Shown here piece by piece: positions 1 through 64,000 of a DNA stretch of 64,000 bases. The notes below the pieces were generated by a model. The model searched no databases and was not told the DNA's origin. It saw nothing but the letters and a program-made list of their open reading frames with translations. The stretch is from Nemertoderma westbladi (taxonomy: Eukaryota; Animalia; Xenacoelomorpha). How positions within the stretch are numbered: the first letter of the stretch is position 1; each line of letters opens with the position of its first letter. Both the position numbers and the translations under genes were made by a program. The stretch spans positions 1-64,000 of the forward strand of contig JAUCBJ010006608.1 of NCBI GenBank assembly GCA_032718475.1, given 5' to 3'.

Positions 1-2261
1 ACGGTCTTCGGCGAAGACAGGCAGCGGGACCCGACGGCGATCCTCACGCCGTTCGGATGGACGCTTAGCGGCCCAGTTAAAACTAAGATCCCATGCAGTG
101 TGACAGAGACATCAGGGTGCATGTTACCAGGCACCGCAGGCGCAGAGGACGAAGAGGAGAAACAGGAGATAGTAGATCCAGATAGGGAGGTGACAGTAAG
201 AAAGTGGGCAGAGGAGAGTAGGTTTCCCAGCAAGCATCGGTATGGAGATGGAGCGGAGCGGATGGCGAGGTGTCCGGAGGACAACACTCCGGGGGAGTGT
301 CCAGAGGAGTGTCCGGAAGAGACGCAGGTCCGGTTTGGAGGCATACCGACAAGGGGGAAGTCGAGAAGGAAGGCAGGATGGAAAGGGATAGGACTATTAT
401 TCTACCTTCTGTTTTGCCTGTTCTTTCACTTTCTATTCATTCTGCCGGCGGGAGACAACAAGGAGGGAGGTGGCATTTTGACGCCAGAGGGCGAGATAGT
501 TAAGAAGGGGGCGGAGAGACCCGATTTCAGAGTGGCAGAAGAGGGAGAACCAATTCCTGGTGAGATGGAATTGGCGAAGAGAGTGCGGCGAATTCTACAG
601 GACCTACAAGATCAGCAGTGGGAGAGTGCCTGTTGGAAGAATCGCCCTAGTTAAGAGGTTTAGTCGTCCAAAATTTTGGACTGAGGGGGGTGGGAATGAG
701 GGCGAGACGCCCTTCCCACAAGAAATTAATTATTTAATTAAAAATAAATAATAATAAATAATTAAATAATTAAAAATAATAGTTAGTAGAAGTAAGAAGT
801 AGTTCGAAGATAGGAGAGTAGAGTTAGAAGGCGGCGGGGTAAGGGAGTGTGGCATATTGTCATGCCACGAGTAGTAGTAGGGGGGTCGTGGGCACCGGAA
901 GCGCCACGTAGAAAGTAGCAGTGGTAGAGTGGTTGTGGGCACCGGAAGCGCCACGTAGAAAGTAGTAGCAGAGATTGGTTGTGGGCACCACGAGCGCCAC
1001 GTAGATAGAGGGTTTTAGTTAGAGTTAGTAGTAGAGTGGTTGTGGGCACCGTTAGCGCCACGTAGATGGAGGTAGAGTTAGTAAGAGGGTACGTAGTACC
1101 GGTTGTGGTTGTGGGCACCGTTAGCGCCACGTAGATGGAGATAGAGTTAGTAAGAGGGTACGTAGTACCGGTTGTGGTTGTGGGCACCGTTAGCGCCACG
1201 TAGATAGAGATAGAGTTAGTTGGAGGATTTTAGTCAGAGTTAGAAAAGAGTTAGTAGACTTAGCAGAAAGTTAGAGAGTTCTAGTTAGAGTTAGTAGAAA
1301 GTTAGAGGCTTTTAGTTAGAGCTAAAAGTAGTAAGAGTTAGCAGAGAGTAGAGTTAGTAGTTAGTAGAGTTAGATAGTTAGGGTTAGTAAGTTAGATAAG
1401 GTAGATAGTATGATAGCACAGGGGTAGCATTAGAGGTCAGGGCCTTAGAGAGTGGCAGAGATTAGAGAGGAAATAGTGAGAAGAGCTGTTGGCGAGAAGT
1501 TAAGAGTGCGATTCAGGCGTGGGGAGAGAGCGAGTTGAGTTAGAGAGCGAAGTTAGAATGGTGAGAGTGTTGGGGAAACAAAAATTGTGTGAGAGAAGCG
1601 CACGATCGGCCCGACACGAGACGCCAGAGGGTAGTGACATCATACCCATAGGGAGCGGCCTGGAAAGCCGACTCCAAAAGAAAAGATTTCCACCCCACAC
1701 CCGATGCTAGATCGGGATCCAGCGGGATTGTAACGCACTTTATGGTTTGATGCTATCTTCACCGGGAAGATGGCATGGGGGGGAGTGTTAGCGAATCAAT
1801 CCCGCCAATACTCCACAAAGTTAAGCCAATAAGCAATATTGGGGGACACGAGATTAGGTCCCAAACCAACTCGTGTCTCCCCAACAGAATGGGAAGGAGA
1901 AGCACACAATAAGGGTCAGGGGTTAGTATCCTGACAAGGGAGAGAATAGCTGGGGTGAACGGGAACACCTCAAAGGGCGCCAACAAGGGTAGCAACCAAT
2001 CAGAGGGGGGCTGGCACCGATTGAGTAGCAATAAGGCCACCGTGCGATATAACCAGTAAGCAGTAATCATATTACCTCAGTTATCTCAGTGTTACTGGTG
2101 GTACAGTAAGTTACAATTAGGGAAGTACCGGGATTTTAGTTACCGTCATCCCGTCAACCTGTGAACGTCAGTGTATAACATCAATCTATATCTATATCTA
2201 TATCACGTCTCAAGATCACAATATAACGAACAACAGTAACCTCAACTTACACTCTTTCACA
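1..2261 (+). mobile_element. Degenerate, internally deleted Bel/Pao-like LTR retrotransposon 3' part with probable LTR from about 697
   Basis: Frame 1 from base 1 reads DPTAILTPFGWTLSGPV (Bel/Pao protease-region P.A..T..GW...GP motif) and stays open to 654. A purine tract GAGGGGGGTGGGAA is followed by TG at 697. The 3' boundary is approximate. Confidence 0.5.
860..1230. repeat. Tandem repeat with core GTGGTTGTGGGCACC...GCGCCACGTAGA (about 45-69 bp units)
   Basis: About 6 visible copies, followed by a strand-biased AGAGTTAGT-rich tract to about 1560. Confidence 0.85.
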
Positions 2262-4494
2262 CGGCGGGGACGCGTGAACTAAAACAGGATAAATCGGGTT
2301 CATCTCCGGATTACTGTTATTTTACCGTCAGTTATTAATTGTAAATATTTGTTGATGGAAATATCGCTATTTGGATAATACGGATAAATCACCCAATTCC
2401 CAATTTTCTTGATAACACTACAGGTTAGAGAGACCGGCTATACATAACAATTGCGATTTATATTAATGTGGTGTGTATTGAATCCAATGTTATTTAACAG
2501 ACCCTACGTGAGTCAATTATTGCTCTCTTTATGTGTGATCAAATGTACTGACTGTCGGCAGAATAGTGTGTATGATTGTGATTGGTAACAAAGTATTTCC
2601 TAAAGAATACGTTTTATACTTTAATCATAGGCAGTATCGTTGCGTTTAGTATAAGTCTTAGTTCTGTTTAAATAGATAAAGCGCCACGTCCCAAAGGAAC
2701 TGTTAATATTTCCCGAAAGCCAATAATATCTGTCAGAGATTAATTATTAACGATCTATCGAATAATACATTAGGTATACACTGCAACCTTACACTGTAAT
2801 AATACAATTCAAGCATCCGAATTCAGTCTCCCGGGTGTAGATCCATCGGGTGAATGATCGCGCATGGGCTGACTTCGGCTAATGTTTTGCGTATTAGCAT
2901 AAAATATTGTCGTATGCTAAAGTGGTTTTAATTAACTAGAAGACATATAAATTTTGGCAGGTTAAACTGCTAAAGGTCTTCGAAAGCGCGAACAAAACTG
3001 CTCTTTTCAACAACCTAATAATATATTGCGGATATTTATGACTCTCTGTATAAAACAACCTTTTTATCAGTTTGTCGATTTTGTCTTTTTTCATCACTAA
3101 ATTCCCAACTACTATTTTATTTTTTTCTCAATTTCCATCAAACATATACCAAAATGTTCAGCAGCTTTAGGACTACTATCGTTGGTTTTGTAAAACATGG
3201 CCGTTTGGATCTTCTAGAACAGGTTTTGTAACTGCTACCCTTTGTCTATTACAAAATATTTGATTCCCAAAATATAGCCCGGAAATACTAAAACCCCCAT
3301 AAATTTTCCAAAAGCAATAATTTTGTGCTAAAATTTTCATAGAAGATAGCCTACATATCTAGGTCCATTTTGCCAAAGTCTCGGACCAAGAACTTCAATG
3401 CAGTACGACAGATCCTTAAACATGAGCTAATTTACATATAAATGCCTCAAAATTTATATATTTAAAAAAAAACCGAACTGCTCAAAAGTGCCATATTTTT
3501 CGAACAAACGGTTTATGAAGCATCTATACTCAGTTTTCATAGTACAGTATATAAAGAGATTTATATATATATATATATATTCCTTGTAGCCAAAACGTTT
3601 TTTATACAGAAAAAAATATATGCACATATATAGCAACTATACAAGTTTCCAAAACGTCTAACAAGAAAAATATTAATATTGACGAAATAAATATTGGAAC
3701 CTACTGTAAGTGACTACAATGTAGAAAAAAATGACTAAAATGTAGTAGTAGTTAATACTGAAGAATGGAATTACGGGGAGGTACACCATTTTGATCCAAA
3801 ATATTTTGAAATTAGTTTTATGATCGATTATAATGCACAATTAATTGGTGTTTCCCAGTCTAAAACAAATATTTAATTATTTTTTATTTATTTTTCACGT
3901 TATAACAATTTCCATTTAGGTACAGTATTTTAATGTCTACAATGCCAAAATTGTAAATTAAGTGAAAATTTTTACTGAAATTATTAAAATGTTGATTGAT
4001 TGATGTACGGAGACAGGGGGAGGGGGGGACTGGACGCAAATCCCATATTGGCGAATTAATATCCCCCTCAATGTTAAAATTGCAAATTAGGGAAAGGAGC
4101 AGGTTACAGTGGCACGTTATTTTAACCAAAACAATAAACAATATACAATAAAACAGGTTACAGTTTTATTTTTGAGAGTTATCAGCTTTTATTTGCGACG
4201 AATTAATTTATATTGCGTCCAGTCCCCCCCCCCCCCCCCCCCCCCCGGATGTACCACGAGGCATCATCATGTACTAGGCCTAATTATGATTAAGTGTGGC
4301 ATCATGTACTGTAGGCCCTATTAATAATGTAGTGTACAGATACAGTATTTCTATATTTCTCTACATTACTTCATTGGTTCCAAAATTTCTGCTTGATTCC
4401 GATCTCCATACTGCAGTATGGGGGGAGGGGGGGGGGGGGGGGGCAACCACTATTATTTATGATATTTTAAATGATTACAAAATTAAATGAGAGC

Positions 4495-5440
4495 ACTACT
4501 ACTAGGATCGGCATGCTGCATTGCAGCTGCATTTTTAAGATTGCTGTGCCGGCTCATCGACAAAATTGCACCGCCACAACTCCCTATCACCCATGACATT
4601 TGCTAGATCATCCGCATCTTAAAGTCCAGTGTCCTTTAAGATGCGTCTCAAGAAAGTCATGGGGTGTCCACCATGCTTATTCACTCCATGAGGCTGCCAA
4701 AGTACGAGATTAGGGACTGGCTGGTCCTCACGGCGAAAGCAATGTCCTGCAAAGCGGAGGCGATTTTGTTCTAGTGTCAAGCTTGGGGGAACCAATGAGA
4801 CACCTCCAATGTTATATAGTGTCTGGTTGGAGATGTGTGCATTGTACTAGACACAATGAACCCGACGTAGCATTCTTGTGAATGTGCCATCCAGAGATTT
4901 GGTGTCCTCAGCAGTTAGAGCCAAGCATGGACTCCCATATAGGAGTACTGGAACTACTGCTGCTCTAAATAATCGGACCTTAAGTTTCCGATTAATTCTC
5001 GGTGACTTCCAAATCCTGGAAAGCCTATTCAAGGCTGCCCATGCCTTTCCCTTACGTATTCGAAGGTCCACACCTGACTTCTGGATCCATGATCCCAGGT
5101 AACAGAAGTCGTCCACATGCTCAAGCATACCATCTTTTGAGCTTATGCTCATCCGATCAGAGACTTGCTGAGGACTTTCAAACTTAACTGTCAAAATTTT
5201 GGTCTTTCTGGAGTTAATAAAAAGACCAACACTAGAAGCAGCATGTTCTAATGAGCCGAGGAGCCGTTGGGCTCCCTCTAGTGATTCTGAGATTACTCCT
5301 AAGTCATCAGCAAAGTCTATATCAGTTACGTACTTGGCAGGATTTCCTTGACTTCTGGAGCCAGTAGGTGGAGTTATCATTATCATCATTATGATGATCT
5401 AAGGACATGCGTAGAACATAGTCAACACCAATTATGAACA
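4495..5440 (-). mobile_element. 5'-truncated RTE-like non-LTR retrotransposon (RT C-terminal half and 3' end)
   Basis: ORF 4847-5389 has DIDFADD, DDFCYLGS and AAVVPVLLYG. It ends in a (TAG)n tail at about 4495-4504 and is closely similar to 56470-57205. Confidence 0.85.
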
Positions 5441-5659
5441 AGAGCACAAATTGTTTCCAAAATTTATATTCAGTTAAAAATTAGGTACTGTACTACACAT
5501 GCATGGGGTGAGACACCGATCACATAGTTCACTCCTCGAAAATTTGTAACTATTGGTTCTGCAAACACTGAAGTAGGAACAAAGTTCGCAAGTTTAGGAA
5601 AGTGATTCGCTCGAAAAAATCGAATACGTTTCACAATAATGAGAATTGGAAAATTGGAA

Positions 5660-5875
5660 TCTAACGACCAAGATCATTGCTTAAATAAAACTCAAAACAA
5701 CCGCATTCAATTTTGATTTAAGTCACTCTAAATGAATTTCAGTTACTAATTAGTATATCTTACAATAATACATACATCACTTTGTGGCCCTGTAGTCTGT
5801 CCAAGCTTTGAAATAAAATTTACATAGAATTAAATAATATTTTTATAGAACGTGAACGTGAATTTATTATTATTG
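5660..5875. repeat. About 215-bp dispersed duplication (second copy about 8155-8370)
   Basis: GATCATTGCTTAAATAAAACTCA...GAATTTATTATTATTGGT recurs near 8160-8370. Confidence 0.8.
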
Positions 5876-5942
5876 GTGGCAAATATTAGATCTAAATATA
5901 TGTAGATACAAACCGAAAGGGTACACATCTTTTGTACATAAT

Positions 5943-6131
5943 GACATTTTTGTTGCTGGATCTAAATTAGAAATTGTTTCAAAATTCAAATATCTTGGAC
6001 ATATACTTCATGAAACTACTGACGACGATTTCGACATCGTCAATCAGCTACACAGCCTGTATCGCAGAGGCAATCTTCTCATCAGAAAATTATCTTTCTG
6101 TTCCATAACAGTAAAGACAATACTTTTCCGA
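5943..6131 (+). mobile_element. LINE reverse-transcriptase thumb fragment (CR1/L2-group-like)
   Basis: Translates as DIFVAGSKLEIVSKFKYLGHILHETTDDDFDIVNQLHSLYRRGNLLIRKLSFCSITVKTILFR (FKYLG primer-grip motif). Confidence 0.7.
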
Positions 6132-6254
6132 TTTTTCCGACTGTTTCTCCGACCTGTTTTTCCGACGATTTTTACTTTTCCGACTGAAATTACAATATTG
6201 ATATTCATCGTACTACTGTAGACATTAAATTACCTATTCCAGGTATTTATTTAG

Positions 6255-7200
6255 TAATAATAGCTAAGAGATACAGTACACACTTGGGATTTACAAATTG
6301 TGAAATGCCGTTCTGGTCACATTGTATATCTCTCAGTATGTTTTGCCTACAACTTGATACATAATTATTTAACTTGTAGCTAGAACGTTATTTTATGAAT
6401 AACATATGTAACATAAACGTCATTTTTACATTAAGTTTTAATCTTGGACGAAATATAAGCTTTAATCTATGGGGTAGGGACAAGATCTAAGCAGAAATCT
6501 ATGGGGTAATCTTAGACAAAACATAATCTGAAATCTAAAAAGTAATTTTGAACGAAATCTAACCTCTCGTATAACTTGAAATCTCGGCTTACATTTATTC
6601 TGAAATCTAAGACGAAAACCAAAGAGTAATCTTGGAATATAAGCCGGAATGAAGCCGACTGTTAAGAACCAACAGCGTAATGTATAGTAGTATATAGATA
6701 TTCACATACACTACATGATAACTTCACATAATAGTAGAGTAGTAATTAGTACAAGATACCACATACATCATCAACTTTATATCAGTAACGATATTTACAG
6801 AAATTATATTTTACAGTACAGTAAGTGTGCATTGTACTAGATAAACATTCATTGCCAGCTATTCACAGAATATTAATAGTAATAATAGCTAAGAGGTACG
6901 TACACTTTGAATAATAGTGAAAGTGCCGTTCTGGTCACATACATATATCTCTCAGTACGTTTTGCCTACCACCTTGATACATAATCATTAAACTTGTAGC
7001 TAGAACGTTATTTTATGAATAACATATGTAACATAAACGCCATTTCTACATTAAGTCAGTCTTAATCTTGGTCGAAATATAAACTGAAATCTATGGGGTA
7101 ATCTTAGACGAAATATAGCTGAAATCTAAAAAGTAATCTTGGACTAAATATTATCTTTCGTCCTACTTGAAATGTAAGACTGTAATATTGGCTTTGATTT
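6255..7200. repeat. Local duplication (about 6255-6600 versus 6875-7200) with AATCT-rich subrepeats
   Basis: TAATAATAGCTAAGAG...GCCGTTCTGGTCACAT...GTAGCTAGAACGTTATTTTATGAATAAC occurs twice. Confidence 0.75.
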
Positions 7201-7779
7201 AATTTAAATCTAAGCAGAAATTCAAACAGTCAGCTTAACTTCAGTAAAAATCCTCCAAATAATTATAATTTTGTTGTGCATACTGGACATTAGGTTACTC
7301 ATTCCAGGAATATAACTAGTAATTATAGCTAAGTGGATCACTTGGGATTGACAAATATAGTGAATTACCATTCTGGAATTATATGACCTGAAATATAGAT
7401 TTTAATCTTAGTCAAAAAAGCATTAATCTAGGGCGTACTATAAATCGTAATCTATAAAATAGCAATCTAAGGAAGGTGATGTCCAAGAAGTCTTACCAAA
7501 AATGTAATCAAACCTGTCATCACTACAGTGACCTCAATTCTAACTCGCACAAGATGTAAGTAAAGTACAAGCGCTGAATTACAACCTAGTGTAGACTCTA
7601 ATCCGTAATTCGATAAATATTTTAATATTTTTGAATGAATTCATTGGAAATATATGGCTTTTCAATAAACGACCTCAGTTAGGGTGTATCATATAACCGT
7701 TTTCCCCTTATCCTTTAGTATAACAGGAATCGGCGCAGGGTGTACAGCAATGCCTACTATGTACACATAAGTAATGATA

Positions 7780-8060
7780 TGTTATACAACTAGGGCGATA
7801 TCTCGTTGACAAGACCCAGCATCACCCTGCAGAACGCAGAGACGCAGTCTGAAGCTTGTTGGACACTGTATTCGCTGGAAGGACCAACCTGTCCGCAATC
7901 TCGTGCTGTGGCAACCTTCCTTCGAGAATAGGTGTGGTGGACAGCCAACGACTTTCCTCAAAGGCCTGCTTAAGGTCACCAAACTTGAGAATAGGGATGA
8001 ACTGGAAAACTATATAGCTGAATGTGAAATCTGGGGGCGCTATGTTGTTGGTTCCGACGG
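7780..8060 (-). mobile_element. Degenerate LINE 3' fragment (RTE-like)
   Basis: GC-richer island. Minus-strand translation ...SNKLQTASLRSAG*C resembles the RRLR.AGH motif of the RTE C-terminus. Confidence 0.4.
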
Positions 8061-9225
8061 CACTGCACCTTAGTTCAAACTGATCATCATCATTACTATA
8101 TATAATAAATTCACAAACCAAATTCATCTGTTTACACTGTTCCAAATTTCCGATCCAATAATCATTGCTTAAATAAAACACTCACAACAACCGCGTTCAA
8201 TTGTGTAATTAAGTCACTCTAAATGAAGTTCAGTTACTAATTAGTATATCTCAGAATAACACATAACTTGGTGAACTGTATAGTCTGTCAAAGGCTTGAA
8301 ATAGAATTTGCATAGAATTAAATAATATTTTTATTGAATATGAACATGAACATGAATTTATTATTATTGGTATGGCTGAATAAATGTAGTAATATTACTA
8401 TTAAAATTGGAAGTTAACCACCATGATGTTAGTTTTCGTAAAATATAAGGCAGATTATTATAAAATTTAGCTCTTTATTGTATACATTGGCATTACTTAA
8501 AAAATAATAACAGTGAAAAATATACTGTACTTGTACATAAACTATGTATTCTCTGAAACTGACGGGAAACCTACCTACAGGCTGACAGAAGCTCCTCAAA
8601 CATATTGTAATCCGTTATATGTTAAACCAAATTTTGGTGAAGACGTTTTGGCTACTTGATAACGTTTTGGCTACACGTAGCCAAAACGTTTAAAATCCCC
8701 CCCCCCCCCCCCAGGACACTTCCCCCCGGACAGCTCCCCCCGCTCAAGTAGGACACTTCCCCCCCGGACACTTCCCCCCCAGAAGACACCACCCCCCCCC
8801 CCCCGGACAGCGGACACTCCCCCCCCCCCGACTGTTCTTAATTTCGCACATTCGTATTTTTCCTTTTGTAAGGTAAACGGACCGCTTGTATCCAGACAAG
8901 TTGTATCCAATTTCCTTTCTTAGCTCAGAAAGTGATCTTTTGCATCCCGATTTTACATTTTATATCCAAGTTTTATATATGGGATTTATCAATACATTGT
9001 ATTGTTTGCTAATCTTTAAACAATTAATTATATGACATATAAATTCCATCCCCCGAATGATATACTGTTTTTATTAACTATAGAATTATAATAATTAATT
9101 GTTTGAATTATAGGTACAGTATTACTGTATTATGTAATAGTCTTCTTCAAATTGTAGCAGATGGGGATGAATATTATTGTTGCAATCAAAATTACACCTC
9201 TCCAGGGTAACTTTGCTAACTAACT

Positions 9226-9430
9226 CTCAGACTGACTTTGCAAACTGACTTTGCAGACTGAGTTTCAGACTGCATTTGCAGACTGACTTTGCAGACGGAC
9301 TTTGCAGACTGCATCTGCAGACTGACTTTGTAGACTGACTTTGCAGACTGTATTTGCAGACTGACTTTGCTGACTGACTTTGCAGAGTGAATTTACAGAC
9401 TGACTTTGCAGACTGAATTTGCAGACTGCA
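9226..9430. repeat. 13-bp minisatellite (GCAGACTGACTTT)n
   Basis: About 15 direct copies with variants. Confidence 0.9.
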
Positions 9431-11774
9431 CTTCGCATTTTCTATCATTAATCTAATGATTAGTTCGCAGTTCCGGATCGGAAACTCGCAGTTCCGGATC
9501 TCGGTCGGCACTCGTCTAGGGTGTAGGCTGACTGAGCCCCACAGCTGTGCCCGGTGTGGCAAGGATGTTCTGTCATATGATGGATGATCGTCCTAATGTT
9601 ATATTACCAATTTAAGGAAAGGAGCAGGTCAAAGTGGCACATTATTCTTACCAAAACAATAAACGAATGTCAATAGAAAGGTTACAATTTAATTTTTAGA
9701 AGAAATCAGCTGTTACTTGCCTCAACTTACCCCTGGACAGAGGTGAATTTGGATTGCATCAGAAGTCCCCCCTATCTGATGCTGTCTCAGTGGATAGCTA
9801 ACTAGCCTATCTCCCTGTTAATATTGTAGGGTTCTAGAATATTAATTATAGTTTCATCATATTGCATAATTTTTTCAGCTAGTTGGTAGTCAAAACACTA
9901 TGAAAATGTATATATCTATATTATTATTATAGCAACCGGGCCAACGGAATCGCCACCACATCACCCGGGCCACGTCGCACGGATTCCACCATCTGTTCTG
10001 CGCCACCAACACTCGCTTCCACACCATCCCTGCAGACTGTCTGTGCCGCCACTGCCTCAACCAATGTGGGGACCGCTACCACGCCCTTAACTGCGCCGCT
10101 TGTCCCAACCTCGTAGTTCTCGCCTCGACCATTAACTAAAGAAACTAATATTTATTTTATTTTATATCTATTTTATTGATAAAATAATATTATGATTTTA
10201 CCGAATTTCATTTACCCCGTTGGGGAGTGTATATTATTATATTATTATTATTATAATTATAGCTTTTTTATAATAAATATATCACTCAAACACCTTCTTT
10301 AGTGTTAACTAGCCTATCTCCCTTTTGCATTAAATCTTATCATCATATTATAGTTATTATTATTAAATTGTATTGTTTATGAATATACGAGACTCAGGAT
10401 CACACTACTTTGCCTTCCACCCGGTGAGTGCTAACTATAACCTGTCTGCAATTGATTCGGTTCAATTAGTGCGAGTGTATGTGTCCGCAATACTGCAATA
10501 TTATTCCCCAACTTGCAACTATAATACGTTCAATATCGCAATGTGTCCAGTACAAGTAAATTGTGCGCTTTACCATGCACTAGATCCAATGTAGCGTCCT
10601 ACTTGCAATATAAATAAGTCACACGTACACTTGTCCTCAGACAACATAACATAACGGAACAGTTTACACGTACATAGTGCATTATTCCCTTGAAGCAGTT
10701 TCTAGTGCCGAAACTTACACTCCCAAAGTAATTGATTATACATTCATATCGCACTCAAGCGTGGGAACGGGTTATGTTGCAGTAGTACAATTACTACTAC
10801 AATTATTACTACAATTACTACTGTAGTACAATTACAGTTATTTTTTTAATTCAATATAATAATTATTAATATTCAACATATACACAATTGTACAACCACC
10901 ACCAGCTGTATTTGACGGCTGCCTAGCAACCAGATTGCTATTTAAACAGTATGTACTGCTGTACTGTGTACTGCCTACCACTGCACTGCCATTCAGCCCG
11001 TTGGGTCCGAGTTTGCATTCGCCAGGAGAATGGACGCCTCCGCGATATTGCAGCGGACTGGGCGGCGAGAAGCTGATCTACAGCCACGCAAACAGAGCAG
11101 CGAATTACAGAACAATTACAGTTATAGTTAACGTTCCATATATGATTGAAACTCCTGAGTAATATATATAATCTTAAACCCAGTAACAGTGTGGACAGAG
11201 TGTTTGTGTTCTACTATTATTTATAATGTGCTAGATGGAGGGTGTAAAATCTTGAATCAATAAACAATAATTGATAAAAACCTAAATATGTCAGTCAATC
11301 ATTGATGAAATTAAATGTGGTCTGTCAAATAAAATAAAGATTCTGAAGTTCAATGGCGGTGTATTGTAAATACAAACAAGTAATAGGATTACAGCTTCTA
11401 AGCTTAACTGAGTCACGTGCTGCGCGAAGGCCCCGCGTGTTTGTAAGACAATAGTTTGTAAAGTTGGAGTTCCCTCAGACTGTACACACCAGTATGACAT
11501 GCTGCGTCTAGGTGGAGTTGGACTTCCTTCTCCGGGTGGCGGAGACTGAGGAAGATGATATTGCGACGATCCGCTGAGAAGTATCCAGGACTATTCGGGA
11601 CTTCTCCTGGAACAATCGGCAAAAAGTTGGCTCTCCGTCCCGTCCGCTATGGAGGAATCGGGATTCAGATCCCTTGATGCGGAAGTGTCATTCGGTCCTC
11701 CCAATCTGGAACTACTGGGGTTGTTGAGGCGCTGACAACCGGTAGTCCCCTCAATGTAGCCAGTCATGCTCCAT

Positions 11775-12604
11775 GTCTGGCCTCCAACTTGCCCGAGACT
11801 TGCCTCATCCAGGATGCCACATACAACGCGAGGATGGAGTCAGACATCCAATCCATCCCCACTGAAATGTATTGTATCTAACAATATGATCATGGTGGTA
11901 CAGCCCAATATTATTTTTCTTAATTTTTTTTTTCAATTCTAATCTTAATTTTCTTTACATCAGTTGGGTTCTGTAAACTCCTCTAGACAGATTTATATCA
12001 ACTCAGCTTTGCTATTATCCTCTTATTTTCTTTTTGCTACTGTCGTTTACTGAAACCAATATCCATATATTATTAGGCAACGGCTGGTATCCAATGAACC
12101 TTTTTATTAGGAGAGTTTGTGTTGGTCTATCAGTCCGTTACTTTATTTCATAAAATAGACCAATTATTTATTCATATAAACTGATCCCTTTATTAACATT
12201 GAGCTACTTTGCTTCCACTAAGCTTACAGCAGACAGTATCTAATGTATTTGTAGGTCTGTACTCCTTGAGTTATATAGGGTATGTTTGTGTCATTAAAGT
12301 CATTCCCAGAAGATTGTATTTTAGTTTGTGTAAAAAAATTATTTATCACAACTCTACAATGTCAAAGGCAACTCTCCTACTCTTAGCTATGGCAGCTTAT
12401 TTAGCTGTGGAGTGCAATGGAGACAACAACAAGGACTCCAACAAATTAGTTGAAAGAGACAATGTAAGTTTGTTCTTAAAGCAGATTTGTCATATGTTTA
12501 GCTTTACAACAATGTTTGTAAAACCACTCTCCTGGCCTCCCTCTATTTACCCCCTATTTGTCTCAGCCTACAACCCAGCCCTCTCTATATAAAGAAGAAT
12601 GTGT
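11775..12604 (+). repeat. Segmental duplication copy A (copy B about 31111-31967) carrying the 5' flank, signal-peptide exon and intron 1
   Basis: Long colinear similarity from TGTCTGGCCTCCAACTTG to CTCTATATAAAGAAGAATGT. Confidence 0.92.
12359..12463 (+). CDS. First coding exon of a secreted protein, copy A (MSKATLLLLAMAAYLAVECNGDNNKDSNKLVERDN)
   Basis: ATG, hydrophobic signal peptide and a GTAAGT donor at 12464 (phase 0). Conserved in copy B. Confidence 0.65.
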
Positions 12605-15600
12605 GAAGGAGATTGTTACTAGATCTTGTCCCCACGATTAATTAATGAAGTACGTATTTGTCTCAGCATACAACCCAGCCCTCTCTATATAAAGAAGAAT
12701 GTGTGAAGGAGATTGTTACTATATCTTGTCCCCACGATTAATTAATGAAGTACGTATTTGTCTCAGCATACAACCCAGCCCTCTCTATATAAAGAAGAAT
12801 GTGTAGGAGATTGTTACTATATCTTGTCCCCACGATTAATTAATGCAGTACGTATTTGTCTCAGCATACAACCCAGCCCTCTCTATATAAAGAAGAATGT
12901 GTGAAGGAGATTGTTACTATATCTTGTCCCCACGATTAATTAATGAAGTACGTATTTGTCTCAGCATACAACCCAACCCTCTCTATATAAAGAAGAATGT
13001 ATGAAGGAGATTGTTACTATATCTTGTCCCCTCGATTAATTAATGAAGTACTTATTTGTCTCAGCATACAACCCAACCCTCTCTATATAAAGAAGAATGT
13101 GTGAAGGAGATTGTTACTATATCTTGTCCCCTCGATTAATTAATGAAGTACTTATTTGTCTCAGCATACAACCCAACCCTCTCTATATAAAGAAGAACGT
13201 GTGAAGGAGATTGTTACTATATCTTGTCCCCTCGATTAATTAATGAAGTACTTATTTGTCTCAGCATACAACCCAACCCTCTCTATATAAAGAAGAACGT
13301 GTGAAGGAGATTGTTACTATATCTTGTCCCCTCGATTAATTAATGAAGTACTTATTTGTCTCAGCATACAACCCAACCCTCTCTATATAAAGAAGAACGT
13401 GTGAAGGAGATTGTTACTATATCTTGTCCCCACGATTAATTAATGAAGTACTTATTTGTCTCAGCATACAACCCAGCCCTCTATATATAAAGAAGAATGT
13501 GTGAAGGAGATTGTTACTATATCTTGTCCCCTCGATTAATTAATGAAGTACTTATTTGTCTCAGCATACAACCCAACCCTCTCTATATAAAGAAGAATGT
13601 GTGAAGGAGATTGTTACTATATCTTGTCCCCTCGATTAATTAATGAAGTACGTATTTGTCTCAGCATACAACCCAACCCTCTCTATATAAAGAAGAATGT
13701 GTGAAGGAGATTGTTACTAGATCTTGTCCCCTCGATTAATTAATGAAGTACTTATTTGTCTCAGCATACAACCCAGCCCTCTATATATAAAGAAGAATGT
13801 GTGAAGGAGATTGTTACTAGATCTTGTCCCCACGATTTATTAATTAATGCAGTACTTATTTGTCTCAGCATACAACCCAACCCTCTCTATATAAAGAAGA
13901 ATGTGTGAAGGAGATTGTTACTATATCTTGTCCCCTCGATTAATTAATGAAGTACTTATTTGTCTCAGCATACAACCCAACCCTCTCTATATAAAGAAGA
14001 ATGTGTGAAGGAGATTGTTACTATATCTTGTCCCCTCGATTAATTAATGAAGTACTTATTTGTCTCAGCATACAACCCAGCCCTCTATATATAAAGAAGA
14101 ATGTGTGAAGGAGATTGTTACTATATCTTGTCCCCTCGATTAATTAATGAAGTACTTATTTGTCTCAGCATACAACCCAGCCCTCTATATATAAAGAAGA
14201 ATGTGTGAAGGAGATTGTTACTAGATCTTGTCCCCACGATTTATTAATTAATGCAGTACGTATTTGTCTCAGCATACAACCCAGCTCTCTCTATATAAAG
14301 AAGAATGTGTGAAGGAGATTGTTACTATATCTTGTCCCCTCGATTAATTAATGAAGTACGTATTTGTCTCAGCATACAACCCAGCCCTCTATATATAAAG
14401 AAGAATGTGTGAAGGAGATTGTTACTAGATCTTGTCCCCTCGATTAATTAATGAAGTACTTATTTGTCTCAGCATACAACCCAGCCCTCTATATATAAAG
14501 AAGAATGTGTGAAGGAGATTGTTACTATATTATCTTGTCCCCTCGATTAATTAATGCAGTACGTATTTGTCTCAGCATACAACCCAGCCCTCTATATATA
14601 AAGAAGAATGTGTGAAGGAGATTGTTACTAGATCTTGTCCCCTCGATTAATTAATGAAGTACGTATTTGTCTCAGCATACAACCCAGCCCTCTCTATATA
14701 AAGAAGAATGTGTGAAGGAGATTGTTACTATATCTTGTCCCCTCGATTAATTAATGAAGTACGTATTTGTCTCAGCATACAACCCAGCCCTCTCTATATA
14801 AAGAAGAATGTGTGAAGGAGATTGTTACTATATCTTGTCCCCTCGATTAATTAATGAAGTACGTATTTGTCTCAGCATACAACCCAACCCTCTCTATATA
14901 AAGAAGAATGTGTGAAGGAGATTGTTACTATATCTTGTCCCCTCGATTAATTAATGAAGTACGTATTTGTCTCAGCATACAACCCAACCCTCTCTATATA
15001 AAGAAGAATGTGTGAAGGAGATTGTTACTATATCTTGTCCCTACGATTAATTAATGAAGTACGTATTTGTCTCAGCATACAACCCAACCCTCTCTATATA
15101 AAGAAGAATGTGTGAAGGAGATTGTTACTATATCTTGTCCCTACCATTAATTAATGAAGTACGTATTTGTCTCAGCATACAACCCAGCCCTCTCTATATA
15201 AAGAAGAATGTGTGAAGGAGATTGTTACTATATCTTGTCCCCTCGATTAATTAATGAAGTACGTATTTGTCTCAGCATACAACCCAACCCTCTCTATATA
15301 AAGAAGAATGTGTGAAGGAGATTGTTACTATATCTTGTCCCTACGATTAATTAATGAAGTACGTATTTGTCTCAGCATACAACCCAACCCTCTCTATATA
15401 AAGAAGAATGTGTGAAGGAGATTGTTACTATATCTTGTCCCTACGATTAATTAATGAAGTACGTATTTGTCTCAGCATACAACCCAACCCTCTCTATATA
15501 AAGAAGAATGTGGGAAGGAGATTGTTACTAGATCTTGTCCCCACGATTTATTAATTAATGCAGTACTTATTTGTCTCAGCATACAACCCAACCCTCTATA

Positions 15601-18600
15601 TATAAAGAAGAATGTGTGAAGGAGATTGTTACTAGATCTTGTCCCCACGATTAATTAATTAATGCAGTACTTATTTGTCTCAGCATACAACCCAACCCTC
15701 TATATATAAAGAAGAATGTGTGAAGGAGATTGTTACTAGATCTTGTCCCCACGATTAATTAATGAAGTACGTATTTGTCTCAGCATACAACCCAACTCTC
15801 TCTATATAAAGAAGAATGTGGGAAGGAGATTGTTACTAGATCTTGTCCCCACGATTAATTAATGAAGTACGTATTTGTTTCAGCATACAACCCAACTCTC
15901 TCTATATAAAGAAGAATGTGGGAAGGAGATTGTTACTAGATCTTGTCCCCACGATTAATTAATGAAGTACTTATTTGTCTCAGCATACAACCCAGCCCTC
16001 TCTATATAAAGAAGAATGTGTGAAGGAGATTGTTACTAGATCTTGTCCCCACGATTAATTAATGAAGTACGTATTTGTCTCAGCATACAACCCAGCCCTC
16101 TCTATATAAAGAAGAATGTGTGAAGGAGATTGTTACTAGATCTTGTCCCCACGATTAATTAATGAAGTAAGTATTTGTCTCAGCATACAACCCAGCCCTC
16201 TCTATATAAAGAAGAATGTGTGAAGGAGATTGTTACTAGATCTTGTCCCCACGATTAATTAATGAAGTACGTATTTGTCTCAGCATACAACCCAACCCTC
16301 TCTATATAAAGAAGAATGTGTGAAGGAGATTGTTACTAGATCTTGTCCCCACGATTAATTAATGAAGTACGTATTTGTCTCAGCATACAACCCAGCCCTC
16401 TATATATAAAGAAGAATGTGTGAAGGAGATTGTTACTAGATCTTGTCCCCACGATTAATTATTGAAGTACGTATTTGTCTCAGCATACAACCCAGCCCTC
16501 TCTATATAAAGAAGAATGTGTGAAGGAGATTGTTACTAGATCTTGTCCCCACGATTAATTAATGCAGTACGTATTTGTCTCAGCATACAACCCAGCCCTC
16601 TCTATATAAAGAAGAATGTGTGAAGGAGATCGTTACTAGATCTTGTCCCCACGATTAATTAATGCAGTACGTATTTGTCTCAGCATATACAACCCAGCCC
16701 TCTCTATATAAAGAAGAATGTGTGAAGGAGATTGTTACTAGATCTTGTCCCCACGATTAATTAATGCAGTACGTATTTGTCTCAGCATACAACCCAGCCC
16801 TCTCTATATAAAGAAGAATGTGTGAAGGAGATTGTTACTAGATCTTGTCCCCACGATTAATTAATGCAGTACGTATTTGTCTCAGCATACAACCCAGCCC
16901 TCTCTATATAAAGAAGAATGTGTGAAGGAGATTGTTACTAGATCTTGTCCCCACGATTAATTAATGCAGTACGTATTTGTCTCAGCATACAACCCAGCCC
17001 TCTCTATATAAAGAAGAATGTGTGAAGGAGATTGTTACTAGATCTTGTCCCCACGATTAATTAATGCAGTACGTATTTGTCTCAGCATACAACCCAACCC
17101 TCTCTATATAAAGAAGAATGTGTGAAGGAGATTGTTACTAGATCTTGTCCCCACGATTAATTAATGCAGTACGTATTTGTCTCAGCATACAACCCAGCCC
17201 TCTCTATATAAAGAAGAATGTGTGAAGGAGATTGTTACTAGATCTTGTCCCCTCGATTAATTAATGAAGTACTTATTTGTCTCAGCATACAACCCAGCCC
17301 TCTATATATAAAGAAGAATGTGTGAAGGAGATTGTTACTAGATCTTGTCCCCACGATTTATTAATTAATGCAGTACGTATTTGTCTCAGCATACAACCCA
17401 GCTCTCTCTATATAAAGAAGAATGTGTGAAGGAGATTGTTACTATATCTTGTCCCCTCGATTAATTAATGAAGTACGTATTTGTCTCAGCATACAACCCA
17501 GCCCTCTATATATAAAGAAGAATGTGTGAAGGAGATTGTTACTAGATCTTGTCCCCTCGATTAATTAATGAAGTACTTATTTGTCTCAGCATACAACCCA
17601 ACCCTCTCTATATAAAGAAGAATGTGTGAAGGAGATTGTTACTATATCTTGTCCCCTCGATTAATTAATGCAGTACGTATTTGTCTCAGCATACAACCCA
17701 ACCCTCTCTATATAAAGAAGAATGTGTGAAGGAGATTGTTACTAGATCTTGTCCCCTCGATTAATTAATGAAGTACTTATTTGTCTCAGCATACAACCCA
17801 GCCCTCTATATATAAAGAAGAATGTGTGAAGGAGATTGTTACTATATTATCTTGTCCCCACGATTAATTAATGCAGTACTTATTTGTCTCAGCATACAAC
17901 CCAACCCTCTCTATATAAAGAAGAATGTGTGAAGGAGATTGTTACTAGATCTTGTCCCCACGATTAATTAATGCAGTACGTATTTGTCTCAGCATACAAC
18001 CCAGCCCTCTCTATACAAAGAAGAATGTGTGAAGGAGATTGTTACTATATCTTGTCCCCTCGATTAATTAATGAAGTACGTATTTGTCTCAGCATACAAC
18101 CCAGCCCTCTCTATATAAAGAAGAATGTGTGAAGGAGATTGTTACTAGATCTTGTCCCCACGATTAATTAATGCAGTACGTATTTGTCTCAGCATACAAC
18201 CCAGCCCTCTCTATATAAAGAAGAATGTGTGAAGGAGATTGTTACTATATCTTGTCCCCTCGATTAATTAATGAAGTACGTATTTGTCTCAGCATACAAC
18301 CCAACCCTCTCTATATAAAGAAGAATGTGTGAAGGAGATTGTTACTATATCTTGTCCCTACGATTAATTAATGAAGTACGTATTTGTCTCAGCATACAAC
18401 CCAACCCTCTCTATATAAAGAAGAATGTGTGAAGGAGATTGTTACTATATCTTGTCCCTACGATTAATTAATGAAGTACGTATTTGTCTCAGCATACAAC
18501 CCAACCCTCTCTATATAAAGAAGAATGTGGGAAGGAGATTGTTACTAGATCTTGTCCCCACGATTTATTAATTAATGCAGTACTTATTTGTCTCAGCATA

Positions 18601-21600
18601 CAACCCAACCCTCTATATATAAAGAAGAATGTGTGAAGGAGATTGTTACTAGATCTTGTCCCCACGATTAATTAATTAATGCAGTACTTATTTGTCTCAG
18701 CATACAACCCAACCCTCTATATATAAAGAAGAATGTGTGAAGGAGATTGTTACTAGATCTTGTCCCCACGATTAATTAATTAATGCAGTACTTATTTGTC
18801 TCAGCATACAACCCAACCCTCTATATATAAAGAAGAATGTGTGAAGGAGATTGTTACTAGATCTTGTCCCCACGATTAATTAATGCAGTACGTATTTGTC
18901 TCAGCATACAACCCAACCCTCTCTATATAAAGAAGAATGTGGGAAGGAGATTGTTACTAGATCTTGTCCCCACGATTTATTAATTAATGCAGTACTTATT
19001 TGTCTCAGCATACAACCCAACCCTCTATATATAAAGAAGAATGTGTGAAGGAGATTGTTACTAGATCTTGTCCCCACGATTAATTAATTAATGCAGTACT
19101 TATTTGTCTCAGCATACAACCCAACCCTCTATATATAAAGAAGAATGTGTGAAGGAGATTGTTACTAGATCTTGTCCCCACGATTAATTAATGAAGTACG
19201 TATTTGTCTCAGCATACAACCCAACTCTCTCTATATAAAGAAGAATGTGGGAAGGAGATTGTTACTAGATCTTGTCCCCACGATTAATTAATGAAGTACG
19301 TATTTGTTTCAGCATACAACCCAACTCTCTCTATATAAAGAAGAATGTGGGAAGGAGATTGTTACTAGATCTTGTCCCCACGATTAATTAATGAAGTACT
19401 TATTTGTCTCAGCATACAACCCAGCCCTCTCTATATAAAGAAGAATGTGTGAAGGAGATTGTTACTAGATCTTGTCCCCACGATTAATTAATGAAGTACG
19501 TATTTGTCTCAGCATACAACCCAGCCCTCTCTATATAAAGAAGAATGTGTGAAGGAGATTGTTACTAGATCTTGTCCCCACGATTAATTAATGAAGTAAG
19601 TATTTGTCTCAGCATACAACCCAGCCCTCTCTATATAAAGAAGAATGTGTGAAGGAGATTGTTACTAGATCTTGTCCCCACGATTAATTAATGAAGTACG
19701 TATTTGTCTCAGCATACAACCCAACCCTCTCTATATAAAGAAGAATGTGTGAAGGAGATTGTTACTAGATCTTGTCCCCACGATTAATTAATGAAGTACG
19801 TATTTGTCTCAGCATACAACCCAGCCCTCTATATATAAAGAAGAATGTGTGAAGGAGATTGTTACTAGATCTTGTCCCCACGATTAATTATTGAAGTACG
19901 TATTTGTCTCAGCATACAACCCAGCCCTCTCTATATAAACAAGAATGTGTGAAGGAGATTGTTACTAGATCTTGTCCCCACGATTAATTAATGCAGTACG
20001 TATTTGTCTCAGCATACAACCCAGCCCTCTCTATATAAAGAAGAATGTGTGAAGGAGATCGTTACTAGATCTTGTCCCCACGATTAATTAATGCAGTACG
20101 TATTTGTCTCAGCATATACAACCCAGCCCTCTCTATATAAAGAAGAATGTGTGAAGGAGATTGTTACTAGATCTTGTCCCCACGATTAATTAATGCAGTA
20201 CGTATTTGTCTCAGCATACAACCCAGCCCTCTCTATATAAAGAAGAATGTGTGAAGGAGATTGTTACTAGATCTTGTCCCCACGATTAATTAATGCAGTA
20301 CGTATTTGTCTCAGCATACAACCCAGCCCTCTCTATATAAAGAAGAATGTGTGAAGGAGATTGTTACTAGATCTTGTCCCCACGATTAATTAATGCAGTA
20401 CGTATTTGTCTCAGCATACAACCCAGCCCTCTCTATATAAAGAAGAATGTGTGAAGGAGATTGTTACTAGATCTTGTCCCCACGATTAATTAATGCAGTA
20501 CGTATTTGTCTCAGCATACAACCCAACCCTCTCTATATAAAGAAGAATGTGTGAAGGAGATTGTTACTAGATCTTGTCCCCACGATTAATTAATGCAGTA
20601 CGTATTTGTCTCAGCATACAACCCAGCCCTCTCTATATAAAGAAGAATGTGTGAAGGAGATTGTTACTAGATCTTGTCCCCACGATTAATTAATGCAGTA
20701 CGTATTTGTCTCAGCATACAACCCAACCCTCTCTATATAAAGAAGAATGTGTGAAGGAGATTGTTACTAGATCTTGTCCCCACGATTAATTAATGAAGTA
20801 CGTATTTGTCTCAGCATACAACCCAGCCCTCTATATATAAAGAAGAATGTGTGAAGGAGATTGTTACTATATCTTGTCCCCACGATTAATTAATGAAGTA
20901 CGTATTTGTCTCAGCATACAACCCAGCCCTCTCTATATAAAGAAGAATGTGTGAAGGAGATTGTTACTAGATCTTGTCCCCACGATTAATTAATGCAGTA
21001 CGTATTTGTCTCAGCATACAACCCAGCCCTCTCTATATAAAGAAGAATGTGTGAAGGAGATTGTTACTATATTATCTTGTCCCCACACTTAATTAATGAA
21101 GTACGTATTTGTCTCAGCATACAACCCAGCCCTCTATATTTAAAGAAGAATGTGTGAAGGAGATTGTTACTATATCTTGTCCCCACGATTAATTAATGCA
21201 GTACGTATTTGTCTCAGCATACAACCCAGCCCTCTCTATATAAAGAAGAATGTGTGAAGGAGATTGTTACTATATTATCTTGTCCCCACAATTAATTAAT
21301 GAAGTACGTATTTGTCTCAGCATACAACCCAGCCCTCTATATTTAAAGAAGAATGTGTGAAGGAGATTGTTACTATATCTTGTCCCCACGATTAATTAAT
21401 GAAGTACGTATTCGTCTCAGCATACAACCCAGCCCTCTCTATATAAAGAAGAATGTGTGAAGGAGATTGTTACTAGATCTTGTCCCCACGATTAATTAAT
21501 GCAGTACGTATTTGTCTCAGCATACAACCCAGCCCTCTCTATATAAAGAAGAATGTGTGAAGGAGATTGTTACTAGATCTTGTCCCCACGATTAATTAAT

Positions 21601-23699
21601 GCAGTACGTATTTGTCTCAGCATACAACCCAGCCCTCTCTATATAAAGAAGAATGTGTGAAGGAGATTGTTACTATATCTTGTCCCCACGATTAATTAAT
21701 GAAGTACGTATTTGTCTCAGCATACAACCCAGCCCTCTATATATAAAGAAGAATGTGTGAAGGAGATTGTTACTAGATCTTGTCCCCACGATTAATTAAT
21801 GAAGTACGTATTTGTCTCAGCATACAACCCAGCCTAACTATATAAAGAAGAATGTGTGAAGGAGATTGTTACTAGATCTTGTCCCCACGATTAATTAATG
21901 CAGTACGTATTTGTCTCAGCATACAACCCAGCTCTCTCTATATAAAGAAGAATGTGTGAAGGAGATTGTTACTATATCTTGTCCCCACGATTAATTAATG
22001 AAGTATGTATTTGTCTCAGCATACAACCCAGCCCTCTCTATATAAATAAGAATGTGTGAAGGAGATTGTTACTATATCTTGTCCCAACGATTAATTAATG
22101 AAGTACTTATTTGTCTCAGTATACAACCCAGCCCTCTATATATAAAGAAGAATGTGTGAAGGAGATTGTTGCTATATCTTGTCCCCACGATTAATTAATG
22201 AGGTACTTATTTGTCTCAGCATACAACCCAGCCCTCTCTATATAAAGAAGAATGTGTGAAGGAGATTGTTACTATATCTTGTCCCCACGATTAATTAATG
22301 AAGTACTTTTGTCTCAGCATACAACCCAACCCTCTCTATATAAAGAAGAATGTGTGAAGGAGATTGTTACTAGATCTTGTCCCCACGATTAATTAATGAA
22401 GTACTTATTTGTCTCAGTATACAACCCAACCCTCTCTATATAAAGAAGAATGTGTGAAGGAGATTGTTACTAGATCTTGTCCCCACGATTAATTAATGAA
22501 GTACTTTTGTCTCAGCATACAACCCAACCCTCTCTATATAAAGAAGAATGTGTGAAGGAGATTGTTACTAGATCTTGTCCCCACGATTAATTAATGAAGT
22601 ACTTATTTGTCTCAGCATACAACCCAACCCTCTCTATATAAAGAAGAATGTGTGAAGGAGATTGTTACTATATCTTGTCCCCACGATTAATTAATGAAGT
22701 ACTTTTGTCTCAGCATACAACCCAGCCCTCTATATATAAAGAAGAATGTGTGAAGGAGATTGTTACTATATCTTGTCCCCACGATTAATTAATGAAGTAC
22801 TTTTGTCTCAGCATACAACCCAACCCTCTCTATATAAAGAAGAATGTGTGAAGGAGATTGTTACTAGATCTTGTCCCCACGATTAATTAATGAAGTACTT
22901 ATTTGTCTCAGCATACAACCCAACCCTCTCTATATAAAGAAGAATGTGTGAAGGAGATTGTTACTATATCTTGTCCCCACGATTAATTAATGAAGTACTT
23001 TTGTCTCAGCATACAACCCAACCCTCTCTATATAAAGAAGAATGTGTGAAGGAGATTGTTACTAGATCTTGTCCCCACGATTAATTAATGAAGTACTTAT
23101 TTGTCTCAGTATACAACCCAACCCTCTCTATATAAAGAAGAATGTGTGAAGGAGATTGTTACTATATCTTGTCCCTACGATTAATTAATGAAGTACGTAT
23201 TTGTCTCAGCATACAACCCAACCCTCTCTATATAAAGAAGAATGTGTGAAGGAGATTGATACTAAATCTTGTCCCTACGATTAATTAATGAAGTACGTAT
23301 TTGTCTCAGCATACAACCCAACCCTCTCTATATAAAGAAGAATGTGTGAAGGAGATTGATACTAAATCTTGTCCCCACGATTAATTAATGAAGTACTTAT
23401 TTGTCTCAGCATACAACCCAGCCCTCTCTATATAAAGAAGAATGTGTGAAGGAGATTGTTACTATATCTTGTCCCCACGATTAATTAATGAAGTACTTAT
23501 TTGTCTCAGCATACAACCCAGCCCTCTCTATATAAAGAAGAATGTGTGAAGGAGATTGTTACTAGATCTTGTCCCCACGATTAATTAATGAAGTACTTAT
23601 TTGTCTCAGCATACAACCCAGCCCTCTCTATATAAAGAAGAATGTGTGAAGGAGATTGTTACTATATCTTGTCCCCACAATTAATTAATGAAGTACGTA
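12555..23699 (+). repeat. About 11.1-kb satellite of roughly 111 copies of a 100-bp unit
   Basis: Unit TATTTGTCTCAGCATACAACCCAGCCCTCTCTATATAAAGAAGAATGTGTGAAGGAGATTGTTACTAGATCTTGTCCCCACGATTAATTAATGAAGTACG, with 98-104 bp variants. Confidence 0.99.
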
Positions 23700-25347
23700 A
23701 TTAACATACCGTTGCAGATTATGTAATAGTGATATATTGTTGCAGGACAAACAGATGGGAAAACGTGAAAGTATAATATCTAGTTGTTTTGTAGGGATAT
23801 TGGTTTGGGGTTGTTGATGAAACTTTTCTGTTGACATAAGAATTAAGTTTTTGTGTTTGTCGAATAATTAAATTAATAATTGCTAATACCCTTTATTTAA
23901 TAGAGATATACTTCACTATAAATCTCTCTCTATATTTCTCTATTTCCCAATTCCCCATACGACTGCTTCTCAGTCGAGCGAATTCTATACAGAGCAAAAA
24001 TCAGAGTGAAAAATCAATACCTAATGGGGCTCGAACCCGGTACCTAGGTTTCAAACTTTCGGTTATCTTCAGTGGGGTGTGTGCGTCCTAAAATAACTGA
24101 ACGACCAGGACGGATGAAGAATTAGCTATGGAGTGGGATATCATACTTAGTCCAAACCACTCAAAGGAAAGTGCAACGTTTCCGATTTCCGATTCACTTC
24201 TATAGGAGTTAGGATTTAATTGGAAATTAAATTTAGCCCAAATTCCAGACTTGGAGGCACTTAGGATTTGACTTGGATTTCATTAGGAATTTACTTGGAA
24301 ATCGGCGCTTACTTTGATGTCTGGAAGGTGGACTGACTCAGACTATGCTTGTGCTTATAATTACATCTAAAATTACATTACTACCGATATAATTACATTT
24401 CATCACCTGTTATAATTTGGCCGCACTAGCTCTGTAGAGCTATGGCCTAGTCTAACTTGTGCTATGGTTTGCGCTTACGTTAGAAAATGTAAATTAACGT
24501 CGTTAATTAACGATTAAATTAAATTAACGAAATTAAAAAAAAAATTAAATTAACAAATAATCACACACTGTATTTATTACTATTGAACATATTTTGAGTA
24601 ATAAAGAGTAACACACAATGTTTGTGAAACACACAAGTTCCGTATTTAAACATAACACCCACAAAGCACATTACACTCTCCAAGCAGATTCCGCAACATG
24701 TCACAATCCGTATCGCTACTACTACGAAAAATAAATGAAATAACATCCTACAGGAATTAACAGACCCTTATGAGTTTAGTGGTTTGTAACAAACTTAACC
24801 TCTTGGCATATTGATATTAATATTAATTATAAACTATATTTATTATACCAAGGAAATGGTAAAATTGCCAGATCTATAAAGTTCGCAAAATAATTTAAAT
24901 AAAATTATTAAAAGTTTGACGTCCGAATAAAATCAGATTACGCCTTAGCAGCCCAACTACTTGTTGAGGCTCACTCAACGTGTTGGTGGGCCTATTTTAC
25001 ACAAGCGGCGATACCTTTACTGTATGGTAGTTAATGTGTCCAGATGTTGAGTTAAAGCCAGTAGTGTGTTCTTTGCATATTTAACATTAGCCTATGGGGA
25101 GTATTGTTGTTGTAAGATAAGTCAGGGGAAGGGAAATACAACTCAACCACTAGACAAAGCGGCTCTCTTTACTACTTTCAGCTAACCCGGGGGGTTGATT
25201 GACACTGCTAAGCTTTGATTTAGCCACTCTAGGTAGACTTACATTAGGCAAATTCCAAGTGATTTTCTAAAGGTTATTTATTTCCTATTAGGTTCCTATT
25301 AGGATCCTATTAGGATCCAATAGGACGTTATTTGAAAGCGTTACTGT

Positions 25348-25635
25348 AGGAAAAAATGGCACGTCGAAATCAGAAACCTTGATATTGGTGACATTGTTTT
25401 AGTCCAACCAAAGGGGTCGACAATTAGAGGTGATAATCGAATGGCTGTGGTAGATAAGGTATATTCGGATGCAAAGGGAAATGTCCGTAAAGTGGATGTC
25501 CGCTACAAAAACGTTAAAAATCTACCGGCCAGGGTCAAGAGGGTGAAGAACTTTACGAGGGTTACGCGTGATGTGCGTTCATTAGTTCTACTCCTGCCGA
25601 AAACTGAAAGTAATACCAAAGGAGATAATGGCTGA
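25348..25635 (+). mobile_element. Bel/Pao pol C-terminal fragment (post-integrase DUF5641-like region)
   Basis: RKKWHVEIRNLDIGDIVLV...MAVVDKVYSDAKGNVRKVDVRY...VTRDVRSLVLLLP. Confidence 0.8.
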
Positions 25636-25808
25636 GAGAATTGAAAGTAGAAACTGAAAGAAGTTGGATCTTGGTGATTGGGTATTGGGCTACCTACATA
25701 TATAGAAATTTATTACATCGTGCTAGAAGTTTGTGCTTTTTATTGTTGTGTTTTTTTGGATTGAAATTTTTTATTACTTGTTATTACTCACTAGACTCGG
25801 GTGGGAGG

Positions 25809-26361
25809 TGTTTCGAAAGTTACTACTGTACTTAAAAAAGTATAACCCCGTTTAAGTTATTTTGAGAGACAGATATACTGGTTACCGCAGTACCGGTACG
25901 AGTCTAGTTAATTTATTATTGTATTATTTTTGTTGCATTTGAATGTAGGCCTACCTTTTCAGTGTATAGCTGTATTGCGTTTGGAGGTGGACAGATGGGC
26001 CTACCACTGTACGGCAGTAAGGCTTCTACCGGCTGTGCGGTTAATATTGTTTATACTTATGTCTTTGAGGAGTGGAGACGGAACTGGTTCGAATCTATCT
26101 ACTGTCAGACTGATGTATTCGAATTCAACCAACCGTATAGTTTTTGAACCAACCCTGTATTTGGTATTGATTGAAGCTTACTATTTACTGATTTATATAT
26201 ATTTGTATGTACGTGTTTCGATGGACTCCGTATGCCGTATTTATTATTAATATAAAAGCAACAAGCTGACAAGAGCTTTTACTGCAATGGCAGTTCTGGG
26301 TGTAGATCTTTTTTCATTATATTATTTCATCGATGGTGGCACGGTGAAACAATCTTCAACA
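25809..26361 (+). mobile_element. 3' LTR of the Bel/Pao remnant
   Basis: Polypurine tract GGGTGGGAGG immediately before TGTT at 25809. Ends in AACA at 26361. Confidence 0.65.
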
Positions 26362-26799
26362 TGTCTATTTTATATTAGAGCAGCAAAAATGCCAAAAATG
26401 ATTATTAATTTGTCAAAGTATTATCCCAAATTTTGTAAAAATTTAGGTGTTCATTGACATGGTTCACCTAACAAGAAATAATTAAATAATAGTTCATTAA
26501 AACTGCAATAAAATTTAACGCAGAAAGGTACTTTTTAATAATAAATATCTTGTATAAATTTTAAATCCAGGAGCATTTTAATTGTTTTCCTGTAATTCTA
26601 TTGATGTGTGCTGCTTTCTGAAGTAGCGGAATCTTGTTTAACCCTTTGCTGCATAGTGTAAGATTTCCTGTTCTTATTTCTCCTAAGTAGGAAAACAGCC
26701 AATGAGGATCACGCAGTGAGTAAGAGGGTATATTAAGCTTTCATTTGATTGGTCACTTGACATATTTAGTCCAGCTGGTAACTCAGTGATGTAATTCAA

Positions 26800-27010
26800 A
26801 TATTGTGGGGCGAGCCACGAAGTGAGTGAGCCTTAGCGTAGTGGTACCATTAATCAACCTGTCGTTCTGTCGTTCTGTCGTTCTGTAGCGTCCAATTTTA
26901 AACGTTAATAACTCAGCCAATCTTTGATGAAATCTATCCAAACTTGGTACACATGTTGTTTGGCAAAAGTTTAGAAATTTTCCAAGTAGAATTTCCGTGT
27001 GGCCTTCGAG
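26800..27010 (+). mobile_element. Helentron/HINE (DINE-1-like) non-autonomous element end
   Basis: GC-rich stem, CTGTCGTT microsatellite, then AATAACTC and AAACTTGGTACAC motifs typical of such elements. Confidence 0.4.
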
Positions 27011-28049
27011 AAGCTAAGATAATAGCAGTTAATTAGTTAATTAAGTTGATTACGGTAAAAACACCATTTTCAACCTGCCTTTTAAAGGAAATTAATTGTT
27101 TTACAGTATAAGATTTAAATAATTATACTTAAAAATTATACAGATGTAATCCACATACGCCATTCTATTATAGTTTTTAATTAGTTTAAGTGATTTGCTT
27201 TATTAATTGTGTCTTTAATTGATCTAAAGTAATTAAAACGTCATAAAAAATTGATTCTCATTAAATACTGCTCATTTATTGGCTAACATGCTGGTACGAT
27301 GGAAGGATGTGTGTGTAAGGCAGCTATTTGCTGGGAATGATTATTGGTCAAGTCTCTGCTGGTGTGGAGCTAGCTGGCTTGGAGTTGTTGCTGTAGACTA
27401 ACCAGAGAGGAATTGTACTGTAATAGGCAACCAGTATTGCTATTCCAGCCCAGACATCATTCTTGAAATCCAACATCCCAACATCCTTCCTGTATTGACT
27501 CTACTATAAGTGTTGTATTGCTATCTCAGGTAAATGACAGATATAATAACATAAATACAATCCATGGCATGGCTGTTGTGTAGGCTTCTGAAATAGTTTA
27601 TTCCACAATGTATATGTCTGGTTATTTTTTAATGGAATTTTTGCAAAGTAGTAAAATTAATGTTCTTAAAAATAATATTATTATTTTATATGTAACCTAG
27701 GAAATTAGCTACATTTTTTCGCTGCAGCTTTAAGAGTGTACATTGATTTAATATTATTTCAATACCCATATTACTACATCGGCATAAGATGCGTTGGCGT
27801 TGTATCACACATCTCCACATATCACACATCTCCACATAGATGTATCAACAGTTACTCGCACAGTTTCGAAACTTCGCATAGTTATAACTGTATAAAGATC
27901 GTCAGTCTGCGTTTAGGAAAAATATTTTATGACAAAACAGGACAAGCGACGAGCGCAACGAGGCATATAATGAAGACGAGTACTGCGTTGACTAAATTGT
28001 TATATAAACCACCTGGCTTCACATATTGATCGCATCCCTAGTTATTATT

Positions 28050-28431
28050 ATTATAAAGATCGTCATAGCCTGCGTTTAAGAAATATTTAAATACAAAACA
28101 GGACGAACGCAAAGAGGCTTATAATGAAAACGAGTACTGCGTTTATTATATTCCTATAAACCACCTGGCTTTGCATATTTAACGTGCGATTGGAAATAAG
28201 TTCGTGCTACCCTTCCGTGGGTGGTAGATGTCGCGGTTATGTATTGGTGGGTGGGGGGAGGGGGGGGGGGTGTGCAGATTAAAAGGGGTGAACACGTACT
28301 GTCCCCCTTTCTTTGATTAATTGGTGGTGTGGGTTAATATCTCATAACCTGATTTTGTGATACAGTAGCACAATTTTAATTTGTATCTCATAACTGGGCC
28401 TCGTGCTGCGCGAAGGCCCCACGAACGTGTA
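28050..28431. repeat. Intact copy of the dispersed repeat that the Polinton interrupts (empty site GTTAAT at 28333-28338)
   Basis: Matches 37805-38091 joined to 55056-55148. Ends with stem-loop GGGCCTCGTGCTGCGCGAAGGCCC. Confidence 0.93.
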
Positions 28432-29099
28432 TATCCTTAATTGTAAATTTCCTGAATTTCAACAAATTTATCTTCCTGTAGAAAGTTACATAGACAATCT
28501 GGGGGTCTGAAAAAATTCATAATAATAATAAAATATGTATTTTTTCATAAAATAACCTTAACTTTTCATATAATATCTGTTAGAGGCGTGCAGACCTGAA
28601 AAACTGACCGTTGCACAAATGCAACATCATGCAGGAAGGTACAAAATTTGTTCGGCAAATTGTTCAGAAATTTCGGTCGATTTTATACATTTAGGTCAAT
28701 TATAGAGCTAAATTTGGGTGTCTACTGTATGTCTATTACCTCGGAATTGATGGGGGGGGGGGGGGGGGGGGGGGGGGGGTAGCGTTAAATCAATAATTTT
28801 TTCCAAATTTTTTTTATTTCATCAAGAGCATAATTTTATTAAGATTCCAAATTTGAAAACCGTTTAGCAAGATCTTTCTTACTTCTCGATATATGGCTGC
28901 CTCTCCGTTTTACTGTTGGTTTTGTCCGTCAGTATGTCTGTCCGTCAATAAAAAGCATACTATCTTTCTAAAAAATTATCTGTAAGGGTTTTCGTGGTCG
29001 GTGACTTCATTTCTGATGTCATGACAAATTTAATAAGAGGTGATTTTGTTCAATTCGTGCAGTTAAACCGGTCCGGTAGGCCTACTACCAATTTTTGGA

Positions 29100-30640
29100 C
29101 GGAATACTGCCAATGTCGGAAGACTGCTAAAATCGGTAGGCCGGTACGCAGTCAGTAAGCCCGACTCAATGTGAGCAGTCAATGAAGAGAACAAACATTT
29201 GGCTCATCAACGCGACATCACCAGGAAGAAACTCGAGATGGAACAACACAAGGAGGCATTAATTCTAGAACAACAAAGACAGTTGGCTGCGGCCAAATCG
29301 CAACAGGAGGCCTATGAATTGGAGGATCGACAGCAAATGGATTGCTCAAGAACTCGAGCAGGCTCAATCCCTGCTAAACAATGAGACGGCGCTGAGTCAC
29401 TAATCAGCAGCCTGAACCATCGATTGTGCGCTTCAAAGAGATACATGGAGCCAACCCCATAGAAGCACATCAACATTATGCGCAATAAATCTATAGACTG
29501 GTAGCCAAGGATTGGTTGGACCCAGTGGATGCTGGGACTCCTGGAAACCAGGTAAGTCACCCCGGAGGTTGCCATGAGCCCGAACCTAGAGACCAATTAG
29601 AACCAACCACATCTACGACCTCAAGTAGAGTCTCGGTAAAGATTTGTGACTAACGAAGGCGATCAAGCCGAGTGGGATGGAGCTCGAGACTGTGAGCGGT
29701 TTAATCCAAGTCCTACTCCAGGTAAGCCCAAGATCCATATGTATCAATTAAATTTAGCAATTAGGGAAGGTAATAAGGAGGTGTGGGATGAAGTCATCCA
29801 TAGAAAAAGGTAAAGTCCAACATATTCAGTCACAAGTCCAACAGGTACAGGGACAAGTTCAAACTGTATGTAGTGTTGTGCAAGAAGTGTAGCAAAGAAA
29901 TCAAAGAACGTCAAAGTGCAGGTGGATAAGGAGTTCGACCATGTTAGGTGTAATATCCCTGAGGTCAATGACCATGTAGAGCGAGCTCAACAGGAGAATG
30001 AAAAACTTAGAGTACAGGAACAACAGAAGAACAAAAGAATGTCCTGAAGACTATCCCAAGTTTAAAACACCACAATTGCAATAATGCCCAGTTATAAATA
30101 TTCAGACAGACTCAGAATTTGAGATTGACTATAGACCACCAGTCAGTGAGAAGGTAACCTATCACAGGACGAATTCGCGGACTCGTCCACAGGTAAGTTA
30201 TCCTACCCATCCGTTGGAACCGATTCCAACTGATGTCCATCAACGGGTAGGAAGGGAAGACAATACTATGGTCAACTCAATCGCAGTGGAGTTTTTTAGG
30301 TTCAGTGCGAGACACAGTCTTCCTCCATTACATCCTCCGCACTTCACTGGTTTATCTAAACATTGGAGAACCTTCATCAACTATATCAAGACCAATGTCG
30401 CACAACAGGATTTCTCACTGACTGACAAATTCAACTACTTATACCAACAGTTGAGAGGTCAACTGAAGGAATTGGTGGTACGTTTATAGGTGATGACAAT
30501 GCCTCTGAGGCGGCTTATGACAGGTTAGTTACTGTGTATGGCGGCAATGTAAAGATGGCCAGGTCAGTAATAGTTGAACTAACTCAGGGGGGACCAGCAC
30601 ATTCCCATATAGAATTAGTTAAGTTTTCAAACTCAATGTA
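29100..30640 (+). mobile_element. Degenerate Bel/Pao gag (coiled coil plus DUF1759-like region)
   Basis: LPPLHPPHFTGLSKHWRTF...LTDKFNYLYQQLRG...AYDRLVTVYG, broken by stops and frameshifts. Confidence 0.75.
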
Positions 30641-31715
30641 ACACCTCTGATCTTGTCAATTTCAGAATGCAAAAAACGTTATTGGAAAGCCCATGATATA
30701 TGCATTACATAACATGAGTTTCAGATCATTGCAATTTTATCGGTAAATTAAAACTGCTATATTTTGTTAAATTTCTCAGATTTTTTTTAAAAATTCAATT
30801 TTTCAAATTCAATGTGGCACATCTGATCTTGTCAATTTCACAATGCAAAAAACGTTATTGGAAAGCCCATGATATATGCATTACATAACATGAGTTTCAG
30901 ATCATTGCAATCATCTATCGCTAGATTTATCAGTAAATTAAAACTGCTATATTTTGTTAAATCTCTCAGTTTTTGTGACTCGTGTGACACCTTTTCCACT
31001 AAATATTTTTCAAAACGGTTTTTTGCATTGTACTTCTATATTAAAATGGCAAAACATGTCAAAGTTTCCAAGCAATTGGGGCAAAAAAGTTATTTTTGTA
31101 ACATTCTAAATTGTCTGGCCTCCAACTTGTCCGAGAGTAGCCTGATCCAGGATGCCACATACGATGCGAGAATGGAGTCAGCCATCAAATCCATCAGTCC
31201 ATCCCCACTGAAAAGTATTGTATCTAACAATATGATCATGGTGGTACAGCCCAATCTTACTTTTCTTAATTTTTTTTTCAATTACAATCTTAATTTTCTT
31301 TACATCAGTTGGGTTCTGTAAACTCTTCTTGAAAGATTCATATCAACTCAGCTTTGCTATTATCCTCTTATTTCCTCTTTGCTACTGTAGTTTACTGAAA
31401 CCAATATCCATTATTATTAGGCAACGGCTGGTATCCAATGAACCTTTTTAGTAGGAGAGTTTGTGTTGGTCTATCAGTCCGTTACTTATAATAAGAAAAT
31501 AGACCAATTATTTATTCATATAAACTGATCCCTTCGTTAACTTTGAGCTACTTGGCTTCCACTAAGCTTACAGCAGACAGTATCTAATGTGTACTGTATG
31601 TGTGTATTAGTATTACTTGTGTAGAAATATAGGGTATGTTTCTGTCATTATTAAAGTCATTCACAGAAGATTGTATTTTCGTTTGTGTAAAAAAATTATT
31701 TATCACAACTCTACA

Positions 31716-31823
31716 ATGTCAATAAAGGAAACTCTCCTACTCTCAGCTCTGGCAGCTCTTTTAGCTGTGGAGTGCAATGGAGACAACAACGAGGACTCCA
31801 ACAAATTAGTTGAAAGAGACAAT
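31716..31823 (+). CDS. First coding exon of a secreted protein, copy B (MSIKETLLLSALAALLAVECNGDNNEDSNKLVERDN)
   Basis: Signal peptide, GTAAGT donor at 31824 and an in-frame 3-nt indel relative to copy A. Confidence 0.65.
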
Positions 31824-32026
31824 GTAAGTTTGTTCTCAAAGCAGATTTGTCATATGTTTAGCTTTACAACAATGTTTGTAAAACCACTCCCCTGGCCTCC
31901 CTCTATTTACCCCCTATTTGTCTCAGCCTACAACCCAGCCCTCTCTATATAAAGAAGAATGTATGAAGAATTAGTTTTGTAAACTGTAAATATACTATAA
32001 AAGTTCTGAACATGCACTTTTCTGAA

Positions 32027-33668
32027 TGTCCAACTTTGGGACAGCCAAGCATCAGGAAGATGGCCGCCTAGACCGTTAGGCCATCAGCAACGCAGGGAAA
32101 AGATGTCCACAACACGCTAGCGCCCACATTAGATTAGACCGCGCACCCCCTTCGCCCTTTGAAATACTCCACTTACCATGCAGCGCCCGCTTTATGAGGA
32201 AGGTAAGACTTTGTTTGACGCCCTTGCCCGACGTAAGACCTATAGATCAGGGTAAGCGTGACGCCGTCCTGGGACGCCGCAAATTTTAGGATCAAATAAC
32301 TATGTTCTAGGCAGAACCCCCTTGTCAGTATTACGAATCCCTAGGTTACCTGTATACCTCATAGGTGCGAGCTATTGCCGTCCGTCGGTACACGAGTACA
32401 TATTAGGTACAGACAGCATACATTCCATAATTTAGTGATTTGCAGTACTGACTGTTTGGTACCGGTTTGCTTTGTAGAACATACATTAGTACCCCCCCCC
32501 CCCCCCCCCCCCTGCCTGAAGTTAGTTATTTGATCAGGCAAGGAGCATTTCTGCTACCGGCACACCGCTTGGCCTAGGGAGGTTTTATTAATATCCTACC
32601 GCGCCTTGCCACGTACTGATAGGTATTTGCTGTTAACTACCGCAGCAACAAAGTTCTAGAATCAAATTTGTATACCAGATCAGCTAACGTACGGTAGCAA
32701 TTAATCCCTATTTCTTATCTTACAACCAGAATCTGGTATTTGTGCCGATCACGGGTGTAGTTACTAACACCGTGGTTGCCCAGTTGAGTTGTGGATAGGA
32801 AGGAGAGAGCTTTGACGTCATTTGTAAGTATAAAGTTCTACAAAGCGCGACTAGCATATTTTAGTAGCTAGCGCACGGTATTGTTTTGGTCAGAGAATTA
32901 CTAAAACCTAGTAAATGATATACACCAAAATTGTTTTATTGTAACACACCCACACACACACGCCCTAAAACATATTTACCCTTAGAGTTCTACTAGATAG
33001 CGCACTTTAGATCACTTTAGGCAGAGTATATCTATAACTTACCATTCGTATTTGTAAAATTAGGATCAGATATTTAGTTACGGCAAGGGAGTGTTTCATT
33101 TTCGTTATTAACTGTTGTTTGCCTAGAGCAGCAGTATTGTTACATTGGGCACGACCCTTTTTAGACTGATTCAGACAGGGAGATCAGTATTGTTACGCTA
33201 GGTCTGTAACCCACCTAGCTCGTATATAAACCATATAAATCACACCGCGGCAAGTTACGGTATTTCGGACTGTCAGCGATAGTTAGGATTCGCTGCGCGG
33301 GGATTGTTTTCCCGTGAGTTTGGTCTGTTACTGTAACTGTACATCTGCCATACCGGTTAGAGGACAGGTATCCTTTTGTCTAGTTCGTAGGCATTAGACC
33401 CGCTCACGTACATAGAATAGACACCAGGCTCTGCTCCTCGCCAGTAGTAGTTTGTGTATTGTATCTGTTTGTTTAGATATCCTGGACTGGGATTTGTTGT
33501 CAGATACTGTACTAGCGCGTTTCATTACTAGAGTCTTACAGTAAGATACATCGTTACTAGGATCTGGTAAGCGGTATACTACTGGACTTTACGGTTAGAG
33601 ATATTCTACAGTATAGCTTCGTATTAGTCGATTTGTAGGCTGTAGGGTAGTCCCTACCGTAGAGGACA
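32027..33668. mobile_element. Possible solo LTR or other TE insertion
   Basis: GC-richer non-coding block bounded by TGTCC...GGACA. No matching TSD found. Confidence 0.3.
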
Positions 33669-34589
33669 CAACATTCTTAATTCACCATCACTCACTCTAC
33701 AACATTTAATTTATTATTATGTAAAGTTATTTTTACACAAGCGCGAAATCGCTCAAAAGTCCGCGCTAACTAACGCATGAAGTGTCTCCTTGAATGAATG
33801 GCTTACTAACAATCTTACTACCAAAAACATTCACCACACGATAGATGAATTGAACTCGGTACTTAGAGATTCCAAGTCCAACGCACGACCAACTTCGCCA
33901 CTGTGCTGTATGATACCTTATTACTAAAACCTAACTGGTACTTAACAAAAACAACGGAATGAATTCTAGAGGTGTAACTACGCCGACCTAATAATAAGAC
34001 TATAACATGGCCAAAACAACGACAAACAAATGACAGCATGTCCTGGAATATAGTGTCGTTATTCAAGTACATGAACCCCCCCCCCCCCCCCCCAAATTTT
34101 TCTACATATCGTAATGAGATTGCATGAAATTGACCATGTACTCGAATAACGACACTATATTCCAGGACATGCTGTACTGGTACTGGTGTGAAAAAAGTGC
34201 AAAGCTCTCCTGAAAACGTATCCCCCACATATAGAAAAAGTGAAATTAAAATTGCAACTTTCACATTTTTTGAAAATTGTTCAGCACTTGAAATTTTATA
34301 GTTCTGCAAAAAATTCAATATATGGTATATGGCAAATTATGGTAGCTATGGTGTTTTTATGGAGATTGTAAATTATATACTAGCTAGTAATAGAAAAAGT
34401 TTAAAACTGTTTTTTTTTATATATTGCGTTTGTATACTGTATGTGTTGTTGATTGGTTAACAAGCCTAAATAATTATCCTAGATAACAGCTGGATCTCAT
34501 TCAGGGACACTTTGCTGAATTTAGATTAAAAACTGTTCTAGAACATTAACCAAAATCAAAAAAGCACTAAAAAGTTGCTATCATTAACC

Positions 34590-34780
34590 GGCCAATTCGG
34601 TGATTCGGTCCCGTACAATTCGGTCCTAGGACAATTCGGTCCTTGGACAATTCGGTCCTAGGACAATTCGGTTCAGGACAATTCGGTCCCATTTATTTAG
34701 TGTTTTTGACCGAATTGTCCGGACCGAATTGTCCGGACCGAATTGTCCGGGACGTAATTGTGCGGGACCGAATTGTCCTA
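34590..34780. repeat. Foldback cluster of GACAATTCGGTCC units (direct, then inverted), MITE-like
   Basis: About 6 CAATTCGGTCC copies followed by about 4 GACCGAATTGTCC copies. Confidence 0.8.
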
Positions 34781-36745
34781 CATCCAAAATATGCTTGTCT
34801 CTGAAGTCCTTTGTGGGCATTTTAGAGCGGTAGTTTTAGAGAATTTTAAATTTAGAGCTAAAAACGATACTTTTTGGGCACGTTTGTATATAAAATAGGC
34901 CTTTATTTTTTATTTCTCGCAAAATTTAAGTCAAAATTCCTCAATAACATTGGATGTAAACATAAAATGAACCGGTTTACAAATTTGAACTCAATAAATT
35001 CAAAACTGTTCAAGAAATAGTCGTTTAGACAAAAGGAGGCCATATGCAGCCATTTTGGGACTTTAAAAAAAAACTGGATTAACCATTCTTAAAATAACAA
35101 CCAGACGATGCTTGGAAGCACTACGCTCAATTTACTCAACTTTAAGCCGTGGAAATATCACATTTTTATATTGTAAATAATGGTTAGTTAACAATCAAAG
35201 GAAGGCCTTATGAAGGCTTAGTTAGTTGTTAGCTAATTAGCAGACATGTTATAGTCATGTTAAATCTGTAGTTTCGCAATGTTAACTATAGGGGGGCCTA
35301 CTTAATTAAAATAATATAAAGAATCGTAAAATCGTCCAAATTACATTTCGCATCTGATCAATGAGAGGAAATGTATGATATGGAACAACGACTTACGACT
35401 ATCAGTATAATACAGTATGTATTATAATTGAGGTGCATCGGTGACGCATGAGTTCACAATCCGCGAGCTGGGAAACCATAAGCCATCGGCCGAGCTACGA
35501 CAAATTCAACATTTGTCGCCGGGAAGCAACAACAACCAGCTCATATGAATTCGGTTTCTTGAAATTCATCCCGAAACAGTCTCTCTCGTTCTCTCAACTT
35601 TAGGAAACCAATGTTCATCCACTGTAGTTTCTCCAGTCACTCAAGCTTCACATAAAAACGAACTAAATCAACTTAATCAAATTAATATTGATTGTGCTAA
35701 TTGTACAGTAAAGTTTGAGCAACCCAAATTCCATATTAATAGATAGTCGGGCAGAATCACGGAAATCGAGCAACCGTAATACATACAGTAATTGTTATCA
35801 TACTACAACAACAACTAATATGTGACGGGATCAGAGATCCCGACCGGGTTAGAAACGTATGCGTCACCGTTCTGCTGGGGATCGTGCTACTAGCTTTGGC
35901 CGAGGCCGTTTGGGAAAAACAGTGAAAGTTTCTATTGTCTCTCGATATTAATTAATATGGATGATAATAGCACGCCAGTAGATAATAAGCAGAAAATAAA
36001 GATTAATTGTTACCGGTATGGCGGTGGCGGTCATTAACTATGACCAGTCTGCACTGACTGAACTGAATAACACAACTGACTGGTAAACCAGTAATGTAAG
36101 ATAATATATGATTAACACATTGAATATTGGTTTACCTCCTACTCTACTTTGGCCCTCTACCCAATGGATGCTTTCCTGTTCCCTATCACGTGCCCCCCCC
36201 CCCCCCCCCCCCCCCCACTATGGGCTAACATACTACTTGTCACTTTGGCACTCCCTGGGAGTGTTTCCCCTCCGTTGCTAGCCTCTATTAGCTGCCTTCC
36301 CTCCGAGGTGGTTTGACCTCTCACCTTTCTCTGTGGCTTTGGGGCTTGTGTCGCCCCCCCCCCCCCCCCGATGTTGGTTATGATACGAGATTAATATTGG
36401 TAATCTCGTATCCCCAACATAGTTTAGATAGCTACCGCTAATCATTCAGTCATTGGCACGGTACACCGTATTGCTGTACTGCCGTTGTAGTGCGCACCGT
36501 AGGTACCACCCTACTACCGGTACCGGCTGACCGGTGGCAACTAGCACTTCAGCACACTTGCACAGCACTGCAGCAACAGCACTACCGGCGATACACAGGT
36601 TGGAATTTATGTAGAGTTTGCTCAACAGTACAGATATAAAATAGTTATCTAAATTATATATATTACTATTGACAAGTATTGAAATATATACCGTTATTCG
36701 TGTTATCAGTATTTGCAACATCTGACATTGAAGAGGTGAGAGAAG

Positions 36746-37174
36746 ATGAATACCGGCACTCAACAAAACCAACGCTTATCACAGGTCGGTATGGTTACCT
36801 CGAAACCGGCGCGACTGTCCACTCGAATACAACTTCAAAACACAAACGCCAACAATAAACTGAAAGCGAATCGAACGTCTTCAGAAGAATCTGTCATTGG
36901 GACGAAGAAAAGGAAGCCGAAACCACGGGAATGGACCACAGCTAAGATTGAATGCTCCCATTGTCAGAGTTCCTGGACCGAAATTGAAACACCAATTGCC
37001 GATGGGCTTGATCTCTCAAACCAAAACTTCCTCTGCGGTGTTTGCGTGGCAGTAAAGATTGAAAGTCTGGAAGCTGGCATCCCTAGGTATTATTATTACA
37101 GTACAGGCCACCAGAAAACGCAGATTTGTACAATTGTGAACACATTTTATCAAATGTGTACCAGTGTAATGTAA
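36746..37174 (+). pseudogene. Possible retroelement ORF1/gag fragment with degenerate PHD-like cysteine pattern
   Basis: Basic stretch KKRKPKPR, then CSHC...W...FLCGVC. Confidence 0.3.
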
Positions 37175-38091
37175 TGTTCTTGAACGGGACAATTGAACAT
37201 AATTGAACATAATTGAATTGGCAACAACCAAAATTTTTTCGCCAAAGGATACAATTGAATACTTTTGAAACGCTTAGTAATCTGGAAACTCTCTGTAGTT
37301 TGCCGCGATCTGTCACTCACTGCAGCTGGAAATGCGATAAGGATTTTGTTTACCTTTATAGTGTGCGGTTAATAGTGTCTAGTAGGCAGGCCTATAGTTA
37401 GTGAGGTTAAGGCATCTTCTGGTGTTTCTCTGTGCCCTCTCGGTGTCAGACTAATGGCGCGACATCTCCCTGCACTAAATTAATTATTCCATGGTCTAGG
37501 CTAGGCTCCTCCATCCATAAACCCATCCACTCCCATACACTCCATTAACCTCCATGTGGTCTTGTATGTCTCTCTACAAATACAGCCCATGTCCGCAATG
37601 TTATGCCCTGGGGGCTCTCTCATCTACTTGATATCAGACATACAGGCGCACCGCACACAAAGCCATTGTCGGTCCCAGCAAGTTAGCATCTGCTGTGTGA
37701 TCTATAAGATAACTCGCCATAACCTGCCAATCAGATGACTTGAACAAATGTGTTCACATGTGATCACATTGGATGAAATCTGCTTTTTCTGGTGGCCTGT
37801 ACTGTATAAAGAGCGTCAGCCTGCATTTAATAAATATATTTTAATACAAAACAGGTCGAACGCAAAGAGGCTTATAATGAAGACGAGTACTGCATTGATT
37901 ATATTCCTATAAACCACCTGGCTTTGCATATTGAACGTGCGTTTGGAAATAAGTTCGTGCTACCCTTCCGTGGGTGGTAGATGTCGCGGTTATGTATTGG
38001 TGGGTGGGGGGAGGGGGGGGGGGGGTGCAGATTAAAAGGGGTGAACACGTACTGTCCCCCTTTCTTTGATTAATTGGTGGTGTGGGTTAAT

Positions 38092-38289
38092 AGTAGTAGG
38101 AGAAACATAGACCTGGGAGTACTCCTCCCTAGCTTGGGCTACGGGCTAGATCTCGGAGGGCTATTAAAAATGCCAAATTCCGGTGCTAAATCGTGGTGTT
38201 TAATGACCATCTGTCACCAACAGTATTGATTCGCGTCGTTGCCTTGCCTTCAACCAATCGTTGCTTATTCACCTACGCGTAGCCTAACC
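38092..38289 (+). repeat. Left terminal inverted repeat (198 bp)
   Basis: Reverse complement of 54852-55049 with 3 mismatches. Confidence 0.97.
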
Positions 38290-38790
38290 TCGACCGATCG
38301 ACCGACCGACTGAATGCTGTTAACACTACTAACGACGACGTGGCCATCTACACGCATCACCACACATATACCCTACCCAATATTATATCGATTGCCAACT
38401 CAACGATTTACTCACCGCTAGCTAGTGCTACTCTTCGACAGCCATCGCCAATCCAACCAACCAAGCAGCCTACCAGTCCAGCACTATGATACGTGAAATT
38501 CCGCCACGTTCCAACTACACGTATACGAACATTTCCATAGTTACTCAACCTAACCAATCCCACAGCATCTGTGCGATATTGAAAGGCTACCACTAACATT
38601 ATACTGTGCGTTTTTATTATAATAATTATTGATTATTACACACAATCCTATGATTCATATTCTTTCACGTATTTCCTAACCACGCAACCAACCAGCCATT
38701 CATCCACGTTGCACCCCATCTCTTTTCTTATTCGTCGATGATTATGACAGGTCCCATCTCTTCTTCGTTGACTATGCCACATCGCAAATT

Positions 38791-38828
38791 TATATATAAC
38801 TGAATGTTTTTAATAAAATTCATCACTT
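38791..38828 (+). promoter_or_regulatory. Putative Pol II core promoter (TATA plus Inr)
   Basis: TATATATAA at 38791 and TCACTT about 30 nt downstream at 38823. Confidence 0.45.
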
Positions 38829-39055
38829 GTAATCTTCATGGTAATATATTGATACCATATCTAATTTTTTGTTCTCACTCTGAAATTGTGTTATTTCCTT
38901 AATAATTTCTACATTATCTTACTCGTTGTATATTCGTTGGTTGGAAACACTCGAATAAATGATACTGATTCCCACATTGGGTTTCTAAACGTAATTATGT
39001 AACTCAAAGGAAATCTCGTTTGGATGTGCGGGATAATTTTTAGTATCGATGAATA

Positions 39056-39133
39056 TATTAATCAAAGACGACTAGCAAAACTTATATTGAAACTGTTTCA
39101 ATATAAGTTTTTGCTATTCGTCTTTGATTAATA
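39056..39133. ncRNA. 78-nt near-perfect hairpin homologous to polB 43636-43675 (candidate hairpin/antisense RNA)
   Basis: Arms of 38 and 39 nt with one mismatch and one bulge, centred on 39094. The structure is seen directly; expression is unproven. Confidence 0.55.
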
Positions 39134-39230
39134 CAATTTTAGAGTGAGAACTATGGCGTCAATTTATTACAGCAATACGGTTTAAAATTTATCACTTGTA
39201 ATATTTTTCGTATTTATTATTATTATTATT

Positions 39231-40298
39231 ATGGCCTTAACGCAAAAAACCGGAGCAACAAATAGCTGGAAATTTACTTACAATAAATATACTTGTACCG
39301 TCGTTCACAGCAAGTATTTTATTGTGGAATCTCAGGAGGACAACGAATCAATTTGTTTTTCCCATCAAGATACCCGCTATTTGTTAGACATTCTAGAAAC
39401 AACAACCAACAACCAACATCAATCCAGACCAGCAATTATACCAGGTAGGATATATCCAACTCTTCGTTTTGCTCGGGGAAATTTGAATATTTCCATCAAC
39501 CCCACATCGGGTGATGTTTACGTTCAGAAACAAGGCAAATGTAAAGTTCTCAACAAAGCTTTTACTGAAGTTCTAATTCAATACAGAGGGAAATTATTGC
39601 AATTTCTCTCTCCACCGCTAGAGATTATTAGCGATCAATTCTACATTGAATTATCAAATCCAGAGTTTATTGGATTTGTAACAGCTTTTAAAGGAACCAA
39701 CTATGTTGGCTTATGGAAAATCAGCCTCAGATACGCTGATAGTGTTGGTTTTAACTATTATACAGGTTTCAATTTGTCAAAACAGGAACTAACCGTTTTG
39801 TTGCGAGAGTGGGACAACCAAGTCGATGAAACAGACAAGCATCTTTTTGATAAAAATATCATTCAATTATCAGACCGGCTCAAAATGATTAAAACCAATA
39901 ATAAAAAAATTATTATTATCACCAACACCGATAATTCTACTGAATTAGGTGCCGGCGGAAATTCTATTGAGTTGCATTACCTGAATGATAAAGCTCATAT
40001 TAGTTTTCTCAAAGAATCGATGGATGGCGTTTCTCTTACTGAAGCCCATGTTGACGGTTTTGTCCTTTTGGATAAACCTAAAGCATTCGTAGAGATCCCA
40101 TCACCTAATCCAGATGTTGAAGAGAGTTGCTCTCAACCGCAACAGGTCTTTCCTGAAATATTACCTCGAAAGCCAAGATCATCGAGTAAATTTACCAACG
40201 CATCACCTGCAAAGAAACAGAAAGTTGTCAGTAACCCAGTTCTAGTAGAGCCTGTTACTAATTCTCCATGGAAACCAGATTATTATCCTAATATGTAA
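39231..40298 (+). CDS. Polinton accessory protein, 355 aa, candidate PC4-like ssDNA-binding repeats with a disordered basic C-tail
   Basis: Intact ORF. FVTAFKGTNYVGLWK...GFNLSKQELTVL resembles the PC4 core. NLS-like PAKKQK. Confidence 0.7.
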   Translation: MALTQKTGATNSWKFTYNKYTCTVVHSKYFIVESQEDNESICFSHQDTRYLLDILETTTNNQHQSRPAIIPGRIYPTLRFARGNLNISINPTSGDVYVQKQGKCKVLNKAFTEVLIQYRGKLLQFLSPPLEIISDQFYIELSNPEFIGFVTAFKGTNYVGLWKISLRYADSVGFNYYTGFNLSKQELTVLLREWDNQVDETDKHLFDKNIIQLSDRLKMIKTNNKKIIIITNTDNSTELGAGGNSIELHYLNDKAHISFLKESMDGVSLTEAHVDGFVLLDKPKAFVEIPSPNPDVEESCSQPQQVFPEILPRKPRSSSKFTNASPAKKQKVVSNPVLVEPVTNSPWKPDYYPNM

Positions 40299-40344
40299 GC
40301 CTAATCATAAGTTAAACTCTTTGCGGTTTCCAATAGTCATAAGC

Positions 40345-40425
40345 GATTGGTGATTGGTGATTGGTTTAAAATTATTTCCCTCGCTAGCATATAAATGTTT
40401 AGATATAGTCAATATCATATCATTT
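40345..40425 (+). promoter_or_regulatory. Putative polB promoter (three ATTGG/CCAAT boxes, TATA, Inr-like)
   Basis: GATTGGTGATTGGTGATTGG, TATAAAT at 40390 and TCATTT at 40420. Confidence 0.5.
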
Positions 40426-40497
40426 CATTTTATTTTAATCTTTGGACATATTTTATTATTATCATTATTATTATTATTTATCTAAACAAACTTCAAC

Positions 40498-43400
40498 ATG
40501 GATAAAATAACAATATGTTGTTCATTCTGTCATATGAATGTAACTAGACATAATTATTTACGCCACCTACGCTCGCATTTTGAAAGTTATTCTTGTTTTA
40601 AGTGTCATGTCGTGACTTCATGCAGCGAAATTTGTAAACGACATGAAACAACTACTGGTTGTAAAGAAATGGAGTTCCGCACCTATCAATTGACTTGTTC
40701 TACCTGTAATAAAGAGTATACATATGAGAATTATATACGACACGATTGTCACTTGAAATGTTTCTACACAAGAAAGCGTAAATTTCCGCAACATAAAAAT
40801 ATAATATCCAGAAAAAACTTAAGGGTGGCTCTTGGTACATGCGTAACAATTTTTACGCGGGAACAAGAAGCTCACGATAATCATCTTGAAATTTATGTCC
40901 ACGACCTCCCAACTTCTAGAGATTATCCCGATGTAGAAACAGCATTAGTGCAAATTCGAGGTAATATTCTTCAGTTAATATTAGATAGATTGAAAGAAAT
41001 GAATGTTCAAAGACTGTGGTTAGGTCTAAATGTATTAATGTACAGATCACATTTTTCAGAAGGTGAGCAATTGGAAACCTTTTATTTTAATTCTTCCGGT
41101 GGTGCTATTAATACTGTAGATTCATCGCAAAGTTTTGACACATGGTTTGAGTATGTGGTGGAAAATATGTTACAAAAAATAGCCATCTTTAACACACGTG
41201 GTTCGGGGTGGCGTATTAAATCTTTATTAAGGGTTGAAATTAAATTAGCTGAATCTAAGTGTAGGTCGTTACTATATAAGGGGCATGGATATATGGAATT
41301 ACCTAAGGCTCTATCAGGTAAACAGTGTGTTATAAATGTACAATCGGCTGATAATGACTGTTTTAAATGGGCAATTATATCTGCAAAATTTAGTAGCAAA
41401 GTGAAAAACAACAAACAGCGTACTTCGTCGTACAAAAATTATATGAGTCATTTCATTTTTGACAATGGGAAAAATGATTATCCAACAGAGTGGCAGTTAG
41501 CGATTAAACTTTTTGAAAAACAAAATTCAAAATATATAATTAATTTACTATGTTGGAATAACGACAACAAACGCACCCCCGTATCTATATTAAGACAACC
41601 TCCGTTTAGTAAAATTACACCCGATAAACAGTTATTAAATATATTACTTGTAGTAAAAAATAACAATGTACCTAAACTGAATCATTATGTTTGCATAACT
41701 AACCTGAATCGATTGCTGAATATGAGAGCTCTTCATGTCATGAATAGGAAATATTGCGAAAGGTGTTTGACACATTTTTTTCGTGCGGAAGTTCTTCATC
41801 GACACCGTCTCGCCTGCTACCAAGGAAGAAGTCAACGATAGAAACTACCTAATAAAAAAAGAACACACATTAGTTTTACAAATTTAGATAGAACCTTAAC
41901 CCCATTGTTTGTCACCTACTTTGATATAGAATGTATCTTACAACCGTCAGTTAATAATCAAATTATACAGGAGCATATACAGTGTGCTGTGAGTTATTTA
42001 ATTGTTCCCAATACTGAATTAATTGATGCTCCAAAATGTCATTTGAAAACATTCGTAAAGTCAAATAAGAATAATTGTATTCAAGATTTCTTAGATTCAT
42101 TATATACTGATTTAACTGAATTATATTGTTGGTCAGAAATATACACGCATAAAACTATGTCATTTACTAATATTGATTTTGTAAATTTTGAACAAGCAAA
42201 ATTTTGTTTTTATTGTAATGTTACTTTAAATAATAATGTAGGGAAAAACAGACATCATTCACATATTACAGGTAAATATATTGCGGCAGCCTGTAATAGT
42301 TGTAACCGAAGTTTATCATTGAAACGATACCTGTATGTACTTTGCGGTCATAATTCCAACAATTACGATATACATTGTATATTACAAAGCGGATTTAGAG
42401 ATAAGAAATACACAGATTGGGATATAAAGGTTATACCGAGAAATACAGAACGATATATTTCACTGAGTGCATTTATCCCAATTAAAAACACTTCTAAGAA
42501 AATTGAGTTACGTTTCTTAGACACATATCAATTTTTAAGCTTTTCTTTAAGTAATTTAGTTGAGTGTTCAACAAAGGATGTAGCGAGTCATGATATAAGC
42601 TCAATTTTACCTATTACTCTACAAGAAATGAAATATTTTTATCCAAACTTGAATAACTCAACAATTAAACGGAAAGAAGTATTTCCATACGAGTACTTGA
42701 CAGATATAAATAAATTTAATGATACTGGTTTGCCGTCTATAAATAATTTTTTTTAGTAACTTAAGTCAAAAAACATGCACAATTGAAGATTATACGTTTG
42801 CGGGAATATCATGGGTAGAATTCGACTGTGTGAATCTCAAAGATTATCTTTTAGCCTATTTAAAACTCGATGTTTGTTTGCTTGCTGATATATTTGAGAA
42901 TTTTAGGAATGTTTGTAAACAAAATTACGATTTAGAAGCGGTTTTTTACTGTAGTATCGCGTCATTTACCTATGATTGCGCGCTAAAATATAATAAATGT
43001 AAAATAGAATTAATAAAGGATTATCAGACATATAGAGATTTTGAAAAATCAATTAGGGGTGGTGTTTCATTTTGTCGTAAGCATTATATAGAATCAAATA
43101 TACCAGGTACAAGTACATATGATTCTACTAAGGAAGAATGCCATATTTTTAATATTGATTTCAACTCTTTATATTCTGGGAATTTAAGTAAAAAACTACC
43201 CACCTCACAATTCAAAGAAGTAAGTATTAAACATTTAGAGAATGCAATTCCAGAAAAACTAATCGAGTACTTGGTAGATTTAGACATTGATGGATCTACT
43301 GGATATTTTTTAATATGTGATTTAAATTATCCCAAGGCTATTCACGATCAAACATTACAATTACCGTTAGCTCCTGAGCATTTAAGTATAAATGAATCAA

Positions 43401-45084
43401 TGCTTTCGCCTTATATGATGGAAAAATTTAATAACTTGTCAATACAAAGAGGTACCTCCCGTAAATATAGAATGTCTATACCAAAACTCATGCTGACACA
43501 ATTTGATAAAGAGTTTTATCATTTACATTTGAAACTGTTAAAATTTTATATAAAACATGGATTAATTGTTACTAAACTACATAAATTATATTCTTTTCAA
43601 CAAGAATTTGTATTTAAAAATTACATCGATTTTAATATTAATCAAAGGCGACTGGCAAAAAGTTATATTGAAACAGCTGTCGCGAAATTGCTCAATAATT
43701 CGCTGTTTGGCAAATCAATAGAAAAGATAAGAGATCGATGTAACTTCCGTATTGCAAATAGCAACGATAAATGCGATCAATTGGTAAATCGTATTAATCA
43801 TGAACAATTTATAATATACAATAATACACTATCAGGACATTTATTAGTGAAAGACTCTGTAACTCTCGATAAGCCTATATTTATTGGTAGCACTGTGTTG
43901 GACTTGGCTAAATTGGATATGTATGAGCTGTATTACAATAAATTGCTACCTATTGAGAAAGAATTAAACTGCCGTATTGAAATTGCTGCATCAGAGACTG
44001 ACTCATTGATAGGTTGTTACTATAATACATCGCAGAATAATTTTTTAAAAGCATTAATTAAAAATAATATTTTAGATACATCCAATTACCCTAAGGATCA
44101 CCCACTCTACAGCGATAAAAATAAATCCAGACTCTATTACTGTAAAGACGAACTAGCCTCACGTGAAATTAAACAAGCAGTATTTTTAAGACCAAAATTA
44201 TATTCAATTTTGGAATGGAATAATAAAAATATTCGTAGAGCAAAAGGTATTACAAGAGCTGTTATGGAAACGAATATTATACATGAAGAATATTTAAAAG
44301 CATATAACTCAAATGAAGAAATAAAAAAAAACATACACAGATTTCAATCTAAATTACATCGTATTTATACCTTAAAGCAAAATAAATTTGCACTCAGTAG
44401 CTTTGATGATAAACTTTATTGGGTTGATAAAAATCAATCACTTCCTTGGGGGCACTATAAAACAAACCTCAAAAAACCTATAAAAATATCAAATATACCA
44501 ATTTATGAAGAACCAAAAGACGACGGTGTTGATGATGAATATCAAATAGTAAATAAAAATATAAGTTGTAAGCAGATTATTTATGGACTTAATTTAAAAG
44601 AATTAAAAAATCAATTGAATGGTAAAATTGTACTCAAACCTAATCAGTTTATATATAAGGTATTTGGTGCAACCATATTAATGTTTACAAATGGACGAAT
44701 AACAATTCTCGGTAGAAAATATAATTTTAATAAAGTGAAAAAACATATATTAGAAAAAACAAACATTAATTTGATTTTTAAATCAATCAATTTGTGTACT
44801 TATATTTTTAGTATCGATACTGTAATTTATAGGTTACTTATAAACAATATCGGTTTTATGTTATATTTGATAATGTTAAACTAGAAATTTCATACGACCC
44901 TGAAATATTCAATAACTGTAAAGTCAGAATAAATAATATTGTTGTTGTTTGCTGTTTCTACACTGGTAAATGTACATTAATGTGTTCCCCGTTTAAATTT
45001 CATATATATTATCCTATATTCAACAAACTGGTTAATAATTTATTATTGTTTGGTGTGGGGGTTTTTGATGTAAAATATAATTAG
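40498..45084 (+). pseudogene. polB: Protein-primed family B DNA polymerase with N-terminal Zn fingers, endonuclease-VII-like insert and C-terminal TBP-like domain; disrupted
   Basis: Motifs RGSGW, YFDIEC (ExoI), HNSNNYD (ExoII), FPYEY, YLKLDV (ExoIII), IRGG, DFNSLY, KLLNNSLFGK, ETDS, KLY and AKG. Lesions: in-frame TAG at 41839-41841, an extra T in the T8 run at 42747-42754, and a frameshift near 44820-44835. Confidence 0.95.
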
Positions 45085-45791
45085 TGTGAGTGAAATTTAT
45101 TGTTGTTGCTGTTTGGTGGTGGAGATTTTTACTGTAAAATATATATATATTAAATTGGAGGGAGAAGAAATTTATGAATATTTTTTTTTTAAATCAACAA
45201 CTAGTTTGAGGGGAAATTAACTAACTAACTTCAGTAGAGCGATTGCTTGTAACACTCAAGTAGGCATAGTATACTCAGTGGCCGTAGCTAGCTAGCTAGC
45301 TAACTAAGCATCGCTGCTCACGAGTGAGCTACAATAGCGCATCTGTTACTTATGAGTGTGCGTGTGTGTGCAGCAGACAACGCTAAGCTCAGTGAGAAAA
45401 AGATTAGGGGTATGTGCTGGTATTCATAGTCAAAGACGACGCCATCCTATCTGTTACTAGTCTGTATACCGGCACATATTATTATTATTAAAACATCCTC
45501 TATGCATCTCCCTACATTCAGAATAGAACAATGAACAGAGCATATATCGCTAATCCGCATGGGAAAGGTTTATGTTCTACATTTTGTTAACTATGTTAAT
45601 TATTTTATAATTTTTTGTAATGTAAACATCTGCGACCCACTGCAAAAATATATATAAACTCAATTTTCAAACAATGACCTATAATTTTGTTAACCAAAAT
45701 AAGAAAAAAAAATAAAAATACCGGTATACTGTATCCACCCTGTCTGTTACCCTTAGACTATATATATAAACTAACCTGAGACAGCAAGAAG

Positions 45792-46193
45792 ATGACTTTC
45801 GCCTATATCAACAACCGGTCGTTGAAAAGCAGCATAAAGTTTGATTTTGAGAGTGAGGATACTTTTGTATCATCCTCAAACGTATCTGATTTGGAAATCA
45901 GATACATTAATAAAAAATTTGAAATCGGATTTACCAATATCATCAATCACGAACATGGTGTAACAAAGTTAGAAACAACAAAAAACTTTACTTTGAACAT
46001 AAGAATAAATCCAGGAACGGAAGAAGAAGAAGAAGTTACCGGTAATCAAAACGAATTAATACCACTACAAGAGAATTGGGAAACAGAGACCGCTGCAACT
46101 ATACCAGAACCGATAGAGACTATTTGGAAAGAAATTAAACTAGCAATGCCTACCTGTAATAATAATAGGCCTAATCATCAACATTTTTCATAG
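45792..46193 (+). CDS. Hypothetical Polinton protein, 133 aa
   Basis: ATG-initiated ORF about 25-30 nt downstream of TATATATATAAA. No recognised motif. Confidence 0.55.
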   Translation: MTFAYINNRSLKSSIKFDFESEDTFVSSSNVSDLEIRYINKKFEIGFTNIINHEHGVTKLETTKNFTLNIRINPGTEEEEEVTGNQNELIPLQENWETETAATIPEPIETIWKEIKLAMPTCNNNRPNHQHFS

Positions 46194-47248
46194 ATGGATA
46201 CTGGTATCTAACTAGTACACATGTACACCCGTACACTCATACTCATTTCTGCATTTATAAAGTAGACCTAAATGTCACCGGTCTGTGTATGTCTATATTA
46301 TATGTAATTTAACTTAAAAAGTGGACGCATAAATAAATAAAATAAACTAACTAACTATGTTTTATATAGGTTCGTTAACATAGAGTGAATGTTAGTAACC
46401 AGAGAATGTGGTGGATTTTATATAGTTATAGCTCAAACCACACCTATTGTATCAGCTAGAGTAACAGAGTGCGAGGGGATTTTATAGGGCCTATAGCGCT
46501 ACCGAGGCCTAACCATACCTATTGTATCAATGTGGTAGGGGGGCTTTCAGTTGAGGAGTACCGTAGTCATTAGGCCTATATGCCTAACGAATGAATGTGT
46601 GCCTATCCGTGTGTTCTAAAGGTTAACCGTAAAGCATATTGGGTCAACATTCGAAAAGGGGGCCGCATAAAGTTAACTATAGCTGTATAGGCTTACCTAT
46701 GCAACAGCAGTAGCCCGCAGTAATGTAGATTAGACCAATTAAAGTTGTAAACAGAAAATTGGAAGCATTCAAGTGTAATAACCTAATCCTTAAATCAAAG
46801 AAACCAGCACCAGCATGCTCTTGCTCTATTTAAGTATACCGGTACAAGAGTGCTACGGTGCCGGTACCAGTAGGCCTATTGTTAGGTGGGCCTCCTCTAA
46901 TGCTGCATTCACGAACCCCCATGTCGACTTAATTTAATTTTATTATTAGTAAGTACGGTACCGGTAACGCTAAAGCTCTGTGGTTGCTGTTGGGGCCATT
47001 CTGCCGTTCTACAGTTTAGCATTGTTGGTATATGTAGTAAAATCAGCTAGCTACTGGTAGTTAAACTCTGATACAACAGCCGGCTACCGGTAGGTGAGGT
47101 GTGTTTGTGTGTACGTGTGAAAACTTAAGCCCTATACCTTCAGTCAAACTGAGATATTAAAAAATAGATTTTAATGTTTTTATTATTTTTATTGACATTA
47201 AAACAATTACATTATAGCATCACATTACATTACATGCTTAGAGTAAAC

Positions 47249-47863
47249 CTACAGTACATCTTCCACCGCAGTTATTTCTTTCTGTTTATCATCATCATCA
47301 TCAGTCGCAGTTAAACGCGTTAAACGCTTTCTCACAAAAAATCGTTTCAATTCAAACCCACCGACATGTTTTGCTGAGCAATACCGCAGACAGTTATCCT
47401 TTGTGTTTAAGTGGAACGCACATTTATTTTCCAGTGCAATAAATTGATCGTGGAAGCGACAGGGGGTTAAATAATTGTAATATTGCTGATTATATATCCA
47501 CAATTTATCCATCGAATTTGCTGCGAGAACATCAAGTTGGGAAACTAATATTGCCCGCTTCATCAACCCAAATACATGTATATTTTTTTTATATTTTAAA
47601 TGTCTCTTCATGTATTTTTTAAAGTCATCTTGCGAAATGTCGCCGTAGTCCCAGGGCAAATGAGAAGTCATATCTCGTAAATTGTTTACGTGAGCTACAT
47701 CTAAAGCTGATAACTTAATATTAGGTGGGCCTTTAATTAAAAACGTCTTTACATTAGTTTTGGTGTAATTAGAATCGAATATAGCAAATTCTTTAAATAC
47801 TACCGGATACTCTTTATTGTCTATCTTATAATATTGAAAATCAACAAAAATAATATTATCCAT
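47249..47863 (-). CDS. Polinton-associated DnaQ/Maelstrom-like nuclease-fold protein, 204 aa
   Basis: IFVDFQ...VFKEFAI...HLPWDYGDI...IHVFG..K and C-terminal C..H.......CS..HV pattern. Confidence 0.65.
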   Translation of the reverse strand: MDNIIFVDFQYYKIDNKEYPVVFKEFAIFDSNYTKTNVKTFLIKGPPNIKLSALDVAHVNNLRDMTSHLPWDYGDISQDDFKKYMKRHLKYKKNIHVFGLMKRAILVSQLDVLAANSMDKLWIYNQQYYNYLTPCRFHDQFIALENKCAFHLNTKDNCLRYCSAKHVGGFELKRFFVRKRLTRLTATDDDDDKQKEITAVEDVL

Positions 47864-47894
47864 TTTATCTGATAAACAAAAGCTAAATGATTAA

Positions 47895-48350
47895 TTACAA
47901 TGCTTGTTGGTTTATTTTATAATAATTAACAAGCCATTTATATAATATTATTTCATTTATTTCCACATTATTTGTAAACGCACTCATTGGATAGTTTGTG
48001 TGAATTCGATTTACCAAGTAATAAAGACAGTATAGGCCGCATGTGGTCCTCCTTGGGTCTTTAAATTGTTTGCGAGTAGTACGCCATCTTGCGGAATTTT
48101 TCTCAAGCCATTTTTCGATGCATCTGTTTGGATATTTTGATCCGAATGAATCAAATAATTCAGCCTCATTATCTTGTATATATATTGCGATCCAATGAAT
48201 CCCAGGCAGATGCTCTTTATCGGTATTTACTATTAACCCATAATCTCTTTGCTTATTATTATTATCTAATTTAGGTAATTTATTAGCTGGAAACGCTCCC
48301 AAATAGTGACCACCCACTGGAAACATATCAAGGTCCTCTGTAGATAACAT
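47895..48350 (-). CDS. Adenain-like cysteine (maturation) protease
   Basis: IVNTD...GIHWIA...FDSFG...TCGLYC with His/Asp/Cys triad. The usual oxyanion Gln appears to be Lys. Confidence 0.92.
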   Translation of the reverse strand: MLSTEDLDMFPVGGHYLGAFPANKLPKLDNNNKQRDYGLIVNTDKEHLPGIHWIAIYIQDNEAELFDSFGSKYPNRCIEKWLEKNSARWRTTRKQFKDPRRTTCGLYCLYYLVNRIHTNYPMSAFTNNVEINEIILYKWLVNYYKINQQAL

Positions 48351-48423
48351 ACTTAATCGATATGTATTTCTTTCCTGCTATTTAAACTTAATGATTGATC
48401 ATAAATATTAAAAACGATTACAT

Positions 48424-48897
48424 TTATGCGGGTCGCTTTAAATCTCTATAAACTTTTTCTACAACTGACCTTGTTGACGGTTTCATTTTATTTAATGCTT
48501 TATTAATAACCGTATTAGCCTGCTGATGTAAGACCCGCTTACCTTTTGGTATTACGTGTTGTCTCATAAATTTTGTGGTAAATGGTAAAGCTTTTTGTAA
48601 AACTTTTTTAGCTAATGGCTTACCAAATTTTTTCAATGTCGATAAAGCGTCTGTAAATATACCTTCTCCGTGTTGATTTGCCCGCATACCTCTACGATAA
48701 TGCTGAAAACGACGTTGTTTTAAGTTTGGACCAAATGCACCAATTTGTTGACCGTAAGGGTCAATATATGAACCACCTCGAAAAACAGGAACTTGCGTCG
48801 AGCCTCTCGTACTTCTACCACCTTTAAAATCAGCAAGATTAGAGTCTGAACCACCATATTGAGGTTTACTGTATCTTTGAAATAAATCAGAATCCAT
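48424..48897 (-). CDS. Basic virion core / protein-VI-like precursor
   Basis: QYGG, VFRG and QHGEG motifs followed by amphipathic IFTDALSTLKKFGKPLAKKVL. Confidence 0.75.
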   Translation of the reverse strand: MDSDLFQRYSKPQYGGSDSNLADFKGGRSTRGSTQVPVFRGGSYIDPYGQQIGAFGPNLKQRRFQHYRRGMRANQHGEGIFTDALSTLKKFGKPLAKKVLQKALPFTTKFMRQHVIPKGKRVLHQQANTVINKALNKMKPSTRSVVEKVYRDLKRPA

Positions 48898-48898
48898 T

Positions 48899-49702
48899 TT
48901 AATTTATTCGTTTAAAGTGTAAGGTAATAGATGTTGTCCCGTATTCAAAATTCAAATCTTTTCCTTCTTTGTCTGTTATTTCAATATGAATGTATGTTAT
49001 CTTATATGATTTTTTTACAGGGATATAATGAATTGTATCCTTGACAAATTCTTTATTTATTACGCTACCATATTTCACGTCATCAGGTATCGCAACACGA
49101 CGAAGTAAAGCTAAACCAAAGTCATTAATTTATTGATTTTCAATTATATTAGGGCATAAAAATACCATCTGGTAAGCTTTTTCTCCATTTCCGATAACCT
49201 TTATTAAATAGCCCTTTATATTATTTTTCGTCTTCAAAATAATTTTAAAATTTGGATTTAAATTCGCGCCGAGATTATTTTCAGTAATTCCAAAATAATA
49301 GGCTAATTGTTGACCTATAAATAACTCTCGCACAGTTTTCCCTAAAATAAATTGCAATCTATTTTGCTGAGTATTTTCAACTATTTGTAATTTATCTTTC
49401 AACGCCCCCGTGTTAAAATAATCTATAATGTCATTGATACTGTAGAACAACCCGGATGGAAGTGTATCCTCAAAATTTTTTTTCCCTTTTTTTAATAAAA
49501 TAACATTCTCTACATTGTTATACATGGACGGCAACGTTGCTAAGTAAAATATACTTTTTGTACCTACCACCCAGTTTTCGTTTGGGTTTATAGGTAAGGC
49601 GCCATGGAAATTGATCTGATAACTACTAGCAGAATTACGTGGAAAATCAATTGGACAGGAGTTACTTGGTAGTCTTACATAGAATTCATCCATCGCTGCC
49701 AC
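48899..49702 (-). pseudogene. Minor capsid (penton) paralogue 2 with one in-frame stop
   Basis: FYVRLPSNS...FPRNSASSY N-terminus. After TAA at 49130-49132 the frame continues ...LLRRV...HYIPV...IEITDKEG...ITLHFKRIN*. Confidence 0.85.
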
Positions 49703-50558
49703 CCCATATTAACTTAAGTGTTATAACAGTGCGACCTCTGCTAAAATTAATTAATTCGCCTTGATCGTCACGTAAAGTAATTAAGATTGTTTTTAATTTT
49801 TTATTCAACAATGGGTAATAGCAAATGCTCTCGTATTCATGATTAATATATTTTCGATTTAATTGCGTTAAAGGGCAGGTTCTTAAGAGCGGAGCTAAAG
49901 CATCACCAACAAATGAGCTCTTAATAATATCAGTATATATGAAAATTGTATCTTTATTACGTGTTATATTCGTGGGAGCTGGAAAATCTAAAATGCCAAT
50001 TTCCGAAATTTTTGGTCCGCTATAATTTAAAATTAATATCGGCTGTTCTATATTGCTTAATTCATCTACTGTAGTGGTACTGTATATATCCCAATTCGGA
50101 ATATCCGGATGATTCTGATCCAATAATGGTTTTAAGCCTAGAATTTGTATTAAATCACCACGTAGACTTAATTGTATTTTTTTCAACTTTTTAGGAAATT
50201 TAAATTTAATTCTAGAATTATTTGTATTAAAAATGAATTCGAAATCTCTATATTTCGCTTCAGAATTAAACAGTTTATTTATATCATCAATAATCACTTG
50301 AATAGAGCTATGCATACCAGGAAATAAACTATATAATTTGGCATCTTTTGCATCTACCCCGATTGACAGCGAGATTTGAGTTTGCAGTGTAATATTACTG
50401 TATGTTGCTTGGTATTGAAGCTCAGCCAAACCAATTTTAGCGTTTGGACCAATATATAATTCTTCGGCTAAATCAACAGTAAACTCACTAGGATTATTAT
50501 TGGGGTAAGTGTTTAATGAGCTATCTGAAAGTAGAGTGATATATGTATCTGTGGCCAT
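49686..50558 (-). CDS. Minor capsid (penton) paralogue 1, 290 aa
   Basis: YITLLSDSS..YPNNNPSEFTV.L, IGLAELQY, IFIYTDII...VGD...PLLR, YYPL and ITLRDDQG. Confidence 0.9.
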   Translation of the reverse strand: MATDTYITLLSDSSLNTYPNNNPSEFTVDLAEELYIGPNAKIGLAELQYQATYSNITLQTQISLSIGVDAKDAKLYSLFPGMHSSIQVIIDDINKLFNSEAKYRDFEFIFNTNNSRIKFKFPKKLKKIQLSLRGDLIQILGLKPLLDQNHPDIPNWDIYSTTTVDELSNIEQPILILNYSGPKISEIGILDFPAPTNITRNKDTIFIYTDIIKSSFVGDALAPLLRTCPLTQLNRKYINHEYESICYYPLLNKKLKTILITLRDDQGELINFSRGRTVITLKLIWGGSDG

Positions 50559-50808
50559 TATTATTATTATTTAAGCTCTCTCTCTCTACTTGACTCCATT
50601 GTACATACAGCACAGTATAATGTTAAATTATAGACATCTGTGACCACGTTCATTGTCGCATCTTCTACAGTATATGCGAGGGATCAATATTTTACTGGCT
50701 TTATTTAAAACGGATGAACTATAGATATAGTAATATCATTCGAGTTAATATTGATTAATTACGGTCATATGCGACCAAAATGAATTAATATACAGTATAA
50801 ACCTAAGC

Positions 50809-51893
50809 TTATTGAATATGCTGTACCCACGACTGTTTCTTGGATCCGATGAATCGGACTAAATATTCTTTCTTCCCATTGCGTACACATTCTTTAAGTT
50901 TGCCAATATTTTTGTCAATTGGTAGATAAATATTACTATTCGGGTGGACCTTTTGGAGTTCGTATGAATAAAATGAGCCATTTATTATAGCTCCAGCGCT
51001 GTCCTTAATATCGAACATTACCGCTGGTACTCTATCCAACCTGACACGATGAATAATAAATAATTCACGTGTCCATTGTTCTCGATAGCCTTTAGCAAAA
51101 GCAGTACGATAGATAATCGTACTGTATCTCCAACTTTAAATTTTATTTTCTTGTGATTAATCTGTCTATATTTCCCATATAATCTATTCATTAATTCAGT
51201 TTCATTAAATTTATTAACTTCAATGGAAGTCATTTGTATTGTCCTATGATATGACCTATTATAAGCATAAATGAGCTTCGGTAAAATTTTTATCCAAATA
51301 TTATTTCCCCGTTGCGTGAAAATTTTGAACATCTTTGTTTTTAATGTTCTATTGAATCTCTCGACAATAGCCGCCTTATTCACAGAATACATTACGTAAT
51401 ACTGTATACCTAACGTATCTAAATATTTCCTTACAGATTTATTTAGAAACTCAGACCCTTGATCAGTCGCGATTCTGTTTGGTTTTCCTTTCTGGAATAT
51501 TTTTTGCAATATACTAATAATTTCAATACCCTTTTTTGTTTTCATACCATAGGCAAAAGCAAGCCTGCTAAAGGCATCAATACATGTTAATATATAGTTA
51601 TAATTATTATTTTGCGATTTATATTGCTGCATATCCACCAGATCTATCATATATATATCTTTTAAGCCTCCCGTAAATATTTTAGATGTTGGATAATGAT
51701 GTCTACGTGGAGCGTGAAGGGTGTATGTCTTTTGCCCGCTCAGCCATTTCTGGGCTTGTGCTGGTTTGATGTTTGCAGCTTTTGCTAATTTTGCAACACT
51801 TGCAAATCCCGCGGGGGATGAAGGATCTAAATAATTTTTTAACAGTTTTTTGTCTAAGCTTCGGCTTAAAATCGGTTTCATCTTGCGTGGCAT
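50809..51893 (-). pseudogene. int: RVE/c-integrase with chromodomain-like C-terminus; one frameshift near 51110
   Basis: YTLH, MIDLVDM, IDAFSR, TDQGSEF, VERFNRTLK, YNRSYHRTI and FKVGDTVR. The alternate frame continues FAKGYREQWTRELF...GSFYSYELQKV...YLVRFIG. Confidence 0.95.
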
Positions 51894-51944
51894 CTTTTCG
51901 ACAACCACAAGTAATATGTATATTCAAATCTCTTATAAAGGGCA

Positions 51945-52115
51945 TCACCGTAAGAACAACTGAAATTTTTTAATTATTTTCTTTGAAGTTGATGTTTTAA
52001 AGGGTTTTCTTTTTGTAGTATTTACTCTAGGTATATCTTGAGGTTTTAAATCAGTAGCTAACGGTTTACTCGATACTAAATATAATTTTCTAAATGTTAC
52101 TCCTGTTTTAACCAT
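51945..52115 (-). CDS. Small basic ORF, 56 aa (MVKTGVTFRKLYLVS...), possibly a shortened conserved Polinton gene
   Basis: ATG lies 2 nt after the upstream stop and the ORF fills the gap before the integrase. Confidence 0.4.
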   Translation of the reverse strand: MVKTGVTFRKLYLVSSKPLATDLKPQDIPRVNTTKRKPFKTSTSKKIIKKFQLFLR

Positions 52116-52117
52116 TA

Positions 52118-52501
52118 TTACCGTCCGCGGTTAATTATTTTCGCAATAGCTGCTCCAGCAGCGGCGGCACCGGCACTCGCGGCGAGTTTCGCACCAATGC
52201 CGAGTAAGGGTATTAGAAACGGTAGTATACCTCCAGATTGATTGCTTAACTTTTTTCTGTAACTTGATATATTTTTTGTTTTACAGTTGAGTGCTTTCGA
52301 TACCTTCTTATAGCGGCGAATATTTCTAAATGAATGAGGGGTCAATTGTACGTTACCTTTTAGAACATTTAATGCAGTATTTACAATGAGCCGTATTAAT
52401 TCGTTACTCACGGTATGGTTAATAAAATAAGTTCTTTGTTGAGGGGTAGCGCTGCGTAGAAATTCCAGTTTGTTACGATATTTCTGCACAAGTCTATTCA
52501 T
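52118..52501 (-). CDS. Conserved Polinton basic protein with QSGG cleavage-like site and hydrophobic C-terminal peptide
   Basis: ALNVLKGNVQLT...RKKL.NQSGG|ILPFLIPLLGIG. Confidence 0.8.
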   Translation of the reverse strand: MNRLVQKYRNKLEFLRSATPQQRTYFINHTVSNELIRLIVNTALNVLKGNVQLTPHSFRNIRRYKKVSKALNCKTKNISSYRKKLSNQSGGILPFLIPLLGIGAKLAASAGAAAAGAAIAKIINRGR

Positions 52502-52538
52502 TGTTGCAACATTATTGAAAATTGTTACAAAATATTAA

Positions 52539-53206
52539 TTATTTATCATTATTATTATTATTATTATTTTCGCTACGTTTATAGTCAATGTAATTTTTAA
52601 TGTAACAATTATGATTACGAAATATATCCGATCTAAATCTTAAATGTTCGGGTGTTTCCTGTCGTAAATCAATTAAGAAATGCGAAAATGGTTCAATTGT
52701 CGCATCTTGATAGGAATCAACTAAAAATTTGGTCTGCCCTGGTAACATCTGCTTCGCGAAATTTAAAACCGATAAACTGTCTCGCGGATTTTTCATTAAT
52801 ACTAAAGTATGGCTATTAATTGATCTTGTGCGGTTATGCTTCCCACCGTAAAACATGTTTTGCATTATAAAACAAATAAATATATTGGAATGATGAGCTA
52901 CCTTAGTAAACAATACAGTTAAAGCTGTACTGGACTCAGTTTCTGTTAATAAATCATCTATAATTAATAAATCTCGACTATTCACTAAACTATCTATATT
53001 TTCCGGCAAACCTTTGTAAAGGTGAGTAATACCCAGAATAGTTGGTGGATTGCTCCCGTAACAATATACAATTACTATGTATATAACAATAATTGATGCA
53101 ACTACAATATTAGAGTACTGCATATTTAATTAACATATGACACAACTACAGTATGTGATGCTCGCTGCAACAAAAGGTGCTATTTCCAATTATAGTATAG
53201 ACTCAT
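52539..53206 (-). pseudogene. A32/FtsK-like packaging ATPase with damaged N-terminus (no Walker A)
   Basis: VYCYG, LLIIDDL (Walker B), LFTKVAHH, MQNMF, KNPRD, QDAT and IDLRQETP. No GxxGxGK is visible upstream and that region has stops. Confidence 0.9.
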
Positions 53207-53219
53207 TTTCAATGTAATT

Positions 53220-53672
53220 TCAAGCATGGTGAGCATCTTTATACGCGAAATAATGATAGGTAACATCGGCGGTTTGGAAATCACTTCCCGAGAATTTCGC
53301 GCTAATGATTTTTTTATGTTCGCTGCTAAAAAAATAAGGAATATAGTAGCAACACCGTCGTACTATATTTCTATAAAAAATATTCTCCAATATTGTAAAT
53401 AAATCTCCTGGATCATTACTTTCCGCAGAAATATAAGTTATATTGCGAAGCTCTTTCCAATAATAGGGTTGGTATCTTGCCAACTTTATATTTAACTTAG
53501 ATATGGGTGCGCGACAAATAGGACAAATTTTAGAACAATAATTATTCATTTCGGAATATTGTATAATACATTGTACGCAAGTTGCATGTTTATTTTCACA
53601 TTTATAATAATCTCGATGTTGTTGCAATAACTTAGAATAGCAAACTGGACATTTTTCATTTAAAATATCCAT
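53220..53672 (-). CDS. RING (C3HC4) finger protein, putative E3 ligase
   Basis: CPVC...CENKHATCVQC...CPICR. Confidence 0.85.
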   Translation of the reverse strand: MDILNEKCPVCYSKLLQQHRDYYKCENKHATCVQCIIQYSEMNNYCSKICPICRAPISKLNIKLARYQPYYWKELRNITYISAESNDPGDLFTILENIFYRNIVRRCCYYIPYFFSSEHKKIISAKFSGSDFQTADVTYHYFAYKDAHHA

Positions 53673-53840
53673 TTTCCAAATTTTAAAGTAAATTGAAAAT
53701 AATTACCACAATACACAACAACAACAACAACAAACAAATCTGTTATACTGTATATGCAATTACTACTACAATTTTCGATTATTTAAAAACATCAAAATTT
53801 TATATATAATCATAAAATATTTATAATATAGAGGGAAAAG

Positions 53841-54284
53841 TCAAGAATCAATGATATTATCAACATATTCAACATTATCTGTTGATTCTTCAGGTTCGAT
53901 AAAGGATTCTTTTGAAATCATTACAATAAAGAAAGACATAATTTCGTAGGGGCTATGCCGATTTAGCCGTATTTCAAACTTTTCACCAGCTTCGTTGTAT
54001 TGTGTAATAACAATAAACCCCTCTATCATGGATAATAGTAAGATGTTGATTAATTTTCCCTCATGCTCAACTTTCAGGTTGTAATCTAAGAGATGAATAC
54101 TATTATCAGAAGCATCAATATCAATTGAGCTTAAAACTTTCCTGGCTTTTTCAGAAAACTCAATTTTATATTTATCATCTCCCTGACGGTAAATTGTATA
54201 ATCAATAACAATATAGGCTTGACCATCTTCTGCAAAAAATGAATGCCTTACTATTGGCATAACCATATCGGAATCAGAAGACAT
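53841..54284 (-). CDS. Hypothetical acidic Polinton protein, 147 aa
   Basis: Intact ATG ORF with a TATA-like (TA)n tract about 95 nt upstream. Confidence 0.65.
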   Translation of the reverse strand: MSSDSDMVMPIVRHSFFAEDGQAYIVIDYTIYRQGDDKYKIEFSEKARKVLSSIDIDASDNSIHLLDYNLKVEHEGKLINILLLSMIEGFIVITQYNEAGEKFEIRLNRHSPYEIMSFFIVMISKESFIEPEESTDNVEYVDNIIDS

Positions 54285-54851
54285 TATTTAATTTATTTTA
54301 TTGTAAATCAAACAAACAAAGTAAAAACTTTTAAACTAAAACCATTACAAATGATTAATTGTGATTAAAGCAAGAGATTATATATATATAAGATATTTTC
54401 AAAAATAATACAGGTCTTAAACTGAGAAATAGCCTAAATTCGGTTTATTGATTGGTTGATTAGCCGGTAGGGAACTACTGTATAAACAAAAAAATTATTT
54501 GGTTCTGCGTAATAATAATAATCACTAATGCTCGTATACGCGTAGCTGGAACGTGACGGAATCTCATGTATCATACTGGTTGGTTTGTTGATTTGGCGAC
54601 AGCAGTCGTGGAGTTGGCAATCAATATAATATAATATATGCATGATGCGTGTAGATGGCCACGTCGTTACCATATACAGTATACAGTGGTGGTGGTAACG
54701 TGGCAGTGGTGGTAACGTGGTGAAAAGGTGAATAACATTAGGGTTAGTCAGTCAGTCGAGTAAGGCGGGCATCGTGAGGTTAGGCTACGCTACGATTGGT
54801 TGATGGCAACTGCTGATGGTGACATATGGTGAAGTAAGGCAGACATCGCGT

Positions 54852-55049
54852 GGTTAGGCTACGCGTAGGTGAATACGCAACGATTGGTTGAAGGCAAGGC
54901 AACGACGCGAATCAATACTGTTGGTGACAGATGGTCATTAAACACCGCGATTTAGCACCGGAATTTGGCATTTTTAATAGCCCTCCGAGATCTAGCCCGT
55001 AGCCCAAGCTAGGGAGGAGTACGCCCAGGTCTATGTTTCTCCTACTACT
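54852..55049 (-). repeat. Right terminal inverted repeat (198 bp)
   Basis: Matches the left TIR and is followed by TSD GTTAAT. Confidence 0.97.
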
Positions 55050-55199
55050 GTTAATCTCTCATAACCTGATTTTGTGATACAGTCGCACAATTTTAATTTG
55101 TATCTCATAACTGGGCCTCGTGCTGCGCGAAGGCCCCACGAACGTGTAAGCTTATGCACGATGTATTTCATATAAATAAAAGCGAACATAGATGAAAAG

Positions 55200-55440
55200 T
55201 AGGGATATTTACAAAATATTTTAATAAGTTGAGCTCAATTCACTCACACAAAACCCGTGGTTCTAATACCGGATGTTTCTTTATCCCATCCACCGGACTA
55301 CTCGTGGCTCAGAATTCCGTGAAATATATGGGTCCTGTTCTCTGGAACTACTTGCCCAAAAACATTAGAGACATAAAAAATAAAAATAATTTTTCAAAGC
55401 ATCTAAAAAAACTATTTCTTAGATGCGCTATAAAAATAAT
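55200..55440 (+). mobile_element. CR1/L2-group LINE ORF2 3' end fragment
   Basis: HSHKTRG...SVKYMGPVLWNYLPKNIR.....FSKHLK. Confidence 0.7.
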
Positions 55441-55534
55441 AATAATCAATGGTTTATAGTGAAATATACACATCTACTGACTGATTTCTAATTTTATTGT
55501 CATTCTGTCACTAAACTAACTACCCGGACTAACT

Positions 55535-55910
55535 ACTCCATTTCGTTCTTTTTTTTAATATTACAAATATATATATTCTTCAGAATTACCTGGGCGCGGG
55601 TCACGCCTTCCTTTATTTTTTTTATCTTTTGTTAAATATATACTACAGATCTACCCGGGCGCGGGGCCACGCAGTCCCTCCATTTCGTTCTTTTTTTAAA
55701 TATTTTAAATATATATATTTTGCAGAATTACCTGGGCGCGGGTCACGGCTTCCTTTATTTTTTATCATTTGTTAAATATACACTACAAATCTAGCCGGGC
55801 GCGGGGTCAGGCAGTCCCTCCATGTTTACCCATCATATTTCCTACCTTTTAATTTTCTAATTATTAGGAATATATCATACAGAACTACCCGAACGCGGGT
55901 TCATGCAATG
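55535..55910. repeat. Tandem duplication (about 140-bp unit) with repeated CC(C/T)GGGCGCGGG motif
   Basis: 55537-55680 is similar to 55678-55822, with about 5 GGGCGCGGG-like cores. Confidence 0.75.
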
Positions 55911-56469
55911 CCGCTAAGAATGTAAAATATAAATAACTAAACCCTCCCTCCATAGTAGCAGCAGCTTCCAACGCTCATATCATCAATCGTTCGCTTCATA
56001 TCTTTAAATCAACTACCCGCGCAGTTCATTTAAAATACATATTAGTAAATACATGAACATCATTGCAAAATTTTATAAATGACAGGCTATCAGACCCCTT
56101 ACCAGTTCCTATCCATACATTCACCCTCAATTACCACCCCGCCTCCCTTTACACCCCCACACCCCTCTCACATTGTGATCAAAACAAAAAGCAAAGCAAA
56201 CAGTCGGCCGAAGCCGGAGGCGACCCCTACCTCACATTGTGATCAGTATTCATTAATATATTATTTTTCCTTACGTGGTGGCAGCAACCACTAGCTTAGC
56301 TATTAGCTTCCACCCTTTGTGGAAGCAAATAATAATTTATTAATTTATATCTAGGATAATTAATTATAACCTACTAGTATATGTAGGCCTATATGTATAT
56401 TGAATTTAATTAATTATTGTCGAAAATTAAAATTGAAATTAAAATAATTAATTATAAATCAGTTTCCGG

Positions 56470-57205
56470 TCTGCCGGTGTAGATAATGATGAGATCAGGC
56501 ATTTTGAACTTCCGGCCAAATCAGTCCAAATCAATCCTATGCGTAAGCTCAAAGGATGGTATGCTTGAGCATGTGGACGACTTCTGTTACCTGGGATCAT
56601 GGATCCGGAACTCAGGTGGGGACCTCCGAAAACGTAAGGGAAAGGATTGGGCTGCCTTGAATAGGCTTTCCAGGATTTGGAAGCCACTGAGAATTCATCG
56701 GAAAATTAATGTCCGAATATTTAGAGCAGCAGTAGTTCCAGTACTCCTCTATGGGAGTCCATGCTGGGCTCTAACTGCTGAGGACACCAAATCTTTGGAT
56801 GCCACTTTCACAAGAATGCTACGCCGAGTTCACTGTTCATACACTATATAACATTGGAGCTGTCTCATTAGTTCCCCCAAGCTTGACACTAGAATAAAGC
56901 CGCCTCCGCTTTGCAGGACATTGCTTTCGCGGTGAGAACCAAACAGGGCATAATCTTGTGATTTGGCGGCCTCATGGAGTGAATAAGCAAGGTGGACAGC
57001 CCTTTCTTAAGTCTTCCCCCCAGTCCAGTCTTTCTTAAGACGCATCTTAAAGGACACCTTACATGAAAATGAGGATGATCTAGCAAATGACATGTATGGT
57101 AGGGAGTTGTGGCGGTGCAATTTTGTCGACAAGCCGGCACAGCATTTATAATATATATATATAATGCAGCAGTAATGCAGCATGCCGATCCTAGTAGTAG
57201 TAGTA
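56470..57205 (+). mobile_element. 5'-truncated RTE-like LINE copy
   Basis: Same family as 4495-5440, ending in GATCC(TAG)4. Confidence 0.85.
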
Positions 57206-57912
57206 CAATCAATAAAATCAAGAATTATCGAGAGCGCTCTAGATATTTTTTTAAATTGCCATTTAGGGGTTCCATAGACACTGTACATGATTGGACAGCT
57301 GATAATATTGTTTAATTAATCTACAGTTCTAACATTAATGTGTAATACACTAATATATATGCGTGTATAGTGGTACAACTGACAGAACTACGTAGAAGTA
57401 GCGGTGTGAGAGAAATGAACATATAAGGCCTCGGAATTTACAAATTAAACGTTGTGGTGGGCCTTCGGGCAACACGAGAGTCTATATGTGAGAATATCTT
57501 AAATATCTATTAGACATAGCGAAACTGCAAAATATATTGACAATAATTTATTGTATTACAGTAGGCCTATATATATATACTGTATGTGTATAACTTATTG
57601 TTAAAAACGTTTAAAAGGACCCTTCAAAGGTTCTTAAGCGTTTGAAATTAATGTTTTGTGTTAAATTGTTTAATGTTAAATTACCAATTTAGAGAAAGGA
57701 TCAGGTTAAAGTGGCACGTTACGGTATTCCAACCAAAACAATAAACGAAAATCAATAGAAAGGTTACACTTTTATTTTTTTTGTGAGTAATTATATGCGT
57801 TATTTTCCCCTGGAGAAGGATGACAATTACACATACTGTAACTTACATTGTGTGCTTTTATGTCCTATGATTTACATGAAATTAAATATAAATAAAATGA
57901 TTTTTTTAACAG

Positions 57913-58746
57913 GGTCAACAAATACAAGAACAGGTTGCTGCGTTGGAAGAACTGATAAAAGAACAGTTTACAGAGTTGAAAGGCCAGTTTACAGAGTTGA
58001 AAGAACAGAATACAGAGTTGAAAGAACAGAATACAGAGTTAATTGAAAAGGTTGGAGATTTGAAAGAACAGAATACAGAGTTAAAAGAAAAGGTTGGAGA
58101 TTTGAAAGAACAGAATACAGAGTTAAAAGAAAAGGTTGGAGATTTGAAAGAACAGAATACAGAGTTGAAAGACCAGTTTACAGAGTTGAAAGACCAGTTT
58201 ACAGGGTTAAAACTGTATAAGCTGATAGCGCCTATCCTAAAGCATAACGATGGAGTAAAGATTCAGCAAAGAGTTGATGGATCTGTTGACTTCTATCGTA
58301 ACTGGGATGAATATGTTGAAGGATTTGGCGACCCGAATACCAATTTTTGGTTGGGGTTGGAGACGATCCACAATGTGAGTGAAGGCGGGGTGAAGTTGAG
58401 GGTCGATTTGTGGTTCAACAACGAACACCGATACGCGGAATACAAGAACTTCTCTATCGGATCAGCTGCAACTAATTATCGCCTAAATGTATCCGGTTAC
58501 CATGGTACTGCTGGTGACTCATTGACATATCTCAACGGTTTCCAATTCACCACCAAGGACCGCGATAATGACAGGAGGGACTACGGCAACTGCGCCGTAA
58601 AACGTACTGGGGCGTGGTGGTACAACTACTGCGTGGTCAGTAACTTGAATGGAGAATATGGTGCGGGGGATAAGAAAGGACCTTATTGGGGTCGTTTTAC
58701 TGGATTTAATCCGGCTTCTCGAGTTGAAATGAAGATTTGGATTTAG
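57913..58746 (+). CDS. Terminal exon of a fibrinogen-related protein (heptad coiled coil plus FReD/FBG domain)
   Basis: TTTTTTTAACAG acceptor (phase 0), (ELKEQNT)n heptads, IQQRVDGSVDFYRNWDEYVEGFG, FWLGLE, FTTKDRDND, GAWWYNYC and SNLNG. Confidence 0.92.
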   Translation, partial: GQQIQEQVAALEELIKEQFTELKGQFTELKEQNTELKEQNTELIEKVGDLKEQNTELKEKVGDLKEQNTELKEKVGDLKEQNTELKDQFTELKDQFTGLKLYKLIAPILKHNDGVKIQQRVDGSVDFYRNWDEYVEGFGDPNTNFWLGLETIHNVSEGGVKLRVDLWFNNEHRYAEYKNFSIGSAATNYRLNVSGYHGTAGDSLTYLNGFQFTTKDRDNDRRDYGNCAVKRTGAWWYNYCVVSNLNGEYGAGDKKGPYWGRFTGFNPASRVEMKIWI

Positions 58747-59342
58747 TAAAACTGTAAGTTTTATATAAAATTACTAAATAATTCCAATAGAGTTGCGTTG
58801 GAAACTAACTTTTATATTTAATTATAAAATATATAAATAATATTAATAAAATATATGATATTTGTGTGAAAAGTTCCTGATTAATAATAATGAGTTCCTG
58901 AATAAATATCGTTTTTTACTATAAAATTATTGACTTTAACGTTTTTATTATTTATTTTGCAGTTTGAATTCCCAATAAGTTTTAGAAGAGACTGAATCTT
59001 GGCTATTCTGCTATATGTTACCAGTTTATATGTGTGATGGTTATGGGTTATTGGTTTATGTTTGGTTAATATTTACAATATATTAATAAATTATAGTTGC
59101 AATAACTTAACTTTATTTACTTAACTTGCTGTTAGACCAGGAGGGGCTGGTTGCATATAAATCAACCTTAGCTAAGGTGAACCTTAACTCATAAGTGTTG
59201 CCTTAAATATTTCAACATCCGTATCAGTTGTCTGCCTAATATTACCTAATATATTTTATAGAAACATTTTGAGAACGTCGGAGGAGGTCCGATAGCAAAA
59301 TTAGTACTTTTCAAAATCTAATTGGTTACATTTTACTAGATA

Positions 59343-59466
59343 TAATCCGGCTTCTCGAGTTGAAATGAAAATTTGGATTTAGTAAAACTGTAAGTTTTAT
59401 ATAAAATTACTGAATAATTTCAATAGAGTTGCGTTGGAAACTAACTTTTACATTTAATTATAAAAT
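59343..59466 (+). repeat. Partial duplicate of the FBG gene's last codons and 3' UTR
   Basis: Near-identical to about 58707-58830. Confidence 0.9.
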
Positions 59467-60247
59467 TAATTTTTATTCTACCTAAACTAACTAAGGCTAA
59501 CTAAAAGCCAGTAGTGTAGCCAGTAGTGTAGTTGGGTCCCTCCCCATTGAACGAACAGCTTTGCTTACAGTCTGAGAGAGAGAAATTCCAGCCCCTAAAT
59601 GTCATTATTATTAACCTATAAAACATTTGAACGGCCCAGTGCTTATAATTCAATCAGCTTGTGTCCCACCTAACATAGCAGTGAGTACGGTAACCCTTTA
59701 GATATTCCCATAGATTTCACTGGAAAGAGCTATTCAGCTGTCGGTCTAATACATTACTATGTTTGCTTTCTTTCTGGGATTGAGTGAGATAGTGATAAAC
59801 TTATTGGCAAGTAATGGACTTCTGTGCAGTTTGGGCCTAACCATTCAATCAATAGTAGTAGCTTACTAGGCCCTCATGAGCAATCGAAGCAGATGTTTCT
59901 ATCATTGAGTCTATGGTACATTTCGTGCTTTGAGGCTATTTTTAGAAATAAAAACAAAGATAGATAAAGATAGATTGGAAAATATAATTTTTTTCGAAAC
60001 TTTTTTGTCCACATCCTGGGGTTGAGCTGCGTCGATTGATATAACTTTCATTGACGGACGAGCTATAGCTTCTGAGGAGTTCACCCGATATACATATGTG
60101 CATACTTTTACAGTAATAATTCCTAACGGTCTTCTAATAACAAATATGATATGATAACTTTTGCTGAAAAGTTACATTTTTATTACTTTAACATTTTTAT
60201 TATTTATTTTGCAGTTTGATGTCGGATATTTCCAGCTATAAACTCAA

Positions 60248-63200
60248 TGTAACAATATGTGTTAATATAAATCTTGGTCTATTTATCTATTATTATTACA
60301 CATTGCCACGGTGAGGGGTTTATTGTGACAGCTATTTGGTTCAATACAGTATTATATTACTTTCTAGTGCTGGATATAGGTACGATCTAGGATGAGGTTT
60401 ATTGTTTTGATTATACTCAGTTCGATTACTATTACTTGTTTATATACATTGTTGCCACAATTGACGCATGGCGTCCTGATATGGTGACTCGAGTGGGATA
60501 CCCAACCAATTCTTAGAATTTATTATTTTTTGTACATTTGATATTGGCTTACGGACTTTATTCTACACTCTTAAGATGCGTATTTTTGCTTACGGCCACA
60601 CAATGTCCAATACATTCCATACTATTCCTTTACACTTACCGGTATTGACTCATGTCCTGTAGGAATAACATCTGTGAACGTAAACAAATCTACAAACGAC
60701 CCAATCCCTATATTATCTCTAGTCAAATTAGCTGCTGAACCTTTAGCATTTTACCTGTCTGAATTTTTCAATGCATTTATATAAAATCATGAACGTGACG
60801 ATTGGAACGAACAAATTGGTGTCTGGGTACCCGTTGAGTGACCCTTGACCCTGCGGGGGGAAGGTGAGCTCTGTTCCCGGGCGACAGCAGGAGGTCCCTA
60901 AAGGGGGGAGTGGGGTTAAAACTCGACCTCCACTTCCCAGAGCCTCTGACACCATCGGTGGATCGAGTCTACCTCCTAAATTCATGAAGAGACTACCATC
61001 GACTACGATGACACGATCCATAACCACACCAAGAGGCCCCAGAAGGAGAACGAGGACGAGATTTTCAAGGGTCTGAGGGAAAACATCAACAAGATGTTCG
61101 GGAAGTCTCAAACGATGTCACCAGGAGGGATAAGTAGATATTTGAGTAAAATAAACTACCATATACATGGTAACTCAAATAAGTGAACCACATAAAATCT
61201 CAACCATGAGACAATATATTAAAGGTAAAATAGGGAAGGTGAACTCGATTTAAAGTTAACAGTAGGAGGTCAGTTGATACGCAGTCCTACCCAGGTGGAA
61301 ACGGAAGGATTAAATCCTGAAGATTCCATCAGCAAAGTGGAAGAATGTGAGAGTGAGGGGAGCATCTGTGAGTCAATAGCATCCTCAGTTGTGGCTCAAA
61401 AAAATAAATCCATAGAGGAACGTGAGAAAAGAAAGAATAAGTAAAGAAGTAAAGAAGAGTAAAGAGAATTAATGAGAAACAAAAAACGAACGTGAATGGG
61501 AAGAACGTGAATGTGAATGGGAGGAACGTGAACGTGAATGGAAGGAGCGCGAATGTGAATGGAAGGAGCGTGAACGTGAATGGGAGGAGCGAGAATGTGA
61601 ATGGGAGGAGCGTGAACGTGAATGGGAGGAACGTGAATGTGAATGGGAGGAGCGTGAACGTGAATGGGAGGAGCGTGAATGTGAATGGGAGGAACGTGAA
61701 TGTGAATGGGAGGAGCGTGAATGTGAATGGGAGGAACGTGAATGTGAATGGGAGGAGCGTGAATGTGAATGGGAGGAACGTGAATGTGAATGGGAGGAAC
61801 GTGAATGTGAATGGGAGGAACGTGAATGTGAATGGGAGGAACGTTAATGTGAATGGGAGGAGCGTGAACGTGAATGGGAGGAGCGTGAATGTGAATGGGA
61901 GGAGCGTGAACGTGAATGGGAGGAGCGTGAACGTGAATGGGAGGAGCGTGAATGTGAATGGGAGGAGCGTGAACGTGAATGGGAGGAGCGTGAATGTGAA
62001 TGGGAGGAACGTGAATGTGAATGGGAGGAACGTGAACGAGAATGGGAGGAGCGTGAACGTGAATGGAAGGAGCGTGAATGTGAATGGGAGGAACGTGAGT
62101 GTGAATGGGAGGAGCGTAAATGTGAATGGGAGGAGCGTGAATGTGAATGGGAGGAGCGTGAATGTGAATGGAAGGAACGTGAATGTGAATGGGAGGAGCG
62201 TGAATGTGAATGGGAAGAGCGTAAATGTAAATTGGAAGAGCGTGAATGTGAATGGGAAGAGCGTAAATGTGAATGGGAGGAGCGTGAATGTGAATGGGAG
62301 GAACGTGAATGTGAATGGGAGGAACGTGAATGTGAATGGGAGGAGCGTGAACGTAAATGGAAGGAGCGTGAACGTGAATGGAAGGAGCGTGAACGTGAAT
62401 GGGAGGAACGTGAATGTGAATGGGAGGAGCGTGAACGTGAATGGGAGGAGCGTGAACGTGAATGGGAGGAGCGTGAACGTGAATGGGAGGAGCGTGAATG
62501 CGAATGGGAGGAGCGTGAACGTGAATGGGAGGAGCGTGAATGCGAATGGGAGGAGCGTGAACGTAAATGGGAGGAGCGTGAATGTGAATGGGAGGAACGT
62601 GAACGTGAATGGGAGGAGCGTGAATGTGAATGGGAAGAGCGTGAACGTGAATGGGAGGAGCGTAAATGTGAATGGGAAGAGCGTGAATATGAATGGCAGG
62701 AACGTGAATGTGAATGGGAGGAGCGTGAACGTGAATGGGAGGAGCGCGAATGTGAATGGGGGGAACGTAAATGTGAATGGGAGGAACGTGAATGTGAATG
62801 GGAGGAGCGTGAACGTGAATGGGAGGAGCGTGAACGTGAATGGGAGGGACGTGAATGTGAATGGGAGGAGCGTGAATGTGAATGGGAGGAGCGTGAACGT
62901 GAATGGGAGGAGCTTGAACGTGAATGGAAGGATCGTGAACGTGAATGGGAGGAGCGTGAATGTGAATGGGAGGAGCGTGAACGTGAATGGGAGGAGCGTG
63001 AACGTGAATGGGAGGGACGTGAATGTGAATGGGAGGAGCGTGAATGTGAATGGGAGGAGCGTAAACGTGAATGGGAGGAGCGCGAATGTGAATGGGGGGA
63101 ACGTGAATGTGAATGGGAGGAACGTGAATGTAAATGGGAGGAGCGTGAATGTAAATGGGAGGAGCGTGAACGTGAATGGGAGGAGCGTGAATGTGAATGG

Positions 63201-64000
63201 GAGGAGCGTGAATGTGAATGGGAGGAGCGTGAACGTGAATGGGAGGAGCGTGAACGTGAATGGGAAGAGCGTGAATGTGAATGGGAGGAGCGTGAATGTG
63301 AATGGGATAAGCGTGAACGTGAATGGGAGGAGCGTGAACGTGAATGGGAAGAGCGTGAATGTGAATGGGAGGAGCGTGAACGTGAATGGGAGGAGCGTGA
63401 ACGTGAATGGGAGGAGCGTGAATGTGAATGGGAGGAGCGTGAACGTAAATGGAAGGAGCGTGAACGTGAATGGAAGGAGCGTGAATGTGAATGGGAGGAG
63501 CGTGAATGTGAATGGGAGGAGCGTGAACGTGAATGGGAGGAGCGTGAATGTGAATGGGAGGAGCGTGAACGTGAATGGGAGGAGCGTGAATGTAATGGGA
63601 GGAGCGTGAATGTGAATGGGAGGAGCGTGAACGTAAATGGAAGGAGCGTGAACGTGAATGGAAGGAGCGTGAATGTGAATGGGAGGAACGTGAATGTGAA
63701 TGGGAGGAGCGTGAATGTGAATGGGAGGAGCGTGAACGTGAATGGGAGGAGCGTGAATGTGAATGGGAGGAGCGTGAACGTGAATGGGAGGAGCGTGAAT
63801 GTAATGGGAGGAGCGTGAATGTGAATGGGAGGAGCGTGAACGTGAATGGGAGGAGCGTGAACGTGAATGGAAGGAGCGTGAATGTGAATGAGAGGAACGT
63901 GAATGTGAATGGGAGGAGCGTGAATGTGAATGGGAGGAGCGTGAACGTGAATGGGAGGAGCGTGAATGTGAATGGGAGGAACGTGAATGTGAATGGGAGG
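60248..64000 (+). mobile_element. 5' part of an LTR retrotransposon (LTR about 60248-60813, PBS-like TGG at about 60817, decayed Bel/Pao-like gag)
   Basis: TGT...ACA followed by AAT and TGGTG. Gag-like LNPEDSISK at about 61310. Confidence 0.5.
61485..64000 (+). repeat. 21-bp minisatellite GAA(T/C)GTGAATGGGAGGAGCGT, about 120 copies, running off the window
   Basis: Directly visible. Encodes E(C/R)EWEER in one frame. Confidence 0.99.

Follow-up and report, generated by a model that had tools for sequence, protein, structure and literature searches.

DNA viruses can direct hairpin RNAs against the mRNA of their own polymerase. MiR-BART2 of EBV suppresses BALF5 (PMC6989438), a miRNA of the Heliothis virescens ascovirus targets the viral DNA polymerase (PMC3534370), and both have been proposed to favour latency or persistence (PMC6989438, PMC3534370). 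Viral miRNAs that pair perfectly are described as encoded antisense to the gene they target (PMC3534370). In Drosophila, the target itself is the typical source of a hairpin RNA, and hp-ODox2 is antisense to a transposon (PMC10317233). In maize, an inverted duplication of a transposon's own gene gave rise to the silencing hairpin of Mu killer (PMC3440606). Mu killer is one rearranged derivative whose hairpin measures about 4 kb and is read through from a host gene. Giant miRNA hairpins, described as highly base-paired, exist in invertebrates (PMC12553114). Polintons have been found among piRNA-sized reads (PMC3500242), and in the titles and opening abstract lines of the literature outside subscription journals and supplements no Polinton-encoded hairpin, miRNA or small RNA was found. 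At the locus described here, a piece of a DNA polymerase gene is found again as a hairpin within the same integrated element.

The element is a Polinton/Maverick copy of 16,958 bp (38092-55049, no strand assigned, ends AGTAGT...ACTACT), which lies in the window, i.e. the whole analysed DNA stretch of 64,000 nt. It is flanked by the 6-bp target-site duplication GTTAAT (38086-38091 and 55050-55055), a length that we take to be the rule for Polintons/Mavericks, and bounded by terminal inverted repeats of 206 nt with 98% identity (38087-38292/54849-55054). A joint corresponding to the empty site, with 6 shared letters, occurs in public contigs from three studies (X1, X3 and X4). Beyond the 206-nt terminal repeats, subterminal inverted repeats (38335-38533/54528-54667, 78-87% alike) suggest terminal repeats that were longer and have decayed. 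The family B DNA polymerase gene of the Polinton type (polB, 40498-44884, plus strand), whose relatives include an adintovirus PolB, is interrupted by a stop near 41840 and changes frame near 42750. A gene block on the minus strand (47249-54284), assigned by Pfam and by tblastn from related loci, comprises a protease, two minor-capsid-type-like genes, an integrase, an ATPase-like gene and a RING gene. The Pfam matches of the element are rve for the retroviral-like integrase, which has a frame change near 51100, and Peptidase_C5 for the adenain-type protease (47895-48350, minus strand). The two minus-strand genes resemble long minor-capsid-type genes of the relatives in tblastn from related loci. 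For the ORF at 52539-53123, related loci have ORFs that match it at 42-47%, whereas no family match was obtained; its ATPase label and the minor-capsid labels are tentative assignments from sequence motifs. Like the adintovirus-like Polintons/Mavericks, the element combines a size of 17 kb and terminal inverted repeats with a PolB, a retroviral-like integrase and an adenain-type protease, three proteins given as part of the gene set of that group (PMC6431247, PMC10175614). Unlike in typical members, genes of the present copy are broken, and a major capsid gene is missing.

The state of the copy deserves some detail. A 435-aa gene beside the protease of the related locus L096 folds as a double jelly-roll capsid protein like those of PBCV-1, Sputnik and mavirus; the capsid candidates obtained no name from a PDB sequence search or from PHROGs, and it was the fold comparison that named them. 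Neither this gene nor its relative in L031 has a match in the window at E 1, and at 48377-48428, adjoining the protease where L096 and L031 have their capsid gene, none is present. The major capsid gene has probably been lost from this copy, making it a defective member, and the broken reading frames of polB and integrase likewise mark it as defective. Contigs of X3 show loose ends on both sides of 48428, hence other copies may hold extra sequence at this site. About 2 kb at 45084-47249 are mostly non-coding with short palindromes and a TATA-preceded ORF of 133 aa (45792-46193), and matched none of the ORFs of related loci.

Fragments with DUF5641 and DUF1759, which we take to be domains of BEL/Pao retrotransposons, flank the element and point to an animal host. 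The window furthermore contains a tandem array with a 100-bp unit in at least 112 copies (12422 to about 23800), a purine-rich 21-bp tandem array with at least 111 copies and an open frame of 306 aa (61341-64000), and an inverted pair of a reverse-transcriptase/DUF6451 retroelement end (4495-5148 and 56541-57201, 86-95% alike). Another inverted repeat in the flank (34033-34175), whose arms (41 nt, 98%) are separated by a spacer of 61 nt, is perhaps a small non-autonomous transposon.

The inner hairpin at 39056-39133, reported as a 78-nt inverted repeat by the earlier note, was found again as a stem of 36 bp that is interrupted by one mismatch and a bulge of a single base and closed by a 3-nt loop, with a folding energy of -41.1 kcal/mol that is equal on both strands. 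The z-score for 39040-39150 is -8.80, with none of 200 dinucleotide shuffles folding as well, and the hairpin ranks first among the 141 windows (120 nt each) scanned across the element, with z values that are rough given 8 shuffles per window. The second-best window (50692) was discarded as a comparable candidate, having no long stem and only a 16-nt match elsewhere. Between positions 38000 and 55100 no Rfam family matched at the gathering score, and the exact pattern of the hairpin apex had no match in viral contigs. Stem length and stability (36 bp, z -8.8) thus lie within what is asked of miRNA or hairpin RNA precursors, i.e. a stem of about 30-35 bp or longer, and the extended complementarity to a source target that is also expected of them is present.

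That target is polB. The right arm, the predicted guide strand (39093-39133, plus strand), is antisense to the polB mRNA at 43636-43676 with 37 of 41 positions (E 1.8e-9), and the left arm, the predicted passenger strand (39056-39093, plus strand), is a sense copy of 43636-43674 at 90% (E 7.5e-8). When the 17 kb element is searched against itself with BLAST, nothing scores better than these matches except the terminal repeats, the subterminal repeats and the hairpin. The previously reported agreement of 36/40 between the reverse complement of 39094-39133 and polB 43636-43675 was reproduced. Two of the four differences would indeed be G:U pairs; this is no independent evidence, however, because any A-to-G change in the target automatically yields a G:U pair. 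The predicted target in the polB coding sequence (43635-43676, plus strand) lies just upstream of motif B, as the earlier note had placed it, and encodes NINQRRLAKSYIETAV before KLLNNSLFGK. Since this region has no insertion compared to 25 relatives, polB is the donor and the hairpin the copy. The predicted guide faces the polB of this copy with one G:G and one U:C mismatch, and 22-mers of the right arm pair with it at -22 to -27 kcal/mol.

The distribution of the differences is also informative. Three differences from polB in 40 positions are common to both arms, two of them synonymous and one a Ser/Thr exchange, which suggests an origin of these changes in the coding gene or of the arm in a sister polB; chance alone would give such a synonymous pattern with a probability of about 0.13. 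The arms differ from each other at two positions, roughly the number that decay after insertion would produce, judging from the 5 differences in 202 positions between the terminal repeats. The 12 nt upstream of the left arm, an unpaired sense flank, match polB 43624-43635 in register at 7/12 positions. Compared to 36/39 in the paired part, this gives a Fisher p of 0.012 for a comparison picked after the data were seen; the paired part looks better kept than the unpaired flank.

The feature is larger than had been described before and extends from 38841 to 39172 on the plus strand, where it coincides with a putative GT..AG intron of 332 nt in the leader of ORF1. Every element named by the earlier note was found again: TATA at 38791, the Inr-like TCACTT at 38823, GT at 38841 and TTATTACAG with its end at 39172. 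The whole putative intron is predicted to fold with -112.4 kcal/mol, with pair probabilities of 0.84-1.0 in the terminal helix and mostly above 0.9 in the outer helices. In this predicted fold the 3' side is a single uninterrupted strand (39094-39172) that meets its partners one after the other in three distinct segments of the 5' side, leaving loop-outs of 11 nt and 162 nt on the latter. Below the polB-like stem, a middle helix of 21-23 bp with two G:U pairs is formed by 38871-38893 (plus strand) with 39129-39151, of which 39131-39151 and 38871-38891 contribute 21 bp. The terminal helix joins 38841-38859 (plus strand) to 39152-39170 at 17 of 19 positions. Its first paired base is the G of the putative donor GT, and the AG of the putative acceptor protrudes as a 2-nt 3' overhang, so that both ends of the putative intron are paired. 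The donor site agrees with the consensus at five of nine positions.

Both outer helices together form a duplex of -41.3 kcal/mol compared to a shuffle mean of -18.0, a value reached by 0 of 1000 shuffles, and the middle helix (strand 39134-39151) was likewise matched by 0 of 1000. For the terminal helix, none of 846 windows of 40 nt in the element reached 17/19 when the 3' strand was fixed, and it ranks first among 37,150 GT..AG pairs, of which 11 others reach 16/19. Taken alone it was matched by 7 of 1000 shuffles and is a marginal, weaker piece of evidence. Of the 42 outer-helix positions on the plus strand, 37 are Watson-Crick pairs, 3 are G:U and 1 is A:C, which leans slightly to a plus-strand RNA. 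The outer helices and the looped-out 5' segment (38894-39055, plus strand, 162 nt) have no match elsewhere in the present copy. Three explanations for these parts were rejected: the 162-nt loop is not a wholly decayed polB copy (4-9/20 in register), the outer helices are not guides for genes in the present copy, where they find no target, and 38841-39170 is not an inserted small transposon, given that no duplication flanks it.

Upstream of the putative intron lies a putative promoter, P1 (38791-38833, plus strand), which consists of a TATA followed about 30 nt downstream by the initiator-like motif TCACTTGTAAT. Its core TCAYTTGTAAT occurs three times in both strands of the 64 kb, always inside the element, at 38823 (plus), 39192 (plus) and 54354 (minus). 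The motif is thus element-specific, is present at both element ends pointing inward, and is common to P1 and the right-end gene; the copies at 38823 and 54354 follow a clear TATA. The second initiator-like motif marks a putative promoter P2 (39192-39202, plus strand) downstream of the hairpin and 39 nt before the ORF1 start. The AT-rich box upstream of P2 is no canonical TATA and overlaps the putative acceptor, hence the stretch around the acceptor might represent a promoter duplication instead of a splice site. The unspliced leader contains six upstream ATGs and the spliced one a single ATG out of frame with ORF1. The host gene of the putative intron, ORF1 (39231-40298, plus strand, 355 aa), has no Pfam match and no usable match in the ESM Atlas; of two sequence searches one found nothing and the other one weak match. 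According to a structure model of low confidence (pLDDT 41), for which Foldseek found PURA (E 1.1e-3) and the adintovirus MOSUB (E 1.6e-3), it is probably a tandem PC4/PUR-fold protein that would bind single-stranded nucleic acids.

Our preferred reading, to which we give a probability of roughly 0.48, is that the element encodes a hairpin RNA directed against its own polB. A polB stretch of 41 bases has been copied into the ORF1 leader and duplicated in inverted orientation. P1 would make the hairpin RNA, in which the 3' strand is predicted to pair with the three 5' segments and to close the helix on GT and AG. Splicing or Drosha cutting would free the stem, and Dicer would then yield a guide of 21-22 nt from 39093-39133. 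This guide would pair almost fully with the polB mRNA, which would allow slicing and lower the amount of polymerase mRNA. The small RNA would likely dampen the replication of the element by means of the host RNA-silencing machinery. The RNA from P1 would translate ORF1 poorly due to its upstream ATGs and P2 would bypass the hairpin, therefore the choice of promoter could set a quiet or a productive state. The earlier proposal of a self-targeting small RNA gains from the paired ends of the putative intron, the shared promoter motif, the identification of polB as donor and the lack of any sign that the hairpin is peculiar to this copy, and loses from the absence in distant relatives. The anatomy of the locus fits such an RNA better than the earlier note could know, and the proposal is partly supported.

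Among described systems, the locus shares with the EBV and ascovirus miRNAs that a hairpin of a DNA virus faces the mRNA of the virus's own polymerase (PMC6989438, PMC3534370). Unlike these miRNAs, its guide would be a duplicated piece of the target, located 4.5 kb away on the same strand of an integrated Polinton. A target-derived inverted repeat with extended complementarity is also typical for the Drosophila loci Nmy/Tmy and hp-ODox2 (PMC10317233); those, however, are host loci that suppress selfish genes, whereas the present hairpin, with a target-derived stem of 36 bp, rides inside the selfish element. The likeness to Mu killer is the inverted duplication of the transposon's own gene (PMC3440606), but here the cassette is short, follows a promoter motif of the element and is apparently common in the family. 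Conventional mirtrons have a helix ending at the splice sites with a 2-nt 3' AG overhang (PMC10508058), and the putative GT..AG pair shows this geometry in the predicted fold. In mirtrons the intron itself is a short pre-miRNA hairpin, whereas here 332 nt with loop-outs of 11 nt and 162 nt on the 5' side carry the target-matching stem at the apex and not at the base. The feature may work like a mirtron without being classed as one. If expressed, the hairpin of this defective Polinton would work like a target-derived hairpin RNA.

The hairpin is probably not restricted to the present copy. Four runs from four studies, aligned to the element, gave 22,111, 7,674, 475 and 618 contigs at 80-100% likeness, and the family comprises many contigs at 80-95%. 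In X1 the two 579-bp bins containing the hairpin region have depths of 108,000 and 126,000, and the next two bins 166,000 and 122,000; in three studies the depth of the two hairpin-region bins is near that of ORF1. All runs consist of contigs, and no run listed as containing the element is recorded as RNA; X5, which may be RNA, reaches a depth of 2-3 over the hairpin region, a value without bearing on expression. A deletion of the hairpin only is not among the 15 joints shown of 87, which go down to a depth of 293; the shown part of the variation in the sister contigs also comprises 40 of 1483 substitutions and 12 of 205 indels. A larger deletion joins 38917 to 39615 and thereby loses 38918-39614 including the hairpin (depth 1643 in X1 and 34.5 in X4). 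Because of the bin depths and the lack of a hairpin-only deletion among the joints shown, the hairpin probably characterises the family instead of being an accident of this one copy, at a resolution given by the wide bins of 579 bp.

The strongest alternative, less probable than the preferred reading but a real rival to it, assumes that the hairpin is a neutral relic of template switching. During strand-displacement replication a polB piece would have been copied into the leader, a fold-back reverse copy would have been made while the looped part was skipped at a 5-base microhomology, and this one accident would have spread with the family. A fold-back with jumps should leave behind one continuous 3' strand that faces several 5' segments, here three, and the microhomology TGTTA/TATTA is found at the jump. 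The deletion derivative without hairpin and the distant relatives fit as well. The expectation that related Polintons keep a hairpin matching their own polB failed in all 102 distant loci (27-40% polB identity, those of the metagenome scan being the best 80 of 466), which is a partial test with only 34 of the 102 loci being 8 kb or longer. The strict scan of these loci found 18 hairpins, none matching the respective polB; one of them, in L071, has a third copy, a local repeat about 100 bases away and not polB. A mismatch-tolerant 22-mer scan with 21 hairpins agreed, again without any match to polB, and a single-protein scan of viral contigs found no relative. In the related Polinton L034, two adjacent hairpins lie downstream of polB (10521-10735) and match none of its own genes.

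When polB was compared to the rest of each locus in 67 loci, the matches were AT-rich or repeats, plus those in L021, L062 and L075. L021 has a 106-nt inverted match at its two ends, and L075 a weak match between two coding regions. In L062 the intact polB contains an in-frame insertion of 36 nt that is the inverted copy of an upstream repeat, its 12 residues being missing from the aligned relatives. The source is a palindrome-rich repeat that occurs twice upstream and was copied inverted into polB (2022-2148 and 3773-3813). Inverted copying between polB and non-coding DNA therefore occurs in this group without a hairpin, and the sequence of L062 supports template switching as origin and keeps the neutral rival alive. 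On the other hand, a neutral duplication would have to end precisely at a GT, with an AG following, just behind a promoter motif; the paired part resembles polB more than the unpaired flank does, and the stem is about as long as that of a miRNA precursor, for which 30-35 bp are given as typical (PMC12553114).

Two further interpretations are unlikely. First, the fold might be a cis-acting RNA structure without any guide acting in trans, which would control splicing or translation of ORF1 by hiding the splice sites and the ATG at 39153, polB being nothing but raw material. The terminal helix covers donor, acceptor and this ATG, and the outer helices match no gene of the present copy; this interpretation nevertheless leaves unexplained why the inner stem has about 90% identity to polB and the unpaired flank does not. 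Second, and comparably unlikely, is an extended version of the self-targeting hairpin, a modular silencing cassette released by splicing. Its 79-nt strand with three partners would be cut by Dicer every 21 nt, beginning at the intron end. One of the products would be a guide against polB, and further guides would be directed at genes missing here, e.g. the capsid, or at host genes, while the two tandem promoters would form a latency switch built from captured pieces of own genes.

It is quite improbable that the guide is meant for a competing sister subfamily or an incoming relative, i.e. for superinfection exclusion, and was captured from that relative's polB. The arm does read as a codon-preserving polB variant in a family of many diverged contigs, but the right arm still pairs well with the mRNA of its own element. 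A function at the DNA level, in which the hairpin would form in the displaced single strand and act as a site of pausing, binding or recombination, e.g. for the ORF1 protein, is very improbable, since the equal stability of the inner hairpin on both strands and the resemblance of ORF1 to single-strand-binding folds are faced by outer helices that pair better on the plus strand as RNA (3 G:U versus 1 A:C; -112 versus -106 kcal/mol on the opposite strand) and by 15 shown joints of 87 without any hairpin-to-polB joint.

Returning to the element-encoded hairpin RNA against polB, the locus makes exact predictions, i.e. a splice junction 38840/39173, a guide from 39093-39133 and a cut within 43636-43676. 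How integrated Polintons stay quiet or become activated is poorly understood. If the preferred reading is true, a eukaryotic virus-transposon would use the RNA silencing of its host to limit itself, and it would have built the guide by duplicating a part of its target, a route that is known for plant miRNAs and fly hairpin RNAs.

Follow-up and report, generated by a model that had tools for sequence, protein, structure and literature searches.

To our knowledge, the way in which Polintons control their own transcription has been little studied. Polintons, Mavericks and adintoviruses, as described in parts of PMC8502044 (Starrett et al. 2021), are ~17 kb in length and have terminal inverted repeats, a 6-bp duplication, a protein-primed DNA polymerase (pPolB), an rve integrase, an ATPase and a protease. 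The element analysed here, which lies in a window of 64,000 nucleotides, is like them in all these respects, but differs in that a gene for a protein like the TATA-binding protein (TBP) overlaps its polymerase tail and in that a search of this copy turned up no major capsid gene. An earlier note on this DNA stated that TBP is outside the canonical core genes of Polintons. This is right, yet the legend of Fig. 5 in PMC8502044 puts a TBP label on related viruses. In the available part of that paper's text the TBP gene is not discussed, and neither TBP nor TATA has a match in one of its supplements. Neither word is mentioned in the main texts of PMC11161782, 10.64898/2026.10.13.758929, PMC10748475 or PMC12721341, and in PMC12220804 TATA occurs only inside an author name. 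In the literature searched, a figure-legend label seems to be the whole coverage in print of Polinton TBP genes, and no report of a pPolB-TBP fusion was found.

Two other groups of proteins are close to what is found in the window. Fusions of pPolB with vOTU or terminal-protein domains and with a helicase have been described (parts of PMC11161782 and PMC12721341, respectively), which indicates that pPolB can bear extra domains. The TBP-like proteins of large dsDNA viruses tend to lose the positions that contact TFIIB and often accompany a viral TFIIB, according to parts of PMC7221094. Our analysis makes it probable that the element belongs to a family with a separate TBP-like gene overlapping the polymerase gene, whose product likely binds TATA-like DNA and would recruit host TFIIB and RNA polymerase II, and that the apparent polymerase-TBP fusion of the window arose from a one-base frameshift. 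In contrast to the pPolB fusions above, the TBP fusion is not a family trait.

The element shows the AG/CT-ended terminal inverted repeats and the 6-bp duplication of a Polinton or Maverick. Its termini are AGTAGT and ACTACT, its inverted arms (38087-38292 and 54849-55054) are 206 nt long and agree at 98%, and identical copies of the target-site duplication were found at 38086-38091 and 55050-55055. The protein-primed PolB and the rve integrase are both present, with both genes broken in this copy, and so are a packaging ATPase and an adenain-like protease. The polymerase is interrupted by an in-frame stop (41839-41841) and shifts frame at ~42750, and the N-terminal part of the packaging ATPase looks broken too. 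The gene pair that matches an ORF cluster of related elements is presumably of the minor-capsid (penton) type. For the major capsid gene, profiles of clusters of 419-439-aa ORFs from related loci, which were taken as capsids, gave no match in this copy; this would reflect either a deletion or high divergence. A Pfam scan of 18 ORFs of the element gave no match to TFIIB. We conclude that the element is a decayed Polinton whose TBP-like gene is a separate one.

Table. Features of the Polinton element and of its TBP-like gene, with positions in the window.
Feature	Position	Strand	Evidence or remark
Polinton/Maverick (adintovirus-like) element	38092..55049	.	~17.0 kb, inverted arms and target-site duplication
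pPolB	40498..44556	+	tblastn of 7 full-length relatives; frame ends at 44554-44556 in sister copies
TATA-like box in polymerase tail, candidate own promoter (weak)	44479..44485	+	53 nt upstream of first TBP ATG
Two ATG codons in the TBP frame of sister copies	44532..44537	+	at 44532 and 44535; third in-frame ATG at 44505
Private frameshift creating the apparent polymerase-TBP fusion	44536..44542	+	sister-copy contigs
TBP-like gene, repeat 1 and linker	44540..44851	+	Pfam PF00352 E 0.017; BLASTP against L035 TBP E 7e-7; hhalign 83.9%
Internal frameshift of the TBP-like gene, window copy	44849..44853	+	sister-copy contigs differ in length at ~44851
TBP-like gene, repeat 2, stop at 45082-45084	44854..45084	+	PF00352 E 0.011; BLASTP against L035 TBP E 0.001; hhalign 41%
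Adenain-like capsid maturation protease	47895..48377	-	Pfam Peptidase_C5 E 1.4e-5
Two genes, the second split	48899..50570	-	match one ORF cluster (cluster 5) of related elements
Retroviral-type integrase	50809..51923	-	Pfam rve E 5.5e-11; frameshift at ~51110
Packaging ATPase	52539..53129	-	relatives align only from their residue 40-56 on

Several other features were observed in and around the element. Its left arm has a hairpin at 39056-39133 with a near-perfect stem of ~38 bp (-41.7 kcal/mol, z -12.7). The arms of this hairpin copy polymerase coding sequence at 43636-43676, with 35 of 45 columns identical across all three, and it could give rise to a small RNA that targets the polymerase of the element itself, or be an accident of replication. 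Upstream of the polymerase lies an intact-looking ORF of 355 aa (39231-40298) that matched neither a Pfam family nor anything in the related loci. Another, at 47249-47890 (213 aa), has no clear Pfam match and by eye is like 11226-11690 of L035, a related locus described below; it is possibly an accessory gene common to both elements. An ORF in the right arm (53220-53702) gave weak Pfam matches to a RING-like zinc finger. Elsewhere in the window, an intronless ORF at 57910-58746 encodes a coiled coil and a fibrinogen C-domain (Pfam E 2e-42), with a 21-nt-type repeat within the coiled coil; the fibrinogen C-domain points to an animal as the host. Large tandem arrays with units of 100 bp and 21 bp were found from 12422 onward and at 61341-64000.

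In the window, an open frame at 42743-44884 does not stop at the end motif of pPolB but continues into TBP-like repeat 1, and the second repeat lies in a different frame at 44833-45084. The earlier note had read this arrangement as a replicase-TBP fusion. We aligned to the region contigs from four public runs of four studies (X1, X3, X4 and X5), these being contigs and not transcripts; a second, closer alignment covered X1 and X2, which come from one sample, with 16 records listed of 68. A frame-changing indel at ~44539, at the supposed linker, divides the window from its sister copies. This indel accounts for the full depth of X3 (1 contig, 10,833) and X4 (1 contig, 75.8), for 109,897 of the summed depth of 159,950 in X1 (7 contigs, plus one more variant whose effect on the frame is the same) and for 4.52 of 12.3 in X5. 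Some 31% of the summed X1 depth at ~44539 is outside the indel assignment, and the listed records suggest that this residue consists of contigs ending at the site. Among the listed contigs with at least 31 letters on each side of ~44539, all three are gapped (record 12 of X3, record 18 of X4 and record 25 of X5, from three studies). In X1 and X2, among the 16 records listed of 68, 10 of the 10 that cross the site are gapped and the other six end there as loose ends. The sole gap-free record over ~44539 among those listed is record 27 of X5, a 34-nt island with four mismatches and unrelated flanks.

The sister copies reach a polymerase stop at 44554-44556, five codons past the indel, which leaves a short acidic tail, and among the listed contigs with matching flanks no single frame passes through the junction. 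The open frame from pPolB into repeat 1 is real in the window, but the in-frame link was not borne out as a family trait. The earlier note had itself held that a stop between WGHY and the domain in intact sister copies would refute a fusion and leave a separate TBP-like gene, and it is such a stop that they carry. What looks like a fusion stems from a frameshift of one base that is private to this copy, and the sister copies are without it. In the region 44200-45300, single contigs of X1 and X3 have a mean word depth of more than 10,000, as against ~75 in X4; this may mean that the element is present in those samples in very many copies or as free DNA, depth being no copy count.

The earlier note's other main claim, that TBP homology follows the pPolB end, was upheld. 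PF00352 is the best Pfam family for each half independently, with both E-values short of the standard of the curated cut-off, so that each half alone stays below it while the two repeats are colinear by profile. To score them together, we used a read-through of 181 residues with an X at the internal break. Against a profile built from 109 TBPs of archaeal, eukaryote-like and viral-contig type, to which it aligned colinearly across both repeats, it scored 17.4 bits (best of 500 shuffles, 10.1), and against a profile of 68 related small TBPs it scored 37.2 bits (best of 500 shuffles, 9.4). Since these scores are above those of all 500 shuffles, the resemblance to TBP is more than chance. Of 30 ESM Atlas hits for half 1, 28 fell into TBP clusters, at a low recognition score, and half 2 had no usable match.

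The window protein is highly diverged, with an identity of 14-24% to any TBP. No TBP came up when either half alone was compared by sequence with solved structures. Word-indexed protein searches with half 1 gave nothing at longer or near lengths, which is weak evidence. A scan of viral contigs with the polymerase-TBP stretch returned no locus, and one with the TBP alignment returned one contig, already in the comparison set; in a genome search with PF00352, 0 of 7 were positive. Folding half 1 from its single sequence gave an uninformative model (pLDDT 39.9), and a structure search with it gave no match with Z of at least 5. The tree left the window protein unplaced, on an end branch of 7.9 changes per column, and its grouping with the L035 family had a support of 60/17. 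The TBP fold of the window family is predicted from the profile matches and from the model of its relative in L035.

L035 is the one locus with a TBP among 110 loci with related polymerases (815 kb, 7,533 ORFs), which come from distant relatives and include many short loci. It has an intact polymerase of 1615 aa with its own stop and, 5.5 kb away and just before the ATPase, a separate TBP of 169 aa that matches PF00352 at 56.7 bits. Among the 7,533 ORFs this TBP is the best match of the window read-through (E 1e-4), and each half of the window protein aligns with the corresponding part of it. A search over the range of 92-296 aa found 81 relatives of the L035 TBP, of 99-207 aa, of which 77 have PF00352; among these 81 proteins the L035 TBP is the one with a known element context. 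Its AlphaFold model, built with an alignment of 53, has a pLDDT of 90.8 and matches human TBP (1cdw) with a TM of 0.82 (E 2e-12); the match to the TBP-like proteins of large DNA viruses (BFVD) was weaker. Like the members of this family, which are minimal two-repeat TBPs of ~165-175 aa, the window protein has a shortened hairpin in repeat 1, and it scores 37 bits on their profile as against 17 on the cellular-type profile. It differs from them in its 14-24% identity and in its gene position, the L035 gene being just before the ATPase and not at the polymerase. Genes like those for KilA-N and a parvovirus-type phospholipase A2 adjoin the L035 TBP (L035:11783-14128).

The earlier note had allowed for a separate TBP-like gene as a fallback, and this is what the sister copies have. 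Their TBP-like frame extends upstream into ATGs of its own at 44532 and 44535 and overlaps the polymerase tail by ~25 nt; it is open from 44484, ~70 nt ahead of the polymerase stop. Within the gene, the window copy has a second break. It had been placed at 44820-44835, a position that we rejected because the length difference of the sister-copy contigs lies at ~44851 (4 contigs in X1 and 2 in X3; the contigs of X4 and X5 end at 44849 as loose ends). Of the listed differences among sister copies in the TBP frame, 9 of 13 are silent, against 19% expected (p 1.3e-4, with at least 13 differences in all, transition bias outside the model and sites that are not independent). The listed silent ones make up 4 of 4 before the internal break and 5 of 9 after it, and the four replacements cluster at 44884-44891; at the polymerase end, 4 of the 9 listed differences are silent. 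Since most of the listed differences in this gene are silent, it appears to be under constraint, and the silent-site bias speaks for constraint on the coding sequence in both of its frames.

The TATA-like box in the polymerase tail could be the own promoter of the TBP-like gene. It was found post hoc, by chance such a box is expected in ~4% of 30-nt windows within polymerase coding DNA, and the diverged sister variant in X4 differs at it. The 14 regions upstream of element genes have no common promoter word, only AT-rich words.

The positions of the wedge phenylalanine pairs and central asparagines of TBP were checked on the alignment. Three wedge phenylalanines and both central asparagines align in the window protein; the fourth phenylalanine, the first of repeat 1, is ambiguous and falls in the shortened hairpin. 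At the two acidic TFIIB-contact positions of the C-terminal lobe, as defined in part of PMC7221094, the window has Asp and Glu and the L035 family has Glu and Glu. The proteins are like cellular TBPs (human 1cdw, yeast, archaeal), with a predicted two-repeat saddle, a TM of ~0.8 for the L035 model and DNA-binding aromatic positions largely kept. They are unlike the TBPs of large dsDNA viruses in that the acidic TFIIB-contact residues are kept and that the 18 ORFs of the window element include no TFIIB match. From these residues we infer that the window protein may bind DNA and may contact TFIIB.

On the reading that we prefer, this Polinton family would encode a separate two-repeat TBP-like protein of ~184 residues, whose start overlaps the last polymerase codons in another frame. 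The protein would likely bind TATA-like DNA at the element's own promoters and would recruit host TFIIB and RNA polymerase II to them, which makes it a likely promoter factor for the element's own genes. The separate gene may instead encode a protein that is no longer a promoter factor but binds AT-rich DNA in replication or packaging, or lures away the partners of host TBP as a decoy. The long end branch, the hairpin shortened as in the L035 family, the loss of the conserved glycine after the last strand of repeat 2 and the place of the gene beside the polymerase on the replication-side strand are all consistent with such a role. However, both acidic TFIIB-contact positions defined in part of PMC7221094 are kept, and a purely structural DNA binder would need neither; we consider this alternative unlikely.

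With a promoter factor from a separate gene as the preferred reading, the forms in which polymerase and TBP would still be joined have little probability. The earlier note proposed that a fusion links replication with transcription. On such a reading the overlap of the two genes would be functional, with a minority allele or +1 frameshifting yielding a polymerase whose TBP saddle tethers it to the AT-rich DNA of the element, coupling the two processes, and we regard this as quite improbable. As for a true fusion, confined to a minority subfamily to which the window belongs, the window frame is open through the junction, part of the X1/X2 depth is outside the indel assignment with 16 of 68 records listed, and related viruses have polymerase-helicase fusions (part of PMC12721341). 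But no listed contig with matching flanks passes ~44539 without a gap, and at 44264 and 44426 the window copy has letters found in none of the runs. Since this copy is broken in several other genes, one further break is unremarkable. The breaks at 44539, 44851 and 42750 are each at short single-letter runs, which fits long-read assembly error and slippage mutation alike. Nor do the relatives carry a TBP tail: none of 150 polymerases matched one of the two TBP profiles (lowest E 0.66 and 0.52), the median length of the tail past the pPolB end motif is 20 aa (motif found in 138 of the 150), and the fused form was found in 0 of the 150 proteins and 0 of the 110 loci, these being distant relatives and many of them fragments. 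We regard a true fusion as very improbable.

The two genes may also be separate in the DNA while some of the ribosomes slip by +1 within the overlap and make a fusion protein. The frames do overlap, the TBP frame being open well ahead of the polymerase stop; but this frame has its own ATGs and an upstream TATA-like box, no recoding signal was noticed by eye, and 5.5 kb lies between the two genes in L035. We give such a shift hardly any credence. That the TBP resemblance is a chance product of AT-rich DNA is refuted: although each half is below the Pfam cut-off and the solved-structure sequence search with either half alone gave no TBP, two independent halves match the same family in the correct order, with a score far over the shuffles, with the L035 TBP as top match among all ORFs of the related loci and with a silent-site bias among the listed differences in both halves.

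This element is a clear case of a frameshift in a single copy that fakes a domain fusion in a repeat family. It adds a very divergent Polinton TBP and a new gene position, in overlap with the polymerase tail. A constrained TBP gene with TFIIB-contact residues suggests a model in which a 17-kb element would bring its own promoter-recognition factor and borrow TFIIB and RNA polymerase II from the host.
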